The translations under genes were made by a program, and so were the position numbers. This document shows, piece by piece, positions 1 through 44,441 of a stretch of 44,441 nt of DNA. The stretch lies in the IMG/VR virus record IMGVR_UViG_2778261530_000005, one strand, 5' to 3'. This stretch comes from a virus (Duplodnaviria; Heunggongvirae; Uroviricota; Caudoviricetes). Each line of letters opens with the position of its first letter. Positions within the stretch are counted from its first letter, which is position 1. Below the pieces are notes generated by a model. It did no database searches. It saw only the letters and a list, made by a program, of their open reading frames with translations, and had not been told where the DNA came from.

Positions 1-342
1 ATGATGAGAAAAAGTATTCTGGCGTTTCTGTTACTCACCAGTTCTGCAGCTGCGCTGGCGGCACCGCAGGTGATTACCGTCAGCCGTTTTGAAGTGGGTA
101 AAGACAAATGGGCGTTTAATCGCGAAGAGGTGATGTTGACTTGCCGACCGGGTAATGCTTTGTATGTCATTAACCCAAGTACCCTCGTGCAGTATCCTTT
201 AAACGATATCGCACAAAAGGAAGTTGCCAGTGGGAAGACTAAAGCCCAACCCATTTCGGTGATTCAGATTGATGATCCTAACAATCCCGGTGAAAAAATG
301 AGTCTGGCACCGTTTATAGAGCGAGCTGAAAAACTCTGTTAA
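1..342 (+). CDS. yebY: Host periplasmic protein YebY-like, with N-terminal signal peptide
   Basis: 113-aa ORF with signal-peptide-like N-terminus ([20 protein letters not shown]); recognised from memory as YebY; sits outside the prophage repeats next to sdsR, matching the yebY-sdsR-pphA neighbourhood. Confidence 0.7.
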
Positions 343-371
343 TTACCTAAAATAGCCTTTTGATTTCCAAT

Positions 372-412
372 AAAAAACCGCCTCAGTTCTTTCACCAGAA
401 CGGGCGGTTTTT
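372..412 (+). terminator. Rho-independent terminator downstream of yebY
   Basis: GC stem ccgcc(378-382)/ggcgg(403-407) with inner gttct/agaac pairing, followed by TTTTT (408-412). Confidence 0.5.
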
Positions 413-499
413 AACATTTAAGCTGATGACCACCACGCTTTTTATTGACCATTTTGCACGCAAACTGGAAAACCTGGCGTCGTCATCTATTCTTAAAGA

Positions 500-603
500 G
501 CAAGGCAACTAAGCCTGCATTAATGCCAACTTTTAGCGCACGGCTCTCTCCCAAGAGCCATTTCCCTGGACCGAATACAGGAATCGTATTCGGTCTTTTT
601 TTA
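500..603 (+). ncRNA. sdsR: SdsR (RyeB) small RNA; its 3' terminator hairpin is the phage attachment site
   Basis: Sequence GCAAGGCAACTAAGCCTGCATTAATGCC...GGACCGAATACAGGAATCGTATTCGGTC plus T-run matches my recollection of SdsR; preceded by a sigma-S-type -10 (CTATTCTTAA, about 486-495); ends in 8-bp hairpin CCGAATAC/GTATTCGG and T-run. Confidence 0.7.
573..603. repeat. attL: left prophage junction, imperfect direct repeat of 43345-43375
   Basis: cgaaTacaggaatcgtAttcggtctTttttt here versus cgaaAacaggaatcgtGttcggtctCttttt at the right end (28 of 31 identical); integrase gene adjacent. Confidence 0.6.
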
Positions 604-733
604 ATTGTATTTAAAATCAATTAGTTGCAAACGTCTCCCCGAAATTCCCCGAAATTTACTCGAATTTCTGTATTCCGGTCTTTTTTGGTTATATCACAAC
701 CAAAATACATTTAACAATCCATTTACGTTAAAA

Positions 734-1810
734 TCAGAGCAGTAAGTACGTTTTTTCTCTCTCATCAAGATACATTTTTGTTGTCTTCTCCGATGTGTGG
801 CCAAGTAGACGCTGAGCAAATTCTTCTCCACATGTTTCTTTGTATAATCGTCCAGCCAGGCTTCTGATCTCGTGAAAAGTTGGTGGGTTTTCACTGAACT
901 GGATACCTGTTAATTTTCTGGCTGCGACAAATTTTTTTGTCAGGCCGTCCGGGTGAATGCTGCCGTCAGGGCTGTTTTTTCTAATCCCGGCACTGATTAG
1001 AAAATCTCCCCGGCTTACCAGGCGGCACCGTTCAACTACTGTACCAAGACGTAAACCAGCGACCGGAAGGCTGAGTGACAGGGGGATAGCAATCATCATT
1101 CCTGTCTTAATTTGCCTGATGTGAAGACGATCATCATAAATATCACTGAACCGCATATTCGTTATGTCTTCGCGACGTTGTCCTGTTACAAGGGCTAAGT
1201 CCATAGCTAATGGGAACCATGCCGGAAGTTGATCTGCTGCCTCCCTGATGCAGTTGTATGTCTTTAGTTTCAGCCGTTCTCTTGTAACTACTATTTTCGG
1301 TGCTCTTGTTGGCGTTACTGGATTTTGAGATATACGCCCTTCAACAATGGCTTCGCGGAACATATCAGATAACACAGAACGCATTGATCCTGCCATCGTG
1401 TTTTTCCCTCCTTCAATCCACAAATCAAGAAACTCGGCAATATGGCGAGTGGTTATTTCTGTCAGTAAGATCCCTCCTAATTTTTCTTTTATTGTTTCCA
1501 GTTGATTTCCCCGAATTTTATAAGTATTTCTGGACACTTTTCTCCTTATAAGAATCGTTTTGTAACGTTCAATCCAGTCTGCCATAGTAAATGAGTCGAA
1601 CCCTTTAAGTTTTTCAATTAAGGCAGCAGGAGAGTAGTTTTTGTATATATAATGATTTGCTTCAATTGCCTGCGCGATTGCATCTCTTCTTGAAATTTTA
1701 CCTAGTGTAAATTCTTCTTTCGTAAGAGGGTTGCGCCAGTAATATGCTTTGTCCCTCCTTCGATATGTTAAGTTCCTAGGCAAATTGGGATCGTATTTTT
1801 TCCGCTGCAT
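734..1810 (-). CDS. Tyrosine site-specific integrase (lambda Int family)
   Basis: 358 aa; N-terminal arm-binding-like region and C-terminal catalytic region resembling lambda Int (…[11 protein letters not shown]…[17 protein letters not shown]); adjacent to attL and transcribed toward it. Confidence 0.9.
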
Positions 1811-2063
1811 GTTTTAACTTCTCCAGTAACGGACTGTCTCTCCCTTGTCGCCCATTAGGCTGATGGTGTGTTATATCGGTATCAACCTTATTTGGGTTGA
1901 TATAGAAAGCCTCCGGAACCACCCTGTAACTCCTCCCGTGTAGTTCAGGTGCAGGATAAATGTTTCCATTCCTTGCCCATCGTCTCAGCGTTGATATTGA
2001 TGGTGGGTTATCCGGATATCTGAGTTTTCCCCACGTTTTGAGTGTCACAAGATTCATTGCCAT
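1776..2063 (-). CDS. Excisionase (Xis/AlpA-like)
   Basis: 95-aa ORF immediately upstream of and overlapping int; basic winged-helix-like sequence (STLRRWARNGNIYPAPELHGRSYRV). Confidence 0.55.
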   Translation of the reverse strand: MAMNLVTLKTWGKLRYPDNPPSISTLRRWARNGNIYPAPELHGRSYRVVPEAFYINPNKVDTDITHHQPNGRQGRDSPLLEKLKHAAEKIRSQFA

Positions 2064-2163
2064 ACCTCTTACGATATGACCGCCAGTAAATATACAGAAT
2101 ACTGGCGGACGTGATTGATTTTTAATAATCAGCTATGAAGTTATAATTTGGATATAATGCAAC

Positions 2164-2352
2164 TCACGAGGGCCGAAGTTTCTCGCAATTAAAATTTATC
2201 AGCTTTACTTTCTGCTCTCTGGAAACGCCTGCTTCTTTTTTCCCCGAGAGCATTTTTTCGCATTCTGATTTAGTTAGTTTAGATTTTGAATATCTTGTCC
2301 AGTTAGTAGGAGTGCCACCTTCCTTTTCAATAGTGGCGGTAATTTTATACAT
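2164..2352 (-). CDS. Small hypothetical protein in the Rac ydaC position
   Basis: 62 aa from internal Met (MYKITATIEKEGG…); overlaps the upstream ralR-like stop by 8 nt. Confidence 0.4.
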   Translation of the reverse strand: MYKITATIEKEGGTPTNWTRYSKSKLTKSECEKMLSGKKEAGVSREQKVKLINFNCEKLRPS

Positions 2353-2539
2353 GAACACCTCCATTATTATTTCCAGTGGTTCGTTTATTCCATCGTTCGA
2401 GTGCTTCTTTTTCACTTCCACCATAGCCGGTTCGGGATTCGCATCCGTTACACTTCGCGCGGTAATATCCTGAAATGGCTTTCACCGTTACTGATGGACA
2501 ACCACAAAAAGGGCATGGTTTGACTTTTTCATACCGCAT
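2345..2539 (-). CDS. ralR: Lar/RalR-like restriction-alleviation protein; in Rac this is a type I toxin (DNase)
   Basis: 64 aa from MRYEKVKPCPFCGC…; paired CxxC zinc-ribbon motifs; length and sequence match my recollection of Rac RalR. Confidence 0.65.
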   Translation of the reverse strand: MRYEKVKPCPFCGCPSVTVKAISGYYRAKCNGCESRTGYGGSEKEALERWNKRTTGNNNGGVHV

Positions 2540-2602
2540 TGTCTTTTCTCTCATATAATAAAGTTTTGTGATGGCGGTGAGGCTACACCGCCAAAGTCAA
2601 TA

Positions 2603-3706
2603 TCAGGAGCCGATATATTCTGGTTTCATATCTGTCAGTGTCGTTTTATACGCCTCATATAATTCACCCAGATGTGGTCGTGCAGCATTCAGCGTATTTT
2701 CCAGAGCAGTAAATTTTTGTTCTGCTTCTGGATCACCTGATGAAGGCAGGTCATTTATCATCTTCTCGATACTGGCAATAGCATTGAGACGGTGATGACG
2801 CCGAACCACTTTTCCTTTAAGCTCGGCAAAGAATTCGCCGATCTGGTTTTTCTGATCCTCTATCTCTTGGCGTAATGCAGTGGTTTCCTCAGTCGTGGCC
2901 GCGCTTTCTATACGCTGCCGGAATTCATCAATCCACGCTTCGTCAATACGCTGTTCGATGGTTTCTGTTCGCTGCTCGCTTACCTCGCTATAATTCTGTA
3001 CCGACACAGGATTGATGATTTTTTCCTGTGGCTCTTCCAGTTCGTCCGGGGTATACACGCCCAGGATGACGTCAGGACAATAAAGGCGAGCCCAGTATTT
3101 CAACGCCAGATAGGCGAGCTGTTGTTTCGGGTTTGAGGTCCATAAAGGAGAATTACGCGTAATCACGCTGGAAAGAAACACCGGTTCTCCCCAGGTAATC
3201 TCACTTTCACCGCGAAGAACTGCACCAACTCGAACTGAGAGACCATACTCATCTTCACTGGTCCAACATGGGATCGTTTCTTTTTTCTCATAGATTCCGC
3301 CTCCTTTGGCCGTTTTCTTAACGATCTCCACTCGGGTGCGAGAGCATTTCTCCCAGTCTCCCTCGTACTTGTAATGGAAGCGACCTACAATTGCACTTGA
3401 GCTAGAGATCACAGCGTTAACCAGTTGTGCTTCATAACCCAGAACTCCGTTTACCAGGTGTGTTTTCTGAGCCACAGCGTAGGGGTTCATGCCCCATTGC
3501 ATAGCTTGCATGATGATTGCCATGCAGTCGGCAGGATTTCCGCGAAGGTGATCGGGAACTGTGACGGTGGCCTGTGCCATCAACCCGGCTACTGCCTGAA
3601 GTTGCGTCAACGCCTGAACGTTAAAAATAGTGTTACTGGCAGAAATGGTATTTGGTGTCTGCTCTGTCGTGATGATATTGGTATTTTGCATGGTCAGGTT
3701 CTCCAT
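2603..3706 (-). CDS. Single-strand annealing recombinase, RecT/Redbeta superfamily (putative)
   Basis: 367 aa directly downstream of the RecE-like exonuclease, start ATG overlapping its stop (TAATG); RecT/Redbeta-like core; alternative start at 3691. Confidence 0.6.
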   Translation of the reverse strand: MENLTMQNTNIITTEQTPNTISASNTIFNVQALTQLQAVAGLMAQATVTVPDHLRGNPADCMAIIMQAMQWGMNPYAVAQKTHLVNGVLGYEAQLVNAVISSSSAIVGRFHYKYEGDWEKCSRTRVEIVKKTAKGGGIYEKKETIPCWTSEDEYGLSVRVGAVLRGESEITWGEPVFLSSVITRNSPLWTSNPKQQLAYLALKYWARLYCPDVILGVYTPDELEEPQEKIINPVSVQNYSEVSEQRTETIEQRIDEAWIDEFRQRIESAATTEETTALRQEIEDQKNQIGEFFAELKGKVVRRHHRLNAIASIEKMINDLPSSGDPEAEQKFTALENTLNAARPHLGELYEAYKTTLTDMKPEYIGS

Positions 3707-6700
3707 TAAGCCAGATGCAGTGCTTCAAGACGACGAAGATCAAAGTCGTTTAATTCGTCGGTATAACTTTCGGTAATCGGTGCTGGCCAGTTGTTTGTCT
3801 CTAGAGCTTCGTTTATCTGGCGTAGCGTCCGGCGATATTCCTGTCGACCAAGTTCAAGGAGTTCCTGCGAGGCTTCCACGACTGCCACCCAGTGATAGCC
3901 AGCATCTTTGTTGACGAAGATCCAGAAAAATTTGTCCAGGTTTGCCACATCGCAATACATTGCGGCGCTGAGGTGATAATCACGCTCAATAATTTCACGG
4001 TGCAGGCGATCTTTAAGTCGTTCCTGCCGCACATAACCGAGGCTGACTGACTTCACGTCAGCGCAAATGCTTTCGTATGGCAGCCGGATTTCGATATCAG
4101 GACGGACCCTGATTTCCAGCCCGGTTTCTTCATCAAACCCGAAATAGCTGATTTCAGATTTGCGATCCGGGTGGTTGAGTAGCCTTGCTGCATCGGTATT
4201 GTTTTGCAGTGCCGCGTGAATATTTTTTGCCTGTTCATACATATCCGGACTGATAAACGTTTTCCCGGCGTTTTCTTCTTGCTGGCGTTTTTGCCAGTCC
4301 TCCAGTGTCACCAGTTCCGGGCGAATTTTCCGTGCGATTTCGGTTAATTGCTCTTTTGTGCCACTGATGTTGTAAGGCAAAGATTTAGCACGTTCTTTTT
4401 TTGCCAGTTCTGGATCTACAGTTTCAATTTGATCCAGAAGCTGCTCCCGTGCTCCACTGGTTTTCAACAGAGGAGGGAGGCTTGCGTTGTATTCTTTAAT
4501 ACAGGCTTTCATTGCTGATGCTGTGTGTTTTTCCCCCTCAGGAATACGCCGAAATTCCACCGGAAGCGAACCGTAAAGGATGCCTGTTTCTTCGGCCCCA
4601 GCACTTACAGACAGTGGCTGTATAAGAGTGCTGTTGTAGCTTTCGATCCACTCTTTCATCTGCTCTGGTGTCATCAGTGCTGGCAGACTGGCATTGTGTT
4701 TTTTAATGATGGCGATCAGTTCGTTAGAAGTAGTAACCACATATTCAGGAACCGGTACCGGAATGGCATATTCATCTGCGAATTTATCCGTTTCCAGAAC
4801 ATAGCTGTGAATGATCCGCCCACGCAGCAGTGCGTCACTTTCCTCGTTCGGAATAGTTCCGGCAATGTGCCGCCCGTGGTAATACATCAGGCTGATACGG
4901 GCATCCTTCAGCATCGTGCTGCTTATTCCGTTGGCGGAGTGATAAACCTCGTTCGGGAGGTTTTCATAGCGGCCTGGCTCGAAATATGACGGCCACATGA
5001 TTTCAGTTGCTACAGGAGCTGACGCTTCGCCAGTTTCATCACTGCAATTGCGATGCGGATCGCTGTCAGCATTCTCATTGTGCTGATGTTCAGCGCCTTC
5101 CATTTCCTCCGGATCTTTTTCCAGAGATTCATCCAGATTTTCTTCATTAAATGTTTCCTGATACGTTGCGTCGCCCATCGCCGCGCCACAATCAGGGCAG
5201 TTGCCCCCACCGATCTGACCGCAGGCGGTGCAGACTTTTTCCGGTTCTTGTTGCTCTTCTGGTTCAGGCTGTTTCGTTTCTGGCTCGTTTTGTTGCGTAT
5301 TTGGGCTGTTTTGTTCCGCTTTCTTGTCGTTCTGTTCCGTTTCTTGCTGGTTCTGGTTCACAGAGTCGAGGGTTTCAATCCCCTTAACCCATTTCGGATC
5401 GTTCGGGTCGCTAATCCCTTCAACAAATTCTCCGCGAGAGGCAGCCAGTAATTTGTCTGCATCGACAGGATTTTTGGGCGGAATGTTTTTCCGGGCTTCA
5501 TGGAGTTCTGCCCGCAGTTTCTGATATTTCGCATCAACAGAATTTACCTGTGACTGAGCATCCAGCGGCTGCGTGTTCTGATGATGTTCAGTTGCATTCG
5601 GTTCCACTGTTTCAGCCGTTGCCTGTTCATCTGCCATTGCGCCAGATGGTTGTGGTTTTTCTTCATCGTCCTGTTTTCCTTCTTCTGTTACTCGCTGCGG
5701 CATCGGGGCAGAGGAGCGACCGCAGGCAATATCCACGATTTCCGGATCAGGGTTGGCATGATCGGTTTCAGTCAGTACTTTGTTCAGATATTCAGTGACG
5801 TGTGCGGGGATGACCTCGATCCCAATTGGTGCTTCTTTCACGGACGCAACCACGATGGCGCGGGAATAATCCAGCCCGCCAGGCATGGTGATGAATTTGT
5901 CGCGGAAAACAGAAAAGGGTGGTTTATTTTCAGCGATAATTTCCTCAATGCGTTTAGCGTGTGCCGGATGAAGGTTATAAATGTCCACGTCCATTGAACG
6001 GGCCAGTACGCCAGTGGCTACATCGCGTGCCAGTGACGTCAGATCGTGGACGAAACCTTCGCCGCGATCGGTGAGGTTCCCGCCGCCAGCATTAGCACCG
6101 GAAGCCGTGCGAGTGATGCGTGAAACACGATTTCCTTTCATCCACTCTTTTGTCAGCAGACCGCGATCGGTGTAGTCTGCGTCCAGGTATGCTTCGAAAA
6201 AAGCAGTCATCAGCCCCAGACTTGAATTGCCTGGATTAGGGAAAACTTTGTCAGTATCACGAACCAGTCTGTGAAGATCGCGAATCTCCAGCGGGTCGAG
6301 CAGGCTGGTTTTGTGGGAAACAGCTAGGGCAGTAACAGCTGGTAGTTCTTCGGCCCGTGCAATATGTAATGTCTGGAGTTCGTCGCGTGAAACGTGCGTT
6401 ACCGGTTTTTCGCTGCCGTGTTGAGCAAGCCAGCGAATGGGCAGCTCTTGGCCAGAAATCGGGAGTAGCATATTCTCCTCAATCTCAGTCATGTCTTCGC
6501 CATTAACATTGGTATTGTCAGTGCTGTCTGGTTTGTCCTGCGCAGAGGATGAGGGCGCGATAAATACCATTGTGATGCCATCTTCCCCGCCTTTTTCGTA
6601 ACGGTTGCAGAATTCCGTATCAAATACGCCTTCTGGTGGAAGGTCATCAACAACGGGCAAATTGACGCGAACAGGTTTTTTAAAGTCATCTTCATCGTAG

Positions 6701-6855
6701 CCAGCATCGTCAATCGCAACAGCACCACGGGAGATGGCAATGGATAATTTTTTCGCTTCAGCCCAGTAGAAACCGCCTTTAATACCGAGACGTTTTCTTA
6801 CTTTGTCATTTTTTGCTTCGTAATACAGTGGGTAAACTTGTTTATCGGTGCTCAT
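3706..6855 (-). CDS. recE: Exodeoxyribonuclease VIII (RecE-like) with C-terminal PD-(D/E)xK nuclease domain
   Basis: 1049 aa; internal segments resemble my recollection of Rac RecE; C-terminal YqaJ/RecE-type nuclease region; translationally coupled to the annealase. Confidence 0.7.
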
Positions 6856-6954
6856 TGTTTTTTAACCTCAACTCAGATTAAAATTACTGCGAGTGATGAA
6901 TAAATGTCCATGGTTCTTCACTCAGGCCTGCACAGTGTGCAGGCTTTCTTTTTT

Positions 6955-7230
6955 TCAGATTTCACCTTTTAATTTCATTGCAATCAGAGTTGCCAGAAAT
7001 TCGGCTTTTTTTTCTGCGGGCAGATTCTTTCCTATGTGCACCAGACACATTTTTTTAACACCATCGTTAAGTGTTTTAACGTTGCCTGATGGACCGTCGA
7101 TATCAACCACAGTGAATGGGGTTTCTTTATTTTCTGTCTTAATCACGTAGCCAATACGCTTTCCTTCCAGGCTGACTTCGTGAACAATGTCATCAGTAGT
7201 AACAACAGTGGCTTCATAACTGGTAATCAT
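6955..7230 (-). CDS. racC: RacC-like protein
   Basis: 91 aa from MITSYEATVV…; same length and position (after recE) as Rac racC. Confidence 0.55.
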   Translation of the reverse strand: MITSYEATVVTTDDIVHEVSLEGKRIGYVIKTENKETPFTVVDIDGPSGNVKTLNDGVKKMCLVHIGKNLPAEKKAEFLATLIAMKLKGEI

Positions 7231-7304
7231 GTTTTTCTCCTTAATTAAGGTTGAGCGAATCCCTGCCATTGCTGGCATAAATTCAGTTTCGGATAGTCAG
7301 TTAA

Positions 7305-7475
7305 TTAAAGTTCGTGTGCCATCTGGTCTTTTTCGGCACAGATTTCACTACAATATTTTTTCATTTCCGTCGTTGGTATAACTCCACGCATGAAATGAAG
7401 TGGTCTTGTAATGATTTTGCTTTCTTCAATTTCTTTATTGCAAAGGTGATAAGCACATTTTATTTTCTTAGCCAT
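7305..7475 (-). CDS. ydaE: YdaE-like small Cys-rich protein
   Basis: 56-aa ORF translated by hand ([19 protein letters not shown]…YCSEICAEKDQMAHEL), below the ORF-track cutoff; start overlaps the kilR stop (TAATG). Confidence 0.5.
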   Translation of the reverse strand: MAKKIKCAYHLCNKEIEESKIITRPLHFMRGVIPTTEMKKYCSEICAEKDQMAHEL

Positions 7476-7696
7476 TACCATGACTCCGCCTTTACAGGTA
7501 AACCATCACGACCGAGGAAGACTTTAATCATGCAGTCAGAAATGCATGTTTTTGTAGTCAGGCTACGAATATAAAGTTTTCGCTTTTTAATATTGTTTGC
7601 CGAGGCGATATATGTCCGACCTTCATGAAGAACATAATCGCCAGGGGTCACACACTGACGTGGTATTTCATCAGTTCCGAAGTGATGAGCAATCAT
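7475..7696 (-). CDS. kilR: KilR-like cell-division inhibitor
   Basis: 73 aa from [15 protein letters not shown]…; length and racC-ydaE-kilR order match Rac. Confidence 0.6.
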
Positions 7697-8091
7697 AATT
7701 ATCTCCATTTTTACAAATGAATTTTGTCGATGCGGTGCCTGGTGCCTCCAGGTGACGTTAACCAGTTAACAATTAACGCCGGATAATCCACCCATAACAC
7801 TGATGCTTTTAACTGTGCCGCGTGCGCTTAGCCGCATTCACCGCATCACAAAATTCACTTTAAAAAGGGGCGGCAGGGCAGCCACGGAGTAGAACTGATG
7901 CCGCCAAAGACTAGACACAGCAATGTCGTTATTTACAACCGGAGGCGCACTCCCACCATTTAAATTTAACAGACAAGACCGACTCTTTATGAATACCGGA
8001 AATGCGCCTTCGTGTTGTGCGCCTGTCTTTTTACCACTTCAGGCTCGGTGGTATACTGGAGTTCTCACACAACCAGTAATAAGGTATTCCT

Positions 8092-8286
8092 ATGGATAAT
8101 AAAGACAAAGCCTGGCTACTTGCTTTAGCTTTCAGCATCAGATCGCAGCGAGAAACAACTCATCAAGAATTTTTCTCGGAAATCGAGAATGCTGAGAATG
8201 AGTTTTTGTCACTACTCAATGAACGTGATGCTAAAAAAAGCGCCGATTCACTTAAGGCGTGGGCGAAACTAGGCTCTTCAAAATAA
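8092..8286 (+). CDS. Hypothetical small protein
   Basis: 64-aa ORF downstream of a strong -10-like element (TGGTATACT, about 8044-8054); no recognisable family. Confidence 0.25.
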   Translation: MDNKDKAWLLALAFSIRSQRETTHQEFFSEIENAENEFLSLLNERDAKKSADSLKAWAKLGSSK

Positions 8287-8470
8287 TTGCTTCTGTAGCG
8301 GCATGAACAACTGTTTTTGCCGCCTCTTCAACTTCCTTGTCTGGACGACCAGCCTTTACTTTTTCTGCAATGACCTCCAGCACAGTTGGAAGAACCTTGC
8401 TAATAAGCATGGCTGCCACATCTTTGCTGCACAATTTACCGTTAATAACAACCAGATCTTCACCAACCAT
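8252..8470 (-). CDS. Hypothetical small protein between kil and immunity regions
   Basis: 72-aa ORF (or 52 aa from the internal Met); position corresponds to small ydaF/ydaG-type genes in Rac. Confidence 0.3.
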   Translation of the reverse strand: MVGEDLVVINGKLCSKDVAAMLISKVLPTVLEVIAEKVKAGRPDKEVEEAAKTVVHAATEAIILKSLVSPTP

Positions 8471-8661
8471 CTTTTTTCCCCTTAACGCCGGGTGGCGGAA
8501 CTAAAACCTACAGCGCCGTGCTGTTCTTGATGGAAATATTAGTAACGCGGATATTTTAAGTCAACAGTATGGCGTATGATATTTTTGATTTGGTAACTAT
8601 GTAAATGTTTTTTCAAGGGAAAAATATTAGTTATACAGCTGATTTGCAGAAGTTATGGCAC

Positions 8662-8693
8662 AAAAAAAACCGACTAAGACGTCGGTTTTTTTG
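8662..8693 (-). terminator. Bidirectional rho-independent terminator downstream of the repressor gene
   Basis: AAAAAAAACCGAC…GTCGGTTTTTTT: hairpin flanked by A-run and T-run. Confidence 0.5.
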
Positions 8694-8718
8694 TTGTGGA
8701 TGGGGTAGTGAGCGGTGG

Positions 8719-9180
8719 CTACTGGTTACGTTTCTTTAGTGCCAGCATGTTCTCGAAGGCTTCCTCGTAGAGCTTGTTTAGTCCACGTAGCTGGTTAAGG
8801 AGTTTGGCTTTTTCTGACGCAGGTAGAATCTCGAAGAGGTTAAGTAACTCTGCCTGTTCTTCATTGACCAGCCTCCATCCGTTGCCTGAAAAACTATCAT
8901 CATAAGTATCTGATGATCTTACATAATTCATTAAGTCTTTAAGGTCTTCTCGAATGTCCTCTGGTTTTACCTTTAACAGAACCGCAAATTTTAGCGCAGC
9001 GTCGGTATTTACCGGTATCTTGCCGTTCAGATACTGGCTAACGGTGCCTTGAGATTCGAATCCCAACAACTCAGCCGCCAGCTCTTGAGTCAGCTTCAGC
9101 TCTTTTTTTCTTGCATTCCATGCGGCTTTTAAATTCTTGCTCGCTTCTGGAGTTGCAATCACTTCGCGTGTTTTTTTCAT
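8719..9180 (-). CDS. Prophage repressor (HTH, RacR-like; no LexA-type peptidase domain)
   Basis: 153 aa with helix-turn-helix (LTQELAAELLGFESQGTVSQYLNGK), divergent from the cro-like gene across an operator-containing intergenic region. Confidence 0.7.
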   Translation of the reverse strand: MKKTREVIATPEASKNLKAAWNARKKELKLTQELAAELLGFESQGTVSQYLNGKIPVNTDAALKFAVLLKVKPEDIREDLKDLMNYVRSSDTYDDSFSGNGWRLVNEEQAELLNLFEILPASEKAKLLNQLRGLNKLYEEAFENMLALKKRNQ

Positions 9181-9186
9181 ACATAG

Positions 9187-9214
9187 AGTTTATTTGTTTT
9201 ACCAATATTATCAA
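9187..9214 (-). promoter_or_regulatory. Candidate repressor-maintenance promoter giving a near-leaderless transcript
   Basis: On the minus strand TTGATA (-35), 16-bp spacer, TAAACT (-10), ending 6 nt before the repressor ATG. Confidence 0.35.
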
Positions 9215-9216
9215 AG

Positions 9217-9255
9217 ATAGTCTGACTATTGATCTTTAAAATTAGCGGAGCTAAT
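9217..9255. promoter_or_regulatory. Two perfect palindromes, candidate operators
   Basis: ATAGTCTGACTAT (9217-9229) and ATTAGCGGAGCTAAT (9241-9255), overlapping the -35 and -10 of the divergent promoters. Confidence 0.4.
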
Positions 9256-9257
9256 AT
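9229..9257 (+). promoter_or_regulatory. Candidate PR-like promoter for the cro-like operon
   Basis: TTGATC (-35, 9229-9234), 17-bp spacer, TAATAT (-10, 9252-9257), about 30 bp upstream of the cro-like ATG. Confidence 0.45.
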
Positions 9258-9287
9258 TTGCTCGAGGCATAACGTAGAAGGTTGGCT

Positions 9288-9563
9288 ATGAACTTAAGAG
9301 ACTATTTAAAAGAGAAACATATCACCCAGCTACAGTTTGGGAAGCTAACGGGTTTATCTCAGGTGCATGTAAGTCGAGTGCTGGGGGGCTATGAAAGATT
9401 CAGCCCTGAAAAAGCATTACGTGTTGCTGAAGTAACGAATTTCGAGGTTACACCTCATGAACTCCGGCCTGATATCTACCCGAATCCGACCGATGGTTTA
9501 CCTGTTGGATGTAAGGCTAACACACAAAATGCACAGGAGTTGATTCATGAAAATCAGGCATGA
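9288..9563 (+). CDS. Cro/YdaS-like HTH regulator
   Basis: 91 aa from MNLRDYLKEKHITQLQFGKLTGLSQVHVSRVL…; HTH; first gene of the rightward early operon; GAAGG ribosome-binding site. Confidence 0.6.
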   Translation: MNLRDYLKEKHITQLQFGKLTGLSQVHVSRVLGGYERFSPEKALRVAEVTNFEVTPHELRPDIYPNPTDGLPVGCKANTQNAQELIHENQA

Positions 9564-9969
9564 GCACATCGAATCAGTGCTGTTAGCCCTGGCCGCTGAA
9601 AAAGGGCAGGCATGGGTAGCCAATGCAATTACTGAAGAATATCTGCGCCAGGGGGGCGGCGAATTGCCCTTGGTACCAGGCAAGGACTGGAATAATCAGC
9701 AGAACATCTATCACCGTTGGTTAAAAGGTGAAACGAAAGCGCAAAGGGAAAAAATTCAGACACTGATCCCTGCGGTTCTGGCAATTCTTCCGCGCGAGCT
9801 GCGTCACCGACTCTGCATCTTCGATACCCTGGAACGCCGTGCATTACTGGCGGCGCAGGAAGCGTTGAGTACGGCAATTGATGCGCATGATGATGCAGTC
9901 CAGGCCGTTTACCGGAAAGCACATTTCAGCGGTGGTGGGTCGCCCGGTGATTCTGTCGTAGTGCATTGA
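9547..9969 (+). CDS. YdaT-like protein (putative toxic partner of the YdaS-like protein)
   Basis: 140 aa, same length and position as Rac YdaT; overlaps the cro-like gene. Confidence 0.5.
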   Translation: MKIRHEHIESVLLALAAEKGQAWVANAITEEYLRQGGGELPLVPGKDWNNQQNIYHRWLKGETKAQREKIQTLIPAVLAILPRELRHRLCIFDTLERRALLAAQEALSTAIDAHDDAVQAVYRKAHFSGGGSPGDSVVVH

Positions 9970-10046
9970 TTGAAATTAATCGTGCCGGATTGTTTTGTTC
10001 GGTATCAGTTAAATGTAACGCTGCGAGCGTTACAAGGTGAAAACAA

Positions 10047-10835
10047 ATGGCTTCAAACTGGATAAAGCTCGAGGTTATTACGCCGGATAAGCCGGAAATA
10101 TTCAGGCTTGCTGAGATTCTGAATATTGATCCAGATGCCGCATTAGGGAAGGTTATTCGCTTCTGGGCATGGGCGGATCAACAAATGATAGACGGTAATG
10201 CAGATTGTAACGCTCGCGGCGTTACAAAAAGTGCAATAGATCGCATCACTTTTATGGCTGGTTTTGCTGATGCGTTAATTCAGGTTGGATGGCTGGTCGA
10301 AAATGACGTTGGGCTTTCTCTACCTAACTTTGAACGCCATAACGGAAAAAGCTCTAAAAAACGGGCGGTTACAAACGAGCGAGTTACAAAAATACGTGAA
10401 CTGAAACGAAAAGGTAACGCTGCCGGCGTTACACAAACGGATCAAAAAGCGTTACCAGAGGAAGAGGAAGAGGAAGATCTAAATACTGATCTCCCCCTAA
10501 ATCCCCCTCGCCAAAAACGAGCGTCTAAAAAATTCGAGCCGGAGGCTATTGAGCTGCCCGATTGGTTGCCGGAAACACTCTGGCATGAGTGGGTCCGGTT
10601 CAGACAGGCATTGCGAAAACCGATTCGAACGGAGCAGGGCGCTAACGGGGCGATACGGGAACTGGAAAAATTCCGTCAGCAGGGTTTTACACCTGAGCAG
10701 GTGATTCGACACAGCATCGCCAATGAATACCAGGGCCTGTTCGCGCCGAAAGGTGTTCGGCCTGAGACGTTGCTCCGACAGGTTAACACCGTCTCCTTGC
10801 CGGACAGTGCGATCCCGCCAGGCTTCAGGGGGTAA
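10047..10835 (+). CDS. Replication initiation / replisome-organiser protein (YdaU-like)
   Basis: 262 aa directly upstream of the DnaC-like loader; acidic linker (EEEEEEDL). Confidence 0.5.
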   Translation: MASNWIKLEVITPDKPEIFRLAEILNIDPDAALGKVIRFWAWADQQMIDGNADCNARGVTKSAIDRITFMAGFADALIQVGWLVENDVGLSLPNFERHNGKSSKKRAVTNERVTKIRELKRKGNAAGVTQTDQKALPEEEEEEDLNTDLPLNPPRQKRASKKFEPEAIELPDWLPETLWHEWVRFRQALRKPIRTEQGANGAIRELEKFRQQGFTPEQVIRHSIANEYQGLFAPKGVRPETLLRQVNTVSLPDSAIPPGFRG

Positions 10836-10841
10836 CAGACC

Positions 10842-11588
10842 ATGAAAAATATTGCGACAGGCGGCGTTCTGGAGCGTATCCGCAGACTGGCCCCACCACA
10901 TGTAACCGCCCCATTCAGAACGGTTGCGGAGTGGCGCGAGTGGCAACTTGCTGAAGGCCAGAAACGTAGCGAGGAGATCAACCGCCTGAATCGTCAGTTG
11001 CGGGTGGAAAAAATTCTGAATCGCTCAGGCATCCAGCCGTTGCACCGTAAATGCTCGTTTGCGAATTACCAGGTGCAGAACGACGGCCAGCGATACGCGT
11101 TAAGCCAGGCGAAATCCATCGCCGATGAACTGATGACCGGGTGTACAAATTTTGCGTTCAGCGGAAAACCTGGTACCGGGAAGAATCACTTAGCGGCAGC
11201 TATCGGGAATCGCCTGCTGAAAGACGGTCAGACAGTGATTGTGGTTACCGTGGCTGATGTCATGAGTGCTCTACACGCCAGCTATGACGACGGGCAATCA
11301 GGCGAAAAATTTTTGCGGGAACTGTGCCAAGTGGATCTGCTGGTTCTTGATGAAATTGGCATTCAGCGCGAGACAAAAAACGAGCAGGTGGTGCTGCACC
11401 AGATTGTTGATCGCCGGACAGCGTCGATGCGCAGCGTGGGGATGCTGACAAACCTGAACTATGAGGCCATGAAAACATTGCTCGGCGAGAGGATTATGGA
11501 TCGCATGACCATGAACGGCGGGCGATGGGTGAATTTTAACTGGGAGAGCTGGCGTCCGAATGTCGTCCAGCCAGGAATTGCGAAGTGA
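10842..11588 (+). CDS. DnaC-like helicase loader (IstB-type AAA+ ATPase)
   Basis: Walker [16 protein letters not shown] and Walker B LLVLDEIG. Confidence 0.8.
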
Positions 11589-11610
11589 TTTTTACCGGGA
11601 GGAAATTTTA

Positions 11611-12372
11611 ATGGAAACCGTTTTTGATGCACTGAAAGCAATGGGAAAAGCCACGTCGGTAGAACTGGCTGCGCGACTTGATATCAGTCGTGAAGAAGTG
11701 CTGAACGAGCTGTGGGAACTGAAAAAGGCTGGATTCGTTGATAAAAGCGTATACACCTGGCGTGTGGCCGATAACAACGTTCAGCAGGAACATCCAGTGC
11801 CGGAAGAACAGCCGGAAGAAATCGCCACGGCAACAGTGACGAAAATATCGGAGTGCGATTTAACCGCGACGATTGAACAACGTGGTCCACTAACTGCGGA
11901 TGAACTGGCTACGTTGTTCGGTACCACATCACGCAAAGTGGCTTCAACGCTGGCAATGGCAATCAGCAAGGGGCGTCTGATTCGCGTAAATCAGAACGGT
12001 AAATTTCGTTACTGCATACCAGGTGATAATTTACCAGCAGAGCCGAAAGTTGAATCGGTAGCGGAAACCGATGGTAAAGCCTTTCCTCAGCCAGCCGGTG
12101 TTGCGTTACCGGTACAGAAAGATGCAACACAGGAAGATATTAAAACAGAAACTGTGGCGGACATTGTGCAGTCGTTGCCATCGTTTACCGAAACGCGTGC
12201 GAATGACCTGATTTTACCATCACTGCATCTGGCAAACCGCGAACTGCGTCGGGCGAAAAATCATGTCCAGAAGTGGGAGCGTGTCTGCGCCGCGCTGCGG
12301 GAGCTGAACAAGCACCGGGATATTGTTCGACAGATTACTGATTCTTCCCGCAGTGTTGCATCGGAAAAGTGA
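11611..12372 (+). CDS. Hypothetical protein with winged-helix-like N-terminus
   Basis: 253 aa from [13 protein letters not shown]… with GGGAGG ribosome-binding site; the track's upstream extension overlaps the dnaC-like gene. Confidence 0.45.
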
Positions 12373-12387
12373 TTACCGGAGGCGCTT

Positions 12388-12807
12388 ATGGCAAAAGTAT
12401 TTACACAAGAAGAGCGGGAAAAAATTAAAGGGCAGGTTGTTGAACTCGTACGCCAGAGTGGGCGCGAGACGTTACGACAACTGGAAGCTAAAACCGGGGC
12501 GACAAGATATTTAATAAGCGTTCTTGCCAGAGACCTGGTTGCCAGTGGGGATGTATACAACTCTGGCTACGGGTTATTCCCGTCAGAACAGGCTCGTAAG
12601 GACTGGCAAAACGCCCGCAAAAAACTCTCGAGGGCAAAGCTGAAGAAAACATCTGCGGTTGATCCGGACCTTATCTGGTCGTTACCAGACGGAGAAATAC
12701 GCCGCTACGACAGGCGTCAGAACATAATCTGTCGCGAGTGCCGGAGAAGTGAAGTTATGCAGCGAGTTTTGATGTTTTACAGGGGTAATAACGGAGCAAC
12801 GATATGA
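12388..12807 (+). CDS. Hypothetical phage protein
   Basis: 139-aa ORF in operon context; C-terminal CxxC pair (CRECRRSE). Confidence 0.45.
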   Translation: MAKVFTQEEREKIKGQVVELVRQSGRETLRQLEAKTGATRYLISVLARDLVASGDVYNSGYGLFPSEQARKDWQNARKKLSRAKLKKTSAVDPDLIWSLPDGEIRRYDRRQNIICRECRRSEVMQRVLMFYRGNNGATI

Positions 12808-13103
12808 GGGTTTATATCGCAGGGCCGATGACCGGGTATAAAAATTTCAACCGTGAGGCATTTCACGAGGCGGAAGAGAAGCTGAAACAGAAAGGGTGCA
12901 CGGTGTTGAATCCGGCAGTGCTTCCCGATGGGCTGACACAGGCGCAGTACATGGATATTTGTACTGCGATGCTCCGCTGTGTGGATACGATTTACATGCT
13001 GAAAGGCTGGCATCGGTCGGCAGGCGCTAAGGCAGAACTGGCGCTGGCGGCGAAACTGGGGCATGAGGTTGTATTTCTGGAGGCAACCAGTGAGCGAGAT
13101 TAA
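12804..13103 (+). CDS. Nucleoside 2-deoxyribosyltransferase-like (DUF4406-type) protein
   Basis: 99 aa beginning MRVYIAGPMTGY…, the characteristic N-terminal motif of this fold; start overlaps previous stop. Confidence 0.55.
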   Translation: MRVYIAGPMTGYKNFNREAFHEAEEKLKQKGCTVLNPAVLPDGLTQAQYMDICTAMLRCVDTIYMLKGWHRSAGAKAELALAAKLGHEVVFLEATSERD

Positions 13104-13677
13104 CTATCAGGCTCTGCGTGAGGCGGCAGAAGCAATAAAAATAGCAGCCACACCACAAAAATTGCTGGCATTTCGTATGAAGGTCACACCTCAGGTTGTG
13201 CTGGCACTGCTGGATGAACGGGAAAGAAACCAGCAATACATAAAACGCCGCGATCAGGAGAACGAGGAAATTGCGCTAACGGTAGGGAAGCTGCGTGTTG
13301 AGCTTGAAGCAGAAAAATCAAAACTCAACGAGCAGCGTGAGTATTACGAGGGAGTAATCGCGGATGGAAGTAAGCGCATAGCAGAACTGGAAGCACGGGA
13401 AATAAAACCAGCCAAAGGCGAAGTTCTTGTCGTTGTATCTGGTTTTACTGGTTGCGGGAAAAGCGCCATTGCCGGGGAAATAGAAATTGCGATGAAAGCT
13501 ATTGGTGTGCCGGTTCTATGGACTAATGGCGATGCGGAAAAGCGCATGACAGGAGCTGACTGGCTGACAGCGATTGAGATGTACAAACCAACTGTGCGCA
13601 TCGTGGAAGTTAATGTGCCACGCGCCGCTGGCATTCGCATCAAAGGAGAGGAGCATGCAAATAAAACCAGAAGATGA
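13090..13677 (+). CDS. Hypothetical protein: coiled-coil N-terminus and P-loop-like C-terminus
   Basis: About 195 aa from a GTG overlapping the preceding stop; heptad-rich central region; GFTGCGKS resembles a Walker A motif. Confidence 0.45.
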   Translation: MSEINYQALREAAEAIKIAATPQKLLAFRMKVTPQVVLALLDERERNQQYIKRRDQENEEIALTVGKLRVELEAEKSKLNEQREYYEGVIADGSKRIAELEAREIKPAKGEVLVVVSGFTGCGKSAIAGEIEIAMKAIGVPVLWTNGDAEKRMTGADWLTAIEMYKPTVRIVEVNVPRAAGIRIKGEEHANKTRR

Positions 13678-14011
13678 GTTAAGTAATATTGTTTTATTTC
13701 CGGTAAAGGAGGATGACCCACGTAATCAGGTTAATTTTCTTTATGAGCCATCGGAAAGGCCATACTGCTATCACGCTTCTGTCCGGGTTGACGAAAAAGA
13801 GCGTCAGGTCCGCTGTAAAATCTGCGGTGCAGTTGTGGAGCCGTTTGACTGGATGCTCTCAGTGGCGAAAAGAGAAACCAGACTGGCAGATGATGTAAGG
13901 CTATTGCGCCAGGAAGAACAGGAAAGGCGGAAAAATATAGAAAAGTTAATTCAGATTGAGCGTAACGCGAAAGCGCGGATACGCAGGGCGACAAAAGCCA
14001 CGACTGAATAA
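13655..14011 (+). CDS. Hypothetical Cys-pair (zinc-ribbon-like) protein
   Basis: 118 aa from MQIKPEDELSNIV…; CYH…CKICG motif; basic C-terminus. Confidence 0.4.
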   Translation: MQIKPEDELSNIVLFPVKEDDPRNQVNFLYEPSERPYCYHASVRVDEKERQVRCKICGAVVEPFDWMLSVAKRETRLADDVRLLRQEEQERRKNIEKLIQIERNAKARIRRATKATTE

Positions 14012-14103
14012 TTAAATTTAGCACTATAAAAAATTTAATCCTTAACCGGAGGGATTCCAGCACTCTCAGAACATCAGGAGGCCGCCTGAAAGGGCGGTAA
14101 TTA

Positions 14104-14322
14104 ATGGTCACATTATTTAGAAAAAAATATCCGCGAAAGAGTAGAACAACAGAATTTCTGTTTCTCATTCTGTTTATCGTGTTGATGATACCGATATCCC
14201 CGCTATTACTGGTCTGGTTTATCGGGAAAATAATTGAGCCCGTTATTGAATTGTATAACGACGTGGTATGGGCGTCATTCAACACACTGCACAATAAAAT
14301 TAATCCGTATAAGGAAAGCTGA
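14104..14322 (+). CDS. Small hydrophobic protein, possible membrane protein
   Basis: 72-aa ORF with a single long hydrophobic segment; ends just before the HNH gene start. Confidence 0.25.
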   Translation: MVTLFRKKYPRKSRTTEFLFLILFIVLMIPISPLLLVWFIGKIIEPVIELYNDVVWASFNTLHNKINPYKES

Positions 14323-14323
14323 T

Positions 14324-14689
14324 ATGGCACTGACGAAAAAACAACGCGCAGAACTGCGCATGAAGTTCGGTGGTCGCTGTGCTTATTGCGGCTGTGAACT
14401 TGGCGAAAAGTGGCATGCAGACCATGTAAAACCGGTCATTCGTTTTGCTGGAAATATGCTTCACCAGGAACGTGACGATATATCCAACATGGTTCCGGCA
14501 TGCCACCCATGCAATCTGCACAAGCATTGCAGTAGTCTGGAAGATTATCGGCGAATTATCAGTGATGGTCGTCGTGAATTCCTTGCGTCCGGGAAAGGCA
14601 AAGCGCTGGTTCGTATGGGATTGGTTGAAATGAAATCTGACCCGGTTGTGTTCTGGTTTGAAAAATATCAAGAAGGGGCTACGGCATGA
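14324..14689 (+). CDS. HNH endonuclease
   Basis: 121 aa from MALTKKQRAEL…; CAYCGC…HADHVKP…CHPCN is a classic HNH/zinc-finger signature. Confidence 0.7.
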   Translation: MALTKKQRAELRMKFGGRCAYCGCELGEKWHADHVKPVIRFAGNMLHQERDDISNMVPACHPCNLHKHCSSLEDYRRIISDGRREFLASGKGKALVRMGLVEMKSDPVVFWFEKYQEGATA

Positions 14690-15066
14690 TCACTATTACC
14701 AAAGAGCGACTGCAATGGCTGGCTAACATTTCTGGCCGCGATGACATTGACGATATAGACGGCGGTGAAATTCGTGAACTGGCGCTTATCGCACTGGCAT
14801 CGCTGGAGGCAGAGCCGGTTGGTGAGTTTTATGAATACAAACCGGGTGACTGGTATCAGCGTTCGGTCGGGGATAAAGCGCCAAAGTGGGTGCCGTTATA
14901 TGCAGCTCCACCAGCACCTGGCAACCAGGTTGGCGAATTAACAATGTGGGTTAAACGACTGGTCAGTCAACTGAAAAAAGCTAATCCAGACTGCAAATTA
15001 CCGGAGAAGGCGATGGACTACCTGAAGCGGAACGAACTGATAAGCGCGGAGGATGTTTTGCGATGA
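14686..15066 (+). CDS. Hypothetical phage protein
   Basis: 126-aa ORF, start overlapping the HNH stop. Confidence 0.45.
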   Translation: MITITKERLQWLANISGRDDIDDIDGGEIRELALIALASLEAEPVGEFYEYKPGDWYQRSVGDKAPKWVPLYAAPPAPGNQVGELTMWVKRLVSQLKKANPDCKLPEKAMDYLKRNELISAEDVLR

Positions 15067-15146
15067 CTTGGCCTGAAGCATTCACAACGGCAGGAATCGC
15101 AATGGCGGTGGCGCTGGTGGTGTATTCGATTTGCCGCTGGGGATAA
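15063..15146 (+). CDS. Candidate 27-aa hydrophobic micropeptide
   Basis: Hand-translated MTWPEAFTTAGIAMAVALVVYSICRWG; ATG overlaps the preceding stop (ATGA); below ORF-track cutoff. Confidence 0.2.
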   Translation: MTWPEAFTTAGIAMAVALVVYSICRWG

Positions 15147-15356
15147 AAACGGTTTGCGGGAAAAGGGGAGTTAAGTAAAATTGCTGCGGGTGCTTGAGGC
15201 TGTCTGCCTCGGGCATGCCACTGTAAGGCAGACAGAGAAAAGCCCCGGTTAACATTACGCGTCCTGCAAGACGCTTAACATTAATCTGAGGCCATATCTA
15301 TGCTCTACACACATAGGTTAGCCTCTTACGTGCCGAAAGGCAAGGAGAAGCAGGCT

Positions 15357-15512
15357 ATGAAGCAGCAAAAGGCGATGTTAATCGCCCTGATCGTCATCTG
15401 TTTAACCGTCATAGTGACGGTACTGGTAACGAGGAAAGACCTTTGCGAGGTACGAATCCGAACCGGCCAGACGGAGGTCGCTGTCTTCACAGCTTACGAA
15501 CCTGAGGAGTAA
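15357..15512 (+). CDS. Hok/Gef-family type I toxin (HokD/RelF-like)
   Basis: 51 aa MKQQKAMLIALIVICLTVIVTVLVTRKDLCEVRIRTGQTEVAVFTAYEPEE: single transmembrane helix plus conserved Hok C-terminus; AAGGAG ribosome-binding site. Confidence 0.75.
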   Translation: MKQQKAMLIALIVICLTVIVTVLVTRKDLCEVRIRTGQTEVAVFTAYEPEE

Positions 15513-15579
15513 GAGACCAGGCGGGGTAAACCCCCGCCACCTCTGATGTGTCAGGCATCCTCAACGCACCCGCACTTAA

Positions 15580-15600
15580 CCCGCTTCGGCGGGTTTTTTA
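15580..15600 (+). terminator. Rho-independent terminator at the 3' end of the hok transcript
   Basis: CCGCTTCGGCGG hairpin followed by TTTTTT. Confidence 0.55.
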
Positions 15601-15761
15601 CTTTAACAGATCAAGTTTTAGCCGATTCACCAATTAAACAGACCTTCGTTTGTTGATAAGCGGGTATGCCTGACTAGAATCGATGCACTTAAGTAGCGCG
15701 CAGGGAGAAGAGGGATGGACCCCGAACAGGGGAGTGCTATTTATCTGGAAGGATTCTGTTG

Positions 15762-15935
15762 ATGAAAATCGAAGAATTGCGTGAAATTTTTAGTGAAAAT
15801 GGCCTCTATGCTGTGCGCGTTGAGAATGGGAAAGTTGTCTACACAACGTTAATCCCTGATGATCATGTAATTTTATCTATCGAGGCATTCATTGAATACC
15901 TTGAAAGGCTCGGTTTCAAGGTGGTTCGCGAATGA
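15762..15935 (+). CDS. Small hypothetical protein
   Basis: 57-aa ORF translated by hand (MKIEELREIFSENGLYAVRVENGK…); below ORF-track cutoff. Confidence 0.3.
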   Translation: MKIEELREIFSENGLYAVRVENGKVVYTTLIPDDHVILSIEAFIEYLERLGFKVVRE

Positions 15936-15982
15936 GTTATAATTCGTAAGCCAGCCTGAACAACTGGCAACCTACAGCGCCA

Positions 15983-16594
15983 TTGGAGACAGCAATGGCG
16001 CATATACAACTGGTCAAACAAACCTCTTCCGGATTACTTCTCCCGGCGACGCCGGAGAGTTGCGATTTTTTGCATCAAATCAAAATAGGTGAGTGGATAC
16101 ACGCGGACTTTAAGCGAGTGCGTAACTACGCGTTCCACAAGCGTTTTTTCAAACTCCTGCAACTGGGATTCGATTACTGGACTCCGAACGGTGGGGCGAT
16201 CACGCCTCGAGAACGAGAACTGGTATCAGGCTTCGTTGAGTATCTGTGCGAATCAGTTGGTCGGGAACACACTCCAGCCCTGAGCGAAGCCGCAGAGCAA
16301 TATCTGAATGCCGTTGCGACACGCAGAACCCGGGATACGGCATTGCTAAAGTCATTTGACGCTTTCCGCGAGTGGGTAACCATTCAGGCCGGATTTTACA
16401 CCGAGCATATTTATCCTGATGGTAGTCGTGGGCGCAGGGCAAAATCTATCGCATTTGCGAACATGGACGAAACCGAGTTTCAGCAGGTTTATAAATCTGT
16501 ACTGAATGTGCTGTGGAACTGGATCCTGTTCCGTAAATTTTCCTCTCCGGAGGAAGTCGAAAATGTGGCCGCACAGTTACTGGAGTTTGCGTAA
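15983..16594 (+). CDS. nin-region protein (DUF1367-like), function unknown
   Basis: 203-aa ORF upstream of the YbcO-like gene; alternative start at 15995. Confidence 0.45.
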   Translation: METAMAHIQLVKQTSSGLLLPATPESCDFLHQIKIGEWIHADFKRVRNYAFHKRFFKLLQLGFDYWTPNGGAITPRERELVSGFVEYLCESVGREHTPALSEAAEQYLNAVATRRTRDTALLKSFDAFREWVTIQAGFYTEHIYPDGSRGRRAKSIAFANMDETEFQQVYKSVLNVLWNWILFRKFSSPEEVENVAAQLLEFA

Positions 16595-16884
16595 TGGTGG
16601 ATTTACGTAAAGCGGCGCGGGGGCAGATGTGCACCGTCAGAATTCCTGGCTACTGCAATCACAATCCCGAAACTTCTGTGCTGGCGCATTACAGGCTGGC
16701 GGGGACGTGCGGAACAGCGACAAAACCACACGATATGCAGGCAGCGATTGCCTGTAGCTCATGCCACGATCTAATCGACGGGCGGGTAAAAACCAGCGAT
16801 TACACCAAAGAAGAATTACGCCTGATGCATGCAGAAGGTGTTTTTCGCACACAAGAAATCTGGAGAAAGGAAGGTTATTTATGA
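16594..16884 (+). CDS. YbcO-like Cys-rich putative nuclease (DUF1364-like)
   Basis: 96 aa with several conserved-looking Cys/His; nin-region position preceding Q. Confidence 0.5.
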   Translation: MVDLRKAARGQMCTVRIPGYCNHNPETSVLAHYRLAGTCGTATKPHDMQAAIACSSCHDLIDGRVKTSDYTKEELRLMHAEGVFRTQEIWRKEGYL

Positions 16885-17435
16885 TTTACCCAACAAATAC
16901 AGGCAAAAGCGGGGAACACCTTCGTCTCACCACGCTGGAAAGTGTCTGGATTCAGGGAAAACTGCGCATGTGGGGGCGCTGGTCGTATATTGGCGGCGGT
17001 AAGACGGGAAATATGTTCAACCAGTTGCTGACCTCTAAAAAGCTGACAAAAACGGCAATTAACGAGGCGCTCCGGAGGATGAAAAAAGCAGGTCTGGACA
17101 AACCTGAACTTGAGGCTTTTTTGCGGGATATGATCAACGGCAAGCAAAAAAGCTGGCTGGTGCATTGTACTGATGCAGAGGCGTTATGCATTGATCGGGT
17201 GATTAGTGAAGTGCTGGCAGAACACCCAGGATTGATTTGTATCCTCCGGCAACGATATGAAGGGAGGGGGATGACTAAGCGCAAAATGGCTGAATTGCTG
17301 AATGATTCACACCCTGAGTGGTGTTACGCCACGTGCCGTAATCGCATAGATGCGTGGTTGAAAATGGCAGAGTTTATGCTCTATCTGCCGATGCGTGATG
17401 CATTCTCTTCCGGGGATCTAAAAACCGTCTGTTGA
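16881..17435 (+). CDS. Late-gene antiterminator (Q-like)
   Basis: 184 aa from MIYPTNTGK…; immediately upstream of a near-consensus promoter and short terminated leader, upstream of the lysis cassette. Confidence 0.55.
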   Translation: MIYPTNTGKSGEHLRLTTLESVWIQGKLRMWGRWSYIGGGKTGNMFNQLLTSKKLTKTAINEALRRMKKAGLDKPELEAFLRDMINGKQKSWLVHCTDAEALCIDRVISEVLAEHPGLICILRQRYEGRGMTKRKMAELLNDSHPEWCYATCRNRIDAWLKMAEFMLYLPMRDAFSSGDLKTVC

Positions 17436-17461
17436 CTCAATCTGTTATCCGGGGCTATATT
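17432..17461 (+). promoter_or_regulatory. Candidate late promoter PR'
   Basis: TTGACT (17432-17437, overlapping the Q stop codon), 18-bp spacer, TATATT (17456-17461). Confidence 0.55.
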
Positions 17462-17522
17462 CCTCACGCGCCAGCAAAATCTGGCGTCGGGATTGGCGTC
17501 CTGGATAGAGACCGCGACAGAT

Positions 17523-17548
17523 ACACGCCGCGAGCGTGTTTTTTATTG
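17523..17548 (+). terminator. Candidate tR' terminator, about 60-80 nt downstream of PR'
   Basis: ACACGC-CGCGA-GCGTGT hairpin followed by TTTTTTATT. Confidence 0.55.
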
Positions 17549-17705
17549 TCGTATGCACGCGCACATCTGAATTATGGTGGGCTGTGTGGGGGCGGAGAGA
17601 TCCGCGCCGGTCGGTTTCCCGGTTACGCCAACCCTGCACAGTTCACCACCAGATGATTGGCGTCGTCGGTGGTGAGTTATTAAGAAACCACCAGAGGGCG
17701 TCATT

Positions 17706-18317
17706 ATGACAACTCAAATTTCTGTTGAAACTCTCTCCCCGATCACCCATAACCAGATTCCTGTTATTACCACCGAACTTTTGGCGCAGCTTTACGGCAC
17801 TGAGCCGGTGCGCATTCGCCAGAATCATCATGAGAACAAAGTACGCTTCGTTGAAGGGAAACACTTTTTCAAAGTTGTTGGTAATGACCTTAAAGAATTG
17901 CGGGTAGCTTTAAACTACTCACAAAATTTGCGGGTTACTTTAAGTAACTCACAAAATTTGCAACCATCTTTAAGAGGGTTACAAATTTCCCCGAAAGCCC
18001 GCTCCCTCATCCTCTGGACAGAACGCGGAGCAGCCCGTCATGCCAAAATGCTCGAAACCGATCAGGCGTGGGATGTGTTCGAAAAGCTGGAAGACTGCTA
18101 TTTCAGACAAAAGGATCCGTCAGCGCCAGCTTCATGCCAGAAAAGTTACGACTCGCGAGTTCTCTGTTATCAGCGAGGCGGTGTCACTGTTTCCACAATT
18201 CAGTTGCGGGATGATGATATTGTTATTTCCCTTGAGTCATGGCTGGAACTGGCGAGAGCCAATGGTTGGTTTGTTGTTCGCAGAGATAAACTGGTGGAAA
18301 GGCTGATGCAGCTTTAA
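17706..18317 (+). CDS. ORF6N/Bro-N-like domain protein with an internal 10-aa tandem repeat
   Basis: 203 aa; N-terminal region resembles the ORF6N/antirepressor N-domain; contains three 30-bp in-frame tandem repeats; first gene of the late transcript. Confidence 0.5.
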   Translation: MTTQISVETLSPITHNQIPVITTELLAQLYGTEPVRIRQNHHENKVRFVEGKHFFKVVGNDLKELRVALNYSQNLRVTLSNSQNLQPSLRGLQISPKARSLILWTERGAARHAKMLETDQAWDVFEKLEDCYFRQKDPSAPASCQKSYDSRVLCYQRGGVTVSTIQLRDDDIVISLESWLELARANGWFVVRRDKLVERLMQL

Positions 18318-27949: not shown

Positions 27950-28891
27950 ATGATTACTTTTGATCAGGCAACCGTTGACAGCTCTGGTGCCTTTCTCATC
28001 GGGGAGCTGGAGCGACTCGACCAGACGCTGAACCTGCCACTGGTGGGGTACACCTGGACCCGCGATATTCAGTTGCGTGAAGATGTCTCTATCGCAGATG
28101 ACATTTCCAGCTGGACGAATACCAGCTTCGCCGCTGCGGGTACTGGTGCAAATCCGAATGGCAAAAACTGGGTAGGCAAAGACTCAACCGCTATTGCTGG
28201 CGTGAACGTGGATACCGGCAAATCCGGTAACCCGCTGAACCTGTGGGGGATGGAACTTGGCTGGACGGTCATAGAATTGCAGGCTGCTCAGCAGGTCGGC
28301 CGCCCGATTGATACGCAGAAGTATGACGGGATGCAACTGAAATGGCAGATGGATAACGATGAACAGGTATATGTTGGCGATTCCGCATTAAACCTGAAAG
28401 GCCTTGTTACCCTGGACGGCGTGCCTGTCAACAACGCTGCCAAAACGTGGGCAACCTCAACACCGGACGAAATCCGCGCAAGCATTAACCAGGTGCTGTC
28501 TGATGCGTGGGCCGCTTCTGGTTACTCTGTGGTCCCGCGTGATTTGCTGATCCCGCCTGAACAGTTTGCTCTGTTGTCCAGCATCATCGTTTCATCTGCG
28601 GGTAACCAGTCCCTGTTGACGTACCTTCAGACCAACACCATCAGCTATCACCAGAACGGTGTTCCGCTGAATATCCGCGCGGTTAAATGGCTGAAAGGCC
28701 GTGGTGTGGGGAATAAGGATCGCATGGTTGCGTACACCAACGATAAAAAATACGTCCGCTACCCGCTGGTTCCGCTTCAGAGCGTGCCGGTGCAGTATCG
28801 CGGCCTGTATCAGATCGTCACTTACTACGGCAAGCTGGGTGCAGTCGAGCCAGTGTATAAAGAAACTCTGTCCTATGTGGACGGTATCTGA
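27950..28891 (+). CDS. Major capsid protein
   Basis: 313 aa in canonical position after scaffold/decoration genes; resembles capsid proteins of SfV/e14-type phages from memory. Confidence 0.75.
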   Translation: MITFDQATVDSSGAFLIGELERLDQTLNLPLVGYTWTRDIQLREDVSIADDISSWTNTSFAAAGTGANPNGKNWVGKDSTAIAGVNVDTGKSGNPLNLWGMELGWTVIELQAAQQVGRPIDTQKYDGMQLKWQMDNDEQVYVGDSALNLKGLVTLDGVPVNNAAKTWATSTPDEIRASINQVLSDAWAASGYSVVPRDLLIPPEQFALLSSIIVSSAGNQSLLTYLQTNTISYHQNGVPLNIRAVKWLKGRGVGNKDRMVAYTNDKKYVRYPLVPLQSVPVQYRGLYQIVTYYGKLGAVEPVYKETLSYVDGI

Positions 28892-28931
28892 TAACCAGAA
28901 TGGCCCCGAAAGGGGCCTGAAGGAAACTGAA

Positions 28932-29300
28932 ATGGCGAAAGAAAAGCTGGTTACCATCCATGTTCACACCCCGTTTACGCTGACGCTCGGCGATCAGTCA
29001 AAACAGGAGTTTGGCCGGGGACGGCATAACGTACCGGAAGAGGTCGCGTCGCACTGGTTCACCCAGGCGCACTCTGAGCTTTCCGAAAGCGTGATTAGCG
29101 ACACCGATGATCTGCAACCCATTATCGACGGCCTGCAAGCGCAGATTGCCGACAAAGATAAGCTGATTGCCGATCTGAAAGATGCATTGCTCAAACTGCA
29201 GGAGCAGAACGACAGCCTGCAGGCGCAGATTACTGCCGCCCGGACTGGCGGTAATGGGGCTAAAGATGTCAAAGAATCAAAGTCTGCCAGCGGTAAGTGA
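28932..29300 (+). CDS. Hypothetical head-associated protein with coiled coil
   Basis: 122 aa from [12 protein letters not shown]…; the track's longer ORF overlaps the capsid gene. Confidence 0.45.
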
Positions 29301-29673
29301 TTTTCGCCGCGACTTCCCGCAATTTGCTGACCCGGCAAAATATCCCGACGCCCAAATTGGGTTCCGTCTGAATCTGGCCGATGAACTGCTGAGCGAAAAT
29401 GTCACCGGCAAAAAGTTGTTTCCGTACTTTGCCGGGTTGTTCGTTGCTCACTACATGACGCTCTGGGCGGCTGACAGCAGAGCGATGCTGGCTGGTGGTC
29501 CGGGCGGTTCAACCAATGGTGTTCAGTCCTCAAAGTCCGTGGATAAGGTAAGCGTCAGCTATGACACCAGCGCGACGCTGAATCCTGATGCAGGTTTCTG
29601 GAATAACACCCGATATGGCGCTGAATTTTATCAGTTGATCACGATGTTCGGTGCAGGTGGTCGCCAGCTATGA
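29266..29673 (+). CDS. Head-tail connector/completion protein (DUF4054-like)
   Basis: 135 aa from [10 protein letters not shown]…; position between capsid and tail genes. Confidence 0.45.
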
Positions 29674-30224
29674 GTTTCAAAAGCGGTGTAACAACGAGGG
29701 TGGATAACGCTAAGGCCATTCTGGATGCGCTCAGGTCGTTAACCAAAAAAGATGTGCTGGTCGGCATCCCTTCGGAAGACAGCGAGCGGGATGATGTTCC
29801 GTTTGGTAATGCGGGCATCGGTTACCTCAACGAATACGGCTCACCAGAGCAGAACATCCCGCCACGACCTCACCTGGTCCCCGGCGTTAAATCGGCAGAA
29901 GAGCAGACGGTGCCGCAGCTCAAAGCCGCGGCGCAGGCTGCACTTGATGGTAATGCTGCGGGAGCAGAACGCGCACTCAACCGTGCCGGAACGCTGGCCG
30001 CTAATGGCGTCAGGCGTTACATGACCATTACCGGCTTTACGCCGCTTGCTGACAGTACTGTTGAAGCCCGGGCTCGTCGGGGGCGCAAGGGGGCAACAAT
30101 GGAACTTGCCCGGCGTGCTGCTGGCGAATCTCCGGGAACCGAACTGGCGAAACCATTAATTGACACCGGGCAATATCGCAGAGCTATTACCCATGTTGTG
30201 AGGGATAAAAATGCCGACTCTTGA
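29670..30224 (+). CDS. Hypothetical head-tail joining protein
   Basis: 184-aa ORF with overlapping start/stop in the structural operon. Confidence 0.45.
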
Positions 30225-30600
30225 TGTAACAGATGTGCTTTTTGACCCCGATTTTTGCGACTTCAATTTGTGGGTAACACGCCGTGTGCAAACGGTGGAT
30301 GAGGACGGGATCGGCAGCGACAGCGAAGTTAAAAAGCAGTTTGCCGGAGTCGTTACTGTTGATCGCTCTCTGGAAAACCGTCGTATGCAGGCCGGGCAGG
30401 TAATCAGTGGTGCAATTCTGATTGTGACGACTGAGCGACTGACACAGGGACAGACTGGCCGTGATGCCGATATCGTGACGTATCAGGGCCGTGATTATCG
30501 TGTGACCTTCGTCGACCCGTATACAGCTTATGGGGCCGGATTCGTTCAGGCGCATTGTGAGTTGATGCCGTTTGATGGGGGAACTCCGGTTGAGCAATAA
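30211..30600 (+). CDS. Hypothetical head-tail joining protein
   Basis: 129-aa ORF, translationally coupled in the structural operon. Confidence 0.45.
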   Translation: MPTLDVTDVLFDPDFCDFNLWVTRRVQTVDEDGIGSDSEVKKQFAGVVTVDRSLENRRMQAGQVISGAILIVTTERLTQGQTGRDADIVTYQGRDYRVTFVDPYTAYGAGFVQAHCELMPFDGGTPVEQ

Positions 30601-31138
30601 CACCAGTACAGAGCGCGGATGGTTAATACCAACCAGTGGCGATCCGGATTATGACGAAGCGCTCGACAGGCTGTTAAGCCAGTGGATGCGTAACGTTTCC
30701 GGTCTGTCTGCCGGGATGGTTCGCCCGCGCTGGCAGAAAGAGCAGCCGCCACTGCTACCGGTTGAAACGAACTGGTGTGCGTTTGGGGTTATCGGATGGT
30801 CAGGTGATGACAGTCCGGCATTCACCAGACAGACCGATGATGGCTCTCAGCTCTGGCGGCATGAAACGATTGAGTGTATGGCTTCGTTTTATGGACCGGC
30901 GGGGATGGTGTATGCGTCCCGGTTTCGTGACGGTATATCTGTGCCGCAGAACAATGCAGCACTGAATGCGCTGGGGCTGTCTCTTGGCGATTACACAGGT
31001 CTGACTCCCTTCCCTGAACTTATTAATCAGCAATGGGTCCGCCGCTACGATATGACGGTGCGCCTGCGCCGGAAGGTTGTGCGTGAGTACGGTATTAAAT
31101 CGCTGGTGGAAGCACCAGTCATCTTTTTCGGAGATTAA
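30572..31138 (+). CDS. Hypothetical tail completion protein
   Basis: 188-aa ORF immediately upstream of the sheath gene; track start is TTG, true start uncertain. Confidence 0.45.
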   Translation: MMGELRLSNNTSTERGWLIPTSGDPDYDEALDRLLSQWMRNVSGLSAGMVRPRWQKEQPPLLPVETNWCAFGVIGWSGDDSPAFTRQTDDGSQLWRHETIECMASFYGPAGMVYASRFRDGISVPQNNAALNALGLSLGDYTGLTPFPELINQQWVRRYDMTVRLRRKVVREYGIKSLVEAPVIFFGD

Positions 31139-31141
31139 GCT

Positions 31142-32287
31142 ATGGCACAGGGCTTGCCTGTATCAAACGTTGTTAATGTTGATGTGATCATGTCGCCGCG
31201 TGCAGCATCAGGGCGAAATTTTGGTGCATTACTCATTCTCGGCCCGTCCACAATCATTCCGGTAAGTGAGCGCATTCGCCGTTATTCTGCCGCGGAAGAT
31301 ATTGGAAAAGATTTTGGCGTGGAATCACCAGAATATAAGGCTGCGCAGGTGTTTTTCTCTCAATCACCGAAACCTCAGGAGGTTTTTGTTGGTCGTTGGG
31401 TGAAAACGAAGGGAGACAGCGAACAGGCCACGCCTGAGACGCTGGAGCAGGCTGTGAATGCCATGCTTGATTATACTTCATGGTATGGGCTGGGGATTGC
31501 AGACGATGAAGATATTCCGGATGCAGACTGGCTGAAAGTGGCTGCGGCGATCGAATCCTCTTCTGTAAGCCGTATTCTGGCGATTACGACAAGCGATGAG
31601 AAATGCCTGCAGACTGCATCCAGCGATGATTTGGCATCAAAACTGAAAGCCGCCGGATATTCACGCAGTTTTATTCAGTATTCATCGGGTAATAAATACG
31701 CTGCGTTATCTGCATTTGGCCGGGCATTCACGGTTAATTTCAATGGCAGTAATACCGCGATTACGCTCAAGTTTAAGCAGGAGCCGGGTGTCGGGTATGA
31801 AACACTGACAGTCAGCCAGGCATCGGCACTTGATGCAAAAAACTGCAATGTGTTCGTGTACTACCAGAATGATACAGCTATCCTCCAGCAGGGAGTGATG
31901 GCTAACGGCGATTTCTTTGATGAACGCCACGGCCTGGACTGGTTACAGAATTATGTGCAGACCAACCTCTATAACCTGCTTTATACCAGCACCACGAAAG
32001 TTCCCCAGACTGAAGCCGGTATTACCCGACTGTTATCAAATGTTGAAAAATCACTGGATCAAGCCGTTCAGAATGGACTGATTGCTCCGGGCGTATGGAA
32101 CGGGGGCGACCTTGGTCAGTTGTCATCAGGTGACACACTGCCCAAAGGTTATTACGTATACGCTCAGCCGCTGGATGAACAGGCTCAATCAGAACGTGAA
32201 GCCCGTAAGGCTCCGGTGATTCAGGCTGCAATAAAACTTGCAGGCGCGGTTCATTACGCTGACGTACAGATTAACGTTGTTCGCTAA
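31142..32287 (+). CDS. Tail sheath protein
   Basis: 381 aa directly preceding the tube protein and chaperone/tape-measure genes; resembles sheath proteins of Mu/SfV-type tails. Confidence 0.75.
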
Positions 32288-32297
32288 GGGGAAGTGA

Positions 32298-32738
32298 ATG
32301 TCTACCTATTCTTTTATGGATGTCACTGCGACGCTGACCGGGCCGACCGGTTCGATTGACCTCGGGTACGGTTCTGCAAGTTCTGAAGAGGGGATTGTGG
32401 TTGCGATGGGCGGTCCTAAAAACACCATGACCATCGGTGCTGATGGCGAAGTGATGCACAGTCTCCATGCAGATAAAAGCGGGACGATTACCGTTAACCT
32501 TCTGAAGACATCACCGACAAATAAAAAATTGTCGCTGGCGTATAACGCACAGAGCCAGTCTTCTGCCACATGGGGGAATAACGTTATTGTGATCCGCAAC
32601 AAGGTCAGCGGCGACATCATCACGGCACGTAGTGTTGCGTTCCAGAAACAACCGGATAATGCCAACGCTAAAACCGGTAATACGATGCCGTGGGTGTTTG
32701 ACTGCGGCAAGATTGACCAGGTTCTCGGGGAGTTTTAA
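32298..32738 (+). CDS. Tail tube protein
   Basis: 146-aa ORF between sheath and chaperone genes. Confidence 0.65.
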   Translation: MSTYSFMDVTATLTGPTGSIDLGYGSASSEEGIVVAMGGPKNTMTIGADGEVMHSLHADKSGTITVNLLKTSPTNKKLSLAYNAQSQSSATWGNNVIVIRNKVSGDIITARSVAFQKQPDNANAKTGNTMPWVFDCGKIDQVLGEF

Positions 32739-32741
32739 TAC

Positions 32742-33194
32742 ATGGAATTCGAAATCAAAGGCGTGAAATATCGCGCGGCAAAACTCAGCGTTTTTGACCA
32801 GCTGAAAGTGACCCGCAAACTTCTTCCGGTACTGGCGGGGATGATGTCAGATTTCGGGAGCATTCGCTCCCGTTTGCCTGCTGATGGCAAAATCGACACC
32901 GTGAAATTCGAGCAGTTAAAACCGGTGTTTGAAACCATGCTCCCGCGTATCGCTGAGGAACTGTCTTCCCTGACCGAAGATGACACCGATGCGATTATTC
33001 ATCCCTGTCTTGCGGTGGTATCGCGGCGTCATATGGACGGATGGGTGCCGGTATTTACCCGGGGCGAACTGATGTTTGATGATATTGACCTGCTGGTCAT
33101 GCTGCAGCTGGTGGCGCGGGTGGTCGCCGATTCGCTGGGAAATTTTTTGCCTACACCCCTTACCAGCACGACGCAGAGCCTGCAACAGGGCTGA
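32742..33194 (+). CDS. Tail assembly chaperone with candidate -1 frameshift extension to about 33380
   Basis: 150 aa upstream of the tape measure; T_TTT_TTG heptamer at 33143-33149 with an open -1 frame of 77 codons ending at the tape measure start. Confidence 0.55.
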   Translation: MEFEIKGVKYRAAKLSVFDQLKVTRKLLPVLAGMMSDFGSIRSRLPADGKIDTVKFEQLKPVFETMLPRIAEELSSLTEDDTDAIIHPCLAVVSRRHMDGWVPVFTRGELMFDDIDLLVMLQLVARVVADSLGNFLPTPLTSTTQSLQQG

Positions 33195-33371
33195 CGTTTA
33201 ACAGCCTGCCGGACGGGCTGTCCTACCTTCTCAATCCGGTTGACGCCGGGTTAATTCCTTATACAGCACTTAAAGATGGCTCTGTCGATTTGTACGACAT
33301 TGCTCTCTTGAATGACCATCTGGCGGTAAAAGCGGATAACCAGCGGCGCATTGAGAAATGGAGAGAGGATA

Positions 33372-35378
33372 ATGAACGCTGAAACTATTAAAGATTTCCT
33401 CGTCTCGCTTGGCTTCAGTGTGGATGATGCAGGAGCGAAAAAGTTCGGTTCTGTCCTCGCCGGTACAACTGCAAATGTCATCAAAATGGGGCTGGCTGTT
33501 GAAGGGGCTGCGCTGTCCGTGGTGGCCTTCACGGCTAAGATCGCCTCCGGTCTGGATAATCTTTACTGGGCGTCACAGCGCACCGGCGCGACGGTCCAGG
33601 GAATTCAGTCTATTGGCTATGCGGTTTCGCAGGTTGGCGGCAGTGTGGACGCTGCGCGATCTTCTCTGGAAAGCCTCTCCCGGTTTATTCGTAACAATCC
33701 CGGAGCAGAAGGCTTTCTGAATCGCCTGGGCGTACAGACCCGTGATGCCAGCGGTAACATGCGTGACATGGCTGCTATCTTTACGGGCGTTGGACAGAAA
33801 CTCAGCAGCATGCCGTATTACCGGGCTAACCAGTATGCGCAGATGCTGGGCATTGACGAAAATACCCTGATGGCTATGCGTCGCGGAGTGGGGCAGTTCA
33901 GCGCTCAGTATTCAGAAATGGTGAAAGCGATCGGATTTAATGCCGATCAGGCTGCCTTATCGTCAAACCGGTTTATGACCTCGCTGAAATCGCTCGGTGA
34001 AATGGCCGGGATGGCGCGGGACAAAATCGGATCGAATCTTGCGGACGGACTGGCGGGGCAGATTGATAACCTGCGCAAAAAGATAATTGAAAATTTTCCC
34101 AAAATTGAAGTCACCATCACAAAGGTCATAAAAGGGATCCTCTGGCTGGGTGAGATAGTCGGGCGGGTAGCATTTCGGATAGTCGATGGTGTCGGAGATA
34201 TCATCGAGTGGTGGGGGAAACTGGATGCCGAAACGAAAACCCTGATAGAGGTTATCGGCGGCCTGGTTGTCGCCATGCGGATACTTAACTCTACTTTCTG
34301 GATGTCACCTATAGGGCTGATTACTGGTCTGATCGTGGCTCTCGGTCTCTTGTGGGAAGACTACAAAACATGGAAAGAAGGCGGTAACAGCCTTATCGAC
34401 TGGGAAAAATGGCAACCGGCAATAGATAAAGCGAAGGATGCGATCACCTGGTTCCGCGACAAATTACTCGAGCTGAAAGACAGCGTGGGGGGATGGCAAA
34501 AATCATTGGAAATCCTCGGTACATTCATCGCGGGTGTCTGGATATCCAAGGTTCTGGGGGCTTTCGGAAAAATATCAGGTTTGCCGATCCCACCCTGGCT
34601 TAAATTGTGGGCGCTTTACGCGGGTTATATTGTTAGTGACAGAGAAAATATTGCCGATAGCGCAAAATCTTCACTGAGGTATACGAAGCGAATTATCGGC
34701 GACACGCTGGCTGCTATTGGTATAAAAACAGATATCGGACGCAGGGATGTCAGTGAGGTCCGTGAATGGCCTGCGTGGATGGACTGGTTGCACGGGGGAC
34801 CCGGTAAAGTTATCCGGCAGGGACAGAGTAACGGTGTAGTGCATGGCTCCAATGTCCAGCCCGACATCCCCGGCGGCGGCACTCTTGCTGATCGCAACAA
34901 TAACCCCGGGAACATTCGCCCGGTGAGCGGTAAAGGGTTCCGTTTTTTCGAATCAGCGCTTGAGGGCTGGGAGGCGATGAAAAACCAGCTCATGCGTTAC
35001 TTTACCGGGAAAACAACCGGACGGGCATTACAGACTATTCAGGATATTGTCAGTACCTGGGCCCCGGCAGGTGATAACAACGATCCGAAAAAGTATGCAC
35101 AGGATGTTGCGAAATGGATGGGAGTATCACCGAATGCAATATTGAATCTTACAGATCCCCGGACTATGGGAGCATTGATGCAGTCGATGGCGCGCAAAGA
35201 AGGTTATTCAAACTGGAACAGCCCGCTGGCGTATAAGGTCGCCGCTGGCAGCCTTAACCAGCAGACTGTTATAAATGTTCATGGAGTTAACAACCCTCAG
35301 GAGGCGGCTAATCTGATCGCTGACAAGCAGGGGGCTGTAAATGCCAGGGCGGTACAGCAATTGAAAGGACCTGCGTAA
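33372..35378 (+). CDS. Tail tape measure protein
   Basis: About 668 aa from MNAETIKDF…; largest tail gene after the chaperone; hydrophobic central segments. Confidence 0.75.
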   Translation: MNAETIKDFLVSLGFSVDDAGAKKFGSVLAGTTANVIKMGLAVEGAALSVVAFTAKIASGLDNLYWASQRTGATVQGIQSIGYAVSQVGGSVDAARSSLESLSRFIRNNPGAEGFLNRLGVQTRDASGNMRDMAAIFTGVGQKLSSMPYYRANQYAQMLGIDENTLMAMRRGVGQFSAQYSEMVKAIGFNADQAALSSNRFMTSLKSLGEMAGMARDKIGSNLADGLAGQIDNLRKKIIENFPKIEVTITKVIKGILWLGEIVGRVAFRIVDGVGDIIEWWGKLDAETKTLIEVIGGLVVAMRILNSTFWMSPIGLITGLIVALGLLWEDYKTWKEGGNSLIDWEKWQPAIDKAKDAITWFRDKLLELKDSVGGWQKSLEILGTFIAGVWISKVLGAFGKISGLPIPPWLKLWALYAGYIVSDRENIADSAKSSLRYTKRIIGDTLAAIGIKTDIGRRDVSEVREWPAWMDWLHGGPGKVIRQGQSNGVVHGSNVQPDIPGGGTLADRNNNPGNIRPVSGKGFRFFESALEGWEAMKNQLMRYFTGKTTGRALQTIQDIVSTWAPAGDNNDPKKYAQDVAKWMGVSPNAILNLTDPRTMGALMQSMARKEGYSNWNSPLAYKVAAGSLNQQTVINVHGVNNPQEAANLIADKQGAVNARAVQQLKGPA

Positions 35379-36028
35379 TGGACTTTTTATCTGTTTTACT
35401 GCAGCAGCGAACCCGCTCAATAGGAATCATTATTCCTGATGTGGTTATTACCGAAAAGCACACTGACGCCCTGGAAATTACGGAACATCCTGTTGAACAG
35501 CCCACGAATGCTGGTGCCAGTGGTGAGGGCGCTGGTTATATATCAGAACACGCATTCAGGCGCCCTTCTGAGGTTGTGATGGAAACCGGTTTTTCCGGAG
35601 GCGGATCGCTGCTTGATTTTGCCAGTAACCTGACGGCTACCAGTTTACTGGGGCTGAGCCCGAAAGAACTGTATCAGGAACTGCTTAACCTGCAGCGGAA
35701 TCGTATTCCTTTCGATGTGACAACCGGCAAGCGTATTTACAACAATATGTTGATAAAAACGCTGGAGGTCACGACCGATAAGAGTAGTGAAAATGTGCTT
35801 CTGGCGACACTTACCCTCAGGGAAGTAATTATTACCTCCACGCAGTCAGTCAGGGTTGCCCCGAAAAACAATATGACCGAGGGAGTCGGAACGTCTGCTG
35901 TGCAGAATACAGGCACCAAAACAACGGTGCCGCCGAATAATTCCATTCTGAAATCGCTGCCACAGATGGCGCAAGAAGGTATCTCCACTGTTGATGGGTA
36001 TTTGAGCAATTTATTTCTGGGAAGGTGA
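35378..36028 (+). CDS. Tail/baseplate protein
   Basis: 216-aa ORF translationally coupled downstream of the tape measure. Confidence 0.45.
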   Translation: MDFLSVLLQQRTRSIGIIIPDVVITEKHTDALEITEHPVEQPTNAGASGEGAGYISEHAFRRPSEVVMETGFSGGGSLLDFASNLTATSLLGLSPKELYQELLNLQRNRIPFDVTTGKRIYNNMLIKTLEVTTDKSSENVLLATLTLREVIITSTQSVRVAPKNNMTEGVGTSAVQNTGTKTTVPPNNSILKSLPQMAQEGISTVDGYLSNLFLGR

Positions 36029-36031
36029 TTC

Positions 36032-36334
36032 ATGAAAGCCGTAGAAATCCCACTGGTTGCTGACAATCAGACTTTTGCCACCACAATTAACGGTTCGGTT
36101 TATCACCTGTCTGTCATCTGGCGAGGCGAGTACTGGGTTCTGGATCTTGCTGACAGCAATGGCTCCGCCATTATATCAGGTATACCGATGATTACGGGGG
36201 CTGACCTGCTGGCACAGTATCGATATATGGATCTGGGTTTTTCTCTGGTGGTGCTCTGCGACGTGGCAGGGCAGGAGAATCCGACGCAATTCGATCTTGG
36301 AACGCTCTCACACCTCTATGTTTTCACGGAGTAA
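36032..36334 (+). CDS. Small tail/baseplate protein
   Basis: 100-aa ORF in the baseplate cluster. Confidence 0.4.
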   Translation: MKAVEIPLVADNQTFATTINGSVYHLSVIWRGEYWVLDLADSNGSAIISGIPMITGADLLAQYRYMDLGFSLVVLCDVAGQENPTQFDLGTLSHLYVFTE

Positions 36335-36336
36335 CA

Positions 36337-37377
36337 ATGTCGAAAAACTGGATGCGTCACTTTGAATTATTGCTTGTTGATGATAAGGGCGACGGGATAA
36401 AAATTTCTGAGCTTAAAGTCACTTTCAATATTCAGAAAATGCCTGCGACCATATTTAATGGATTTGTTGGAAATTTTAAGGTTTATAACCTGTCTCCTAC
36501 CACTCAGAACCGGATTATGCAGAAGGAGTTTTCGCGTATACAGGTTATTGCCGGATACAAGGGGCAACCGGATGCAGCAGGTAATTATCCTGATGAAAAC
36601 GTTGGTATGATATTCAATGGAGATATCCGTTTTACTGTCACTGGTAAAGATAATGCCACAGACAGTTGGATCATGTTGCAGTGTATTGACAGCTGGGAAG
36701 GCCACCTGAACGCAAGTGTGAAAACCACAGTGGCAGCTGGCTGGAAGTACAGCGATCTTTTCAGTCTGGGTATGAAATCATTCGAACCATATGGCATCGA
36801 ATCCGGAGCAGTTCCTGACATGCCTGAAACGGTATTTCCCCGAGGGCGCGTTGTTTATCAAAACACATCAAGGTTGATGAATCATATCGCAGGGCAGTGT
36901 AAAGCTAACTGGTGGTATGAAAATAATCTGGTAAATATTGTTCCTGAAGATAAATATATTGGTGTTGCTACGGTGTTGAATGCTAACACCGGGCTTATCG
37001 GTATGCCACAGCAGACGATGGGAGCTGGCGTAAATGTCAGATGCCTGATTAATCCAAATATTAAGCTCGGTGGGCTTATTCGTCTGGATCAGGCATCTGT
37101 ATACCGTGCCTCTTTGAGTAATGACCAGGTAGCGAAATCGCCAGCACGACTGGATGAGTCTGAAAGCGACGGTAATCTCTACGTTAACGGTCTGCCAGGC
37201 ATGTCACAGCCTGCCAGCATTAATACTGACGGTGATTACATTGTGGGCAGCATTGATTATACTGGCGACACCCGAGGGCAGGCGTGGTATATGGACCTGC
37301 TTTGCCTGGCTAAAGGGAGTAAAAGTTTACTCAATCCTGATACGATAGCGAAAATAAGTGGGGTACCAAATGCTTAA
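36337..37377 (+). CDS. Baseplate/tail protein, possibly hub
   Basis: 346-aa ORF in the baseplate cluster. Confidence 0.5.
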   Translation: MSKNWMRHFELLLVDDKGDGIKISELKVTFNIQKMPATIFNGFVGNFKVYNLSPTTQNRIMQKEFSRIQVIAGYKGQPDAAGNYPDENVGMIFNGDIRFTVTGKDNATDSWIMLQCIDSWEGHLNASVKTTVAAGWKYSDLFSLGMKSFEPYGIESGAVPDMPETVFPRGRVVYQNTSRLMNHIAGQCKANWWYENNLVNIVPEDKYIGVATVLNANTGLIGMPQQTMGAGVNVRCLINPNIKLGGLIRLDQASVYRASLSNDQVAKSPARLDESESDGNLYVNGLPGMSQPASINTDGDYIVGSIDYTGDTRGQAWYMDLLCLAKGSKSLLNPDTIAKISGVPNA

Positions 37378-37612
37378 ATGGATCTTATTACTGGTATATT
37401 TTGTGACTTTGTCTTCTATGGCTGCAGTAACATGCACCACTTCAAATACAGGAACAACTTACTGTGCTGGTACAGACAGTAGTGGTTCTACAGTTAGAAC
37501 AGAATCTTATACAACCAATACAGGCACTACGTATACCACAGGAACGATTAATGGGAATGCAGTACATCGTGAATGCCAGACGACCAATACTGGCACAACG
37601 TACTGTAATTAA
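37370..37612 (+). CDS. Small secreted Thr-rich repeat protein (moron inside baseplate module)
   Basis: 80 aa from MLKWILLLVYFVTLSSMAAV… (signal peptide), then three repeats of T-[ST]-N-T-G-T-T-Y and four Cys; AT-rich; ATG overlaps the preceding stop. Confidence 0.45.
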   Translation: MLKWILLLVYFVTLSSMAAVTCTTSNTGTTYCAGTDSSGSTVRTESYTTNTGTTYTTGTINGNAVHRECQTTNTGTTYCN

Positions 37613-37647
37613 TTTTTTTAAGAAATCAGCTATAGGAGACATTTGTA

Positions 37648-37989
37648 ATGAAGAAAATATTCCTTCTCGCAGTGTTGACTCCAACAATTTGTGTAGGTGG
37701 AACGCTGAATGATTTTTTTGGGCTGCACACCTCACTGGCTGATAACTACATCATCAAGAGAGAGATCACAAATAGGGCTGTTTCTAATGCGGCTATGGAC
37801 GCTGTATCTAATGGTCGTGAGGCGGATTTTGGTGATGAGTTAATGAAAGAACATGGTGATAGTTATGGTGAAATAGCTCTGCGTCAACTCGCTTCCGAGT
37901 GCGGTTATTCTTTTTCCGATAGCGGCCAATCTCTTACGACTCTAAAAAAAGAAGAATGTAGATTGGTGCTATCTGAAAATAAGCAATGA
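37648..37989 (+). CDS. Secreted protein with signal peptide (moron inside baseplate module)
   Basis: 113 aa, MKKIFLLAVLTPTICVGG… signal sequence, AGGAGA ribosome-binding site; AT-rich; followed by a strong terminator. Confidence 0.5.
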   Translation: MKKIFLLAVLTPTICVGGTLNDFFGLHTSLADNYIIKREITNRAVSNAAMDAVSNGREADFGDELMKEHGDSYGEIALRQLASECGYSFSDSGQSLTTLKKEECRLVLSENKQ

Positions 37990-38053
37990 GTTCGCTAAAT
38001 TAACTTTCCACGGTAATTGCTTCTATCGCCATGGAAAGAAAACTAGCTACATA

Positions 38054-38079
38054 AAACCCGCCACCCGGCGGGTTTTTTA
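38054..38079 (+). terminator. Rho-independent terminator after the tail moron
   Basis: AAAACCCGCC-ACCC-GGCGGGTTTTTT hairpin and T-run. Confidence 0.6.
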
Positions 38080-38097
38080 CTTGCTGGAGACATATGA

Positions 38098-44441: not shown

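Follow-up and report, generated by a model that had tools for sequence, protein, structure and literature searches.

We report here the base-level structure of a prophage attachment site in E. coli that lies in the terminator of a small RNA gene. The window, by which we mean the whole stretch of 44,441 nucleotides that was analysed, contains in order E. coli yebY, the sdsR/ryeA locus, a 42,772-bp prophage and pphA. The evidence very strongly favours the reading that this lambdoid mosaic prophage is site-specifically integrated into the Rho-independent terminator of sdsR (ryeB), between yebY and pphA. A complete SdsR is rebuilt at the left junction, attL, with its distal part derived from the phage.

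Host flanks and the sdsR/ryeA locus

The left host flank carries yebY (positions 1..342, + strand), identified by the Pfam domain DUF2511 (E 4.8e-45) and by the YebY annotation in strain BCE049. The right flank carries pphA (43509..44165, +), which has a Pfam Metallophos domain and the PGAP annotation pphA, and the window closes at its 3' end with the beginning of the next host gene. Downstream of yebY, a hairpin at 373..413 forms a bidirectional terminator, serving yebY in the + direction and RyeA in the - direction; it folds with -19.8 kcal/mol (+) and -20.0 kcal/mol (-), with z = -7.1 and -4.3, and the 3' termini of RyeA mapped to +261 to +270 (Choi 2019) fit its position. The sdsR gene is complete at 503..603 (+). 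Rfam model RF00111 matches 503-602 over model positions 1-100 of 100 with 118.1 bits, above the gathering score of 38, and thus places the gene in the SdsR_RyeB family; its location 160 bp downstream of yebY agrees with the synteny rule given in PMC3333887, by which SdsR is found 3' of yebY. A sigma-S type -10 box, cTATTCT, can be read at 487-493 (+). Antisense to sdsR lies the body of ryeA (sraC), comprising the 3' ~205-215 nt of the gene (372..606, -), with a match to RF00101 at 606-462 (180 bits).

Repeats and comparison with the empty site

The preliminary description of this DNA had placed the left copy of a direct repeat, identical at 28 of 31 positions, inside the 3' stem-loop of SdsR, and both the sequences and the Rfam SdsR_RyeB match at 503-602 (+) bear this out. 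The left copy, GAATACAGGAATCGTATTCGGTCTTTTTTTA (573-603), takes in the U-run of sdsR and the descending side of its terminator stem-loop, as located by the Rfam hits, and the right copy, GAAAACAGGAATCGTGTTCGGTCTCTTTTTA, lies at 43345-43375. When the pair is extended to 572..608 (the attL repeat) and 43344..43380 (the attR repeat), which together make up repeat family D6, the identity is 32/37 at a spacing of 42,772 bp. Given the window's base composition, chance alone would be expected to produce about 2.9e-5 pairs of direct 31-mers with this similarity.

An unoccupied yebY-sdsR-pphA locus, taken from a K-12-like genome (L001), carries the site sequence ACCGAATACAGGAATCGTGTTCGGTCTCTTTTTATCTG and a single copy of the repeat. 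Native sequence agrees with the window through position 603 at the left and restarts at 43344 at the right, and the flanks are identical to the empty site at 172/175 and 159/160 positions, respectively. The same limits are found in the matches across 5,426 complete E. coli genomes, in which native sequence ends at window position 603 and begins at 43344. The attR repeat is composed of a phage-derived left arm joined to the original bacterial right half of the sdsR terminator. Aligning both junctions with the uninterrupted locus, as had been suggested, defines attB and the crossover; the native sdsR spans 573-603, and, by comparison with the K-12-like empty site, the repeats bound the foreign DNA exactly.

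A rival reading, in which the similarity of the repeats would be fortuitous or unrelated and the foreign DNA would have come in by another route, such as transposition or homologous recombination, with its true boundaries elsewhere, could point to the imperfection of the repeat (28/31) and to the other short two-copy repeat families present in the window. It is contradicted by the expectation of only ~3e-5 such pairs, by native sequence that breaks off and resumes exactly at the repeats, by a contiguous attP and an adjacent integrase and excisionase, and by the occurrence of both junctions in 228 genomes. We regard it as having next to no likelihood; the empty-site alignment and the attP sequences already refute it.

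Mapping of the crossover and identification of attP

In a three-way alignment, attL reads ACCGAAT, then ACAGGAATCGT, then ATTCGGTCTTTTTTTAATTG, while attR reads TGACGAAA, then ACAGGAATCGT, then GTTCGGTCTCTTTTTATCTG. The marker bases of attL are the bacterial T576 and the phage bases A588 and T597, and attR carries the reciprocal set. Because the marker bases at the two junctions are reciprocal, the exchange can be assigned to ACAGGAATCGT (577..587). This 11-bp segment consists of the 7-nt terminator loop and two bases to either side of it, and is bordered by the bacterial-type T576 and the phage-type A588. The attL pattern recurs in five other lysogens and in 46 attL copies from IMG/VR, the latter recovered with a search pattern that itself specified the A / T7 bases; the reciprocal pattern is seen in 3 attR copies, two of them further to that of the window.

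The attP predicted from these junctions, TTGACGAAA-ACAGGAATCGT-ATTCGGTCTTTTTTTAATTG, is contiguous in the phage record PP818812.1 (L003, 1760-1810) and in an IMG/VR contig (L033). Both hold the P arm, core and P' arm in one piece with the predicted marker bases, which completes the set of attB, attP, attL and attR. The integrase of PP818812.1 is 98% identical to the one described here. Since attP carries the same bases contiguously, it was the phage that supplied the right half of the terminator found at attL. This SdsR 3' end, ATTCGGTCTTTTTTTA (588..603, +), is the same as in the attP of PP818812.1; compared with the empty site, it has A in place of G at 588 and T in place of C at 597. The earlier proposal that the phage brings in a replacement terminator half is therefore upheld by A588 and T597 at attL, the reciprocal bases at attR and the contiguous attP in PP818812.1 and L033.

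It might be argued that A588 and T597 are an ordinary polymorphism of the host sdsR, and that the phage entered beyond the end of an undamaged gene, with nothing to rebuild: A / U7 is the consensus allele in Rfam and is often found in other enterobacteria, and variant attL copies exist (L005 and L097). The G / TCTC allele is, however, retained at attR of the same strain, and A / T7 is found in the attP of free phage DNA. In addition, the bacterial T at the left is combined with A / T7 at the right in 5/5 other lysogens and in 46/46 IMG/VR copies (from the A / T7-specified search), and 5,307/5,426 genomes are >=99% identical to the K-12-like site. Host polymorphism is thus a very improbable source of these bases, and we retain the phage as their origin.

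A scan of viral contigs for the sdsR box adds to the picture of the crossover region. Among the sdsR-bearing viral contigs listed, at least 152 in number, neither the loop nor the CGTA beside it varies, and variation is confined to the host side of the stem and the U-run. This pattern suggests that the loop AGGAATC (579-585) is likely to be the overlap region.

The rebuilt SdsR and its hairpin

The terminator of sdsR consists of an 11-bp inverted repeat that encloses the 7-nt loop AGGAAUC. At attL its arms, GGACCGAAUAC and GUAUUCGGUCU, form Watson-Crick pairs throughout and are followed by 7 U; the native hairpin of the empty site is also complete, with one U.G wobble. The phage base A588 converts this wobble to a U-A pair, and T597 extends the U-run from 5 to 7 (native UCUCUUUUU versus UCUUUUUUU at attL). 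The two alleles are predicted to adopt the same fold with equal energy, at -15.8 kcal/mol for the hairpin and -32.5 kcal/mol for the whole SdsR. The preliminary description of the attL hairpin as perfect and followed by a longer T-run is thus correct on both points (7 versus 5 U), but the change brings no predicted gain in stability over the native form, and we rejected the notion that the 'perfect' hairpin is the stronger one, as both alleles give -15.8 kcal/mol. On the RyeA strand, the native allele places a C.A mismatch in the hairpin that is absent with the phage allele. The phage allele also scores slightly higher than the K-12 allele against the Rfam models, with 118.1 versus 114.4 bits for SdsR and 180.0 versus 175.1 bits for SraC.

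Folding of the attR copy gave no hairpin (-4.9 kcal/mol, z = 0.63), in keeping with the earlier claim that its left arm is phage-derived and no longer pairs; folding of attP likewise gave none. A second terminator is absent at attR because attR receives the non-pairing left arm of the phage. Conversely, SdsR is full length at attL, with its last ~16-27 nt encoded by the phage, because attP brings its own version of the U-run and of the arm on the descending side of the stem.

[quoted passage not shown] The extension of the U-run from 5 to 7 would fit such a role, as would the leakiness of the K-12 sdsR terminator, which suffices to transcribe pphA, and the position of int, antisense and directly downstream of sdsR. 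Long U-tails are reportedly favoured by Hfq (Otaka et al. 2011), which would point the same way. The predicted hairpin energy is nevertheless unchanged, and other phage lineages supply the TCTCTTTTT form at the same site (among the matches listed), so the longer U-run is not a general feature. On balance we consider an adaptive terminator unlikely.

Integrase, excisionase and attachment arms

The recombination genes lie beside attL. The tyrosine integrase (734..1810, -) is a protein of 358 aa, reads toward attL and has a catalytic tyrosine-recombinase domain, a central domain and an arm-binding domain of the lambda type; its Pfam domains are PF00589, PF22022 and PF09003, the last being the arm-binding domain. 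It matches the structure of lambda Int (5j0n) over residues 8-353 with E 1.1e-71; PF09003 scores 29.7 bits (cut-off 22) and PF00589 is also present, so that the protein has the domain set of a heterobivalent integrase. The excisionase gene (1776..2063, -) overlaps the start of the integrase gene, and its product is identified by PF07825 (E 6.5e-14) and by PGAP. This int/xis module is 130 bp from the core.

The P' arm between the core and int contains several candidate protein-binding sites. A candidate IHF site resembling H', AATCAATTAGTTG (615..627, +), is a perfect fit to the consensus WATCAANNNNTTR. Among the matches listed, this motif occurs 12 nt past the T-run in 33/118 distinct P' arms and 13 nt past it in one more, a total of 34/118 against 0.26 expected, with none on the other strand. 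Beyond it, two tandem exact copies of TCCCCGAAATT (636..656, +; 636-646 and 646-656) are putative arm-type Int sites, and a copy with two mismatches lies in the P arm at 43203-43214; across the whole window the count of the arm motif is just marginally over that in shuffled sequence. The order of core, candidate H' site, putative arm-type sites and int would mirror the layout of lambda attP. An exact 11-mer, AATACAGGAAT (43161-43171, P arm), was considered as an extra core-type site and set aside, as it is unconserved in pPE4 and L061.

The P' arm also holds a degenerate second copy of the sdsR terminator/core (649..686, +), with a local alignment score of 30 that was reached by 1/500 shuffles. 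In a separate IMG/VR contig (L109), a deletion has occurred between the sdsR terminator copy and this degenerate P'-arm copy.

Gene content and state of the prophage

The prophage body (588..43348) was described from the PGAP annotation of the identical region in strain BCE049 and from Rfam hits. Its early region is Rac-like, with ralR/RalA, recT, recE, kilR, DicF, ydaSTV and hokD/sok, and is ~93% identical to Escherichia phage Rac-SA53. PGAP lists integrase, excisionase, ralR, recT, recE, kilR, ydaS/T/V, hokD and holin/lysozyme in BCE049, followed by late genes for terminase, portal, head, a tail of the sheath type (contractile), baseplate and a truncated invertase; Rfam adds RalA, DicF, sok, isrK and C4 within the prophage. 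The late region is of the myovirus type, with ~97% identity to induced myoviruses, vB_EcoM-611R5 among them, and ~81% to Salmonella phage SEN34. An N-terminal truncation affects the invertase, and a partial tail protein, tail-gene pseudogenes and one frameshifted ORF are present. Given the truncated invertase and the tail pseudogenes, the present inducibility of the element is uncertain.

These defects (the N-terminally truncated invertase, the partial tail protein and the frameshifted ORF) would also fit a decaying, locked-in remnant that has lost integration and excision and whose att sites are historical scars, as would the related copies with a frameshifted int (L007) or a P'-arm deletion (L109). 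In the window, nevertheless, int and xis are intact, as are the two att sites and a complete complement of genes for head, tail and lysis, and a sequenced phage record carries a 98% identical int and the attP. We consider the remnant reading rather unlikely; it bears on present activity alone and not on the origin of the structure.

Proposed model of integration and its consequences

Our junction data, taken together with the integrase domains and the attP sequences, suggest a model for the capture of the sdsR terminator. A lambda-type Int with an arm-binding domain, helped by the adjacent excisionase, would recombine attP with the chromosomal copy of sdsR. The attP imitates the final ~27-31 bp of the gene, and strand exchange takes place inside ACAGGAATCGT. 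We infer that the arms of the terminator stem serve as inverted core-type Int binding sites and the 7-nt loop AGGAATC as the overlap region. The terminator stem-loop would thus be used in the way that tRNA-targeting integrases use anticodon stem-loops.

The consequences for the antisense gene can be transferred from the K-12 map. There RyeA is ~270 nt long, position +10 of ryeA corresponds to +132 of sdsR, and transcription is from a sigma-70 promoter, in the mapping data of Choi et al. 2019. On this basis the ryeA start site falls ~40 nt rightward of the att core, near 43412-43415, next to an extended -10 box, TGtTATGGT, whose hexamer occupies window 43425-43420 (L001 3153-3148). The insertion thus divides the gene in two: the 145-nt Rfam core lies at 606-462, and the K-12 promoter with the first ~55-65 nt of ryeA is stranded at attR (43349..43425, -; placed by K-12 mapping and by the L001 and window sequences), 42.8 kb off, so that RF00101 SraC_RyeA is not present as one contiguous gene from promoter to terminator. 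The ryeA promoter at attR would point into the phage P arm, and the ryeA body at attL, downstream of int, would lose its promoter. By extrapolation from K-12 and from Salmonella phiW104, the level of RyeA should drop and that of SdsR should go up.

A similar displacement may affect pphA, most of whose transcription in K-12 starts at the sdsR promoter and reaches the gene by read-through, according to Choi et al. 2019. In the lysogen, pphA would be uncoupled from that promoter, which is 42.8 kb away and behind a terminator with a longer U-run. The displacement of the ryeA promoter and the uncoupling of pphA did not figure in the preliminary description.

The phage could itself supply a replacement ryeA promoter, and we considered a sigma-70-like match running from 631 to 604. 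It was rejected in that role, since at 9/12 it is no better than matches in shuffled sequence; the P' arm region holds 2 such matches versus 4.3 in shuffled sequence, the candidate IHF site shares bases with the -35-like hexamer, and relatives differ from one another in the -10. The match could still substitute in part for the lost ryeA promoter.

SdsR is an abundant, sigma-S dependent and stationary-phase specific RNA, and SdsR/RyeA duplexes are substrates of RNase III. A further, speculative extension of the model, which we think improbable, is that SdsR acts in trans in a manner like lambda sib on int read-through transcripts, in the prophage state only, and so ties the control of excision to a stationary-phase sRNA. 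In that case an int mRNA that continues through the P' arm into the ryeA body would be a perfect complement of SdsR, and SdsR would destroy int transcripts in stationary phase; antisense read-through into int would be held down by the longer phage U-run, and SdsR would increase once the ryeA promoter is lost.

Comparison with known attachment systems

The closest known parallel is Salmonella phage phiW104, which attaches at the terminal 23 bp of ryeB (Balbontin et al. 2008, J Bacteriol 190:4075, as reported in PMC7380047). The same review states that in phiW104 lysogens the 5' part of ryeA is changed, ryeA goes down and ryeB goes up (PMC7380047). Going by this review description of phiW104, the two phages share the target, the last ~23 bp of ryeB/sdsR internal to ryeA, and the duplication of the gene's 3' end. 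They differ in that the host here is E. coli and in that the native allele departs from the phage copy at two bases, and because the native and phage alleles differ at these two bases the crossover could be mapped to 11 bp. Where such a phage attaches, how it does so and what this does to RyeA and RyeB have been known since 2008 from the work in Salmonella (Balbontin et al.). What is added here is, for E. coli, the base-level placement of the crossover in the region of the terminator loop and the frequency of the insertion among genomes, together with an attP that was sequenced independently and an explicit account of the displacement of the ryeA promoter and of pphA.

Several features are shared with phage lambda, namely a full-length Int homologue with an arm-binding domain, an excisionase of the Xis family and an int gene beside the P' arm that reads toward att; the candidate IHF site by the core and the tandem candidate arm-type repeats that follow it would extend the likeness. 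The lambda target is the gal-bio intergenic attB, whereas the target here is the terminator of an RNA gene; unlike in lambda, attP and attB share a longer, imperfect stretch of homology (~31 bp), which rebuilds the end of a gene. This last property recalls the integrases of tRNA and tmRNA genes, such as those of P4, P22 and the ssrA-inserted prophages (Williams 2002, as cited in PMC3603311), which also target the 3' part of a structured RNA gene. With these the present system has in common a symmetric stem with a 7-nt loop as the probable point of crossover and a replacement 3' end carried by the phage. In contrast to them, it uses the terminator hairpin of an Hfq-dependent sRNA that has an sRNA gene on the opposite strand, and it restores the first gene while disrupting the antisense one. 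The prophage thus provides a base-level example of a terminator hairpin that serves as an attachment site, in which the host sRNA is kept, RyeA is probably sacrificed and pphA is probably uncoupled.

Distribution of the site

The empty site is intact in 5,191/5,426 complete E. coli genomes. The same int-xis module is present in 228/5,426, and the attL and attR junctions described here are each found in 228, so that ~4.2% of complete E. coli genomes are occupied, O157:H7 strains among them. SdsR acts on mutS, tolC and porins, and together with RyeA it has been described as resembling a toxin/antitoxin pair. In about 4% of the E. coli sequenced, O157:H7 included, the balance of SdsR and RyeA may therefore be shifted simply by carriage of the prophage, which would be relevant when sRNA data are compared between strains.

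A search for relatives with the single Int protein returned two close relatives only. The wider group came from the DNA-pattern scan for the conserved sdsR box in viral contigs, the counts of which are lower bounds: at least 152 contigs with at least 118 distinct P' arms, in at least 137 of which contigs an Int homologue (46-100% identity) reads toward sdsR. These sequences indicate that an integrase clade uses the sdsR site across enterobacteria. The preliminary description had also referred to the yebY-pphA sRNA locus as an insertion hotspot, and this is supported by Balbontin et al. 2008, summarised in PMC7380047 and cited in PMC3603311. Two surveys concur, with ryeB listed as a hot spot in Bobay et al. 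2013 (PMC3603311) and the island Cfr111.52.RyeB catalogued by its target 'RyeB' (PMC10111431); the many viral contigs at sdsR fit both the 'hot spot' description and this catalogue label. As among the catalogued RyeB islands, prophages occupy sdsR/ryeB in several enterobacterial genera, here with the at least 118 distinct P' arms; the catalogues give entries alone, as distinct from an analysis of the E. coli junctions, and a literature search for E. coli-specific reports of the sdsR site gave general surveys only. In two genomes examined in which sdsR is split in the absence of the present int, one carries an ISApl1 insertion, and the other a prophage with nleG7 and the same attR.

Alleles of the sdsR 3' end and variation at attL

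Comparison of the sdsR 3' end in the lysogen (window 503-606) with that of the K-12-like genome carrying the empty site (L001, 3003-3106) revealed that the phage-supplied allele (A, U7, AATTAAAAAAAG) fits the Rfam consensus better than the empty-site allele, and that this holds for the SdsR and SraC/RyeA families alike. Thus, either the native E. coli allele is the unusual one, or the Rfam seed alignments contain attL-type loci. Variant copies of attL were also found. In E. coli ECMA0423 (L005) the G of the native allele is retained with GGTTCTTTTTTT; the L097 copy carries the phage-type A, then TCTCTTTTT, and runs on into the same P' arm; and in Shigella flexneri SFBU1023 (L004) the sdsR stem has diverged. 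Together these copies suggest that attP is polymorphic inside the integrase lineage of the window.

Sequences resembling the att core in the phage arms

Within the P' arm lies a second, degenerate copy of the sdsR terminator and att core, CCGAAATTTACTCGAATTTCTGTATTCCGGTCTTTTTT (window 649-686), the score of which was reached by 1 of 500 shuffles; it may have been left behind by an att site used earlier, or may serve Int as an additional site. The IMG/VR contig L109 has lost approximately 84 bp from the stretch that separates the true core from this second copy, and with them the IHF-like and arm-type sites. An exact 11-mer in the P arm, AATACAGGAAT (43161-43171), is identical to the left half of the core in its bacterial form (574-584). 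Since this 11-mer is conserved neither in phage pPE4 nor in another lysogen compared, it is probably a chance match or a local relic.

Records carrying attP and other insertions at the locus

The pPE4 record with a contiguous attP (PP818812.1, 'Actinobacillus phage vB_Apl-pPE4') is labelled as a phage of Actinobacillus pleuropneumoniae. Yet its sequence shares 92-98% identity with Rac-like prophage DNA of E. coli, and its attP imitates the terminator of E. coli sdsR; the Actinobacillus host label looks doubtful. The contig IMGVR_UViG_2690316286_000019, besides its contiguous attP, carries elsewhere a 5' fragment of sdsR that switches to unrelated sequence after CCATTTCCCTG, which could reflect either a chimeric assembly or a junction that has been rearranged. 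Of E. coli 17MR471 and Z1323CEC0010, one has an ISApl1 insertion in the same intergenic region, and the other a different lambdoid prophage in the att site, with the type III effector gene nleG7.

Gene content of the prophage

Adjoining attR is a Pin/Hin-type invertase gene (42670-43044) that lacks the N-terminal catalytic part, its product matching only positions 85-144 of 145 of the Pfam Resolvase domain. In the PGAP annotation, moreover, one tail protein is marked as partial and one ORF as frameshifted; the tail-fibre switching module appears to have decayed. Known regulatory RNAs encoded by the prophage are RalA (2168-2346), the antitoxin of RalR; DicF (7868-7919); sok (15188-15362), which is accompanied by hokD; and an isrK / C4 / c4-a1b1 cluster (17455-17653). 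This cluster, which adjoins a gene with an ORF6N domain, is typical of antirepressor control of the P1/P7 and Gifsy types.

Follow-up and report, generated by a model that had tools for sequence, protein, structure and literature searches.

The ralR locus of a complete Rac-type prophage carries an orthologue of the RalA antitoxin RNA gene

A gene for a small cysteine-rich protein lies beside recT in the 44,441-nucleotide window (the whole stretch of DNA that was analysed), and the question it raises is whether it is accompanied by an RNA gene that a list of open reading frames cannot display. A sequence-only reading had matched the protein, 64 amino acids long, with a pair of Cys motifs and encoded at 2345-2539, to RalR (Lar) of the Rac prophage, the toxin of a type I toxin-antitoxin pair, and had expected an unannotated antitoxin sRNA on the plus strand around 2100-2560. 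The protein is indeed RalR, and an orthologue of the RalA sRNA is found on the plus strand at 2168-2346. The locus is very probably a RalR/RalA type I toxin-antitoxin locus of a Rac-type prophage, with RalA acting as it does in Escherichia coli K-12. It is an already described locus, with a known curated sRNA family in its canonical context, and nothing in it is new.

The window contains a complete Rac-type prophage with head, tail and lysis genes, situated between yebY/ryeA-sdsR and pphA, and the locus stands at its left (int-xis) end. The genes on the minus strand over window positions 734-6855 follow the order recE-recT-ralR-ydaC-xis-int, and the features of this part are:

734-1810, minus strand: tyrosine integrase gene (int)
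1776-2063, minus strand: excisionase gene (xis)
2164-2352, minus strand: ydaC/rcbA (DUF1187), 62 aa; Pfam PF06688, 131 bits
2168-2346, plus strand: RalA sRNA (RalR antitoxin), 179 nt; assigned by Rfam RF02694, identity to K-12 ralA and synteny
2345-2539, minus strand: ralR (lar), 64-aa Cys-rich protein; assigned by K-12 identity, Pfam, NCBIfam and the RefSeq annotation of identical DNA
2603-3706, minus strand: recT
3706-6855, minus strand: recE

A prophage of E. coli BCE049 is 99.95% identical to the window from end to end, and 1922 of 5426 complete E. coli genomes match the 1-kb stretch that holds the locus (window 1700-2700). The prophage differs from K-12 Rac in being complete and in its position. 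An overlapping sRNA pair, SraC/RyeA at 462-606 on the minus strand and SdsR/RyeB at 503-602 on the plus strand (Rfam 180 and 118 bits), lies just beyond the left end, the integrase gene ending at 734, and this places the prophage at yebY/ryeA-sdsR and not at ttcA, the site of Rac in K-12. Both sRNAs are left without annotation by PGAP in the BCE049 record.

RalR of the window is identical to E. coli K-12 RalR at 62 of 64 residues, the sole differences being D4E and N5K, and its cysteines occupy positions 9, 12, 14, 30 and 33 (CPFCGC...CNGC). It matches the NCBIfam RalR equivalog NF007260 with 163 bits (cut-off 113) over residues 1-64 of 64, and the Pfam family Lar_restr_allev PF14354 with 53.2 bits (cut-off 28.6). 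Residues 14, 37, 39, 49, 51 and 52 were reported as necessary for the toxicity of K-12 RalR (PMC4041452), and all are unchanged here, since only residues 4 and 5 differ. Over-production of the K-12 protein reportedly led to non-specific nicking and cutting of DNA; the authors described it as toxic and as a DNase in vitro, with a K52 mutant serving as the inactive control, and saw no influence on restriction (PMC4041452). By analogy with these published results, the window protein may be considered a non-specific DNase toxin. A sequence search of the PDB with RalR returned no solved structure of any relative and spurious chitin-binding matches only. The limits of 2164 and 2554 within which the sequence-only reading placed the locus are mechanical ends of open reading frames: the ydaC stop codon ends at 2164, and 2554 belongs to an upstream in-frame ATG that would give a 69-aa version of ralR. 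The start used in RefSeq and in K-12 is the position equivalent to 2539.

The RNA was identified by Rfam family RF02694 (RalA) with 221.2 bits (gathering 170, E 7.7e-53) over model positions 1-179 of 179, a match whose strength, judged from sequence orthology, lies far beyond chance. Aligned to the Rac ralR/ralA region, the antisense sequence proved conserved: the K-12 ncRNA ralA (b4714) occupies the syntenic position and is identical at 173 of 179 nt (97%), with substitutions at RalA nt 5, 7, 36, 75, 78 and 105. Nucleotides 5 and 36 change jointly (A-U in K-12, G-C in the window), and nt 7 makes a C-A mismatch. A second RalA copy was ruled out by the Rfam scan of the whole window, which gave a single match. 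RalA is convergent with ralR, overlaps it by 2 nt at the ralR stop codon, and is entirely antisense to ydaC/rcbA. The offsets are identical in K-12 (L001: ralA 2557-2735, ralR 2734-2928, ydaC 2532-2741), and K-12 Rac RalR/RalA (b1348/b4714, RF02694, PMC4041452) shares the order int-xis-ydaC-ralR-recT-recE, the overlaps and the target; ydaC of the window ends 7 codons earlier than that of K-12 (62 aa versus 69 aa). The sRNA had been foreseen as adjacent to and partly antisense with ralR. The adjacency is confirmed; antisense complementarity to the ralR coding sequence amounts to the 2-nt overlap.

The expectation that such an RNA would escape annotation agrees with the public records. In E. coli genomes annotated by PGAP, ralR bears the label of a type I toxin and its RNA antitoxin has none. 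For the BCE049 prophage stretch, 99.95% identical to the window, PGAP gives no ncRNA anywhere, so that RalA is unannotated there. The curated Rfam model finds RalA at once, and this is the point of the locus for annotation.

In K-12, RalA exerts its effect on ralR in trans, and its nt 63-78 are complementary to ralR nt 123-138 (Guo et al. 2014, PMC4041452). Four changes made together in the ralA repeat (mutant M1) destroyed antitoxin activity, which came back once ralR was altered to match; the effect required Hfq, the ralR mRNA was not reduced on RalA induction, and the evidence comes from plasmid over-expression (PMC4041452). The corresponding elements of the window are:

2230-2245, plus strand: RalA 16-nt pairing element (RalA nt 63-78), TGCTTCTTTTTTCCCC; K-12 version TGCTTCTTTTTTACCT
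2402-2417, minus strand: RalA target in the ralR coding sequence (ralR nt 123-138, codons Ser42-Ala46), AAGTGAAAAAGAAGCA, identical to K-12

The pairing core at 2230-2241 retains 11 contiguous Watson-Crick pairs and one adjacent G-U pair, as in K-12. Over the 16-nt element as a whole, 12 Watson-Crick pairs and one G-U are formed in the window, compared with 14 and one in K-12; the pairs lost in the window allele are those at RalA nt 75 and 78, both of them synonymous third positions of ydaC codons. The local duplex is predicted to be no weaker (-24.2 kcal/mol in the window versus -19.8 in K-12) by way of an alternative CCCC/GGUGG contact. Among 300 dinucleotide-preserving shuffles each, an exact complement of at least 11 nt turns up 5 times for the window and 9 times for K-12. 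Full-length RNAduplex predictions between RalA and the ralR mRNA gave unrealistic duplexes of about 170 nt, no better than those of shuffled sequences, and pairing was judged instead by exact-complement length and by in-register pairing.

Scored in 55 E. coli-type haplotypes, the 10-nt core GCUUCUUUUU is unchanged except in two, L078 and the deletion variant L073. L078 keeps 9 of the 10 core nucleotides; two uncompensated mismatches lie at the 5' end of its 16-nt element, and one of these falls within the core. In L073 and L090, both from IMG/VR, an in-frame 12-nt deletion removes RalA nt 59-70, including the pairing core, and ralR is intact; these are natural loci that possess the toxin gene and no antitoxin pairing site. 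The pair between RalA nt 63 and ralR nt 138 is U-A, U-G (6 haplotypes) or, once, a compensatory A-U: the change RalA U63A in L017 is compensated across the two molecules by ralR A138U, and each of the two substitutions is synonymous. In L032 and L167, which have U63A without the change in ralR, the pair is broken. The four nucleotides at the 3' end of the 16-nt element vary freely and without compensation (ACCT, CCCT, CCCC, TCCT and others).

Outside this group the pairing fades. L099, a relative of intermediate standing, shares the gene overlap and reaches a RalA score of 144 bits, below gathering; it keeps ralR and ydaC, and its upstream and 3' hairpin sequences are conserved, but only 8 of the 16 element positions pair, scattered along the element, and its complementarity to ralR of 7-8 nt is at chance level. 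In the Citrobacter-type clade (L009, L010, L093-L097), ralR and ydaC are kept, RalA scores are 29-49 bits, and the longest complement to ralR is 7-8 nt, which is the chance level. Complementarity at chance level outside the E. coli Rac clade indicates that the trans-pairing is confined to that clade. Two loci of the Citrobacter type, L009 (1868-2245) and L010 (1895-2287), possess a Cys-rich open reading frame of 125-130 aa after ydaC and overlapping its end, in the place taken in E. coli-type loci by the ralA promoter region and xis. The E. coli Rac-type ydaC-ralR segment was also encountered, at 95.9% identity, in positions 290-750 of GenBank PP818812.1, a record named 'Actinobacillus phage vB_Apl-pPE4', whose host label looks doubtful.

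The sequences that might start, end and fold the RNA are less distinctive. Those recognised are:

2153-2158, plus strand: weak candidate for the ralA -10 box, TATAAT, read from the sequence
2313-2346, plus strand: RalA 3' hairpin (stem of 6 bp, loop of 14 nt) with GUAAUUUU after it; a literature-predicted terminator

The -10 box, TATAAT in the window and TACAAT in K-12 and L099, stands 9 nt before G2168, the equivalent of the mapped K-12 start, and the upstream region that includes it is conserved in K-12 and L099. No acceptable -35 was found for ralA, and a sigma-70 consensus scan of both strands over 1900-2800 returned no promoter-like site. The 3' hairpin (RalA nt 146-179, 4 U) has a predicted energy of -6.8 to -7.8 kcal/mol and a z-score of -0.43 against shuffles; it was not called by a terminator scan of 1900-2800, in which the sole terminator-like match is at 2735-2751, inside recT, and the minus strand has no terminator-like site. 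For the plus-strand promoter and terminator for which the sequence-only reading suggested a search, the -10 box and the 3' hairpin are weak candidates, and the consensus scans (1900-2800) call neither. For K-12 RalA itself, mapping of the 5' end relied on a plasmid, the 3' end is a prediction only, and there was no Northern blot (PMC4041452). A literature search for independent detection of RalA (RIL-seq/Hfq) found none.

The fold of the whole 179-nt RNA has a z-score of +0.99 against shuffles, and its 5' stem one of +1.05; like the 3' hairpin, neither is more stable than shuffled sequence. For covariation, 88 related sequences (the window, K-12 and 86 loci from IMG/VR or genomes) were condensed to 32 distinct RalA alleles, at most 13% divergent; a scan of genome contigs supplied 9 loci, and most of the diversity came from IMG/VR, which is dominated by near-identical E. 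coli prophages, so that the test is limited. With these low-diversity alleles on the Rfam structure, a double change was found in one of 48 pairs, pair 5-36; this change sets the window apart from K-12, and 7 alleles have the pair broken. Rfam helix 5 is broken in 15 of the 32, and the proportion of paired cells, at this low diversity, is 95.0% versus 94.6% in shuffles. For RalA, the sequence thus gave no independent sign of a functional RNA.

The gene that RalA overlaps presents a different picture. The ATG of ydaC/rcbA overlaps the ralR stop codon (ATGTATAA), with a GGAGG Shine-Dalgarno motif 5 nt upstream of the ATG. Between Citrobacter braakii (L009) and a MAG (L010) the dN/dS of ydaC is 0.05 and third positions account for 19 of the 25 differences; the range reported for the gene is 0.05-0.13. 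Between the window and these two loci, pN is 0.22-0.23 and pS 0.81-0.84, the latter saturated. Among 41 E. coli-type haplotypes pN/pS is 0.11, and not one stop codon occurs. On these values ydaC is clearly a protein gene subject to purifying selection. In the study that established RalA, ydaC was concluded to encode no protein, and YdaC protein proved not to be needed for the antitoxin effect in K-12 (PMC4041452). Synonymous diversity in the E. coli-type haplotypes is 0.164 in ydaC versus 0.152 in ralR; being no lower in ydaC, it gives no detectable extra constraint from RalA.

These observations call for some caution: the RalA model rests on one over-expression study, RalA adds no evolutionary footprint to that of the overlapping protein gene, and that gene, declared non-coding, evolves as a normal protein. 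The classification of the locus is unchanged by them. Beyond it, two points deserve note: whether ydaC is coding, and a RalA pairing that is narrowly distributed and under weak constraint.

Among other interpretations, the one that survives best takes the two coupled protein genes, ralR and ydaC/rcbA, as the conserved unit, kept together across divergent Rac-like elements. In that case ydaC encodes a real protein and the RalA pairing is a young addition of the E. coli Rac clade, one that could have arisen from an 11-nt inverted repeat as both genes encode Lys/Glu-Lys-Glu-Ala. The pairing would be dispensable in nature, given that the deletion and mismatch variants carry intact ralR. This account is possible, and we hold it with some doubt.

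A stronger form, which we regard as unlikely, denies the RNA any role. The stretch would be conserved as ydaC/rcbA coding sequence, the plus-strand RNA would be at most a weak, unselected antisense transcript, the 11-nt complementarity would be a by-product of the A-rich codons for Lys/Glu-Lys-Glu-Ala, and the antitoxin effect seen in K-12 would come from over-expression, with no role at native level. It accommodates the purifying selection on ydaC (dN/dS 0.05; pN/pS 0.11), intact in 41 of 41 haplotypes, with GGAGG as a strong ribosome-binding site and a start codon that overlaps the ralR stop. It also accommodates synonymous sites of ydaC free of RalA constraint, the lack of a meaningful covariation or thermodynamic signal for RalA, sister clades that have no complementarity and whose Rfam scores of 29-49 bits are explicable by coding conservation alone, and the in-frame 12-nt core deletion in L073 and L090 with ralR intact. 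The K-12 experiments, however, bear directly against it: the antitoxin effect survived mutation of the ydaC start codon and an early stop codon, worked from a separate plasmid that expressed the plus strand only, and could be removed by changes in one of the 16-nt elements and regained by compensatory changes in the other (PMC4041452). An exact 11-nt complement is, moreover, uncommon by chance (5/300 and 9/300 shuffles), one natural compensatory pair is found (L017), and the upstream region with the -10 box is conserved even in L099.

The preferred reading remains a RalR/RalA locus in which RalA acts in trans on the ralR mRNA. Following the K-12 model, RalA would be transcribed from a weak promoter whose -10 may be the TATAAT at 2153-2158, and would, by homology with K-12, bind Hfq. 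Its nt 63-74 (UGCUUCUUUUUU) are predicted to pair with ralR mRNA nt 127-138 (codons 43-46). Such pairing would lower the amount of RalR protein and change the mRNA level little, and RalA would guard against leaky expression of the DNA-damaging RalR from an otherwise repressed early-left operon. The 3' end of RalA, its dependence on Hfq and its antitoxin action are drawn from the literature and would apply to the window by analogy. Pairing by an sRNA normally blocks initiation near the ribosome-binding region. The target here is some 125 nt into the ralR coding sequence, which makes it unlikely that RalA simply occludes the ribosome-binding site. The native ralR transcript probably extends through ydaC, given the overlap of the ydaC ATG with the ralR stop and the minus strand without a terminator-like site; RalA would in that case also be a perfect cis-antisense RNA of 179 nt, and only with such a transcript would the description of RalA as partly antisense with ralR hold.

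RalA resembles IstR-1, OrzO and OhsC, the antitoxins of TisB, ZorO and ShoB, in that the antitoxin RNA adjoins the toxin gene without being its full antisense and pairs through 11-21 nt (PMC4041452). In those three systems the antitoxin genes are divergent, pairing takes place in the leader of the toxin mRNA, and the toxins are small membrane peptides. RalA, in contrast, is convergent with ralR, pairs deep in the coding sequence and overlaps a second protein gene, and RalR, unlike TisB, ZorO and ShoB, is a soluble Cys-rich DNase toxin, the DNase activity being that reported in K-12.

It is quite improbable that RalA acts mainly in cis, that is, that ralR-ydaC-xis-int form one transcript on which the 179-nt duplex, a substrate of RNase III, controls the expression of ydaC, xis and int or how stable the operon mRNA is, with a secondary part for the 16-nt contact in trans. 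Several features would suit such an arrangement: the ydaC ATG over the ralR stop is typical of translational coupling, the minus strand shows no terminator-like site in the scan of 1900-2800, RalA lies wholly inside ydaC on the opposite strand, and the trans target is about 125 nt into the coding sequence, far from the ribosome-binding region. In K-12, however, RalA supplied from a second plasmid neutralised RalR from a construct without ydaC, which means that the cis duplex is not required, and the ralR mRNA did not fall on RalA induction (PMC4041452).

RalR is by HMM score a member of the Lar family (PF14354, TIGR03655), whose name refers to the alleviation of EcoKI restriction and in which a toxin or DNase role is reported for the Rac protein only. 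The gene shares an operon with recE and recT. The Rac recE/recT operon is silent under repression (sbcA mutants). Hardly to be favoured is the view that the protein is in the main not a toxin but Lar, a phage factor of the early-left operon that alleviates restriction and would need no dedicated antitoxin in a repressed prophage: the family names, the shared operon, the variants that lack the RalA core and carry intact ralR, and King and Murray (1995), as cited in PMC4041452, count for it, but the K-12 protein was reported to be toxic and a DNase in vitro, inactive as the K52 mutant and without effect on restriction (PMC4041452), and restriction alleviation and toxin activity are not mutually exclusive.

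Several other structured or regulatory RNAs are encountered in the window. Between recT and ralR, about 33 nt upstream of the ralR ATG, a stable GC-rich hairpin at 2573-2592 (GGCGGTG-AGGCTA-CACCGCC, -15.1 kcal/mol, z -3.5) is kept in K-12; it has no T-run on either strand and could be an element of mRNA processing or stability. DicF sRNA is matched at 7868-7919 on the minus strand (55 bits), within the kilR/ydaE/immunity region of the prophage. Matches to isrK, c4-a1b1 and C4 antisense RNA are clustered at 17455-17653 on the plus strand, directly upstream of a gene with an ORF6N domain (antirepressor-like), and the cluster resembles the C4 antisense immunity module of the P1/P7 type. Finally, a second type I toxin-antitoxin locus of the same prophage, hokD/sok, is located at about 15.2-15.5 kb, where a sok match of 113 bits at 15188-15362 on the plus strand adjoins the hokD gene and is again left unannotated by PGAP. 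Like RalR/RalA, hok/sok combines a small prophage toxin gene with an RNA antitoxin invisible to an ORF track, and Rfam finds both RNAs. The sok RNA is genuinely cis-antisense, and both its structure and its target fold are conserved and well supported, unlike RalA, which has no meaningful overlap with the toxin coding sequence (2 nt) and no structural support.

Follow-up and report, generated by a model that had tools for sequence, protein, structure and literature searches.

The 107 bp separating a leftward repressor gene from a rightward cro-like gene (positions 9181-9287 of the window, the whole stretch of 44,441 nucleotides analysed here) form the on/off control region, the immunity switch, of a dormant lambdoid prophage in an E. 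coli chromosome. Judging from its sequence and that of its relatives, we consider it likely that this region is a lambda-type OR, containing OR1, OR2 and possibly OR3. The immunity type is uncharacterised, but it is an ordinary representative of a well-known kind of genetic switch. The simplest reading is a single operator family for the repressor, on which the cro-like protein probably also acts, as in lambda and CP-933P. The features discussed below are collected in Table 1.

Table 1. Genes, promoters and predicted operator sites of the immunity module (window coordinates).
Feature	Position	Strand	Details
Predicted operator OL1	8537-8553		core TTAGT-AAC-GCGGA, centre 8545; overlaps PL -10
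PL-like promoter	8536-8564	-	-35 TTGACT 8564-8559, 17-nt spacer, -10 TAATAT 8541-8536; scanner match
Predicted operator OL2	8562-8578		core ACAGT-ATG-GCGTA, centre 8570; 25 bp from OL1, abuts PL -35
Possible third left-hand site	8625-8641		TATTAGTT-A-TACAGCTG, centre 8633; matrix rank 61/44425
Two-way intrinsic terminator 3' of repressor gene	8662-8692	both	A-run, ACCGAC-TAAGAC-GTCGGT, T-run; read by eye
Repressor gene, 153 aa	8719-9180	-	ORF; PGAP start identical; ATG 9180-9178
PRM-like promoter	9187-9214	-	-35 TTGATA 9214-9209, 16-nt spacer, -10 TAAACT 9192-9187; scanner match
Candidate OR3	9191-9207		TATTTGT-TTT-ACCAATA, 7-3-7 quasi-palindrome, centre 9199; covers PRM spacer
OR2, predicted 17-bp operator	9215-9231		core ATAGT-CTG-ACTAT, centre 9223; first palindrome
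PR-like promoter	9229-9257	+	-35 TTGATC 9229-9234, 17-nt spacer, -10 TAATAT 9252-9257
OR1, predicted 17-bp operator	9240-9256		core TTAGC-GGA-GCTAA, centre 9248; second palindrome
Shine-Dalgarno of cro-like gene	9276-9281	+	AGAAGG; 6 nt 5' of ATG 9288
Cro-like gene, YdaS family, 91 aa	9288-9563	+	Pfam YdaS_toxin and HTH_3; PHROG 35
YdaT box	9540-9557		TTGATT-CATGAA-AATCAG (TTGATTCATGAAAATCAG); spans ydaT start codon
ydaT, CII-like regulator	9547-9969	+	Pfam YdaT_toxin; PHROG 163, CII-like activator

By its sequence the window is a Rac-like lambdoid prophage. It is 100% identical to a prophage of E. coli BCE049, whose gene content includes int, xis, ralR, recT, recE, kilR, the repressor gene, ydaS, ydaT, ydaV and lysis genes. 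The same immunity type is present in about 180 of 5426 complete E. coli genomes; E. albertii, an assembled Enterobacter ludwigii genome and the inducible phage Rac-SA53 carry it too. The Rac-SA53 repressor, annotated as dicA, is 98.7% identical to the product of 8719-9180. A literature search found no published description of this repressor's immunity type, and Rac-SA53 itself received an incidental mention only. Relatives for comparison were collected by scanning genome contigs with a single protein, which returned four loci, and by scanning viral contigs with an alignment, which gave the useful set of 80.

The repressor combines a lambda-CI-like helix-turn-helix (HTH) domain at its N-terminus with a DicA/PaaR-like helical C-terminal part. 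Residues 12-77 match lambda CI 13-77 (phmmer against the PDB: 3kz3, 1lmb, 1rio; E-values 3e-4 to 1e-3), and the HTH retains the equivalents of lambda CI Gln33, Gln44 and Asn52 together with the acidic Glu34/Asp38 patch. HTH_3/HTH_31 were the sole Pfam matches; Pfam detected no Peptidase_S24 domain, that is, no LexA/CI-type C-terminal part, and remoter homologues that carry PF00717 have the N-terminal half alone in common with the repressor. The C-terminal 42 residues are 38% identical to DicA, both containing the segment ELLxLFxxLPxSE..., and clear similarity to DicA is confined to them. With 34.7 bits from the NCBIfam DicA model (NF007257), whose cut-off is 101, the repressor is not a DicA. 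Nor did it prove to be a RacR/PaaR2 homologue: the 21% identity to RacR came from a forced gapped multiple alignment with no real match behind it, and when a PaaR-type repressor of an O157:H7 strain stood in for PaaR2, 108 aligned aa showed 24% identity (pairwise E=9e-6), the likeness lying chiefly in the C-terminal part.

Downstream of the gap, the cro-like protein matches PF15943 (YdaS_toxin) at 30.9 bits (cut-off 30) and YdaT matches PF06254 at 42.5 bits (cut-off 21). The two genes overlap at 9547-9563, the YdaS-then-ydaT order, and the box at their junction has one mismatch to the published TTGATT-N6-AATCAA (PMC9986795, PMC11879457). The Shine-Dalgarno sequence of the cro-like gene is invariant across 55 loci. 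At the other end of the module, the terminator that follows the repressor gene was not reported by the scanner. An Rfam scan of the interval found no known RNA.

Like the lambda switch, this one consists of a divergent repressor/cro pair around a short control region with back-to-back promoters, and these are conserved in relatives. Both promoters lie where the preliminary description had placed them: TTGATC-17-TAATAT facing the cro-like gene, and TTGATA-16-TAAACT facing the repressor gene with its -10 ending 6 nt 5' of the ATG. The PR-like promoter matches 8/12 consensus positions, below the scanner threshold, and its predicted start is at approximately 9264-9265. The pattern TTGAT(C/A/T)-17-TAATAT is conserved in all relatives except L013 (Serratia, 57% repressor identity), the remotest of them, which has no TAATAT at the PR -10 position; the experimentally mapped Rac promoter PydaST also has TAATAT as its -10 (PMC11879457). 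The PL-like region aligns with the PR region, the start predicted for it is at about 8529 on the minus strand, and equivalent promoters are present in relatives.

For the PRM-like promoter, the start is predicted at 9180, the first base (A) of the repressor ATG. With the -10 ending only 6 nt before this codon, the predicted mRNA would begin with its AUG, or immediately beside it, and have no leader; the predicted protein begins MKKTRE. Every diverged relative has a TAnnnT hexamer at a distance of exactly 6 nt from the repressor ATG (TAAACT, TAAGAT, TAAAAT or TAGAAT, depending on the lineage). The intervening 6 nt are free to vary, and neither here nor in the relatives does a Shine-Dalgarno sequence precede the ATG. 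There are precedents in the mRNAs of PaaR2 (PMC8630535) and RacR (PMC9638921), which are leaderless by experiment (5'-RACE or primer extension). The leaderless repressor transcript suggested earlier is thus supported by the fixed distance, by the missing Shine-Dalgarno sequence and by these precedents, and on this comparative footing we regard it as very probable.

The two perfect inverted repeats described in the gap were confirmed: ATAGTCTGACTAT at 9217-9229 has a 6-1-6 layout (ATAGTC-T-GACTAT) and overlaps the PR -35, and ATTAGCGGAGCTAAT at 9241-9255 has a 6-3-6 layout (ATTAGC-GGA-GCTAAT), fills the PR spacer and overlaps the PR -10. When the gap was shuffled 5000 times with dinucleotides preserved, two independent perfect palindromes (arms of 6 or more, spacers of 0-5) turned up in 1.4% of cases; across the window, 1.1% of all 107-bp segments have such a pair. 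This makes the pair unusual, not overwhelming. Searching the whole window for the further copies that the preliminary description had envisaged (up to 3 mismatches) yielded about the number of matches that chance would give, and neither palindrome is closely matched anywhere else.

The preliminary description had regarded the palindromes as two unlike operators and had suggested two different proteins to bind them. The comparison does not support this view. The palindromes align on a common centre in a 5-3-5 register, WTAGY-N3-RCTAW, a pattern found exactly in the 44 kb only at the two palindromes, from which the consensus was derived. Their half-sites taken alone share 3/6 identical positions and one common pyrimidine, a likeness that is not significant (estimated p~0.2). 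A mirror-image pair of sites at PL has the same spacing of 25 bp between centres and the same -10/-35 overlaps as OR1 and OR2; OL1 overlaps the PL -10 in the register in which OR1 overlaps that of PR. Both OL sites are imperfect palindromes (distal arms ATCCGC and ATACGC). The predicted sites span 17 bp; their half-sites read approximately nAWnMGY, the central triplet is free and the core covers 13 bp. Several sites of this one consensus overlap PR and PRM, as in lambda; the third is tentative. When each site in turn was left out of matrix building, the matrix from the others ranked it 13th (OR1), 160th (OR2), 14th (OL1) or 54th (OL2) of 44425 positions.

A third site on each side can be proposed tentatively. 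Candidate OR3, which was left out of matrix building, scores 7.9 (rank 45/44425), weak evidence from which we would place a site at 9191-9207. A third left-hand site may lie at 8625-8641, and the 10-mer AAATATTAGT is present at both 8534-8543 and 8622-8631. For both of these third sites the support is the matrix rank.

Other candidates were set aside. As a second 6-3-6 site, ATTATC-AAA-GATAGT (9207-9221) overlaps OR2, lies 9 bp off its centre and has a low matrix score (2.8); GAGCTAA-TA-TTTGCTC (9248-9263), considered as a fourth palindrome, loses its symmetry with the majority alleles at 9249, 9260 and 9261. The sequence TTACCAA (9199-9205 and 8590-8596), considered as a common element, differs in its register relative to the neighbouring sites. 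For OL3, a candidate centred at 8594, 24 bp from OL2, agrees with 7/10 consensus positions without matrix support, the site centred at 8633 being preferred.

Natural variation was analysed in 55 near-identical prophages with repressors that are 97-99% identical and in which both DNA-binding domains are constant. Here the perfect form of the first palindrome was present in 20/55, that of the second in 26/55 and both in 3/55. Within the sites, variation is confined to the centre triplet, the flanking Y/R positions and positions 2/12 (the soft positions), and it affects matching aligned positions in each of the four: in OL1 the centre triplet and R are polymorphic, in OL2 position 2, Y, R and the centre triplet. 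The four 13-bp cores contain 16 of the 35 common non-coding polymorphisms (Fisher p=3e-6), all 16 fall at soft positions, the 24 core positions having none (p=3e-6), and OL alone gives p=4e-6; these values are optimistic, since the soft classes were set after inspecting OR and the OL2 centre was chosen partly after seeing the polymorphisms, and the loci are related, not independent. Common polymorphisms occupy 16/28 soft operator positions and 0/24 operator core positions, compared with 9/462 positions of the repressor gene. The soft-position variants are reshuffled into 40 haplotypes, symmetric double changes included, and 20 loci with an identical repressor and identical N-terminal 60 residues of the cro-like protein carry at least 15 operator combinations.

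Half-site types also swap between sites, with ATTAGT found in OR1 and GGCTAT in OR2 of variants, and OR1 of the Enterobacter relative carries ATTTGT, the OR3 arm. In the 73%-identical relative L018, the PR site ATACGC-GGA-GCTAAT and the PL site ATACGC-AGA-GCTAAT are barely palindromic yet repeated. Relatives of the RM9088 type (70% identical) have a non-palindromic sequence at the OR2 position, ACTGAT-ATA-GGTATT, and reproduce the polymorphism pattern in part only. Tentatively, the soft positions, together with the short stretch separating the -10 from the start at both PR and PL, might be under diversifying or balancing selection; natural prophage populations would then tune operator strength, and hence induction threshold or cross-immunity, leaving the proteins untouched.

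These observations bear on whether the palindromes could after all be different operators for different proteins, for example the repressor and the cro-like protein (or YdaT), which we consider unlikely. The spacers of the perfect palindromes differ (1 versus 3), but register and core are common to both, and a site left out of the matrix is still found by it. The outer letters are ATAG in OR2 and OL2 and TTAG in OR1 and OL1, so that an O1/O2 distinction recurs at PL; however, the same aligned positions are free in both palindromes and natural variants convert one half-site type to the other. Although the module encodes three HTH proteins, the palindromes sit where lambda has OR2 and OR1, a pair filled cooperatively by a single repressor, and the PaaR2 and YdaS footprints overlap in CP-933P. 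As YdaT sites the palindromes were rejected, having no likeness to TTGATT-N6-AATCAA, which is present elsewhere at 9540-9557. Among the relatives the recognition helices of the repressor and the cro-like protein always change together, and no natural recombinants pairing one repressor with another cro were found, so comparison cannot assign proteins to sites.

It is quite unlikely that OR1 alone is a true operator (compare RacR O1 inside PydaST) and that the first palindrome is mainly an activator, UP-like or host-factor element serving the two -35 regions. OR1-type sites are the best conserved, both across relatives and between PR and PL, and the loss of the palindrome at the OR2 position in the 70% group would agree with such a role. 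Even so, OR2, whose leave-one-out rank was the lowest, is still ranked 160/44425 by a matrix from the other sites, its pattern of variable and invariant positions matches theirs, and symmetric doubles exist (ACAGTC-T-GACTGT, ATAGCC-T-GGCTAT).

That the palindromes are by-products of A+T-rich back-to-back promoters or of the common descent of PR and PL, the true operators being elsewhere or non-palindromic, is very unlikely: although 1.4% of shuffles is not vanishingly rare, perfection is lost in most relatives, the OR1 right arm is partly dictated by the -10 TAATAT and the PR/PL similarity could reflect duplicated promoters, the TAG...CTA core letters outside the promoter hexamers are invariant whereas their neighbours vary, the site letters change with the immunity type whereas position and 6-3-6 layout stay, PR and PL of L018 share a 15-mer that is not palindromic, and the geometry is within 1-2 bp of lambda's.

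According to the single-family model, dimers of the 153-aa repressor would occupy OR1 and OR2 in the lysogen, the former covering the PR spacer and -10 and the latter the -35, thereby shutting off the rightward ydaS-ydaT operon. The OR2 dimer, centred at -43 from the repressor start, would be placed to stimulate the weak PRM-like promoter, and negative autoregulation could come from the weaker third site, centred at 9199 (-19 from PRM). At 8536-8564, the PL-like promoter would be under the control of the mirror-image pair. Once the prophage is induced, the YdaS-family protein would most likely bind the same sites and lower PRM activity; because the repressor lacks an S24 self-cleavage domain, induction probably needs an antirepressor, and the window has an antirepressor at 17706-18317 that may act on it. 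We infer each of these steps, and regard the whole OR model, lambda geometry with other operator letters, as fairly probable.

The analysis gives testable operator and promoter coordinates for an immunity type for which we found no published description. General understanding of such switches is unchanged; any specialist interest beyond annotation may lie in natural polymorphism that is concentrated at defined operator positions while the proteins are constant. The lambda OR layout appears to be kept almost base for base despite a different repressor C-terminal domain and the use of YdaS and YdaT as cro and cII, which helps to connect the lambda paradigm to the work on Rac and CP-933P, where operator definitions remain unsettled.

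In lambda the repressor and cro genes are likewise divergent and approximately 100 bp apart. Relative to the repressor ATG, the centres of OR3, OR2 and OR1 lie at -19, -43 and -68 here (9199, 9223 and 9248) and at -19, -42 and -66 in annotated lambda; relative to the PR start, which is predicted here, they lie at -65, -41 and -16 compared with -64, -41 and -17. The start-to-start distance is 84 bp here and 83 bp in lambda. The predicted sites also resemble those of lambda in being of odd length (17 bp) with a central base pair, in the placement of OR1 over the PR -10, in the 3-nt overlap of OR2 with the PR -35 at about -42 from PRM, and in the mirror-image operators at PL. In contrast, the operator letters are WTAGY-N3-RCTAW rather than TATCACCGC-type, the repressor has no S24 domain for RecA-dependent cleavage, cro is a YdaS-family HTH protein and not of the lambda Cro fold, YdaT replaces CII, the third site is weak and the left-hand third site is displaced.

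The prophage CP-933P of E. coli O157:H7 has an intergenic region of 97 bp, a small HTH repressor without a peptidase domain, a PRM-type promoter giving a leaderless repressor mRNA (5'-RACE and N-terminal sequencing), YdaS as cro, a YdaT box TTGATT-N6-AATCAA at the ydaS/ydaT junction, overlapping repressor and YdaS footprints, and an OL/PL set (PMC8630535, PMC9986795). The switch analysed here shares with it the short gap, a PRM predicted to be of that type, the peptidase-free HTH repressor, the YdaS cro, the YdaT box and the OL/PL set. It differs in that its repressor is only remotely related (the 24% over 108 aa to the PaaR-type stand-in), that a terminator instead of a paaA2-parE2 toxin-antitoxin pair follows the repressor gene, and that its sites are 17-bp WTAGY-N3-RCTAW sequences whereas CP-933P has four 18-bp repeats with GTTTAGTAA.

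With Rac of E. coli K-12 the element shares the backbone recE, recT, kilR, ydaT and ydaV, ydaT being 92-95% identical at the DNA level. RacR operators are inverted repeats with a 3-nt separation, (T/A)TAGGC-n3-GCCTA(T/A), and the strongest racR promoter gives a leaderless transcript (PMC9638921, PMC11879457, PMC5700373). RacR O1 lies in the PydaST spacer against the TAATAT -10, the place of the second palindrome here, and the n3 layout is equal. The half-sites differ, however: they are TTAGC-n3-GCTAA and ATAGT-n3-ACTAT here, the former one base shorter than TTAGGC, and TTAGGC does not occur in the gap. In addition, RacR O3 overlaps the racR start codon, and K-12 YdaS is 26% identical to the cro-like protein. 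Finally, DicA/DicC is the immunity region of the Qin prophage (PMC3441716). Its operator Oc, TTGTTAGT-CATA-ACTAACAA, also holds TTAGT/ACTAA half-sites, but they flank an even, 4-nt centre, and the N-terminal domain of DicA is P22-C2-like.

The two palindromes singled out in the preliminary description, ATAGTC-T-GACTAT (OR2, 9217-9229) and ATTAGC-GGA-GCTAAT (OR1, 9241-9255), are both present in the 107-bp gap between the divergent repressor and cro-like genes (9181-9287). When the gap was shuffled with its dinucleotides preserved, 1.4% of the shuffles held two perfect palindromes whose arms were 6 or longer, as did 1.1% of all windows of equal size in the 44 kb. With their centres (9223 and 9248, separated by 25 bp) superimposed, the two sites of the gap become ATAGT-CTG-ACTAT and TTAGC-GGA-GCTAA, which share the pattern WTAGY-N3-RCTAW. 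The likeness of the half-sites, taken alone, is weak (3/6 letters identical, estimated p ~0.2).

The placement of the sites is lambda-like. In lambda, the annotated operators OR3/OR2/OR1 lie at -19/-42/-66 from the cI start and at -64/-41/-17 from the PR start; the centres 9199/9223/9248 in the window lie at -19/-43/-68 from the repressor ATG and at -65/-41/-16 from the predicted start of PR, the rightward promoter of the cro-like gene. Taken as a 17-mer, OR2 shares 3 nt with the PR -35 in lambda and window alike, and the second palindrome occupies the spacer of PR and runs into its -10. Two sites at the leftward promoter PL, OL1 and OL2, hold the registers of OR1 and OR2 at PR in mirror image.

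Genes of the immunity region and the leftward promoter with its putative operators
Feature	Position	Strand	Details
Repressor gene	8719-9180	minus	153 aa
cro-like gene	9288-9563	plus	91 aa
ydaT	9547-9969	plus	overlaps cro-like gene
PL-like promoter	8564-8536	minus	TTGACT-17-TAATAT; beyond two-way terminator 8662-8692
OL1	centre 8545		TTAGT-AAC-GCGGA; overlaps PL -10
OL2	centre 8570		ACAGT-ATG-GCGTA; 25 bp from OL1; abuts PL -35

A 17-bp matrix derived from any three of the sites OR1, OR2, OL1 and OL2 ranked the one left out 13, 160, 14 and 54 of 44425 positions, respectively. The full matrix ranked TATTTGT-TTT-ACCAATA (centre 9199), which was absent from its training, 45th and a site centred on 8633 61st; both are only candidate third sites. 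The 10-mer AAATATTAGT is present twice (8534-8543 and 8622-8631), and its second copy, in which a TAATAT -10-like hexamer and the site centred on 8633 stand in the OR1 register without a -35, is possibly a remnant or else a distal operator.

A scan of IMG/VR yielded 80 loci, and natural variation was read from 55 alignable window-type loci, a pool that includes the window, E. albertii and Rac-SA53 loci and whose repressors are 97-99% identical. Across these 55 loci the gap varies at only a few positions. In the first palindrome these are 9218, 9221, 9222, 9225 (A29/G26) and 9228; the second palindrome varies at 9246 (C26/T29) and 9247-9250, and the remaining variable bases, 9260-9267, surround the PR start. 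OR1, OR2, OL1 and OL2 vary at the same aligned positions, namely the centre triplet, the adjoining Y/R and positions 2 and 12 (soft positions), while the TAG...CTA core is fixed. Sixteen of the 35 common non-coding polymorphisms fall inside the four 13-bp cores (p=3e-6), and all 16 of the within-site polymorphisms are at soft positions with 0 at core positions (p=3e-6, with classes set post hoc after OR had been inspected), both values being optimistic because the 55 loci are related to one another. OL alone, a semi-independent test in which the OL2 centre was partly chosen after the polymorphisms had been seen, gave p=4e-6, to be read with the same optimism. The 20 loci with an identical repressor and identical N-terminal 60 residues of the cro-like protein carry at least 15 operator combinations, and therefore one protein pair tolerates the operator variation. 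Variants interconvert the half-site types (ATTAGT in OR1, GGCTAT in OR2 and, in the Enterobacter relative, ATTTGT in OR1), and symmetric double variants were found (ACAGTC-T-GACTGT, ATAGCC-T-GGCTAT and ATTAGT-GGG-ACTAAT). Both palindromes are perfect in only 3/55 loci, so that their perfection is partly an accident of the window's allele. That natural polymorphism gathers at particular operator and discriminator positions, with the proteins constant, is the one slightly unusual feature here.

Together, the lambda-like geometry, the mirror pair at PL, cross-recognition by the matrices and the shared variable positions make the resemblance of the two palindromes convincing, and the earlier proposal that two unlike operators imply two different proteins is not supported.

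In more distant relatives the site letters change along with the recognition helices and the layout is kept. A 73% relative (L018) has the PR site ATACGC-GGA-GCTAAT and the PL site ATACGC-AGA-GCTAAT, hardly palindromic yet repeated. The RM9088-type loci (L001, L073-L099), whose repressors are 70-71% identical, form a second immunity type with the repressor recognition helix QSTVSH instead of QGTVSQ and a different cro recognition helix; their promoter layout is identical and their OR1, ATTA(A/G)T-AT(A/G)-(G/A)TTAAT, is very close to the window type. At the OR2 position this 70% group has no palindrome, and it reproduced the polymorphism pattern only in part. Because the two recognition helices always change together among relatives, comparison gives no assignment of proteins to sites.

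The promoter assignments hold. The minus-strand TTGATA-16-TAAACT (PRM) was picked up by the promoter scanner; 6 nt separate the end of its -10 from the repressor ATG. The plus-strand TTGATC-17-TAATAT (PR; 8/12 consensus positions, not reported by the scanner) is present and is kept by every relative but L013, the most distant one. Rfam gave no known RNA in the interval 9181-9287. Among the relatives compared for layout (repressors 57-91% identical to the window's), the gap is always 104-107 bp and a TAnnnT hexamer (TAAACT/TAAGAT/TAAAAT/TAGAAT) lies exactly 6 nt from the repressor ATG in every one; the six intervening bases vary freely and never form a Shine-Dalgarno. With the -10 at -12 to -7, +1 would therefore be the A of the repressor AUG. 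The paaR2 mRNA of CP-933P, a known YdaS-YdaT prophage switch of E. coli, is leaderless according to 5'-RACE and N-terminal sequencing (PMC8630535), and the strongest racR promoter of Rac gives the same arrangement experimentally (PMC9638921). Given the fixed spacing, the lack of a Shine-Dalgarno and these precedents, the reading of these promoters and of a leaderless repressor mRNA is sound as a prediction.

The stretch from the -10 to the predicted start, a few bases long, is polymorphic at both PR (9260-9267) and PL (8532-8535) among the 55 near-identical prophages, and this recurs in the 70%-identical RM9088-type group, with neighbouring spacer and 5'-UTR bases invariant; the variation may tune promoter kinetics or be part of an extended operator flank. 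Upstream of PL is a second promoter-like site, TTTACA-18-TATCAT (8576-8605, minus), whose -10 becomes TATTAT or consensus TATAAT through a common polymorphism at 8578 (G44/A5/T6) and loses its first T through another at 8581 (A45/G10).

In a PDB search, residues 12-77 of the repressor aligned with residues 13-77 of lambda CI, and Q32, E33, E37, Q44 and N52 are the alignment equivalents of CI Gln33, Glu34, Asp38, Gln44 and Asn52. A Pfam domain search found no S24 peptidase domain in the repressor. Its C-terminal part is DicA-like (38% over 42 aa) and also similar to a PaaR-type repressor; the protein scores far below the curated DicA model cut-off. The cro-like protein is barely above the Pfam YdaS threshold, and the YdaT match is clear. 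In one relative (L064) a single-base indel breaks the cro-like reading frame with repressor and operators intact, which may reflect a sequencing error or a prophage fixed in the lysogenic state. The two-way intrinsic terminator (A8, ACCGAC-TAAGAC-GTCGGT, T7) was missed by the terminator scanner, and its A/T run lengths differ among relatives; because it follows the repressor gene, that gene is taken to be monocistronic.

According to the mechanism that we propose, repressor dimers would occupy OR1 and OR2 to block PR, and the OR2-bound dimer at -43 would stimulate the weak PRM to give the leaderless repressor mRNA. A weak OR3 could allow negative autoregulation, and OL1 and OL2 would control PL likewise. 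After induction the YdaS-like protein would probably use the same sites, as in lambda; this would fit CP-933P, where the footprints of repressor and YdaS overlap (PMC8630535). Since the repressor is not open to RecA-dependent cleavage, induction is likely to come from an antirepressor. A C4 antisense RNA, a1/b1 targets and IsrK were found at 17455-17653 (Rfam), and directly downstream a 203-aa protein (17706-18317) matches anti-repressor PHROGs (E=9e-93); this protein is a plausible inducer for a repressor that lacks an S24 cleavage domain.

The window matches, with 100% identity, a prophage of E. coli BCE049 whose neighbours are yebY and the ryeA/ryeB sRNA locus. This Rac-like lambdoid prophage contains int, xis, ralR, recT, recE, kilR, repressor, ydaS, ydaT, ydaV and lysis genes. 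The Rfam matches within 462-606, 2168-2346, 7868-7919 and 15188-15362 comprise host SraC/RyeA and SdsR/RyeB just outside the integrase, marking the attachment region, and RalA, DicF (minus, PL operon) and sok beside hokD. The repressor-gap-cro module is >95% identical in ~180/5426 complete E. coli genomes and also occurs in E. albertii, an Enterobacter ludwigii genome assembly and phage Rac-SA53, whose repressor copy is annotated dicA; a literature search found no description of the module. In nearly all IMG/VR relatives its homology ends sharply at ~8466-8477; this point, a mosaic recombination boundary, coincides with the start codon of the first gene of PL (8252-8470, minus), and one locus aligns across it. 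Rightward, similarity extends into ydaT, common to many other immunity types.

Compared with known systems, the switch would work like lambda OR, but its repressor is not a LexA/S24-family CI. With Rac and CP-933P it has in common the YdaS-YdaT half, along with the YdaT box known from the literature; the window's copy, TTGATTCATGAAAATCAG (9540-9557), spans the ydaT start codon, is one base off the published TTGATT-N6-AATCAA and has no base substitutions in 55 aligned prophages. The repressor is not a strict RacR or PaaR2 homologue, nor is it DicA by the curated threshold. RacR operators (half-site TTAGGC) are inverted repeats with a 3-nt centre, as in the window, and RacR O1 is placed against a TAATAT -10, the position taken by the second palindrome here. 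The switch in the window belongs to a well-known kind, as an uncharacterised member.

Follow-up and report, generated by a model that had tools for sequence, protein, structure and literature searches.

Two small overlapping genes, of which the first encodes an HTH protein, raise the question whether they form a toxin-antitoxin (TA) module, or whether they are the Cro- and CII-type regulators of a lambda-like immunity region. They lie in a stretch of DNA of 44,441 nucleotides (the window) that represents a Rac-like lambdoid prophage inserted beside yebY. The ydaS-like gene (9288..9563, plus strand) encodes the 91-aa HTH protein, the Cro analogue of the prophage, from the ATG at 9288; its ribosome binding site (RBS), GAAGG at 9277-9281, stands six bases before this codon, and an in-frame TTG is present at 9282. 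The ydaT gene (9547..9969, plus strand) encodes a protein of 140 aa, a CII-analogue transcription activator with a POU-like HTH domain and a long tetramerisation helix, and its RBS is AGGAG at 9535-9539, seven bases before the ATG at 9547. The two open reading frames bear out the original prediction of a 91-aa HTH gene that overlaps a 140-aa gene by 17 nt (9547-9563). Both are real genes; on the chromosome of E. coli BCE049, a 1.6-kb region is 100% identical, and RefSeq annotates the same two CDS there, under the names "YdaS family helix-turn-helix protein" and "toxin YdaT family protein".

Gene structure and family membership are established on this locus itself. The ydaS product passes Pfam HTH_3 (29.3 bits, cut-off 23) and barely passes YdaS_toxin (PF15943; 30.9 bits vs a cut-off of 30), and the ydaT product passes YdaT_toxin (PF06254; 42.5 bits vs a cut-off of 21, E = 9e-11). 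In PHROGs, the first protein falls into family 35 (repressor/Cro-type; 1.9e-26) and the second into family 163, "CII-like transcriptional activator" (3e-36). The pair had been likened to ydaS and ydaT of the Rac prophage in length and order, and this holds for family, gene order and YdaT, which is identical to K-12 Rac YdaT at 132 of 140 positions (94%), but not for YdaS, since the Rac protein has 98 aa, not 91, and the identity between the two is only 32% over 50 residues. YdaS also weakly matches PDB entries 8c7k/8co2, "antirepressor protein Cro", and its homologues carry PF15943 and vary in their N-terminal HTH part.

The surroundings of the pair are those of a phage immunity region. The minus strand carries int (734-1810), xis, RalR, recT, recE and kilR, followed by a divergent 153-aa HTH repressor; rightward from there follow ydaS, which opens the rightward operon, ydaT immediately after it, a replication initiator gene, a DnaC-like loader gene, DUF1627, DUF977 and the rest. 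The late genes (lysis, head, contractile tail) form a nearly complete set, whereas Rac is cryptic. Since ydaS and ydaT are surrounded by a complete lambda-type early region, they occupy the positions of cro and cII, and the order of cI, cro, cII and replication genes is likewise that of lambda, although there is no sequence homology to lambda here, nor a match to the Pfam CII or Cro families.

The YdaT protein itself points in the same direction. It keeps H56, R57, W58, L107 and A110 at the positions of the Rac protein, where H56 and R57 are required for DNA binding, W58 for the fold, and L107 and A110 for oligomerisation (PMC11879457). Among 26 YdaT homologues W58 is invariant and R57 nearly so, and in the first 63 residues, which include the recognition helix, only positions 4 and 13 differ from Rac. 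With phmmer, YdaT aligns end to end with PDB entries 3c4r and 8bt1. An AlphaFold2 model built from the 26 homologues (pLDDT 82), which represents the monomer fold only, has six helices, as expected (5-19, 21-34, 47-58, 64-80, 83-88 and 95-127), so that the structure prediction proposed earlier for the 140-aa protein yields a POU-like HTH domain and, C-terminal to it, a long helix. The only significant Foldseek matches of this model in the PDB are the YdaT structures 3c4r and 8bt1 (probability 1.0, TM 0.6-0.7). The CP-933P YdaT structure has a POU-type HTH domain and a four-helix-bundle tetramer, and its authors describe the protein as a functional CII analogue (Prolic-Kalinsek et al. 2023, PMC9986795). 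At E <= 0.01 no Pfam family other than YdaT_toxin matches our protein, and homology to lambda CII was not detected; YdaT is a functional analogue of lambda CII, not a homologue.

The operator of such an activator can be recognized in the DNA. The predicted operator, or YdaT-box, is TTGATT-CATGAA-AATCAG (TTGATTCATGAAAATCAG; 9540..9557), with one mismatch to TTGATT-N6-AATCAA, the sequence at the end of ydaS that CP-933P YdaT covers in footprints (PMC9986795), and Rac YdaT binds ATGATTCATGAAAATCAA on its own start codon (PMC11879457). The box holds the ydaT ATG (9547) in its spacer, in the same relative position as in Rac. Sites with two or fewer mismatches to the consensus number eight in the window vs 3.3 expected. 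We examined 94 loci, which fall into 14 left-flank clusters and owe their diversity to viral contigs and individual homologue look-ups (the genome contig scan gave only 10 loci), and in each locus with a pattern match the box overlaps the ydaT start codon; 14 unrelated ydaS 3' ends are attached to its left edge. On our locus the box and its position, as well as the junction at its left edge, are directly established: DNA homology to K-12 Rac extends from 9541, at the left edge of the box, to 9967, in the ydaT stop codon. Because the homology to Rac covers this block of box and ydaT, and the repressor and YdaS differ, the locus is, by its pattern of homology, a mosaic in which a different immunity cassette (repressor and cro-type gene) has been joined to a Rac-type cII-type module. 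Matches to part of the region are present in 1641 of 5426 complete E. coli genomes, but this combination in only 40.

Many Cro-like proteins with different HTH domains have the C-terminal tail VTPHELRPDIYPNPTDGLPVGCKANTQN..ELIHENQA in common, and the recombination joint in those phages therefore lies inside ydaS. Rac-type and CP-933P-type YdaT proteins are only about 30% identical, yet the DNA of the box and the first ten codons is near-identical (TTGATTCATGAAAATCA(A/G)GCATGA(A/G)CACATC), and for this reason the N-terminus of YdaT, M-K-I-K/R-H-E-H-I, appears to be largely set by the operator. The mosaic junction also accounts for the overlap of the two genes. The box encodes YdaS codons 85-90, with codon 91 and the stop at 9558-9563, and translation of the box plus six further bases in the frame of ydaS (TTG ATT CAT GAA AAT CAG GCA TGA) gives L-I-H-E-N-Q-A-stop; the last seven codons of YdaS are thus DNA of the operator and ydaT module, and the genes overlap because the attached cro-type gene reads through the box. 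The Rac genes do not overlap and are separated by a gap of 22 nt. Relatives have the ydaS stop ahead of the box, inside it or beyond it, according to the cro module that is attached, so the overlap as such is not conserved. Judged from these comparisons, the 17-nt overlap is a by-product of the mosaic junction, and neither a TA signature nor a conserved coupling device.

To the left of the box, a second element recurs across flanks that are otherwise unrelated. On the minus strand, TAnnnT starts at position 21 or 22 from the box (20-21 nt away) in 12 of the 14 flanks, as TATGCT, TATCCT (twice), TACAAT, TAACGT, TAGTTT, TATGAT (twice), TAGCCT, TACGAT, TAGTCT and TATTCT; the remaining two flanks carry TAAGTT (at 23) and CAAAAT (at 21). 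The background of TAnnnT in the rest of the flanks is 1.4% per position, which gives a binomial P of ~1.5e-17. The positions that are invariant among the 12 hexamers, T1, A2 and T6, are those that mark a sigma-70 -10 element. If such a hexamer is set at -12 to -7, the centre of the box falls at -41.5 or -42.5 and the box covers the -35 region; a box centred there is in the classic position of a class II activator. We infer from this conservation, which is established on our locus as well, that a YdaT-dependent leftward promoter adjoins the box. The predicted core of this PRE-like promoter (9507..9522, minus strand) comprises the extended -10 TGT-TAGCCT (9522..9514) and a start near 9507. As -10 elements go, TAGCCT is weak. 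In Rac, TATGAT stands exactly 20 nt from the box, and the predicted start there lies ~33 nt to the left of the box. Clear CII-like transcription-activator features, of the kind that the original prediction had named as counting against it, are therefore found in the sequence, namely the conserved recognition residues, the YdaT operator across the ydaT start codon, and, at the spacing expected of an activator, an element that resembles a promoter.

Weighed against this evidence, the reading of YdaS/YdaT as a type II TA-like module, with YdaT as toxin and YdaS as antitoxin and autorepressor, acting in prophage stabilisation or abortive infection, is highly improbable. It draws on names (Pfam "YdaS_toxin" and "YdaT_toxin", RefSeq "toxin YdaT family protein"), on two small, adjacent and overlapping genes with the HTH protein first, as in systems of the HigBA/HipBA type, and on matches of YdaS to NCBIfam antitoxin models that stay below threshold (HigA, 18.9 bits vs a cut-off of 47.7; Y4mF, 16.2 vs 71.65). 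The second product is, moreover, harmful when overexpressed in K-12, where Rac YdaT causes filamentation and death. The YdaT fold, however, is that of a POU-like HTH domain with a four-helix-bundle tetramer, and it matches nothing else in the PDB; Foldseek against the PDB found no toxin fold, and Pfam no toxin family besides the legacy name. The pair sits exactly at the cro and cII positions of a lambdoid early region, and the overlap is explained by operator and mosaic junction, whereas Rac does without it. The genetics, which like DNA binding and activation come from published homologues, also differ from those of HigBA/HipBA-type systems, in that the partner does not neutralise and toxicity comes about through activation of a host gene. 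Only YdaT is toxic in K-12; YdaS leaves this toxicity unmodified, its co-induction with YdaT has no additive effect, with only YdaT reducing growth, and the toxicity, which arises outside the rac locus, is relieved by inactivation of rcsA (Gucwa et al. 2023, PMC11014345). Rac YdaT also binds upstream of host rcsA (PMC11879457), and the YdaT of CP-933P neither activates rcsA nor is toxic (PMC8630535, PMC11879457). In CP-933P, YdaS occupies the operators in the spacer that separates the repressor gene from ydaS, while YdaT switches on a leftward promoter at the ydaS/ydaT junction that is silent without it; the two do not make up a TA system (Jurenas et al. 2021, PMC8630535). In Rac, leftward transcription is activated 29-fold, and this activation, like that of racR expression, is lost when the box is mutated (Wons et al. 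2025, PMC11879457). The choice between TA and Cro/CII, which had been called unresolved, was thus already settled by experiment for CP-933P and for the 94%-identical Rac protein, and we reject the TA reading on fold, antitoxin models and genetics. Since the first 63 residues differ from Rac YdaT at only two positions, overexpression of the present protein is expected, by analogy, to cause growth inhibition and filamentation as well, as an off-target effect via host rcsA.

Two further alternatives accept YdaT as a DNA-binding regulator. The overlap itself could be functional, either as translational coupling that fixes the YdaS:YdaT ratio, or as autoregulation by YdaT through a block of rightward transcription or translation; the ydaT RBS and ATG do lie inside ydaS under an operator that covers both, and the box always overlaps the ATG, but given that the ydaS stop moves relative to the box among relatives, and that binding of Rac YdaT to the box hardly changed ydaT expression (PMC11879457), we regard this as quite improbable. 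Somewhat less so, but still unlikely, is that YdaT acts as a CII analogue at a distance, on a promoter well inside ydaS, and that the hexamer serves YdaT as an accessory half-site, comparable to the weak OL/OR sites in CP-933P. In the Rac model, YdaT works through PracR4, a promoter inside ydaS at a distance of ~190 bp from the box, to which Wons et al. (2025) assign the 29-fold activation (PMC11879457); at high protein concentration, CP-933P footprints spread to ~95 nt around the main site, and the YdaT tetramer has two DNA-binding faces (PMC9986795). Some hexamers (TATGAT) also resemble part of the half-site TTGATT, but the invariant T1, A2 and T6 fit a sigma-70 -10 element and not TGATT. 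The Rac activation assay, moreover, mutated only the box and not PracR4 (PMC11879457), and the YdaT-responsive CP-933P reporter fragment (PRE933P) measures, according to the published primers, only ~118 bp, with ~83 nt to the left and 17 nt to the right of the box, and therefore has room only for a promoter that adjoins the box. A Rac-like reverse promoter deep in ydaS was also sought on our locus and rejected, as a consensus scan of 8450-10100, at a level of 9 of 12 matches, gave no sigma-70-like promoter in ydaS that points leftward, apart from the element beside the box.

Very probably, then, the pair consists of the Cro-like YdaS and the CII-like YdaT of a lambda-type immunity region, with a predicted leftward promoter for the repressor gene adjoining the box. 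YdaS, in the role of Cro, would be made first from a rightward PR-like promoter, and presumably competes with the divergent repressor, in the role of CI, for operators in 9181-9287. A YdaT tetramer would bind the inverted repeat TTGATT-N6-AATCAG on its own start codon, and recruit RNA polymerase to the leftward PRE-like promoter beside the box, which would have no usable -35 of its own and whose box centre would lie near -41.5. RNA made from this promoter would run antisense to ydaS and on into the repressor gene, which would favour the establishment of lysogeny. Box and ydaT would travel as one mosaic module, with an unrelated cro-type gene on the left reading through the box.

The remaining parts of this predicted circuit lie upstream of the pair. 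The immunity repressor, a CI analogue (8719..9180, minus strand; 153 aa), has an N-terminal HTH domain that matches Pfam HTH_3 and PHROGs repressor families, and carries no peptidase domain. We considered and rejected it as a relative of RacR; sequence comparison detected no similarity between the two, and the only link was a sub-threshold match to the DicA subfamily. Because the repressor is unrelated to RacR and YdaS only 32% identical to its Rac counterpart, immunity specificity differs from that of Rac. Sequence, consensus scan and palindromes together delimit a predicted divergent promoter/operator region (9181..9287). The consensus scan places in it a PR-like promoter (plus strand; TTGATC at 9229-9234, a 17-nt spacer and TAATAT at 9252-9257) and a PRM-like promoter (minus strand; TTGATA at 9214-9209, a 16-nt spacer and TAAACT at 9192-9187), of which the latter would apparently give a leaderless repressor mRNA. 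Over the PR-like -10 lies a candidate operator, AAATATTAG (9251-9259, reverse orientation), within the palindrome GAGCTAATATTTGCTC (9248-9263). This 9-mer has three copies in 44 kb vs 0.37 expected, all of them in the immunity region. The other two, at 8534 and 8622, fall in a PL-like region (8534-8630), one of them over a -10; beyond a bidirectional terminator that follows the repressor gene (8663-8692, both strands), PL-like leftward promoters are predicted at 8605-8576 and 8564-8536 on the minus strand. The repressor and YdaS may use these copies as OR/OL operators. Rac-like YdaT operators between the repressor gene and ydaS were likewise sought in this spacer and rejected, the best matches having 4-5 mismatches, i.e. 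none above the background of 4.3 per kb at four or fewer mismatches in the whole window.

Only one further site in the window has at most one mismatch to the consensus. This second box, TTGATT-TTTAAT-AATCAG (TTGATTTTTAATAATCAG; 2115..2132), is near-consensus and lies between the leftward xis-int genes and the rightward RalA gene. It precedes the xis ATG, at 2063 or 2057, by 52-58 nt, and it is flanked on both sides by promoter-like hexamers at the distance seen at ydaT. TATATT (2094..2089, minus strand) stands 20 nt to the left, and TATAAT (2153-2158, plus strand) stands 20 nt to the right, ending ten bases before the RalA sRNA gene (2168-2346, plus strand; Rfam, 221 bits). In K-12 Rac this box precedes xisR next to an unrelated int-xis module, TAACAT and TACAAT flank it at the distances found here, and the homology to Rac on the int side starts exactly at 2115. 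Four other int/xis module types, all unrelated, have the box ahead of xis-int as well; in prophages of Klebsiella, Raoultella, Lelliottia, Enterobacter and Buttiauxella with other int/xis modules, boxes close to the consensus have TAnnnT at 21/22 toward the integration genes, and five of the six int-side flank clusters have the hexamer there (P ~2.6e-8). The int-side hexamer always lies inside a GC-rich inverted repeat (2080-2108 in our window) that is specific to the module, and the control flanks on the PRE side are generally without such a repeat (one exception in 13, L177). That this repeat is an intrinsic terminator was rejected, as no T-run follows it on either strand. The searchable published work on YdaT does not mention the box at 2115-2132. 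The second box suggests that YdaT would also drive a PI-like promoter, an antisense-RNA promoter, or both, with starts predicted near 2082 (minus strand) and 2165 (plus strand). A simple reading of this kind is opposed by K-12, where YdaT overexpression triggered no Rac excision, whereas that of YdaS did (PMC11014345). We see an evenly balanced case for a wider proposal, according to which the YdaT family may run a small CII-like regulon, with the 18-bp box at -41.5/-42.5 of -10-only promoters, copies at the repressor and at xis-int (in at least five unrelated int/xis modules), and, in Rac-type phages, the RalA -10 at the same distance, and in which the box may also set the YdaT N-terminus and act as a recombination joint between immunity cassettes.

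Compared with the systems already known, there is nothing unusual about the pair, which had been annotated before and adds another heteroimmune version to those of the Rac/CP-933P immunity region; new would be only the heteroimmune cassette and the regulatory architecture that we infer from comparison. Rac (K-12, b1357/b1358) has its pair between repressor gene and replication genes too, its ydaT start codon carries the same operator, and its flanking recET, kilR, ralR/RalA and ydaV-like modules are homologous; it differs in the 22-nt gap where there is a 17-nt overlap here, and in YdaT-like sites in the repressor-ydaS spacer, which are seen in Rac and not here. CP-933P (E. coli O157:H7; PDB 8bt1, Cro 8c7k/8co2) has the same fold and tetramer design, and its operator too lies at the end of ydaS on the ydaT ATG, but the proteins are only about 27-31% identical and its immunity region carries paaR2-paaA2-parE2. 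The predicted box-adjacent promoter resembles lambda PRE, where a leftward promoter at the cro/cII junction, silent by itself, is switched on by an activator from the rightward operon and yields RNA antisense to cro, and the second box resembles PI and PaQ, with a second site at the integration genes and beside an antisense RNA gene. Unlike in lambda, however, this box would act from upstream of xis and not within it, and lambda CII reads a direct TTGC repeat, whereas YdaT reads an inverted repeat via a 222-symmetric tetramer (PMC9986795).

Databases still mislabel this Cro/CII-type pair as "toxin", and the predictions (the true YdaT promoter site, YdaT control of the integration genes and RalR/RalA, and the coincidence of operator and mosaic junction) cover a family found in about a third of complete E. 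coli genomes, counted as matches to part of the region. If they are true, the analogy with lambda CII would be complete (PRE, PI, antisense RNA) for a structurally unrelated activator, and the distance model for Rac would be corrected. Two other box-like sites in the window were set aside as operators. A weak box at 9966-9983, on the ydaT stop codon, has two mismatches and no flanking hexamer, and lies at the end of the homology block. A third box, CTGATT-CGCGTA-AATCAG (11977-11994, in the DUF1627 gene), is without a flanking -10-like hexamer, some relatives read AACCAG there, and it is probably a coincidence of coding (L-I-R-V-N-Q).

The YdaT-box is not confined to the ydaT start, and a near-consensus copy of this operator was found upstream of xis-int across six different int/xis module types in the compared loci. 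It lies at 2115-2132 in the window, at 3504-3521 in the related locus L002, at 5220 in L010, at 7362 in L011, at 315 in L012, at 4356 in L177 and at 8269 in L178. A TAnnnT hexamer is situated 20-21 nt from this box on its int side (5/6 flank clusters when flanks are counted by cluster), and in Rac-type phages the -10 of the RalA sRNA gene (TATAAT/TACAAT) is also 20 nt away from it. The xis-int box may mark an analogue of the lambda promoter PI, a YdaT-controlled promoter for an antisense RNA, or both; in K-12, YdaT overexpression did not cause Rac excision (PMC11014345).

The int-side hexamer is bracketed in the window by a GC-rich inverted repeat at 2080-2108 (CCGCCAGTA, an 11-nt spacer, TACTGGCGG), and such a repeat is also present at the equivalent flanks of L002, L010, L011, L012, L177 and L178, its sequence differing from one int/xis module to the next. 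PRE-side flanks, next to the ydaT-start box, generally lack it, with L177 the exception (1 of 13 control flanks). No T-run was found after the repeat, which could serve as an operator covering the -10 or, in read-through transcripts alone, fold into an RNA hairpin.

At the ydaT start, Rac-type and CP-933P-type phages (loci L093-L172) have almost identical DNA across the operator and ydaT codons 1-10 (9540-9575), despite only ~30% identity between the two YdaT proteins; what constrains the N-terminus MKI(K/R)HEHI therefore appears to be the binding site and not the function of the protein. At the other end of the protein, the C-terminal histidine (residue 140, 9964-9966) is invariant among 26 homologues (alignment A3), even though disorder is predicted for the final ten residues. 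The tail of lambda CII is protease-sensitive, and by analogy the histidine of YdaT may act as a signal for degradation or for an interaction. The ydaT stop codon is overlapped by a weak box-like site, TTGATTGAAATTAATCGT, at 9966-9983 (two mismatches), which coincides with the right edge of the Rac homology block.

The DUF1627 gene holds a perfect YdaT-box-like palindrome, CTGATT-CGCGTA-AATCAG (11977-11994), that is probably a coding coincidence, because no flanking -10-like hexamer was found and some relatives carry the half-site AACCAG at this position.

A candidate operator sequence for the repressor and for YdaS is the 9-mer AAATATTAG, with three copies in the 44-kb window (0.37 expected), all of them inside the immunity region (8534-8542, 8622-8630 and 9251-9259); those at 8534 and 9251 overlap the TAATAT -10 of a PL-like promoter and of the PR-like promoter, respectively. 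In YdaS, the 40-residue C-terminal tail (9440-9563) is conserved among Cro-type proteins whose N-terminal HTH domains differ widely (alignment A2), which suggests a second recombination joint within ydaS, or a common role of the tail or its coding DNA. The repressor (8719-9180) has an HTH domain, lacks an S24 peptidase domain, and matched the DicA subfamily only below threshold; prophage induction through RecA-stimulated repressor self-cleavage is unlikely. Directly past the end of its gene lies a bidirectional intrinsic terminator (8663-8692) with a perfect 12-bp stem and A and T runs alongside (AAAAAAACCGAC...GTCGGTTTTTTT).

Rfam models identified the DicF antisense RNA on the minus strand at 7868-7919, downstream of the kilR region, and the host SraC/RyeA-SdsR/RyeB sRNA pair at 462-606, immediately beyond the integrase gene; this pair marks the boundary between prophage and host.

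Follow-up and report, generated by a model that had tools for sequence, protein, structure and literature searches.

Do four overlapping early genes of a lambdoid prophage, predicted as a cluster of the kind that often encodes anti-defence or nucleotide-modifying functions, act together, or do they simply stand together? The window, by which we mean the whole stretch of 44,441 nucleotides that was analysed (IMG/VR record IMGVR_UViG_2778261530_000005), is a Rac-family lambdoid prophage of E. coli. It shows 100% identity to the chromosomes of E. coli BCE049 and MFDS1022581, and its gene content includes integrase, xis, ralR, recET, kilR, ydaS/T and ydaV. K-12 Rac was considered as a carrier of the four genes and rejected, since it is deleted after ydaW. 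In the early rightward operon, the cro-like ydaS is followed by ydaT, an O-like gene, a DnaC-like gene and then the four-ORF block. The features of the block and its surroundings are as follows.

10842-11588: DnaC-like gene, a replication gene 5' of the DUF1627 gene
11611-12372, + strand: DUF1627 protein with wHTH units (Pfam DUF1627 7e-96, several HTH families, PGAP)
12388-12807, + strand: ORF1, 139 aa, pI 10, a DUF977/Ren-like protein
12804-13103, + strand: ORF2, 99 aa, full-length DUF4406
[quoted passage not shown]
13405-13629, + strand: ORF3 CTD (aa 106-180), a mobile P-loop-like mini-domain of ~70 aa
13441-13464, + strand: GFTGCGKS motif of the ORF3 CTD, residues 118-125
13655-14011, + strand: ORF4, 118 aa from an ATG start (phrog_1621, 1.1e-55)
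13766-13825, + strand: zinc-ribbon-like motif of ORF4, C38-x-H40…C54-x-x-C57
14104-14322, + strand: DUF4014 small membrane protein (PGAP), between ORF4 and the HNH gene
14324-14689, + strand: HNH endonuclease (Pfam HNH 1.5e-6, phrog_2118 8.8e-57, PGAP)

All four ORFs are present on the + strand at 12388-14011, as the original prediction had it. The PGAP annotation in NZ_CP042250 makes identical calls for each of them, and all four, which are catalogued accessory genes, already have RefSeq annotations. We judge them to be real genes rather than chance ORFs because they have close homologues in hundreds to thousands of genomes and their motifs are kept in distant homologues. The block does lie between the replication genes and the HNH gene, but it is immediately adjacent to neither, the DUF1627 gene intervening on the 5' side and the DUF4014 gene on the 3' side. 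Successive ORFs overlap by 4 nt (ORF1/ORF2, at an ATGA), 14 nt (ORF2/ORF3) and 23 nt (ORF3/ORF4), and a Shine-Dalgarno-like site is found at each of the four starts, which makes the predicted translational coupling plausible. From ~9000 to 15275 the + strand shows neither a sigma-70-like promoter nor an intrinsic terminator, and its first terminator comes at 15578. A search of the four-ORF interval against Rfam returned no family.

We propose that the four ORFs are very probably separately mobile accessory genes of the early rightward operon that became neighbours by mosaic recombination and do not constitute a functional system. Recombination at gene boundaries, the source of lambdoid mosaicism, would have placed them side by side at the position taken by ren and the nin genes in lambda, where they would be co-transcribed and probably translationally coupled. 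The region is an ordinary mosaic accessory region of the ren/nin/ea type, and the cluster as such is of little importance.

The distribution of the genes bears directly on this proposal. Among 5426 complete E. coli genomes, ORF1 occurs in 4023, ORF4 in 1679, the ORF3 CTD in 365 and ORF2 in 255, and the whole block (at least 80% coverage) in 59. In IMG/VR loci anchored on DUF4406 (n=80), DUF977 is found in 69, directly 5' of DUF4406, ORF4 in 35 and the CTD in 12; loci anchored on ORF4 (n=79) contain DUF977 in 68 cases, DUF4406 in 19 and the CTD in 5. Around the CTD (n=80), the Ea22 N-terminus is present in 65 loci, DUF977 in 7, ORF4 in 6 and DUF4406 in 3. ORF3, ORF4 and the genes downstream of them also occur in the early regions of other phages, beside different neighbours. 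The four genes do not co-vary as a unit; they encode widespread proteins, and the notion of a cohesive cluster was not borne out as far as distribution is concerned. Overlapping neighbours among the early genes of a lambdoid prophage thus need not form a system, and in mosaic phage genomes little can be concluded from adjacency by itself.

The regular position of DUF977 just 5' of DUF4406, together with the ATGA overlap between the two genes, could be read as the mark of a functional pair, with ORF3 and ORF4 as unrelated passengers. We consider this improbable: DUF977 is ~16 times commoner than DUF4406 in the E. coli genomes, ORF4-anchored loci hold DUF977 far more often than DUF4406, and the DUF4406 gene of Escherichia sp. 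ESNIH1 comes after unrelated small genes, with no DUF977 among the listed ORFs. The pattern fits a preferred insertion point 3' of a near-universal gene. Hardly credible, and largely refuted by distribution, is a single anti-defence or nucleotide-modifying module in which ORF2 would alter a nucleotide, the P-loop of ORF3 would bind it and ORF1 and ORF4 would target or regulate, since the tight overlaps within one transcription unit, the Ren PHROG of ORF1, the NDT-like character of ORF2 (NDT, nucleoside 2-deoxyribosyltransferase) and a natural DUF4406-CTD fusion (P0208) have to be set against the very unequal prevalence of the genes, the rarity of the complete set, the scarcity of DUF4406 and ORF4 in CTD-anchored loci, the unrelated neighbours of each gene in other phages and the lack of a meaningful match between PADLOC defence models and the four proteins. 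The fusion, a single protein encoded on phage-like contigs of 43-46 kb, is a hint of a process in which both ORF2 and the ORF3 CTD might take part. Some basis for the predicted anti-defence or nucleotide link is retained for ORF1, through its PHROG, and for ORF2, through the N-(deoxy)ribosyltransferase/hydrolase superfamily, but not for four genes acting together. The view that none of the proteins is assignable was too pessimistic, as Pfam matches above the gathering score exist for three of them. None of the four proteins gave a significant hit when its sequence was searched against the PDB.

ORF1 can be linked to lambda Ren through PHROG remote-homology clustering and a 20-residue motif. 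The protein matches Pfam DUF977 over positions 1-134 of 134 (5.8e-30, 104.5 bits, gathering cut-off 22.1) and phrog_142, 'Ren-like exclusion protein' (1.6e-46), the PHROG to which lambda Ren also belongs (1.6e-41). BLASTP aligns ORF1 with lambda Ren over the C-terminal 20 residues only (E=8e-6), where the two share the motif [IV]x[RK]ECRxSxxMxRVLxxY. The N-terminus of ORF1 is winged-helix-like, and its conserved C-terminal motif reads NIICRECRRSEVMQRVLMFY. In the early rightward operon, both genes come shortly after the replication genes; however, the DUF1627 gene separates ORF1 from the replication genes, unlike lambda ren, and ORF1 is longer (139 aa vs 96 aa for lambda Ren), with a DUF977-type insertion. 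We infer by analogy that ORF1 may be a Ren-type basic winged-helix protein that would aid phage escape from resident-prophage exclusion. Only lambda Ren is known to allow escape from Rex exclusion, reportedly described by Toothman and Herskowitz in 1980. The predicted length of ORF1 was correct, but the C-terminal pair of CxxC motifs comes down to one, C115-REC118. This CxxC was rejected as a metal site, being single and having its first Cys replaced by Lys in lambda Ren. In the titles and abstracts listed by a literature search, DUF977 received passing mentions only. The link to lambda Ren provides an annotation lead for the DUF977 proteins, which some three quarters of complete E. coli genomes encode.

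ORF2 is, on its sequence, a small member of the NDT-like superfamily, in agreement with the original prediction. It starts MRVYIAGPMTGY and matches Pfam DUF4406 over its full length (1-91 of 91, 3.2e-36, 124.1 bits, cut-off 22) as well as phrog_355, 'nucleoside 2-deoxyribosyltransferase' (1.3e-43). DUF1937 and DUF7768 are matched below threshold in Pfam, and the match to Nuc_deoxyrib_tr (PF05014), at 19.2 bits, falls under the gathering cut-off of 28.8. Five residues (Y4, D51, S72, G74 and E78) are invariant among five homologues with identities down to 58%. In comparison with the NDT/DNPH1 (Rcl) superfamily, ORF2 has the N-terminal YxAGP and the C-terminal S-x-G-x3-E-L. A global alignment with Lactobacillus leichmannii NDT (1F8X) places Y4 on Y7 and E78 on the catalytic Glu98, at a z of 1.7 over shuffles, which is not significant. 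With a shallow DUF4406 alignment, hhalign gave no match to 1F8X, and a profile search of the PDB gave no NDT-like entry. It is worth noting that ORF2, at 99 aa against the 157 aa of the L. leichmannii enzyme, is without the tail at the C-terminus that in NDT completes the active site. ORF2 might represent a minimal NDT/DNPH1-like enzyme or binder for N-glycosidic bonds, with a nucleoside or nucleotide as its target, in which Glu78 would occupy the position of the NDT nucleophile. No characterised DUF4406 member was found in the titles and abstracts listed by a literature search, which hold only passing mentions of the family.

ORF3 has the organization of an Ea22-type protein. The GTG at 13090 is its most likely start, since GGAGG lies 6 nt upstream and the resulting N-terminus is that of the family, MSEINYQ; PGAP also starts the gene there. 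A mechanical call from the ATG at 13063 would make a protein of 204 aa. Residues 2-101 match Pfam Ead_Ea22 (PF13935; 1.6e-26, 93.9 bits, cut-off 27), and the protein matches phrog_250 (7e-70). A single-sequence AF2 model, good for the coiled coil only, gives one helix at 34-102, with block pLDDT values of 90-96 at residues 41-80. Ea22 proteins are mosaics in which a short N-terminus and a coiled coil precede a CTD that is variable and portable, and Ea22 is tetrameric, with a pro-lysogenic effect (PMC10834534). ORF3 shares with lambda Ea22 and P22 Ead the N-terminal segment, the long coiled coil and the separate CTD; however, its gene belongs to the rightward operon and comes behind the replication genes, whereas Ea22 and Ead are encoded in the exo-xis (leftward early) region. 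The ORF3 CTD is related neither to the solved lambda Ea22 CTD nor to the DUF551 domain that one Stx-phage variant has as its CTD, and it is more conserved than the remainder of the protein. The most likely role of ORF3 would be that of an oligomeric coiled coil of the Ea22 type, serving as a scaffold on which an exchangeable CTD is displayed.

The coiled coil and the Walker-A-like motif of ORF3 had both been recognized correctly, but the protein, 195 aa long, does not end in that motif: the residues that form it, 118-125, are at the start of the CTD. This domain is the only part of the four-gene region that deserves follow-up, and an Ea22-type scaffold bearing a highly conserved P-loop-like mini-domain that belongs to no curated family is a second annotation lead. 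At 50% identity the CTD family divides into 439 clusters, of which 345 match at E<=1e-10, from phages of Alpha-, Beta- and Gammaproteobacteria. Of 146 representatives, 129 carry the domain at the C-terminus and 12 at the N-terminus; in the remaining 5 it is internal. The invariant residues follow the pattern G..G.GKSA..GEIE…EK..T…P.V…E, and a Walker A sequence, GxxxxGK[ST], follows a hydrophobic strand (VLVVVSGFTGCGKS), its G, G, K and S being invariant or nearly so in 127 representatives. The CTD matches no Pfam or NCBIfam model and has no significant match to any curated P-loop family (clan CL0023). The best Pfam match in the family, to APS_kinase (3.6e-4), is under its cut-off; the ORF3 of the window scores 0.016-0.058 against P-loop Pfam models. 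A search of the literature on Ea22 with P-loop found nothing relevant.

The same strand, loop (GxxGxGKS) and helix are found in P-loop kinases (APS, gluconate/shikimate) and in designed 'phosphate-loop' mini-proteins, and the weak but recurrent CTD matches fall on the first ~40 positions of the P-loop kinase models. The CTD differs from these kinases in its size of ~70 aa, its three predicted strands and its lack of a curated family, and its invariant motifs GEIEI, EKxxTxADW and PxVxIVE have no counterpart in them. We picture the CTD as a β-α-β-α-β module of ~70 aa whose P-loop probably binds a phosphate-bearing ligand.

Might the CTD go further and be a genuine P-loop NTPase or kinase of minimal size that has catalytic activity, with GxTGxGKS as Walker A and the invariant Glu at the end of strand 3 (IVE) as Walker B? 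The invariance of the Walker A consensus and the predicted order β-loop-α-β-α-β are in line with this, and 16 of 19 diverse members show sub-threshold matches to APS_kinase and AAA_16 on β1-P-loop-α1, the P-loop end of the models. The hits of a PDB profile search with the CTD, weak as they are (best E=0.02), are almost all P-loop proteins and include a designed mini-ATPase, and one family member is named 'ATP-binding protein' in one source. However, every match lies under its curated threshold and covers ~40 residues, every known P-loop NTPase is more than twice as large as the CTD, and neither nucleotide-base-binding nor lid elements are evident in this domain; we thus regard catalytic activity of this kind as unlikely. 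More speculative, and rather doubtful, is the idea that the CTD is a natural minimal P-loop module that many unrelated phages carry on oligomeric scaffolds. Its target, to be bound, sequestered or hydrolysed, would be a small molecule with a phosphate group or a host factor of very high conservation. The phages concerned may be lambdoid, epsilon15-like, P1-like phage-plasmids, Burkholderia temperate phages and Ralstonia jumbo phages, and a nucleotide second messenger of host immunity is a candidate ligand. If this were true, the CTD would be the smallest natural P-loop protein, and phages would have in it a domain of a new class, for counter-defence or host takeover.

Lastly, ORF4 was rightly described as zinc-ribbon-like. 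It is unlikely that the gene begins at the mechanically called TTG at 13574. The four putative Cys/His ligands of ORF4, in two knuckles, are invariant across five sequences at 31-44% identity; C38, H40, C54 and C57, together with F64 and D65, are kept in homologues from Klebsiella, Serratia, Enterobacter and Providencia phages. ORF4 shares the CxH…CxxC spacing with zinc ribbons of the TFIIB and S27e types and matches S27e and Zn_Ribbon_TF weakly (0.0014 and 18.6 bits for the latter, cut-off 29), but differs from them in that one ligand is His and in the conserved FD motif and long basic helix after the ribbon (aa 72-118, pI 10.8). It matches no curated family, only phrog_1621, a PHROG without an assigned function. 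ORF4 could be a zinc-ribbon protein whose basic helix binds nucleic acid or a partner protein. The idea that ORF4 is tied obligatorily to the CTD or to Ea22-like genes was rejected, given its rarity in CTD-anchored loci and a Klebsiella phage in which it comes after NinG. In phages Tyrion and ArgO145, ORF4 comes after Ea22-like genes, and in the Stx phage ArgO145 the DUF4014 and HNH genes likewise come after the Ea22-like and ORF4 genes.

The window shows 100% identity to two E. coli chromosomes, those of BCE049 and MFDS1022581, in which it belongs to a Rac-family lambdoid prophage adjoining yebY/copD. The order of this prophage is integrase, xis, ralR, recT, recE, kilR, repressor, ydaS, ydaT, O-like, ydaV (DnaC-like), DUF1627, ORF1-ORF4, DUF4014, HNH, a hypothetical gene, hokD, DUF1367, DUF1364, DUF1133, further small genes, lysis and head genes. 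The four ORFs lie within 12388-14011 on the same strand and are annotated by PGAP with the starts favoured in the present analysis, each with a Shine-Dalgarno-like sequence:

12388-12807, + strand: ORF1, ATG start at 12388; PGAP 'DUF977 family protein'
12804-13103, + strand: ORF2, ATG start at 12804; PGAP 'DUF4406 domain-containing protein'
13090-13677, + strand: ORF3, GTG start at 13090; PGAP 'ead/Ea22-like family protein'
13655-14011, + strand: ORF4, ATG start at 13655; PGAP 'hypothetical protein'

The overlaps ORF1/2, ORF2/3 and ORF3/4 measure 4, 14 and 23 nt. The four ORFs of the original prediction are therefore confirmed, subject to minor corrections: ORF1 contains a single CxxC rather than a pair; the Walker-A-like motif following the ORF3 coiled coil is genuine but occupies residues 118-125 of 195 instead of ending the protein; and the genes do lie between the replication genes and HNH, but so do those for DUF1627 and DUF4014. 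No sigma-70-like promoter or intrinsic terminator was predicted on the + strand within or just around 12388-14011, and no Rfam family or tRNA was found within it. Overall this is an ordinary, previously annotated region.

The proposal that the four genes form one unit does not survive their distribution, which shows the widespread, non-co-varying proteins that the original prediction itself named as a refutation. A megablast count over 5,426 complete E. coli genomes places DUF977 (ORF1) in 4023, DUF4406 (ORF2) in 255, the ORF3 C-terminal domain (CTD) in 365, with 81 places on plasmids, and ORF4 in 1679; the ORF1-ORF4 block, at a coverage of at least 80%, occurs in 59. IMG/VR loci likewise show the genes to be independent.

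Loci carrying each element in three IMG/VR sets, each anchored on one gene
Anchor (loci): DUF977; DUF4406; CTD; ORF4; Ea22 N-terminus
DUF4406 (80): 69; 80; 12; 35; 5
ORF4 (79): 68; 19; 5; 79; 14
CTD (80): 7; 3; 80; 6; 65

In E. coli K-12 Rac (comparison locus L263, 1422752-1423644), the operon stops at ydaW and the next gene is rzpR; the whole accessory block is therefore deleted from this prototype. As far as distribution goes, ORF1-ORF4 are independent accessory genes in a mosaic early operon and not a unit. Such a pattern is usual for lambdoid mosaicism: downstream of the near-universal DUF977 gene comes a changing series of small accessory genes swapped at gene boundaries. An anti-defence or nucleotide-related function is reasonable as a putative role of ORF1 and ORF2 individually; for the four genes acting together the suggestion is wrong.

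ORF1 (139 aa, pI 10) is a full-length DUF977 protein whose match to phrog_142 ('Ren-like exclusion protein') scores 1.6e-46; lambda Ren matches the same profile at 1.6e-41 and occupies the equivalent position, directly after the replication genes. Because of this common family and position, ORF1 is assigned by remote homology as a Ren-type protein. Direct BLASTP aligns the two proteins in a C-terminal motif alone (NIICRECRRSEVMQRVLMFY vs NLVFKECRQSAAMKRVLAVY, E=8e-6). Lambda Ren has a Rex-escape phenotype, which would carry over to the ORF1 family by analogy. The DUF1627 protein (11611-12372, + strand) comprises two winged-helix-like units, one of which has a weak match (7.5e-5) to the Ren-like PHROG, so that DUF1627 may be a distant paralogue of DUF977.

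ORF2 (99 aa) gives a full-length DUF4406 match (3.2e-36), sub-threshold matches to other N-deoxyribosyltransferase-like families and a match to phrog_355, 'nucleoside 2-deoxyribosyltransferase' (NDT), so its description as NDT-like holds. Homologues as distant as 58% identity all retain Y4, D51, S72, G74 and E78. E78 falls opposite the nucleophile Glu98 of L. leichmannii NDT (reference sequence verified as 1F8X) in a global alignment lacking statistical significance, and hhalign against 1F8X found nothing; we therefore take ORF2 as a DUF4406 member by profile match and only plausibly as an N-glycosidic-bond enzyme. The phage NDT enzyme literature concerns PF05014 proteins of diaminopurine phages; titles and abstracts yielded no characterisation of DUF4406 or DUF977, and a literature search found none of phrog_1621 or the CTD.

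ORF4 (118 aa) belongs to phrog_1621. Its homologues in phages of Klebsiella, Serratia, Enterobacter and Providencia, at 31-44% identity, retain C38, H40, C54, C57, F64 and D65 without exception, in keeping with the predicted zinc-ribbon-like character, and a conserved basic helix lies downstream of the Cys/His residues. The gene follows NinG in a Klebsiella phage and Ea22-like genes in Tyrion and Stx phage ArgO145, whose early region sets Ea22-like, ORF4, DUF4014 and HNH beside ssb and other accessory genes.

The sole unusual element of the region is the CTD, a conserved mini-domain that merits a small follow-up. ORF3 (195 aa) begins with an N-terminal segment and coiled coil of Ead/Ea22 type (aa 2-101, 1.6e-26; helix aa 34-102 in the predicted structure model), to which this distinct domain is joined. 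Published Ea22, a tetrameric protein with a pro-lysogenic effect, has the same architecture of short N-terminus, coiled coil and variable, portable CTD (PMC10834534); ORF3 differs in its rightward operon location and in the CTD itself.

The CTD (aa 106-180, window 13405-13629) is discrete, very conserved and mobile. A search of 1.84 billion representatives gave 439 clusters at 50% identity (345 with E<=1e-10). The domain occurs in Enterobacterales, Burkholderiales and Alphaproteobacteria. Of 146 representatives, 129 carry it at the C-terminus, 12 at the N-terminus and 5 internally. Fusion partners include Ea22-type N-termini (27/127), Lar-like zinc fingers (2) and DUF4406 (1), the rest being mostly unassigned sequence. 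The domain is also present at L262:1917-2516 and L261:994-2136, and in places stands alone as an 87-aa protein (for example L173, 3989-4252). The DUF4406 fusion, P0208 (L264:4001-4993; 330 aa, with an additional N-terminal region), was found on phage-like metagenomic contigs of 43-46 kb. It is the sole hint that ORF2 and ORF3 might be functionally linked, and a weak one because the CTD is freely fused to other modules. Phages phiV10, D6, JL22, BcepC6B (gp37) and jumbo phage RSL2 (ORF127) carry the CTD; its range takes in both temperate phages and jumbo phages that infect Alpha-, Beta- and Gammaproteobacteria.

Its invariants are G-x-[T]-G-x-G-K-S-A-x-x-G-E-I-E, E-K-x-x-T, P-x-V and, close to where the last strand ends, a Glu, with D-W, Y and N near-invariant. 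No Pfam or NCBIfam model searched covers the domain. Sub-threshold matches to APS_kinase and AAA_16 occur in 16 of 19 diverse members, to AAA_18 in 14 and to other P-loop families in fewer, and the inspected alignments span strand-P-loop-helix. A PDB profile search gave mainly weak P-loop matches (UvrA, a designed ATPase, gluconate kinase, a 'phosphate-loop protein'). Since these matches are weak or sub-threshold, we term the domain P-loop-like and withhold the label P-loop NTPase.

Elsewhere in the window, the host sRNA pair SdsR/RyeB and SraC/RyeA (462-606, both strands) lies just beyond the integrase end of the prophage, RalA antitoxin sRNA (2168-2346, + strand, Rfam 221 bits) adjoins the ralR toxin gene, and a DicF-like antisense RNA match (7868-7919, - strand, 55 bits) falls close to kilR within the leftward early region. 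The hokD toxin gene together with sok antitoxin RNA (15188-15362, + strand) and the first + strand terminator-like site, which follows at 15578, mark where the early accessory block ends. Matches to isrK and C4 antisense RNA (17455-17653, + strand) stand directly upstream of an ORF6N-domain (antirepressor-like) gene, an arrangement that resembles the c4-ant immunity module of P1/P7, here inside a lambdoid prophage.

Follow-up and report, generated by a model that had tools for sequence, protein, structure and literature searches.

A putative complete hok/mok/sok type I toxin-antitoxin module at the nin-equivalent position of a Rac-like lambdoid prophage

The founding member of the hok family, hok/mok/sok (parB) of plasmid R1, mediates post-segregational killing and is controlled by an mRNA switch made up of the tac, fbi, ucb and dcb elements and by translational coupling of hok to mok (PMC9841398). 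The switch takes the R1 mRNA from a closed to an open form, the R1 Sok antisense RNA carries a free 5' tail opposite the mok start, and in the published view it is the translation of mok that matters, not its product (PMC9841398). A YUNR motif speeds the binding of Sok in R1, and R1 Sok and its chromosomal counterparts reportedly do not cross-talk. Among the chromosomal relatives of E. coli K-12, hokC/mokC/sokC (gef) has an in-frame mok that starts 57 nt upstream of hok, and its fbi region is replaced by IS186; hokD (relF) of the Qin cryptic prophage lacks the whole leader: tac, ucb, mok and sok are all missing, since relBE sequence runs right up to the hok SD.

The closest system characterised by experiment is hokW-sokW of Sakai prophage 5, the Stx2 phage Sp5 of E. 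coli O157:H7, which is situated in the nin-type region of a lambdoid prophage (Takada et al. 2021, PMC8621323). HokW is toxic; sokW RNA has been detected by northern blot with a probe of sense sequence (YO-592), and replacement of the sokW -10 box TAACCTA by means of primers YO-421/422 gave a 'pro-less' construct that became toxic (PMC8621323). On RecA-dependent induction, sokW vanishes and HokW appears about an hour before endolysin, and deletion of hokW-sokW causes a two-fold drop in phage release, with no growth phenotype in uninduced lysogens (PMC8621323).

Here we describe the segment 15154-15599 of a 44,441-nt stretch of Caudoviricetes DNA (IMG/VR record IMGVR_UViG_2778261530_000005), which is referred to below as the window. 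Judging from its sequence, this segment, which lies at the nin-equivalent position of a Rac-like lambdoid prophage, appears to represent a complete hok/mok/sok type I toxin-antitoxin module belonging to the hokD/hokW lineage, a reading to which we assign a probability of about 90%. The module as such is already known, being a textbook type I toxin-antitoxin system and an intact member of a well-known family. As a discovery it is small: the hokD/hokW lineage is annotated in most E. coli genomes and many Stx phages, and the locus is a 91%-identical copy of one already characterised by experiment (hokW-sokW).

The RNA elements of the hok family are all present in the expected order (tac, ucb, mok SD, mok frame, dcb, 3' protective hairpin, fbi and terminator; Table 1), and the identity of these parts is directly established. 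In contrast to K-12 hokD, which has a nearly identical 3' UTR, fbi box and terminator, the window copy has the leader, and in contrast to K-12 hokC, in which the leader elements follow the same order, it keeps fbi. It is the complete ancestral arrangement and shows, in intact form, K-12 hokD as it was before relBE replaced the leader. The R1 locus follows the same logic but differs in its mok, which lies 58 nt upstream and out of frame, in its plasmid replicon and in its role in post-segregational killing. With Sp5 hokW-sokW, to which it is ~91% identical at the DNA level over 96% of the locus, the window copy shares the Sok promoter stretch, the in-frame mok geometry and the tac and fbi boxes. 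The two differ at the C-terminus of Hok (TAYEPEE in the window, VDYESEK in HokW), in the target loop (CUCUACACA in the window, CUGAACA with a YUNR motif in Sp5) and 3' of fbi, where the window has a GC hairpin terminator of the hokD type and the Sp5-type locus lacks one at that position.

Table 1. Elements of the hok/mok/sok-type locus, with positions in the window
Feature	Position	Strand	Sequence, pairing and remarks
Presumed hok/mok mRNA promoter	15154-15181	+	-35 TTGCGG (15154-59, weak), 16-nt spacer, -10 TAAAAT (15176-81)
tac (translational activator element), at the 5' end of hok mRNA	15188-15199	+	GGGTGCTTGAGG; start of the RF01794 model; pairs with 15559-15571 (full-length MFE) or 15240-15246 (truncated folds)
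Conserved 5' hairpin, nested in the tac stem	15200-15235	+	perfect 10-bp stem, CTGTCTGCCT (15200-15209) / AGGCAGACAG (15226-15235)
Predicted Sok antisense RNA, ~77 nt	15232-15308	-	free ~15-nt 5' tail, long hairpin 15241-15293, U-rich tail GGGGCUUUUCUCU
ucb, anti-Shine-Dalgarno box of mok	15240-15246	+	AAGCCCC; pairs with mok SD (full-length fold) or tac (truncated folds)
Hairpin complementary to the Sok terminator	15248-15286	+	between ucb and mok SD
mok Shine-Dalgarno site	15288-15292	+	GAGG(C); 8 nt before the ATG at 15300; invariant in 32 loci
Sok target hairpin	15296-15318	+	7-bp stem 15296-302 / 15312-18 with mok AUG, 9-nt loop CUCUACACA; truncated folds only
mok-type leader frame, 70 codons	15300-15512	+	in frame with hok; ATG 57 nt upstream of the hok ATG
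Sok promoter	15315-15343	-	-35 TTGCCT (15343-38), 17-nt spacer, -10 TAACCT (15320-15)
dcb (downstream complementary box)	15321-15325	+	GCCTC; adjoins the Sok -10 box; pairs with mok SD in truncated folds
hok toxin gene	15357-15512	+	51 aa; SD AGGAG (15343-47); RefSeq name hokD
3' stem-loop	15520-15538	+	GGCGGGG-UAAAC-CCCCGCC; 94.6% paired in 32 loci
fbi (fold-back inhibitory element)	15559-15571	+	CCTCAACGCACCC; duplex with tac -21.5 kcal/mol, part of the MFE fold
Intrinsic terminator of hok mRNA	15578-15599	+	AACCCGC-TTCG-GCGGGTT and T run; 7-bp stem with 5 GC pairs in the terminator scan

Spread and genomic setting

A megablast search with the 454-nt region found matches in 4721 of 5426 complete E. 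coli genomes, at a median of 2 and up to 9 places per genome, with the annotation 'type I toxin-antitoxin system toxin HokD'; one chromosome was 100% identical. In Stx2 phage records, at ~91% identity, the locus is annotated variously as MokW, as hok, as host killer protein or as 'host cell-killing modulation protein plus small toxic membrane peptide'. Close relatives with ~87% DNA identity were found in P1-like and IncY plasmid prophages. Near-identical loci of the E. coli type also appear in records labelled Acinetobacter idrijaensis (a 275-nt contig) and Xanthomonas pisi (a 431-nt contig), our loci L022 and L027, and one with 94% identity is found in 'Actinobacillus phage vB_Apl-pPE4' (PP818812.1); these three records likely reflect contamination or mislabelling.

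In the 100%-identical RefSeq genome, the genes upstream of the locus are, in order, yebY, int, xis, ralR, recT, recE, kilR, a gene for an HTH repressor, ydaS, ydaT, a replication gene and ydaV, with several small genes, an HNH endonuclease gene and a gene for a hypothetical protein between ydaV and hokD. Downstream of hokD are genes for DUF1367, DUF1364, DUF1133 and ORF6N proteins, a holin and a lysozyme. The host element is a Rac-like lambdoid prophage that carries hok between the replication and late-control genes on the early-right strand. The placing of the locus in the nin region, made originally from the window alone, agrees with this gene order, in which hok lies between the ydaV-side replication genes and the DUF1367/DUF1364/DUF1133, holin and lysozyme genes, all of them transcribed from the hok strand. 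No stx genes were seen near the locus, and the host prophage, being Rac-like, is unlike Sp5. Between the repressor region and the Q-like genes, the hok terminator is the only convincing plus-strand terminator.

Directly upstream of the module, at 15063-15146 (+), the window contains an unannotated ORF for a hydrophobic protein of 27 aa (MTWPEAFTTAGIAMAVALVVYSICRWG), whose ATG overlaps the stop codon of an upstream 126-aa ORF (ATGA). In loci of the Sp5 type and in others from E. coli (our loci L005, L013 and L027), an ORF whose product has 77-96% aa identity immediately precedes hok, and Sp5 hokW-sokW is preceded by this same small hydrophobic ORF. Its product could be a small membrane protein with a link to the hok module. 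On the other side, ~55 nt past the hok terminator, there is a strong promoter-like sequence (TTGATA-16-TAGAAT, 15653-15680, plus strand, 10 of 12 matches), followed by a 58-aa ORF (15759-15935) where RefSeq has only a partial pseudogene.

The prophage boundary is contained in the first 2400 nt of the window, which encompass yebY (1-342), the SraC/RyeA and SdsR/RyeB sRNA pair (462-606), int and xis; the prophage is Rac-like yet lies beside yebY/ryeAB. A second type I toxin-antitoxin system of the window, ralR with RalA RNA, is found at 2168-2346. DicF sRNA was detected by Rfam (55 bits) at 7868-7919 on the minus strand, upstream of kilR in the leftward early operon. A cluster of plus-strand Rfam matches just 3' of the DUF1133 (Q-like) gene, comprising c4-a1b1 (17455-17507), isrK (17468-17544) and C4 antisense RNA (17570-17653), resembles a late-gene control module of the isrK/anti-Q type, and beside it is the promoter-like sequence TTGACT-18-TATATT (17432-17461).

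Hok, mok and the RNA switch

The preliminary description of the locus had proposed a 51-aa protein of Hok/Gef architecture, and this was confirmed. The peptide (MKQQKAMLIALIVICLTVIVTVLVTRKDLCEVRIRTGQTEVAVFTAYEPEE) combines a hydrophobic N-terminal membrane helix with a polar, Cys-containing C-terminal part (KDLCEV) and matches Pfam HOK_GEF (PF01848) over the entire profile (1-42 of 42, E=2.1e-23), with 82.1 bits against a cut-off of 22, thus exceeding the gathering threshold by 60 bits. It aligns without gaps to HokD, HokW and HokC and has the LCE motif in common with R1-type Hok. The number of identical residues is highest for K-12 HokD (50 of 51), followed by the 'phage Rac' Hok (49/51), Hok of the HokW type (46/51), HokC (40/51) and the R1-type plasmid Hok (21/51). 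Searches with NCBIfam Hok models, which represent the plasmid Hok and HokA subfamilies, gave scores below the cut-off (47.7 bits versus 73), and no sequence relative of the protein was found in PDB. The Pfam match, the Rfam match of the leader to RF01794 (see below) and the full set of elements together uphold the assignment of the locus to the Hok family of type I toxins.

An in-frame extension of hok upstream to position 15300 had been suggested to be mok-like, and it has the same geometry as the annotated mokC of K-12 (16751..16960, versus 16751..16903 for hokC). In Stx2a phage WGPS9, the annotated 'host cell-killing modulation protein' likewise starts 57 nt upstream of hok and in frame with it. 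The in-frame arrangement could be taken as unusual, but this idea was rejected: both the 57-nt in-frame form (the window, K-12 mokC and the Sp5 type) and the 58-nt out-of-frame form (R1-type, 'phage Rac', P1-like, hokB and Kluyvera loci) occur among close relatives. Such a mixture of mok frames fits the view that mok translation, not the mok product, counts.

A scan of 15050-15750 for the sigma-70 consensus reported neither the hok nor the sok promoter. The two sites that it did report, both on the plus strand, were TTAACA-18-TATGCT (15275-15304) and the sequence at 15653-15680 noted above. The hok promoter went unreported because its -35 box is weak, and the Sok promoter was missed because its 7 of 12 matches to the consensus are too weak; both promoters were therefore placed by homology. 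For hok, the position was set from the conserved 5' end of the mRNA, which would put +1 at 15188; at the same spot as the window's -10 box, homologues have TAGAAT, TATAAT or TACAAT.

The tac box at this predicted 5' end is conserved across the 32 aligned loci, which come from Escherichia, Shigella, Kluyvera, Pseudocitrobacter, Photorhabdus, Pantoea, Erwinia, phages and plasmids. The perfect 10-bp stem that had been noticed in the leader is real and is not a chance hairpin: it is 92.8% paired in the 32 loci, with both-side changes at 3 of 10 pairs. Its interpretation can be refined, in that it is a conserved 5' stem inside the tac stem and not an independent 'fold-back' element; the true fold-back pairing joins the ends of the mRNA (15188-15199 with 15559-15571). 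A terminator scan recovered the terminator that had been described after the Hok ORF. The stem-loop at 15520-15538 is the expected 3' end of the processed, active mRNA and would stop exonucleases, a role taken from the 3' stem-loop of R1 Tr-hok (PMC9841398).

Complementarity between the flanks of the mRNA goes past the presumed +1, with 15185-93 facing 15566-74 (TGCGGGTGC / GCACCCGCA) and a second stretch formed by 15170-76 and 15574-80 (GTTAAGT / ACTTAAC). This additional complementarity is absent from the Sp5-type locus and would matter only for transcripts started upstream, e.g. by read-through from pR.

Folding of the hok mRNA of the window reproduces the switch published for R1 hok (PMC9841398). 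The full-length RNA (15188-15600) has an MFE of -172.4 kcal/mol (z=-8.0 versus shuffles) in a structure that contains both the tac-fbi and the ucb-SD(mok) helices. When the 3' end is moved to 15545, 15550 or 15555, the MFE fold changes to one with tac-ucb and SD-dcb pairing; with the 3' end at 15560 there is no switch. In the truncated folds, the mok SD and dcb form a hairpin that has the mok AUG in its stem and a 9-nt loop just after the AUG. Both alternative folds are results of this computation, and the alignment shows the conservation and covariation of their helices. In the closed structure, 93.2% of the cells of the 32-locus alignment are paired, compared with 46-53% when the partners are slid by 1-3 columns. 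The tac-fbi helix is 90.4% paired in the 32 loci and has compensatory changes at 2 of its 12 pairs (UA to CG in 9 loci, GC to AU in 5). Pairing is 100% in all 32 loci for the ucb-SD, the tac-ucb and the SD-dcb helix; because these pairs hardly vary, those of SD-dcb not at all, it is conservation and not covariation that backs them.

The predicted Sok antisense RNA

The Rfam match of the leader is to RF01794, a family named 'sok antitoxin (CssrC)', and it lies on the plus strand (15188-15362), with 113.2 bits against a cut-off of 59 over the full length of the model (1-157). One could read this match as a free-standing small RNA antitoxin of the CssrC type that would make a minus-strand RNA unneeded, and both the family name and the full-length, high-scoring plus-strand match point that way. 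The consensus of the model, however, starts at the 5' end of hok mRNA (GGGUGCUUGAG) and stops at the hok start codon, so that what RF01794 represents is the sense strand of the hok/mok leader, with the tac box at one end and the hok AUG at the other, and not the antisense Sok. Moreover, a sense-strand RNA cannot pair with hok mRNA, there is no terminator between 15188 and the hok ORF, sokC and sokB of K-12 are annotated opposite mok, and sokW was seen with a probe of sense sequence. We thus regard a CssrC-type antitoxin as extremely unlikely. Equally, the RF01794 match was rejected as proof of an antisense RNA, because it lies on the hok strand and has its end at the start codon of hok. Used for automatic annotation, the family would place 'sok' on the wrong strand.

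The preliminary description had left the antisense RNA to a search of the minus strand. There, a Sok RNA is predicted by homology, with a promoter identical to that of sokW and a fold that consists of a 5' tail, a hairpin and a U-tail, so that at the sequence level a cis-encoded antisense RNA appears to be present opposite the mok start region. Its putative ends were set by analogy with the annotated sokC of K-12, which begins 9 nt into mokC and stops 50 nt before the mokC ATG. The predicted fold has a free energy of -24 kcal/mol (z=-3.1). From the hok ATG to the end of the -10 box (15314-15359, minus strand), the window is identical to the promoter region of Sp5-type sokW at 46 of 46 nt; all 32 loci have the same bases at positions 2 and 6 of the -10 box. 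The equivalent of the target of probe YO-592 is found at 15279-15308.

In all 32 loci, the Sok hairpin is more stable on the minus strand, by 5.5-10.8 kcal/mol, and its G-U pairs become A-C mismatches on the sense strand. This asymmetry, itself a result of the analysis, speaks for structural selection on the antisense strand. The hairpin of the window is 4-5 kcal/mol weaker than those of its nearest long-hairpin relatives because of one C-A mismatch. Across the family, the Sok terminator hairpin (15248-15286 in the window) comes in two discrete forms, always more stable as antisense: a long one of ~52 nt in the window and in Sp5, P1-like and Kluyvera loci, and a short one of 30-34 nt in hokC, hokB, R1-type and Photorhabdus loci, with 34 nt in the K-12 hokC locus compared with 52 nt in the window.

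Among homologues, no part of the leader varies more than the target hairpin, and the Sok tail and target loop are the part of the locus most divergent from Sp5. Given this difference between the window and Sp5 in Sok tail and loop, cross-neutralisation cannot be assumed; the divergence may serve to prevent cross-talk between hok copies. The YUNR U-turn motif, which is present in 20 of 32 homologues including the Sp5 type, is not present in the target loop of the window (CUCUACACA). We considered its absence as a sign of a defective copy and rejected this, as 12 of the 32 homologues also lack the motif; not being universal in the family, YUNR is therefore no test of membership.

The missing motif and the weak -35 box of hok nevertheless bear on the question of whether the locus might be a decayed, non-functional relic from which Hok is never made, like most chromosomal hok loci of K-12. 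Many chromosomal hok loci are inactive, and K-12 hokC and hokD are visibly disrupted, the former by loss of its 3' end to IS186 and the latter by loss of its leader. In the window, by contrast, the promoter -10 box, tac, ucb, the mok SD and ATG, dcb, the hok SD and ORF, fbi and the terminator are all intact and in register, and neither the hok nor the mok frame has a premature stop. In addition, the tac-fbi duplex has a free energy of -21.5 kcal/mol, equal to that of the functional Sp5 type, and the Sok promoter matches that of functional sokW base for base. Decay of the locus thus appears very unlikely, and an intact module remains the preferred reading.

Proposed mechanism and role in the prophage

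The mechanism that we propose for this module is drawn from the R1 and Sp5 systems and was matched element by element to the window; for the window copy, we infer from these relatives the start and end points of transcription, the processing, the toxicity and the biological role. A stable mRNA of ~412 nt (15188 to ~15599) would be made in a closed form, in which tac is paired with fbi and ucb masks the ribosome-binding site of mok, so that no translation takes place. Slow trimming of the 3' end toward the stem-loop at 15520-15538 would remove fbi, whereupon tac would pair with ucb and the mok SD would move into the SD-dcb target hairpin. In this open form, ribosomes would translate mok from 15300 and hok by coupling. 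In the quiescent prophage, the short and unstable Sok RNA (~77 nt), transcribed from its minus-strand promoter (15343-15315), would prevent translation of hok: its free 5' tail would bind the target loop and the mok start, blocking mok and hence hok, and the duplex would be marked for RNase III. Once the supply of Sok stops, the 51-aa Hok protein would enter the inner membrane and depolarise or kill the cell.

By analogy with hokW-sokW, the role of the module in the prophage would most likely be to respond to RecA-dependent induction, with loss of Sok allowing Hok to aid lysis and phage release. A functional module could instead serve in prophage stabilisation through post-segregational killing or, by abortive infection, in defence against other phages. 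Both roles are established for plasmid hok/sok, with R1 hok/sok reported to act against T4 (summarised in PMC8621323); the window has the same RNA circuitry as the plasmid systems, and P1-like and IncY plasmid prophages carry its ~87%-identical relatives. The one lambdoid-prophage copy studied by experiment, hokW, however, has the RecA-dependent expression, the two-fold effect on phage release and the lack of an uninduced growth phenotype described above, and, set against the loss of a plasmid, excision of an integrated prophage is a rare event. A role other than in lysis is therefore possible but, in our view, somewhat unlikely, and it touches only the biological role of the module, not its identity or mechanism.

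In practical terms, the gain from the locus is in annotation. RefSeq gives the hok CDS alone at this locus, where the mok frame, the Sok RNA with its promoter, and tac, fbi, ucb and dcb can now be placed to the base.

The orientation of the module allows a further, speculative suggestion. Since hok points the same way as the early-right operon and the Sok promoter is directed against that operon, the module might act as a sensor of induction: once the repressor is cleaved, antiterminated transcription from pR would cross 15147-15600, silence the convergent Sok promoter by interference and add hok transcripts. We put this forward tentatively and consider it rather unlikely. If true, it would explain the rapid RecA-dependent loss of sokW RNA in Sp5, which is so far unexplained, and the hok terminator would also serve the nin region as its first strong terminator. 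Variation in the Sok tail and in the target loop would then keep the several hok copies of a genome from cross-talk.

Follow-up and report, generated by a model that had tools for sequence, protein, structure and literature searches.

The window, the whole stretch of 44,441 nucleotides of viral (Caudoviricetes) DNA analysed here, carries a gene for an ORF6N-domain protein that resembles the AnrP and Ant 'antirepressors' (Table 1). The 203-aa product belongs to Pfam family PF10543 (ORF6N; 68.8 bits against a cut-off of 27.8, E 5e-19) and matches PHROG 2379, anti-repressor, with an E value of 9e-93. Residues 12-115 align to positions 3-86 of the Pfam profile, and since 104 residues are thereby set against 84 profile positions, the repeat array that lies within this segment is an insertion of ~20 aa relative to the Pfam family.

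The array occupies 17898-17987 in codon register and consists of three in-frame 30-bp units, arranged head to tail, that encode aa 65-94. A preliminary description made from the sequence had reported three in-frame 30-bp tandem repeats in an ORF6N-like gene, and Tandem Repeats Finder, the ORF translation and Pfam bear this out; the three ten-residue peptides in Table 1 are exactly those it gave, and its boundaries, 17897-17986, delimit the identical array but lie one base out of codon register. Tandem Repeats Finder places the repeat at 17898-17961 (period 30, 2.1 copies, 85% matches, score 93), with an overlapping row reaching 17974, and a repeat search returned a 30-nt direct pair together with inverted repeats centred at 17941 and 17971. 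Units 1 and 2 are identical at 25 of 30 bases and unit 3 matches either of them at 18 of 30, so that the units differ at 5-12 of 30 bases, mostly at inner symmetric positions. Unit 3 is nevertheless homologous to units 1 and 2, because relatives carry intermediate forms such as LRVSLRHLQI (locus L072) and LRLSLRESQI (L069). A separate tandem repeat lies at 5269-5355 of the window (period 21, 4.1 copies, 74% matches, score 79).

The genes and RNAs around the array form a module of the isrK-orf45-anrP type, in which isrK and C4-like elements lie between a Q-like and an antirepressor-like gene and a short ORF overlaps the latter. The stretch 17455-17653 corresponds to an RNA control leader of the P1 immI / Gifsy-1 isrK type, here in an E. 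coli lambdoid prophage. In Gifsy-1, IsrK activates translation of the antirepressor-like AnrP, and orf45 and anrP are translationally coupled (Hershko-Shalev et al. 2016, PMC4825925). The window shares with this antQ-isrK-orf45-anrP arrangement a Q-like gene, isrK, a C4-like RNA, a short ORF with an ATGA overlap and an ORF6N antirepressor-like gene. It departs from the Gifsy-1 account, the consulted passages of which concern the 5' leader and describe no intragenic palindrome (PMC4825925), in having a palindrome within the gene, and this palindrome is also found in ORF6N genes that lack the leader. In O157:H7 the same N-terminal module is located in the nin region instead, and any role of the repeat would therefore be independent of the isrK/C4 leader. 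Between the ORF6N gene and the holin, 18455-19353 holds two ORFs (90 aa, and 209 aa with hydrophobic stretches) that have no Pfam match.

Table 1. Positions of the genes, RNA elements, signals and repeat units at the ORF6N locus of the window.
Feature	Position	Strand	Basis or remarks
Q-like gene (DUF1133, weak antitermQ match)	16881-17432		profile match
Strong sigma-70-like promoter, TTGACT-18-TATATT	17432-17461		starts exactly at the end of the Q-like gene; candidate isrK promoter, late promoter or both
C4 target a1b1 (c4-a1b1)	17455-17507		Rfam, 50.5 bits (gathering score 46.7)
isrK	17468-17544		Rfam, 75.5 bits (gathering score 50)
Terminator-like site	17523-17539		promoter/terminator scan
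Short upstream ORF, 57 aa from GTG, later internal starts	17536-17709		TGA stop overlaps the ORF6N start codon (ATGA)
C4 antisense RNA	17570-17653		Rfam, 66.7 bits (gathering score 45)
ORF6N-domain gene (AnrP/Ant-like 'antirepressor'), 203 aa	17706-18317	+	ORF list, Pfam, PHROG, AlphaFold2 model
Repeat unit 1, LRVALNYSQN	17898-17927	+	palindrome axis T17911, second base of a Leu TTA codon
Junction motif AAAATTTGC, stem base	17923-17931	+	repeated at 17953-17961; imperfect at 17891-17899 and 17981-17989 (read from the sequence)
Repeat unit 2, LRVTLSNSQN	17928-17957	+	axis T17941; arms 17922-17940 / 17942-17960, 19 nt, 84% complementary
Repeat unit 3, LQPSLRGLQI	17958-17987	+	axis T17971; arms 17954-17970 / 17972-17988, 17 nt, 88% complementary
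Second terminator-like site, 3' of the ORF6N gene	18410-18435		promoter/terminator scan

Palindromes within the repeat units

Each unit is an imperfect palindrome of 27-33 nt with a triloop-sized centre, and its axis falls on the second base of the fifth codon. The arms are separated by a spacer of 1 nt, and the units are thus short-spacer imperfect inverted repeats able to fold as hairpins, that is, quasipalindromes. The palindromic core that the preliminary description had noted in each unit is present, but the sequence quoted for it there, AGTTACTTTAAGTAACT ('AGTTACT...'), is absent from the DNA, the actual sequence being GGGTTACTTTAAGTAACTC (GGTTACT); the perfect core is GTTACTTTAAGTAAC, and the imperfect palindrome stretches to 39 nt, 17922-17960. 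Units 2 and 3 are the best and second-best near-loopless palindromes of the whole window. Folded as DNA, the hairpins have predicted energies of -2.3 kcal/mol for unit 1 (the 33-nt stretch 17895-17927), -5.5 kcal/mol for unit 2 (z -4.8) and -7.3 kcal/mol for unit 3 (z -5.1), and folded as RNA of -8, -11 (z -6.9) and -8 kcal/mol, respectively. When TTGCG-N6-TTTAA-N5-TCACAA was searched for with up to 3 mismatches, the window gave 6 matches, including all three units, against 0.54 expected; the recurrence of the motif is beyond chance. Third best by palindrome score in the window is a 44-nt imperfect palindrome, TGACATTACAGAAGCTCCTTTGATAAGGGGCTTCGATAATGTCA, at 21223-21266, and others lie at 6924-6946 and 19281-19305.

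Units 1 and 2 differ at five bases, every one of them at a mirrored position (9/19, 10/18 and 17), and the stem of unit 3 (AACCATCT/AGAGGGTT) is unlike those of units 1 and 2 but retains self-complementarity. In an alignment of 29 distinct unit sequences, 81.7% of cells are paired, compared with 26-48% when the partners are slid, and both sides have changed in 11 of 16 pairs; the covariation score is 0.345 against 0.157 in shuffles (0/500), figures that treat related sequences as independent. For 65 distinct linkers from other genera the best-palindrome score of 9.10 fell to 4.57 on synonymous recoding, the same-gene background being 4.44, and 52 of the 65 stood above the 95th percentile of other sequence windows in the same genes. 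Because synonymous recoding drops the score to background, and because mirrored Arg and Ser codons covary, with AGA pairing with TCT and CGN with TCA or TCG (Fisher 1e-5), the symmetry is not a by-product of the peptide. Every one of 74 palindromes is centred on codon position 2, and the mirrored residue pairs are those that complementary codons predict (R-S, L-Q, V-N/Y/H, T-S, S-R, P-G and H/N-V). Across the units of the window gene and more than 300 related loci, dyad symmetry is held via compensatory changes, synonymous codon switches among them.

In the protein, the element encodes a variable helix end and loop that follow the conserved GKHFFK strand and precede the SLILWTERG strand in the ORF6N fold, a fold that bears a weak resemblance to winged-helix DNA binders. 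The palindrome segment is the least conserved part of the ORF6N protein alignment, and structure prediction with AlphaFold2, a check proposed in the preliminary description, gives a low-confidence loop at residues 72-99 (pLDDT 36-49). For the protein, what is shown or predicted amounts to a surface loop that varies in length, has little predicted order and has its mirrored residues dictated by codon complementarity.

Copy number and phylogenetic depth

Comparison of copy number across relatives had likewise been proposed. Between ...LKE and SPKARSLILWTERG, the 120 closest protein clusters have 1, 2, 3 or 4 units, and the unit-number variants occur combined with three different C-terminal domains; at 160 IMG/VR loci the range is likewise 1-4. 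The shortest forms are LRLSLRESQ-IS and LRVALNYSQN-PIS, and in four-unit alleles it is unit 2 that is duplicated. Over 2,407 bp, two O157:H7 strains, G5295 and F8797, differ in nothing but one 30-bp unit (0 mismatches; 3 versus 4 copies), and this difference is direct evidence of recent gain or loss. The array thus has the properties of an in-frame VNTR, with head-to-tail copies, a unit length divisible by three and copy-number polymorphism between near-identical alleles. With 1-4 units in homologues, the one-unit difference in O157:H7 and a low-confidence AlphaFold2 loop, the earlier suggestion of a copy-number-variable linker is well founded.

The self-complementary AAATTT makes the stem bases both direct repeats 30 bp apart and inverted repeats, and so provides a substrate for slippage; the 30-bp gain or loss between the O157:H7 alleles maps to the register of the junction motif. 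A hairpin would bring together the AAATTTG stem bases, which are direct repeats exactly 30 bp apart, and replication slippage could then add or delete whole in-frame units, yielding alleles with 1-4 units. After duplication the units would diverge, each staying self-complementary. From one natural 30-bp indel and the anatomy of the array, we infer that the array likely arises by such hairpin-assisted slippage. The view that the sequence is recombination-prone therefore holds as far as gain and loss of units by replication slippage is concerned, but does not extend to diverged genes exchanging preferentially at this point: across the array discordance is 0.04, not above the 0.14 of the upstream half of the gene, and breakpoints are not concentrated in the array.

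The ORF6N N-terminal module is 96-100% identical over its first ~135 residues and is joined to at least three C-terminal parts (clusters P0001-P0120), in 203-aa, 240-244-aa P22AR_C and 242-aa forms, each with differing unit numbers. A full-length copy of the gene at 84% DNA identity is found in an Actinobacillus pleuropneumoniae phage (PP818812.1, 15830-16411; 582 versus 612 bp). This copy is 30 bp shorter, and is an unexpectedly close relative outside the Enterobacteriaceae.

The depth of the palindrome was scanned with one genome per species. Palindromes of unrelated sequence occupy the same position in the domain in Salmonella, Pectobacterium, Photorhabdus, Xenorhabdus, Acinetobacter, Chromatium, Thiorhodococcus and Roseospira, an example at the same ORF6N position being CCGAGCAGAGGGTCTTAAAGACCCTCTGCTCGG at locus L210. 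The best palindrome is also there in ORF6N genes of Lactococcus, Bacillus, Paenibacillus, Thomasclavelia and Fusobacterium phages, and is absent at the ORF6N site in phiCD27, Osiris, SaltyDalty and probably CDMH1. In 90 distinct Firmicutes-type viral loci, ~135 codons were scanned. The interval bounded by the GKHFF and LWTE motifs, 18% of that length, contains the top palindrome at 77 of the loci, and at 68 of these its centre is 11-15 codons before LWTE. Tandem arrays of two to four different palindromes occur in Symbiopectobacterium, Pectobacterium, Citrobacter, Xenorhabdus and Acinetobacter (array loci in other lineages are L167, L171, L176, L186, L203 and L208), and one Firmicutes-type contig (L354) has a tandem array with a 42-nt period. 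These tandem arrays arose independently in other lineages. Since the palindrome is common to many lineages and the arrays are independent, the single palindrome is ancestral and the repeat in the window a derived multiplication. It is thus the palindrome that is conserved and the direct repeat that is derived, a relation that the preliminary description, which had seen the core, missed. We are highly confident that the element is an ancestral palindrome, tandemly multiplied and variable in copy number, that is complementary at the DNA level. In Acinetobacter chengduensis (L176, match 701-1105), units like units 2 and 3 of the window (LRVTKSNSQN-LQPSQRGVQIS) follow a different first palindrome, which suggests horizontal spread of the array between phages of Enterobacteria and Acinetobacter.

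Maintenance and meaning of the symmetry

Symmetry of this kind could be kept for the sake of the RNA, of a DNA-binding protein or of the peptide. The units might act in cis as mRNA hairpins, for example as sites of RNase III cleavage or decay or as signals for pausing or for attenuation of translation, and so add a post-transcriptional layer beside the isrK/C4-type RNAs. Every unit folds as RNA (z -3.4 to -6.9), a 111-nt region has an RNA-fold z of -3.8, and antirepressor genes are known targets of RNA control, the window gene sitting behind isrK and C4 (PMC4825925). However, the antisense strand folds equally well or better. In a mismatch census of 101 palindromes that penalised all non-Watson-Crick pairs equally, the counts of G·T, A·C and other mismatches were 14, 15 and 47 in Proteobacteria and 6, 10 and 37 in Firmicutes-type sequences; wobble pairs are not enriched over A·C or transversion-type mismatches, strand bias is absent, and the tolerance of G·U that marks structured RNA is not seen, from which it follows that the property preserved is complementarity of the DNA rather than an mRNA fold. 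An Rfam scan of 17300-18500 found nothing credible in the array, where the sole match, on the minus strand, is to rivX at 21.6 bits (gathering score 100), and a promoter/terminator scan found no site in the array or facing it. Intrinsic terminators were rejected, as the stems have no U-tract or T-run and the terminator-like sites are just the two in Table 1. The palindrome is moreover present under quite different upstream contexts, including the O157 nin region, and we consider mRNA hairpins an unlikely explanation. A -1 frameshift at A_AAT_TTG was also rejected, since the stem begins inside the heptamer, other clades are without the heptamer and the -1 frame stops immediately. The small RNA 24B_1 of phage 24B and d_ant have no relevant link to the element.

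Alternatively, the units might form an operator- or iteron-like array in which a dimeric protein, possibly the ORF6N domain itself, binds palindromes in its own gene; a repeated DNA-binding site array was among the possibilities named in the preliminary description. The ori iterons bound by the λ O protein lie inside gene O, and HK022 Roi binds a site within roi; a site embedded in the coding sequence of its own binder would stay linked to it when modules are shuffled. Each unit is a palindrome with strand symmetry and an odd centre, the spacing of 30 bp is close to three helical turns, and the outer arms are conserved by clade (TTTGCG...CACAAA or ACAGAG...CTCTGT). Set against this, the inner symmetric sequences differ between the units of one gene, in the window and at L167, L176, L186 and L208, which argues against an operator array, and no single recognition sequence is shared by the units in the window or in other arrays; the 44-kb window holds no further copy of the motif, and the putative recognition helix of the predicted HTH does not covary with the two types of outer arm. 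Roi, considered as a precedent, was set aside because it is of the Rha type, not ORF6N, and the roi gene has no comparable palindrome. These comparisons make a binding-site array quite improbable, and the proposal in its original form finds no support. A candidate IHF site was rejected by eye, having three mismatches, and a paper on satellite integrases that mentions ORF6N merely lists the domain. Finally, the repeat might be a structural motif of the protein, duplicated and selected for its peptide, with an incidental palindrome in the DNA, as its in-frame, regular 10-aa unit, whose first and fifth residues are Leu, would allow. Abolition of the palindrome signal by synonymous recoding, covarying codons for identical amino acids, and a peptide that is the least conserved in the domain in a segment predicted to be disordered make this very improbable.

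We lean towards a reading in which a self-complementary DNA element was multiplied by hairpin-assisted slippage and has been kept by template switching or by a structure-dependent function. Through intrastrand template switching (quasipalindrome self-correction), one arm would be copied from the other during replication, in a part of the protein where almost any sequence and length is tolerated; a function that depends on a hairpin or cruciform may in addition be under selection. Template-switch correction, a process documented for E. coli quasipalindromes, has been proposed as the reason why inverted repeats are conserved in Proteobacteria (PMC5941160). Indirect support for it here comes from the mirrored multi-base differences between units and the covariation of codon families, and template switching would explain why the position is fixed (by descent), why the strands behave alike, why the sequence drifts freely and why the site is in an unconstrained loop. 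Some observations sit less easily with it. Of 140 mismatches, 71 persist although one synonymous change would restore the pair; most E. coli unit types, for example, keep C·A at CGN/TCA and A·G at CTA/GAG. Rapid correction ought to have cleared such mismatches, so that their persistence fits a stability threshold better. Retention of ~80% across phyla is much to ask of a neutral process, which by a back-of-envelope estimate would need a switch rate tens to hundreds of times the per-site mutation rate. That template switching, and not a dedicated function, is the main force keeping the symmetry is a view we hold tentatively, at somewhat less than an even chance.

A rival reading is that selection favours the element for its capacity to extrude, or to fold, in supercoiled or single-stranded DNA, and that it acts in cis, possibly by slowing transcription or replication of a toxic regulatory gene in a structure-dependent way or by making the loop hypervariable, with array length serving for tuning. 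Its retention at one position across Proteobacteria, Firmicutes-type and Fusobacterium phages, the repeated origin of arrays, complementarity kept while sequence varies freely, A/T-only centres that favour extrusion (TTTAA, AAATT, TAATA) and mismatch types that are strand-symmetric, as expected if both strands matter, all speak for such a function, as does the persistence of synonymously repairable mismatches, which fits a stability threshold. Against it, no known process is tied to such a structure in ORF6N genes, the stems are short, that of unit 1 being weak as DNA, and ~15-20% of family members have no clear palindrome. From these sequence comparisons a functional DNA hairpin seems possible but doubtful, and we rank the passive or self-correcting reading slightly ahead of it, with mRNA hairpins and the operator array behind. 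In its fullest form, the functional proposal would be that of an ancient, codon-phased cis hairpin or cruciform that is present across phyla, dictates surface-loop residues and is selected for, for example, supercoil- or replication-sensitive control or programmed hypervariability, the number of hairpins (1-4) providing the tuning; this too we hold to be possible but on the unlikely side.

The element shares features with several known systems. It resembles the quasipalindromes of the Ripley model and the E. coli quasipalindrome hotspots (Lavi et al. 2018, PMC5941160) in its tiny loop, its mirrored multi-base differences, the conservation of symmetry and not of sequence, and its DNA-level, strand-symmetric character. 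Unlike them it is coding, fixed in position in one domain family across phyla, codon-phased and tandem, and it sets amino-acid pairs; the survey of Lavi et al. covered non-coding repeats only (PMC5941160). Like in-frame VNTRs of the contingency or linker type, it has head-to-tail in-frame units, a one-unit difference between alleles and a disordered segment, but its units are individually palindromic and diverge yet stay self-complementary, and the single-copy state is itself conserved. In λ ori, an array of dyad-symmetric repeats lies in frame in the linker-coding part of gene O, its copy number and sequence differing among lambdoid phages. The array of the window is likewise one of dyad-symmetric repeats, in frame within the linker-coding part of a phage regulatory gene; whereas the iterons of one phage share a sequence recognised by O, however, its units differ in sequence and have no known binding protein. 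The hr regions of baculoviruses are tandem imperfect palindromes of ~30 bp, often by bro genes, that are non-coding, bound by IE-1 and act as enhancers or origins. Here, too, ~30-bp tandem imperfect palindromes are associated with genes of the 'Bro network', a likeness that implies neither homology nor shared function. Full-text literature searches (ORF6N, antirepressor, KilA-N/Bro-N palindromes) returned no earlier description of a palindrome in ORF6N genes. The element combines two known kinds, in-frame VNTRs and conserved quasipalindromes, in a codon-phased, family-wide form that dictates residue pairs and appears to be new.

The number of 30-bp units is a strain-level polymorphism in O157:H7 prophages, and the repeat is a likely source of assembly breaks, several four-unit protein clusters being annotated as partial. 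Should the palindrome prove functional, phage regulators of a large family would harbour, within their coding sequence, a cis element that has gone unrecognised and that could affect prophage induction, including that of Shiga-toxin phages, where the gene is common. If it is instead a self-perpetuating quasipalindrome, nature would offer here an unusually clear example of a protein sequence shaped, over very long evolutionary distances, by a process at the level of DNA, with mirrored residues set by the complementarity of their codons.

Follow-up and report, generated by a model that had tools for sequence, protein, structure and literature searches.

A tail assembly chaperone gene with a predicted −1 ribosomal frameshift in a myovirus-tailed E. 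coli prophage

The tail chaperone locus and its two predicted products

The tail assembly chaperone gene of a myovirus-tailed E. coli prophage very probably (we put the probability at about 0.88, on comparative sequence evidence) contains a programmed −1 ribosomal frameshift, by which a short and a long chaperone would be made from one start codon. The prophage was analysed in a stretch of 44,441 nucleotides, hereafter the window, and a search of 5,426 complete E. coli genomes found a close match to the locus in 337.

The genes are ordered sheath, tube, chaperone, −1 open reading frame (ORF) and tape measure, with an overlapping ORF pair between the tube and tape measure genes. The tail sheath gene (31142-32287; DUF3383, phrog_205) is followed by the tail tube gene (32298-32738, + strand; Pfam KPP10_Orf10/DUF3277, E 9e-61), which is the upstream neighbor of the chaperone gene (32742-33194, +). 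The latter ends with TGA at 33192-33194 and encodes a zero-frame product of 150 aa, the equivalent of gpG and of P2 gpE. A preliminary description of this DNA had called it a tail assembly chaperone, and its Pfam Phage_TAC_15 assignment and its position between the tube and tape measure genes agree. The tape measure gene (33372-35378, +; phrog_2276, tail length tape measure protein, E 9e-248) encodes a protein with a lytic transglycosylase part at its C-terminal end, and its ATG (33372-33374) is identical to the start chosen by PGAP (33372).

The −1 extension (33149-33382, +) comprises 77 open codons past the heptamer and a TGA at 33380-33382, 8 nt inside the tape measure gene. The preliminary description had counted the 77 codons correctly and placed the stop two bases too early, at 33378-33380; the overlap it reported with the tape measure gene also exists, involving the first 11 nt of that gene rather than its start codon. 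These 11 nt and the tape measure Shine-Dalgarno (SD) sequence (GGAGAGAGGA) both fall within the extension. Joined as 32742..33149, 33149..33382, chaperone residues 1-136 and the extension form a fusion of 213 aa.

In the mechanism we propose, the majority of ribosomes would read 32742-33194 and produce the 150-aa chaperone. A minority would move back by one base on the U-rich tract GGG AAA UUU UUU G (33137-33149), with either AAU/UUU (A_AAU_UUU) or, a codon further on, UUU/UUG (U_UUU_UUG) in the P and A sites. They would then translate the 77 −1 codons and stop 8 nt into the tape measure gene. Their 213-aa product would consist of the first 136 chaperone residues, a linker of ~35 residues and a DUF6889 domain. 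Lambda gpG/gpGT and P2 gpE/gpE+E' suggest, by analogy, that the shared N-terminal part would coat the tape measure protein and the rare C-terminal domain would recruit tube (and sheath) subunits, so the frequency of slipping would set the short/long ratio. We infer the ribosomal shift itself, its efficiency, its exact codon and this division of labour between the domains. The predicted tryptic peptide across the junction is VVADSLGNF[L/F]AYTPYQHDAEPATGLTFNSLPDGLSYLLNPVDAGLIPYTALK; a slip on U_UUU_UUG would yield the junction SLGNFLAYTPYQHD, and a slip on A_AAU_UUU or G_GGA_AAU, or slippage by RNA polymerase, would yield SLGNFFAYTPYQHD.

The −1 extension as coding sequence

Taken by itself, the window makes a weak case for a frameshift. 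Canonical heptamers are common, with 83 of them in frame in its ORFs that reach 100 aa or more. When 33149-33379 was shuffled by mononucleotide, 2.8% of the shuffles were stop-free, i.e., a 77-codon open frame appears in about 3% of shuffles. These figures speak for a coincidence, in which heptamer and open −1 frame would both be accidental and the 150-aa chaperone the sole product. As the single-sequence pattern is uncompelling, our argument rests on comparative data, and it is because of these (domains, conservation of the −1 frame, breadth of lineages and single-ORF homologues) that the pattern stands far above chance.

The −1 translation matched two protein families. Pfam DUF6889 (PF21829; 33257-33373, +), the proposed equivalent of a T-domain, aligned to fusion residues 173-211 (E 8.9e-20; 70.6 bits vs a gathering cut-off of 23.9), and phrog_4364 aligned to fusion residues 161-213 (E 1.4e-22, or 1.8e-23 with the extension alone). 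Nucleotide diversity over 33195-33371 was 0.106, 0.075 and 0.335 at the first, second and third −1 codon positions, placing the wobble at the third. Homologues lacking a conserved open −1 frame, which the preliminary description had named as evidence against a shift, were not found: among the unique homologues of equal length, the −1 frame was open in 40 of 40, and the 0 and +1 frames were closed in 40 of 40. DUF6889 lay in the −1 frame of the Phage_TAC_15 (TAC_15) gene at 91 of the 96 loci examined. Judged from these sequence patterns, the −1 stretch is coding and under purifying selection in the −1 frame. Together with the conservation across lineages and the single-ORF homologues, the Pfam and PHROG matches and the codon-position periodicity effectively refute, at the level of sequence, the reading of the pattern as an accident, to which we give next to no credence.

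In distant relatives (L012-L015), TAC_15 and DUF6889 are encoded by one ordinary ORF of 191-209 aa that adjoins a short TAC_15 gene. The conceptual fusion aligned end to end with such single-ORF homologues (P0137-P0221), including through the junction (GNFL|AYTP vs ARFLAYEP), and the Phe-Leu or Phe-Phe codons at the homologous junction in L012-L015 contained no T6 run. AlphaFold2 (AF2) prediction for an in-frame T7 variant (P0001) with alignment A3 gave a single confident model (pLDDT 91, pTM 0.82) with pLDDT 91-97 in the DUF6889 domain; for the fusion without an alignment, the prediction was useless (pLDDT 39). A sequence search of the PDB with the family profile returned no match.

DUF6889 could alternatively be a separate small protein with an independent start inside the −1 ORF, as in the RefSeq/PGAP annotation, where a CDS named 'DUF6889 family protein' begins with CTG (33218-33382, +; 2019-2183 of L001). 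DUF6889 has a CDS of its own (50-59 aa) in PGAP and in several GenBank phage records, most DUF6889 matches in a library of 1.84 billion proteins are gene calls of 40-100 aa, and a few relatives (L005/L006, L096) have an ATG at the S-M-P-E-G position. Against such a protein, the window has no ATG, GTG or TTG upstream of the domain, so PGAP was forced to the CTG at 33218, and 73 of 77 variants likewise have none from the heptamer to the conserved S-L-P-D-G motif. An SD-like motif was sought in the four variants that do have a candidate start and was found in none of them. Moreover, reading from the heptamer, the −1 frame remains open and aligned ahead of every proposed start, and this segment includes a proline (fusion P157) that is unvarying in the family and precedes the PGAP CTG. 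In relatives without a frameshift, DUF6889 is always fused to the TAC_15 domain. With only a CTG available, conserved residues upstream of it and no conserved start in the relatives, a gene that initiates by itself was rejected, and we consider a separate small protein very improbable. We judge the CTG-initiated RefSeq entry, from the same comparisons, to be a mis-annotated frameshift extension. Some records name the extension 'NTP pyrophosphohydrolase'.

The slippery tract and its surroundings

The zero-frame codons at 33138-33152 are GGA AAT TTT TTG CCT, with a T6 run at 33143-33148 and a G at 33149. The heptamer T_TTT_TTG thus lies in the correct X_XXY_YYZ phase, with 14 zero-frame codons separating it from the chaperone stop; position (33143-33149, +) and phase are as given in the preliminary description. 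Its sequence is identical to the proven P2 E/E+E' shift site. It also forms the end of a 13-nt slippery tract (GGGAAATTTTTTG; 33137-33149, +) of three overlapping X_XXY_YYZ heptamers, i.e., G_GGA_AAU (33137-33143), A_AAU_UUU (33140-33146) and U_UUU_UUG (33143-33149), which sit in the region open in both frames (33089-33191) and all lead into one −1 frame. The preliminary description had missed the overlap of U_UUU_UUG with the two upstream canonical heptamers.

The tract is strongly conserved. The 13-mer was identical in 75 of 77 unique relatives, which represent about 9 lineages at 90% identity, and the two that deviate (AGGAAATTTTTTG and GGGAAATTTTTTT) retain the T6 run. The synonymous positions of GGA, AAT, TTT and TTG did not vary across 39 unique contexts. 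The run is T6 in the window, as it is in 76 of the 77 unique relatives, with T7 in the remaining one (L093); the more distant L096 also carries T7. At the homologous G-D-F-F/L position, distant relatives (L096, L099) carry U_UUU_UUU or U_UUU_UUA, and another (L098) has DUF6889 in the −1 frame but no canonical heptamer. One public assembly (L011) has a T7 variant in which the fusion is encoded in frame.

A homopolymer of this kind also raises the possibility of transcriptional slippage, in which RNA polymerase would add one U on T6 and the edited mRNA would give …GNFF-AYTP…. The in-frame T7 variant indicates that a product with one additional nucleotide is viable, and T7 occurs in some relatives (L093, L096). 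Productive slippage by bacterial RNA polymerase generally requires homopolymer runs of about 8-9 nt or more, and T6 is too short for this. The conserved feature is, furthermore, the correctly phased heptamer rather than the length of the run, and P2, with the identical TTTTTTG, is cited as shown to frameshift translationally (PMC3091744). We thus regard slippage by RNA polymerase as a most unlikely source of the long product.

Within the translational reading, the choice of shift codon may differ from the one first proposed. In E. coli reporter assays, the tetramer U_UUG was barely above background, and U_UUU_UUG falls outside the efficient heptamers (PMC4066793); because of these data, U_UUU_UUG may not be the main shift site.

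A downstream stimulatory structure, suggested in the preliminary description, found no support: no significant signal emerged from folding, RNAalifold or Rfam. The MFE z-score was −0.47 for 33150-33239 and 0.08 for a 121-nt fold (33095-33215), RNAalifold on 9 relatives gave 5 invariant pairs and no covariation, and the Rfam scan had no match at E ≤ 1. The locus therefore shows no hairpin or pseudoknot of the dnaX or IS3-IS911 type 5-9 nt past the heptamer. A conserved CC ~10 nt downstream, considered as a structural signal, reflects a Pro codon that is conserved in the −1 frame.

Upstream of the tract, the block GTG GCG CGG GTG GTC GCC (33111-33128, +) is conserved at synonymous sites and is a possible, though unproven, stimulatory element. 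It includes a conserved CGGGUGG (33117-33123), at a distance of 13 nt from G_GGA_AAU and 19 nt from U_UUU_UUG; for an SD-like stimulator, we used a distance of 6-17 nt before the heptamer. Pairing of GGGUGG with the anti-SD reached only −7.0 kcal/mol, a value attained by 15% of random windows.

A more elaborate proposal can be built on these observations. The site would be a compound one, with the main shift in E. coli on A_AAU_UUU (of the efficient H_HH.U_UU.Y class) and with 33111-33128 as an upstream stimulator replacing RNA structure, and the TAC_15/DUF6889 family would switch between recoding (in enterobacterial prophages) and tandem gene duplication (L012-L015) to obtain the same short/long pair. 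We offer this combination tentatively and think it rather doubtful.

Comparison with known systems and annotation

All sequence-level predictions of a G/GT-type frameshift, the type named in the preliminary description, were tested and borne out, although the analogue nearest to the window is P2 E/E+E' and not lambda G/GT. The P2 −1 frameshift at TTTTTTG, in the FETUD tail operon, is attributed to Christie et al. 2002 as cited in PMC3091744. As in the window, P2 combines a contractile tail with the order sheath, tube, chaperone, −1 extension and tape measure, has no downstream stimulatory structure, and has an extension without a start of its own. The P2 frameshift reportedly reaches about 10%. 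The two systems have no detectable sequence relationship, the window having a Phage_TAC_15 chaperone and a DUF6889 extension, and their products differ in length (150/213 aa in the window, 91/142 aa in P2). The window heptamer, unlike that of P2, belongs to a 13-nt tract in which two more heptamers overlap, and the P2 shift is experimentally proven, whereas that of the window is predicted.

The role of lambda gpG/gpGT is covered in a review (PMC5009743, citing Levin 1993 and Xu, Hendrix & Duda 2004, 2013, 2014), which gives a gpG:gpGT ratio of about 30:1. Lambda likewise obtains two products from one start by a low-level −1 shift between the major tail and tape measure genes, and the logic is presumably alike, with a shared N-terminal domain that binds the tape measure and a rare C-terminal domain that binds tail tube subunits. 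It differs in being a siphovirus, in shifting on G_GGA_AAG with Lys/Gly tRNAs, and in its protein families.

A true homologue is found in Klebsiella phage Mulock (CPT_Mulock_014/015; MN098327), with about 67% nucleotide identity, the same 13-mer and a −1 extension of 78 codons. Its GenBank record joins the homologous ORFs as a CDS named 'tape measure chaperone frameshift product'. The Mulock frameshift is thereby annotated but goes unmentioned in the genome announcement. A full-text literature search for 'DUF6889' retrieved no papers, and the Pfam entry lists its function as unknown.

The outcome predicted here, a short chaperone plus a long form with an extra C-terminal domain, is also reached without frameshifting, by the TAC-N / TAC-NC pairs of T4-like phages (Vladimirov et al. 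2022, as cited in PMC12846349) and by L012-L015. Such pairs are two tandem, strongly diverged genes, in contrast to the recoding in the window, and those of L012-L015 bear the very same DUF6889 domain.

The arrangement is the ordinary, well-known one of long-tailed phages, and our understanding of tail assembly or of frameshifting is unchanged. Of minor mechanistic interest are the overlap of three heptamers, the lack of any stimulatory structure in the searches above, and the relatives that reach both products via two genes. The main value lies in annotation: the CDSs of the chaperone and its extension should be written as a join with ribosomal_slippage, and DUF6889 would be assigned, from sequence comparison, as the C-terminal ("T-like") domain that the frameshift adds to the Phage_TAC_15 chaperone of myovirus tails of the SEN34/Mulock-like kind.

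Genomic setting and anatomy of the proposed shift site

The window holds a ~42-kb E. coli prophage inserted between yebY and pphA/yebW, to which strain BCE049 is 100% identical over the query, and which combines a Rac-like early region with a contractile-tail module. In the tail module, the sheath gene (DUF3383, phrog_205) is followed by those for the tube (KPP10_Orf10/DUF3277), a 150-aa tail assembly chaperone (TAC; 32742–33194), a tape measure protein with a transglycosylase C-terminus (ATG at 33372–33374; phrog_2276, E 9e-248), a Dit-like baseplate protein, a Pam3_gp18 plug, and an E217_gp41 hub. Matches to Pfam Phage_TAC_15 (TAC_15; E 5.7e-30) and phrog_1688 (E 2e-61) confirmed the chaperone identity assigned in the preliminary description, which had proposed a programmed -1 frameshift in this gene. 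The end of the baseplate hub gene is overlapped by an 84-aa plus-strand ORF (37358–37612) for which RefSeq lists no CDS in BCE049; its N-terminus is hydrophobic and resembles a signal peptide, TNTGTTY(C) motifs recur in it, and it may represent either a moron or a spurious ORF.

The sequence at 33130–33152 is ATT CGC TGG GAA ATT TTT TGC CTA CA, and the zero-frame codons of the chaperone gene at the site are GAT TCG CTG GGA AAT TTT TTG CCT (D S L G N F L P). The slippery heptamer is present as proposed, with T6 at 33143–33148 and T_TTT_TTG at 33143–33149 in the X_XXY_YYZ phase, and 14 codons separate it from the zero-frame TGA (33192–33194), also as described. Two other canonical heptamers (G_GGA_AAT and A_AAT_TTT) precede and overlap it in the 13-mer at 33137–33149, and all three lead into one common -1 frame. 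That frame is open from 33089 and, as claimed, for 77 codons past the heptamer, although its TGA lies at 33380–33382 and the 33378–33380 given earlier was two bases too low. The claimed overlap with the tape measure gene exists but covers the gene's first 11 nt; GGAGAGAGGA precedes the ATG. A single sequence is weak evidence for a frameshift on its own, since window ORFs of 100 aa or more contain 83 in-frame heptamers, and the 231-nt -1 stretch comes out stop-free in 2.8% of its shuffles.

A conserved -1 extension lacking its own start

The conceptual fusion, comprising chaperone residues 1–136 and 77 residues from the -1 frame, is 213 aa long, and its -1 part matches DUF6889 (Pfam PF21829; E 8.9e-20, residues 173–211) and phrog_4364 (E 1.4e-22; 1.8e-23 for the 77-aa extension alone). 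Coding signal was compared among 40 unique homologous sequences of equal length, whose identity to the window in this region was 56–100%. The -1 frame was open in all 40, so homologues with a closed frame, which the preliminary description had regarded as evidence against recoding, were absent from this set; stops occurred in the 0 and +1 frames of every one. Nucleotide diversity at 33195–33371 was 0.106, 0.075, and 0.335 at the first, second, and third -1 codon positions, respectively. Within the 14-codon overlap, variability was highest at the -1 third position, i.e., the zero-frame second position, and thus the C-terminal tail of the 150-aa short product appears to be the less constrained of the two readings.

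A separate gene for the extension, as in the RefSeq 'DUF6889 family protein' CDS (33218–33382), was rejected, as this CDS begins at CTG and the extension has no start of its own. No ATG, GTG, or TTG precedes the conserved part in the window's -1 frame, no candidate start was found before the S-L-P-D-G motif in 73 of 77 variants, and an SD-like sequence was absent from all four variants with one. PGAP calls the extension as a stand-alone CTG-start 'DUF6889 family protein' in RefSeq E. coli genomes, and homologous CDSs occur in phage records; in some records the small ORF is named 'NTP pyrophosphohydrolase' (e.g., Klebsiella phage ST11-VIM1phi8.3).

Searching the 77-aa extension against 1.84 billion representative proteins returned 111 matches, mostly 40–100-aa gene calls. 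Eight were 191–210-aa proteins with DUF6889 at the C-terminus, all encoding TAC_15 and then DUF6889 in one reading frame. Three of these were looked up (P0144, P0137, and P0221) and led to four loci, in each of which the long gene lies immediately 3' of a second, short TAC_15 gene (tandem pairs at L012 1989–3130, L013 577–1718, L014 108–1238, and L015 231–1285). The short and long paralogues are strongly diverged. By this alternative route, these relatives obtain the short/long chaperone pair from two genes without a frameshift. The window's conceptual fusion aligns end to end with the single-ORF proteins, junction included (SLGNFL|AYTP versus SLARFLAYEP and SLARFFTYAP), which indicates that DUF6889 works as a C-terminal domain of a TAC. 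At the junction of the single-ORF relatives, the T6 run is absent and Phe-Leu or Phe-Phe is encoded by TTC CTG, TTT TTC, or TTC TTC, which ties the run to recoding and not to the amino acids encoded.

Conservation of the slippery tract and possible mechanism

Of 96 loci, which were drawn from GenBank phages, IMG/VR, and look-ups of exact proteins, 91 had DUF6889 in the -1 frame of TAC_15. A set of 77 unique sequences, representing about 9 lineages at 90% identity, contained GGGAAATTTTTTG in 75 cases, and the two departures were AGGAAATTTTTTG and GGGAAATTTTTTT. The synonymous positions of GGA, AAT, TTT, and TTG showed zero variation in 39 unique contexts, and third-position diversity 10–20 codons upstream of the tract was 0.1–0.6; the tract is kept beyond protein-level need. 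More distant relatives have GGG GAT TTT TTT CCC (U_UUU_UUU) or GGC GAT TTT TTA (U_UUU_UUA) at the homologous place, with DUF6889 in -1; a canonical heptamer was not found in one short metagenomic contig (L098), only CCT TTT ATC. Because the distant relatives retain only the T-run heptamer, we argue that the T-run is the likely ancestral core, to which the enterobacterial clade added the other heptamers.

A 97%-identical prophage on a Logan contig (L011 1896–1909, SRR23924998) has T7 in place of T6, joining TAC and DUF6889 in frame as a 213-aa protein (P0001); this could be a true mutant, or the homopolymer may have been misread or misassembled. The 13-mer is identical in L009 ('Elizabethkingia phage EKP1', OM284015), with ~71% nucleotide identity to the enterobacterial tail module, and its assignment to a Flavobacteriia host looks doubtful.

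Upstream of the tract, the synonymous sites of 33111–33128 (GTG GCG CGG GTG GTC GCC, in which CGG is a rare Arg codon) hardly vary among relatives, and the block's CGGGTGG core is kept even where flanking codons differ (L009); SD-like (anti-SD) pairing of this block was not above background. Past the heptamer, where the preliminary description had suggested a search for a stimulatory element, no RNA structure was predicted or conserved, and no Rfam family matched at the site. In E. coli reporters, the U_UUG tetramer is only 1.8–3.6x background, and efficient U-type heptamers are of the form H_HH.U_UU.Y (PMC4066793); on that basis A_AAU_UUU (33140–33146) would fall in the efficient class, and U_UUU_UUG is unlisted there. 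Slippage at A_AAU_UUU versus U_UUU_UUG would give products one residue apart, NFF-A versus NFL-A. Frameshifted ribosomes would end 8 nt beyond the ATG of the tape measure gene, right over its Shine-Dalgarno region (33351–33382), and unshifted ribosomes 177 nt upstream of the ATG; the former could conceivably be coupled to the tape measure gene by termination-reinitiation.

Known systems and implications

The -1 coding signal, the conserved tract, the start-less extension, and the single-ORF relatives support the programmed -1 frameshift, and from these sequence comparisons we put the probability that the recoded TAC-DUF6889 fusion is made at about 0.9. The nearest analogue in way of working is P2 gpE/gpE+E', which shifts at the same TTTTTTG with no hairpin (PMC3091744), in line with the lack of a predicted structure at the present site. 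By descent, the nearest relative is Klebsiella phage Mulock, for which GenBank joins both ORFs as "tape measure chaperone frameshift product", a product unmentioned in the Mulock genome paper. A recent study of the Pakpunavirus chaperone locus, unrelated in sequence, reached the same conclusion by the same kind of argument (PMC12846349).

The proposed frameshift is a textbook feature, annotated once before in the TAC_15/DUF6889 family (in Mulock), and the practical yield is a correction of the DUF6889 annotation in 337 of 5,426 complete E. coli genomes and many phage records. In the lambda model (PMC5009743), the domain common to both forms coats the tape measure, whereas tube subunits are recruited by the rare C-domain; we infer that the same division of labour may apply to the TAC-DUF6889 pair.

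Follow-up and report, generated by a model that had tools for sequence, protein, structure and literature searches.

The interval at approximately 37317-38054 of the 44,441-nt stretch of DNA analyzed here (the window) occupies an accessory-gene (moron) hotspot of SEN34-like lambdoid myovirus prophages of the Enterobacterales. The layout of this slot is fixed: its left edge lies in the 3' end of the baseplate hub gene, position 1 encodes a predicted exported protein, exchanged cargo follows, and a terminator closes it. In this E. coli prophage, which is itself a SEN34-like lambdoid myovirus, ORF1, from a rare replacement family, is found at position 1, and ORF2, from a recurrent cargo family, at position 2; both lie between the hub and spike genes and are followed by a hairpin with a T-run. 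Our preferred explanation, to which we assign a probability of about 0.5, is that the pair would be transcribed in the lysogen, putatively exported, and putatively involved in superinfection exclusion.

An exchangeable slot between the hub and spike genes

The features of the region are the following.

36337-37377, + strand: baseplate hub gene, matching PF22759 (E217_GP41) and phrog_196 'baseplate hub'; left flank of the slot
37235-37263, + strand: promoter-like site in the hub coding sequence, from a consensus scan (-35 ATTACA at 37235-37240, 17-nt spacer, -10 TATACT at 37258-37263)
37370-37612, + strand: ORF1, 80 aa (homologues, invariant cysteines, AF2 model)
37634-37638, + strand: ORF2 Shine-Dalgarno sequence AGGAG, 9 nt 5' of the ATG, by direct reading
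37648-37989, + strand: ORF2, 113 aa, phrog_13007 member (homologue alignments, AF2 model)
38004-38038, + strand: imperfect hairpin in the ORF2-spike spacer (fold of 37985-38100, -35 kcal/mol, z = -4.0)
38053-38078, + strand: intrinsic terminator, AAAA-CCCGCC-ACCC-GGCGGG-TTTTTT (fold energy, conserved pairing); right boundary of the slot
38098-38850, + strand: baseplate spike gene, with PF18352 and the GpV Apex motif, Shine-Dalgarno GGAG at 38086-38089; right flank of the slot

The segment between the baseplate genes had originally been predicted to be AT-rich DNA foreign to the tail, and both points held: the GC content is 38-44% over 37300-38099 and about 48-55% in the flanks, and a presence/absence comparison showed that E. 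coli prophages with hubs and spikes 97-98% identical hold different content in the slot. The spike gene is 98% identical among E. coli variants with different cargo. On the left side, homology between the E. coli variants, aligned at the hub C-terminus and across the junction, stops within the 3' end of the hub gene at about 37316, and the final ~20 hub codons therefore travel with the cargo. On the right side, the junction alignment showed that about 45 nt of the ORF2-spike spacer recur in a single other E. coli variant (strain A41). In distant relatives the slot is missing altogether.

We took a census of 61 loci across the Enterobacterales, with occupancy and hairpin counts expressed out of 58. 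Within E. coli, the hub-spike region is present in 291 of 5,426 complete genomes (~5%) and this cassette in only seven, the carriers being strains from animals, food, and humans. Position 1, directly after the hub, encodes a protein with a signal peptide or transmembrane segment in 55 of the 58 loci, and its gene overlaps the hub or starts within ~20 nt of it. The usual occupant, found in 48 loci, is a family of 110-120 aa with a signal peptide and unrelated to ORF1, while the ORF1 family holds this position in four. The census counted 42 cargo families, some of them with genes on the reverse strand, and a signal peptide or transmembrane segment was assigned by a crude heuristic to 33 of 75 cargo ORFs, versus 5 of 36 other genes of the window. 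Signal-peptide assignments come from manual inspection and this heuristic rather than from a trained predictor. The ORF1 family seems to be associated with the ORF2 family and with a third secreted family. Cargo identified in related loci included PD-lambda-1 (E 2.8e-82; this locus served as the positive control for PADLOC-DB 2.0), a Phd and Fic/Doc pair, and a YafO toxin pair. PD-lambda-1, now named SNIPE, is a membrane nuclease that cleaves phage DNA as it is being injected (PMC13190303). The ORF1-ORF2 pair is thus not the single two-gene insertion that had been proposed: ORF1 is a non-homologous replacement at position 1, and ORF2 represents one cargo family among about 40 alternatives. Full-text literature searches found no earlier description of a hub-spike hotspot.

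Sequence and predicted structure of ORF1 and ORF2

The ATG of ORF1 at 37370 overlaps the hub stop codon (ATGCTTAA), and the N-terminus, MLKWILLLVYFVTLSSMA/A (the slash marks cleavage), contains a Lys, a 15-residue hydrophobic core, and an S-M-A cleavage site that aligns with A-x-A in all homologues. A protein of about 80 aa with a signal peptide, three Thr-rich repeats, and four cysteines had been read from the sequence at these positions, and all of these elements were found. The repeats are TSNTGTTY, TTNTGTTY, and TTNTGTTY, and C22, C32, C69, and C79 are all invariant among the homologues, which are 79-81 aa long, about 55% identical, and keep the same repeat register and post-hub position in six genera. 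Outside this prophage, the family occupies this position in Yokenella, Trabulsiella, Hafnia, Cronobacter, and Pluralibacter. The AF2 model of ORF1 (pLDDT 77) is a six-strand meander, and on this model the product would consist of a predicted Sec signal peptide and a mature protein of ~62 aa with three β-hairpin repeats, hairpins 1 and 3 being stapled by predicted disulfides C22-C32 and C69-C79. Within each protein of the family, the three hairpins are alike, and they differ from one protein to another.

A profile search returned some 30 further proteins of ORF1-like architecture, 68-128 aa long (mostly 77-90 aa), and by this measure ORF1 is a member of a wider family of putatively secreted, triple-hairpin proteins of ~80 aa. 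Distant members are found outside phage tails, beside genes of conjugative T4SS and where several small ORFs follow one another. Other relationships were considered and rejected. RCC1-repeat proteins, which are seven-bladed propellers with ~50-aa repeats, share with ORF1 only the hairpin motif C..T..G..YC.G.D..G, and as ORF1 has 80 aa and three hairpins, its likeness to large RCC1-like proteins stays at the motif level. Descent of the ORF1 family from the usual position-1 family was discarded, as hhalign paired only the signal peptide and the first Cys. A 79-aa Serratia gene preceding an ORF2 homologue was a start-truncated call of the usual position-1 gene rather than an ORF1 relative.

The second gene also agreed with its earlier description as a 113-aa product with an MKK-hydrophobic signal peptide and three cysteines; of these, C85 and C104 are invariant in the family. 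The predicted cleavage site, C-V-G/G, aligns with the A-x-A of homologues. The AF2 model (pLDDT 70) is a helical hairpin, so that ORF2 would comprise a predicted Sec signal peptide and a helical mature domain in which one Cys pair, C85/C104, is conserved. Residues 1-113 match positions 1-116 of the 116 in the phrog_13007 profile (E 1.9e-38), a phage protein family of unknown function. Every genomic context examined for the ORF2 family was the hub-spike slot, where its genes typically sit tight behind the preceding gene, from overlapping it to ~40 nt away. Kinship of ORF2 with the usual position-1 family was rejected on comparison.

Both sequences had been said to match nothing recognizable, which does not apply to ORF2 given its phrog_13007 match and stands as far as function is concerned: neither protein was matched to a known fold or to a family of known function. 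Searches of Pfam, NCBIfam, and PADLOC-DB 2.0 returned nothing for ORF1, ORF2, or the usual position-1 protein, and PHROGs gave only families of unknown function for the slot proteins. No match to ORF1 or ORF2 was obtained by tblastn against 50,697 deposited phage records. Foldseek with the ORF2 model against PDB and BFVD gave nothing significant (best PDB E 0.85), and profile searches against PDB sequences gave nothing relevant. No link of homology or fold between either protein and exclusion proteins emerged from the family, PADLOC, PDB, and BFVD searches.

The pair had been compared with Cor-type lipoproteins. Cor (phi80/N15/HK022) and T5 Llp are small outer-membrane lipoproteins that are encoded near tail genes and block reinfection. 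The lipobox [LVI][ASTVI][GAS]C, however, is absent from both ORF1, whose cleavage site (S-M-A/A) is of the A-x-A type, and ORF2 (T-P-T-I-C, with Ile at -1), and the sole Cys of the ORF2 signal peptide is missing from homologues, which excludes the Cor/Llp type. Regarding the tail, Pfam, NCBIfam, and PHROGs searches showed no tail-family match for either protein, and no proteomics was found in a SEN34 publication. The export signals, the absence from near-identical tails, and the lack of a tail-family match argue against a structural role in the virion or baseplate.

The terminator and the promoter-like site

The sequence AAAACCCGCC-ACCC-GGCGGGTTTTTT at 38053-38078, about 20 nt upstream of the spike start codon, folds with -23.5 kcal/mol (z = -5.4), and none of 200 shuffled sequences folded as well. 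The strong intrinsic terminator noted earlier behind ORF2 was therefore present, but it is not the pair's own, since the same hairpin is the common right boundary of the slot in 51 of the 58 related loci, whatever the cargo. Loops vary among them and the stems, double-sided variants included, are fully paired (e.g., GGTCGCC/GGCGGCC, AGCCGC/GCGGCT, CCCACC/GGTGGG, and ACCCCG/CGGGGT); the hairpin was also found in SEN34 and in Klebsiella, Cronobacter, Serratia, and Pluralibacter loci. It has the characteristics of a Rho-independent terminator, i.e., a GC-rich stem-loop, a T6 run, and pairing kept across relatives. A consensus terminator scan missed it, probably because A/T pairs lengthen the stem into the T-run, and Rfam searches of 37200-38300 gave leader- or terminator-like matches only, all sub-threshold. 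We also considered a special recombination site; the CCCGC-loop-GCGGGTTT motif recurs at 15580 and 18415 in the window, which identifies the hairpin as a generic strong terminator type. A terminator within the late operon is not paradoxical, because the prophage encodes a Q-type antiterminator (16761-17435).

It had been suggested to look for a promoter at 37300-37370; a promoter-like site was found further upstream, at 37235-37263. Its -10 hexamer, TATACT, falls on the hub codons Tyr-Thr (37258-37263). The -35, ATTACA, is weak (3-4 of 6 positions), and promoter-like sites are fewer in the region than in shuffled sequences. A TA[TC]A[CA]T hexamer with A2 and T6 was observed in 48 of 50 hairpin-bearing loci and in none of the nine that are hairpin-less or slot-less, and further loci agree with this pattern. 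Of 36 unique sequences, 34 use ACT for the Thr codon that provides T6, and the other synonymous sites are freely variable. In all six loci whose slot is minimal and free of cargo, both the hairpin and the -10 are missing. Since the hairpin-less loci have the hub variant VRYI in common, one or two evolutionary events may underlie the correlation. A synonymous site kept only in hairpin-bearing loci suggests, from sequence comparison, that candidate promoter, cargo, and terminator form one unit.

Discussion

Under the moron-hotspot explanation, a sigma-70 -10 within the Tyr-Thr codons of the hub would start a lysogen transcript near 37270, which would cover ORF1 and ORF2 and end at the hairpin, keeping the downstream tail genes silent. 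During lytic growth, Q-modified polymerase would pass the hairpin, and both proteins would also be made late. Both would be exported to the periplasm and oxidized to disulfide-bonded forms, and they would most likely act on the envelope, hindering the entry of other phages, i.e., putative superinfection exclusion at or after adsorption. This putative role is suggested by the slot neighbors, which include the injection-stage defense PD-lambda-1/SNIPE and are enriched in envelope proteins. A bolder version, which we regard as doubtful, would make the hub-spike slot a dedicated collection point for envelope defenses acting at genome delivery. The position-1 families and the ORF2 family would then be novel kinds of entry blocker acting in the periplasm, with a promoter concealed in the hub coding sequence driving their expression. 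The ORF1 family would be a small binding scaffold able to switch targets rapidly, perhaps one that recognizes a trimer such as a tail tip or porin.

A rather unlikely alternative is that ORF1 and ORF2 are late-only accessories of the lytic cycle, exported to the periplasm of the producing cell, where they would guard against lysis from without or late superinfection, or tune lysis and release, with no gain for the lysogen. The tight placement of position 1 against the hub and its occupancy in 55 of 58 relatives would fit this, as would the tight packing of ORF2-family genes behind the preceding gene and the fact that no strong sigma-70 promoter is evident. Moreover, in the six minimal loci the usual position-1 gene stands alone, with neither hairpin nor -10-like site, so that it must be a late gene there, which points to a lytic-cycle role for position 1. 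Nevertheless, the strong terminator retained at cargo-bearing loci would be difficult to account for if nothing were transcribed in the prophage state, and the conservation of the -10-like hexamer at a synonymous site tracks this hairpin. The sister cargo (toxin-antitoxin pairs, SNIPE, and reverse-strand genes) is typical of prophage-expressed genes, and ORF1 and ORF2 are dispensable for the tail, being absent from tails 97-98% identical.

It is also conceivable, and in our view improbable, that the two genes are host-fitness or virulence morons like lambda Lom and Bor, altering the envelope, stress tolerance, or host interaction and not phage sensitivity. Moron-like architecture and export signals fit this proposal equally well, Lom and SopE are named as moron precedents (PMC3594210), the carriers come from animals, food, and humans, and distant ORF1-family members lie next to conjugative T4SS genes and among small ORFs. 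Against it, neither protein resembles known virulence or envelope-stress families, the ORF2 family was confined to this phage slot in every context checked, the cassette is rare (7/5,426 complete E. coli genomes), and the recognizable slot neighbors have defense or toxin-antitoxin functions rather than virulence functions.

That ORF1 is a chance open frame in a spacer, with ORF2 the only real cargo, is very improbable: PGAP calls no CDS at 37370-37612 in identical genomes, the gene is likewise uncalled in Pluralibacter, only a weak Shine-Dalgarno (GGGG) stands 6 nt upstream, and ORF1 differs within E. coli by five nonsynonymous and two synonymous changes, but its length, four cysteines, repeat register, and position are conserved in six genera, the profile search gave some 30 more proteins of similar architecture, and the AF2 β-meander reached pLDDT 77. 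Judged by this conservation, ORF1 is a genuine gene overlooked by annotation pipelines.

Returning to the moron-hotspot explanation, known systems offer partial parallels. T4 Spackle (gp61.3) is a small periplasmic signal-peptide protein with a disulfide that exerts superinfection exclusion by inhibiting the tail-tip lysozyme; its gene belongs to the early set of a virulent phage and lies outside any tail operon. The analogy is plausible because the tape-measure protein of this prophage is annotated with a lytic transglycosylase domain, although Spackle showed no sequence match and no fold match to the ORF2 model. In Pseudomonas phage JBD26, Tab/anti-Tab occupies a late-operon slot with one gene tight against a structural gene and a second, accessory one (PMC10884400). 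[quoted passage not shown]

Morons, in the Juhala/Hendrix definition, are extra DNA relative to close relatives, with deviant GC, their own promoter and terminator, and prophage expression (PMC3594210). The extra DNA, the deviant GC, and a terminator were found in the slot, the latter common to 51 of 58 loci. HK97 gp15 is described as a YebO-like inner-membrane protein that is expressed from the prophage and blocks genome injection (Juhala et al. 2000; Cumby et al. 2012; PMC3594210). As with gp15, small GC-deviant extra genes are found here in a lambdoid tail operon with a terminator and candidate promoter elements. gp15, however, is a single gene between the chaperone and tape-measure genes and has no sequence similarity to ORF1 or ORF2; here, two predicted Sec-exported, soluble-looking proteins lie between hub and spike, an entire family of alternative cargos has the terminator and candidate promoter in common, and expression from the prophage and exclusion are putative. 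At P2 and P4 hotspots, defense and accessory cargo is exchanged at fixed positions (Rousset et al. 2022, via PMC11364771; PMC13586616). The hub-spike slot resembles such temperate-phage and satellite hotspots in being a fixed site between conserved genes where unrelated cargo, including defense systems and toxin-antitoxin pairs, is swapped among relatives. It differs from them in its lineage (SEN34-like, with a Brunovirus-type tail) and location, in that a small secreted protein nearly always holds the first position, and in that nearly half of the cargo ORFs look envelope-targeted.

These findings do not overturn current ideas; they extend the moron/hotspot picture to another phage lineage, at a site of the ordinary moron kind that, according to our literature searches, had not been mapped before. 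If the explanation is correct, it would provide a case in which selection at a synonymous site has preserved a promoter within an essential structural gene, and would add two unstudied exported families, one of which, that of ORF1, is systematically overlooked by pipelines and is unusual in its triple-hairpin repeats. It would also define a new accessory/defense hotspot with conserved boundaries (hub 3' end, -10, and terminator) that could be mined for candidate defenses acting at the stage of phage entry.

The cassette in its prophage setting

The window is a complete contractile-tailed lambdoid prophage, carrying genes for an integrase, RecE/RecT, a CI-like repressor, a CII-like activator, NinB, a holin, an endolysin and a tail sheath. 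The tail module is of a type that Salmonella phage SEN34 (Brunovirus) was the first to show; that phage combines a lambda-like genome with myovirus morphology (PMC5261728). Next to the integrase gene, RecT (367 aa) and a RecE-like exonuclease VIII (1049 aa) make up an ordinary Rac-type recombination module (2603-6855, minus strand). All the features named in the original prediction were located, and family matches bore out the hub and spike identity of the flanking genes:

16761-17435, Q-type antiterminator
36337-37377, plus strand, baseplate hub gene (family match)
37370-37612, plus strand, ORF1, 80 aa, whose ATG overlaps the hub stop
37648-37989, plus strand, ORF2, 113 aa, preceded by a good Shine-Dalgarno sequence
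38053-38078, plus strand, hairpin AAAACCCGCC-ACCC-GGCGGGTTTTTT, fold -23.5 kcal/mol, z = -5.4
38098-38850, plus strand, spike gene (family match)

GC content falls to 38-44% in the interval of the cassette (ORF1 and ORF2). The prophages of E. coli BCE049 and MFDS1022581 were 100% identical to the window across 36337-38850.

Content of the hub-spike slot

The hub-spike region was present in 291 of 5,426 complete E. coli genomes, and the ORF1-ORF2 cassette in only 7. As the original prediction had proposed to check, near-identical prophages held different content between hub and spike: a secreted protein of 111 aa with a DUF4282 membrane protein behind it, a TPR-like protein with a partner of ~130 aa, or a reverse-strand gene. 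Among these variants, homology was lost within the last ~20 hub codons and regained at the hairpin. In E. coli FDAARGOS_943 (locus L085), two IS1 copies disrupt the cassette, one replacing the hub 3' region (~37354 equivalent) and the other lying in the ORF1 3' end (~37588-37596 equivalent).

We then analyzed 61 loci of other species, fetched with a hub-protein profile, by calling ORFs in the slot. At position 1, directly after the hub stop, the encoded protein had a signal peptide or TM segment in 55/58 loci; the usual occupant was a 110-120 aa family (phrog_3443; 48 loci), and the ORF1 family occupied four. These two families have the leader alone in common, so ORF1 has taken over a conserved position without being homologous to the usual gene there. 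The description of a two-gene moron held as far as moron-type accessory DNA is concerned, and failed for ORF1 as an insertion. The usual position-1 protein appears to be annotated from a start too far downstream in SEN34 (SEN34_20, L075) and Serratia (79-aa gene, L081), so that the signal peptide is cut off.

From position 2 onward, 42 cargo families were found, among them the ORF2 family, a secreted OB-fold protein, Phd plus Fic/Doc, a YafO toxin pair and PD-lambda-1 (E 2.8e-82). Later work characterised the last of these as SNIPE, a membrane nuclease that cleaves incoming phage DNA at the injection step (PMC13190303). A crude heuristic assigned a signal peptide or TM segment to 33/75 cargo ORFs, versus 5/36 other genes in the window. 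The position-1 gene stood alone in eight loci, and the slot was absent from three distant ones. A recurrent two-gene cargo, a ~250-aa TPR/HAT-like protein with a ~130-aa partner (phrog_5176), was observed at L004 (3003-4185), L002 (2957-4128) and five other loci; no assignment was found in PADLOC or Pfam, and the two genes may form a defence or TA pair yet to be characterised. In Burkholderia phage BgManors32 (L077), a distant relative with a 32% identical hub and no hairpin, a 152-aa reverse-strand gene (3993-4451, minus strand) lies between hub and spike; this position may be insertion-prone beyond Enterobacterales.

Terminator and candidate promoter

The hairpin had been regarded as the pair's own terminator; instead, an ACCCGC/GCGGGT-type stem with a T-run preceded the spike start in 51/58 loci, whatever the cargo, at a distance of 5-29 nt (mostly 15-24). 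Loops differ among loci, and several stem variants are still fully paired. Six of the seven hairpin-less loci have a minimal slot with no cargo. The motif CCCGC-loop-GCGGGTTT has two further plus-strand copies in the window (15580-15596 and 18415-18433; 0.01 expected by chance), and the hairpin is therefore a generic strong terminator. One copy lies in the nin region and the other just past an anti-repressor-like gene downstream of Q. By analogy with lambda biology, the Q antiterminator would let late transcription pass the hairpin.

A consensus scan detected ATTACA-17-TATACT within the hub gene (37235-37263); its candidate -10 falls on Tyr-Thr codons in a hub motif that is invariant. Across the census, a hexamer with A2 and T6 occurred in 48/50 hairpin-bearing loci versus 0/9 hairpin-less or slot-less loci, an association to be read knowing that the hairpin-less loci appear to be one or two clades. 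The Thr codon was ACT in 34/36 unique hairpin-bearing sequences and never in hairpin-less loci retaining Thr, and further loci agreed; a Thr three codons downstream and other four-fold sites varied freely. This pattern is evidence of selection at the nucleotide level, consistent with a -10 element at the Tyr-Thr codons. The candidate -35 is weak, and promoter-like sites overall were not enriched.

ORF1, ORF2 and their families

On sequence grounds, ORF1 is a real gene, despite not being annotated by PGAP in the identical genomes. Homologues of 79-81 aa (~55% identity, four cysteines and repeat register kept) lie directly downstream of the hub gene in Yokenella, Trabulsiella, Hafnia, Cronobacter and Pluralibacter, and annotation pipelines missed the gene in E. 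coli (L001, L084) and Pluralibacter. A 228-nt 'intergenic gap' of Pluralibacter gergoviae (L082, ~2850-3090) encodes a full 80-aa member. The signal-peptide cleavage site S-M-A|A lines up with A-x-A in all relatives. The AlphaFold model (pLDDT 77) is a six-stranded antiparallel meander of three hairpins, in which C22/C32 (hairpin 1) and C69/C79 (hairpin 3) are cross-strand neighbours; from strand register, these cysteines probably pair. A profile search added ~30 secreted proteins of similar plan (68-128 aa, mostly 77-90 aa), some distant ones lying outside phage tails, adjoining conjugative T4SS genes or within small-ORF runs; large RCC1-repeat proteins matched at motif level only and were rejected as relatives. 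In alignment A6 (window 37370-37609 and family proteins P0013-P0060), the three 9-residue hairpin cores were 67% identical within each protein and 32% between proteins, with examples such as STDSWGTTR x3 and YTDALGTTR x3. The pattern suggests either concerted evolution or a constraint from symmetry.

ORF2 (phrog_13007) carries a signal peptide and two invariant Cys. A profile search gave 58 clusters, all named ones from Enterobacterales and labelled hypothetical, and every context examined was the hub-spike slot. Its model is a helical hairpin (pLDDT 70), with no significant match found in PDB or BFVD. ORF2-family genes were commoner in ORF1-family loci than in usual-position-1 loci, in a biased sample. 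Both families are accompanied by a third one, also secreted (121-136 aa, motif WGxNGGMH...LDADNxPR), in varying gene order, as seen in Trabulsiella (L008), Pluralibacter (L082) and Cronobacter (L070).

Within E. coli, nonsynonymous/synonymous differences were 5/2 for ORF1, 3/2 for ORF2 and 4/25 for the spike; the ORF1 and ORF2 counts, small in number, would fit fast-evolving accessory proteins.

Proposed working and significance

The earlier comparison with Cor-type lipoproteins was abandoned: the ORF2 leader Cys is preceded by Ile and unconserved, so ORF2 is not a lipoprotein, and the ORF1 site is of A-x-A type, which led us to reject a Cor/Llp identity for both. A Spackle-like identity was rejected by fold, and the cassette proteins have no entry in PADLOC.

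The chief alternative is that ORF1 and ORF2 act only late, in the phage's own lytic cycle; in line with this, position-1 genes are packed tightly against the hub, and in some loci the usual position-1 gene lacks both promoter-like site and hairpin. The best-supported reading is that cassette and slot form one moron-type unit, ordered as candidate promoter, secreted position-1 protein, exchangeable cargo and terminator. This architecture is demonstrated, and expression in the prophage state is probable, driven by the putative promoter within the 3' end of the hub gene; the terminator would shield downstream tail genes from such transcription, and the whole unit would also be transcribed within the Q-dependent late operon. 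For ORF1 and ORF2 we favour a putative envelope-level exclusion of incoming phages, because of their predicted export, the slot's envelope bias, the precedent of HK97 gp15 (PMC3594210) and the fact that sister cargo includes a defence acting at injection. A possible periplasmic target is the tape-measure protein (33351-35378, plus strand), labelled 'lytic transglycosylase catalytic' in RefSeq; relatives match PF01464 SLT, and Pfam gives the window copy a weak minor-tail match only.

Full-text searches gave no earlier description of this hub-spike hotspot. As a moron/accessory hotspot within a tail operon, the slot newly exemplifies a known kind and challenges no principle. Its interest lies in its clean boundaries, in the candidate promoter buried in the hub gene and in a family of triple-hairpin proteins that had gone unannotated, and the hotspot would be useful for cargo mining.
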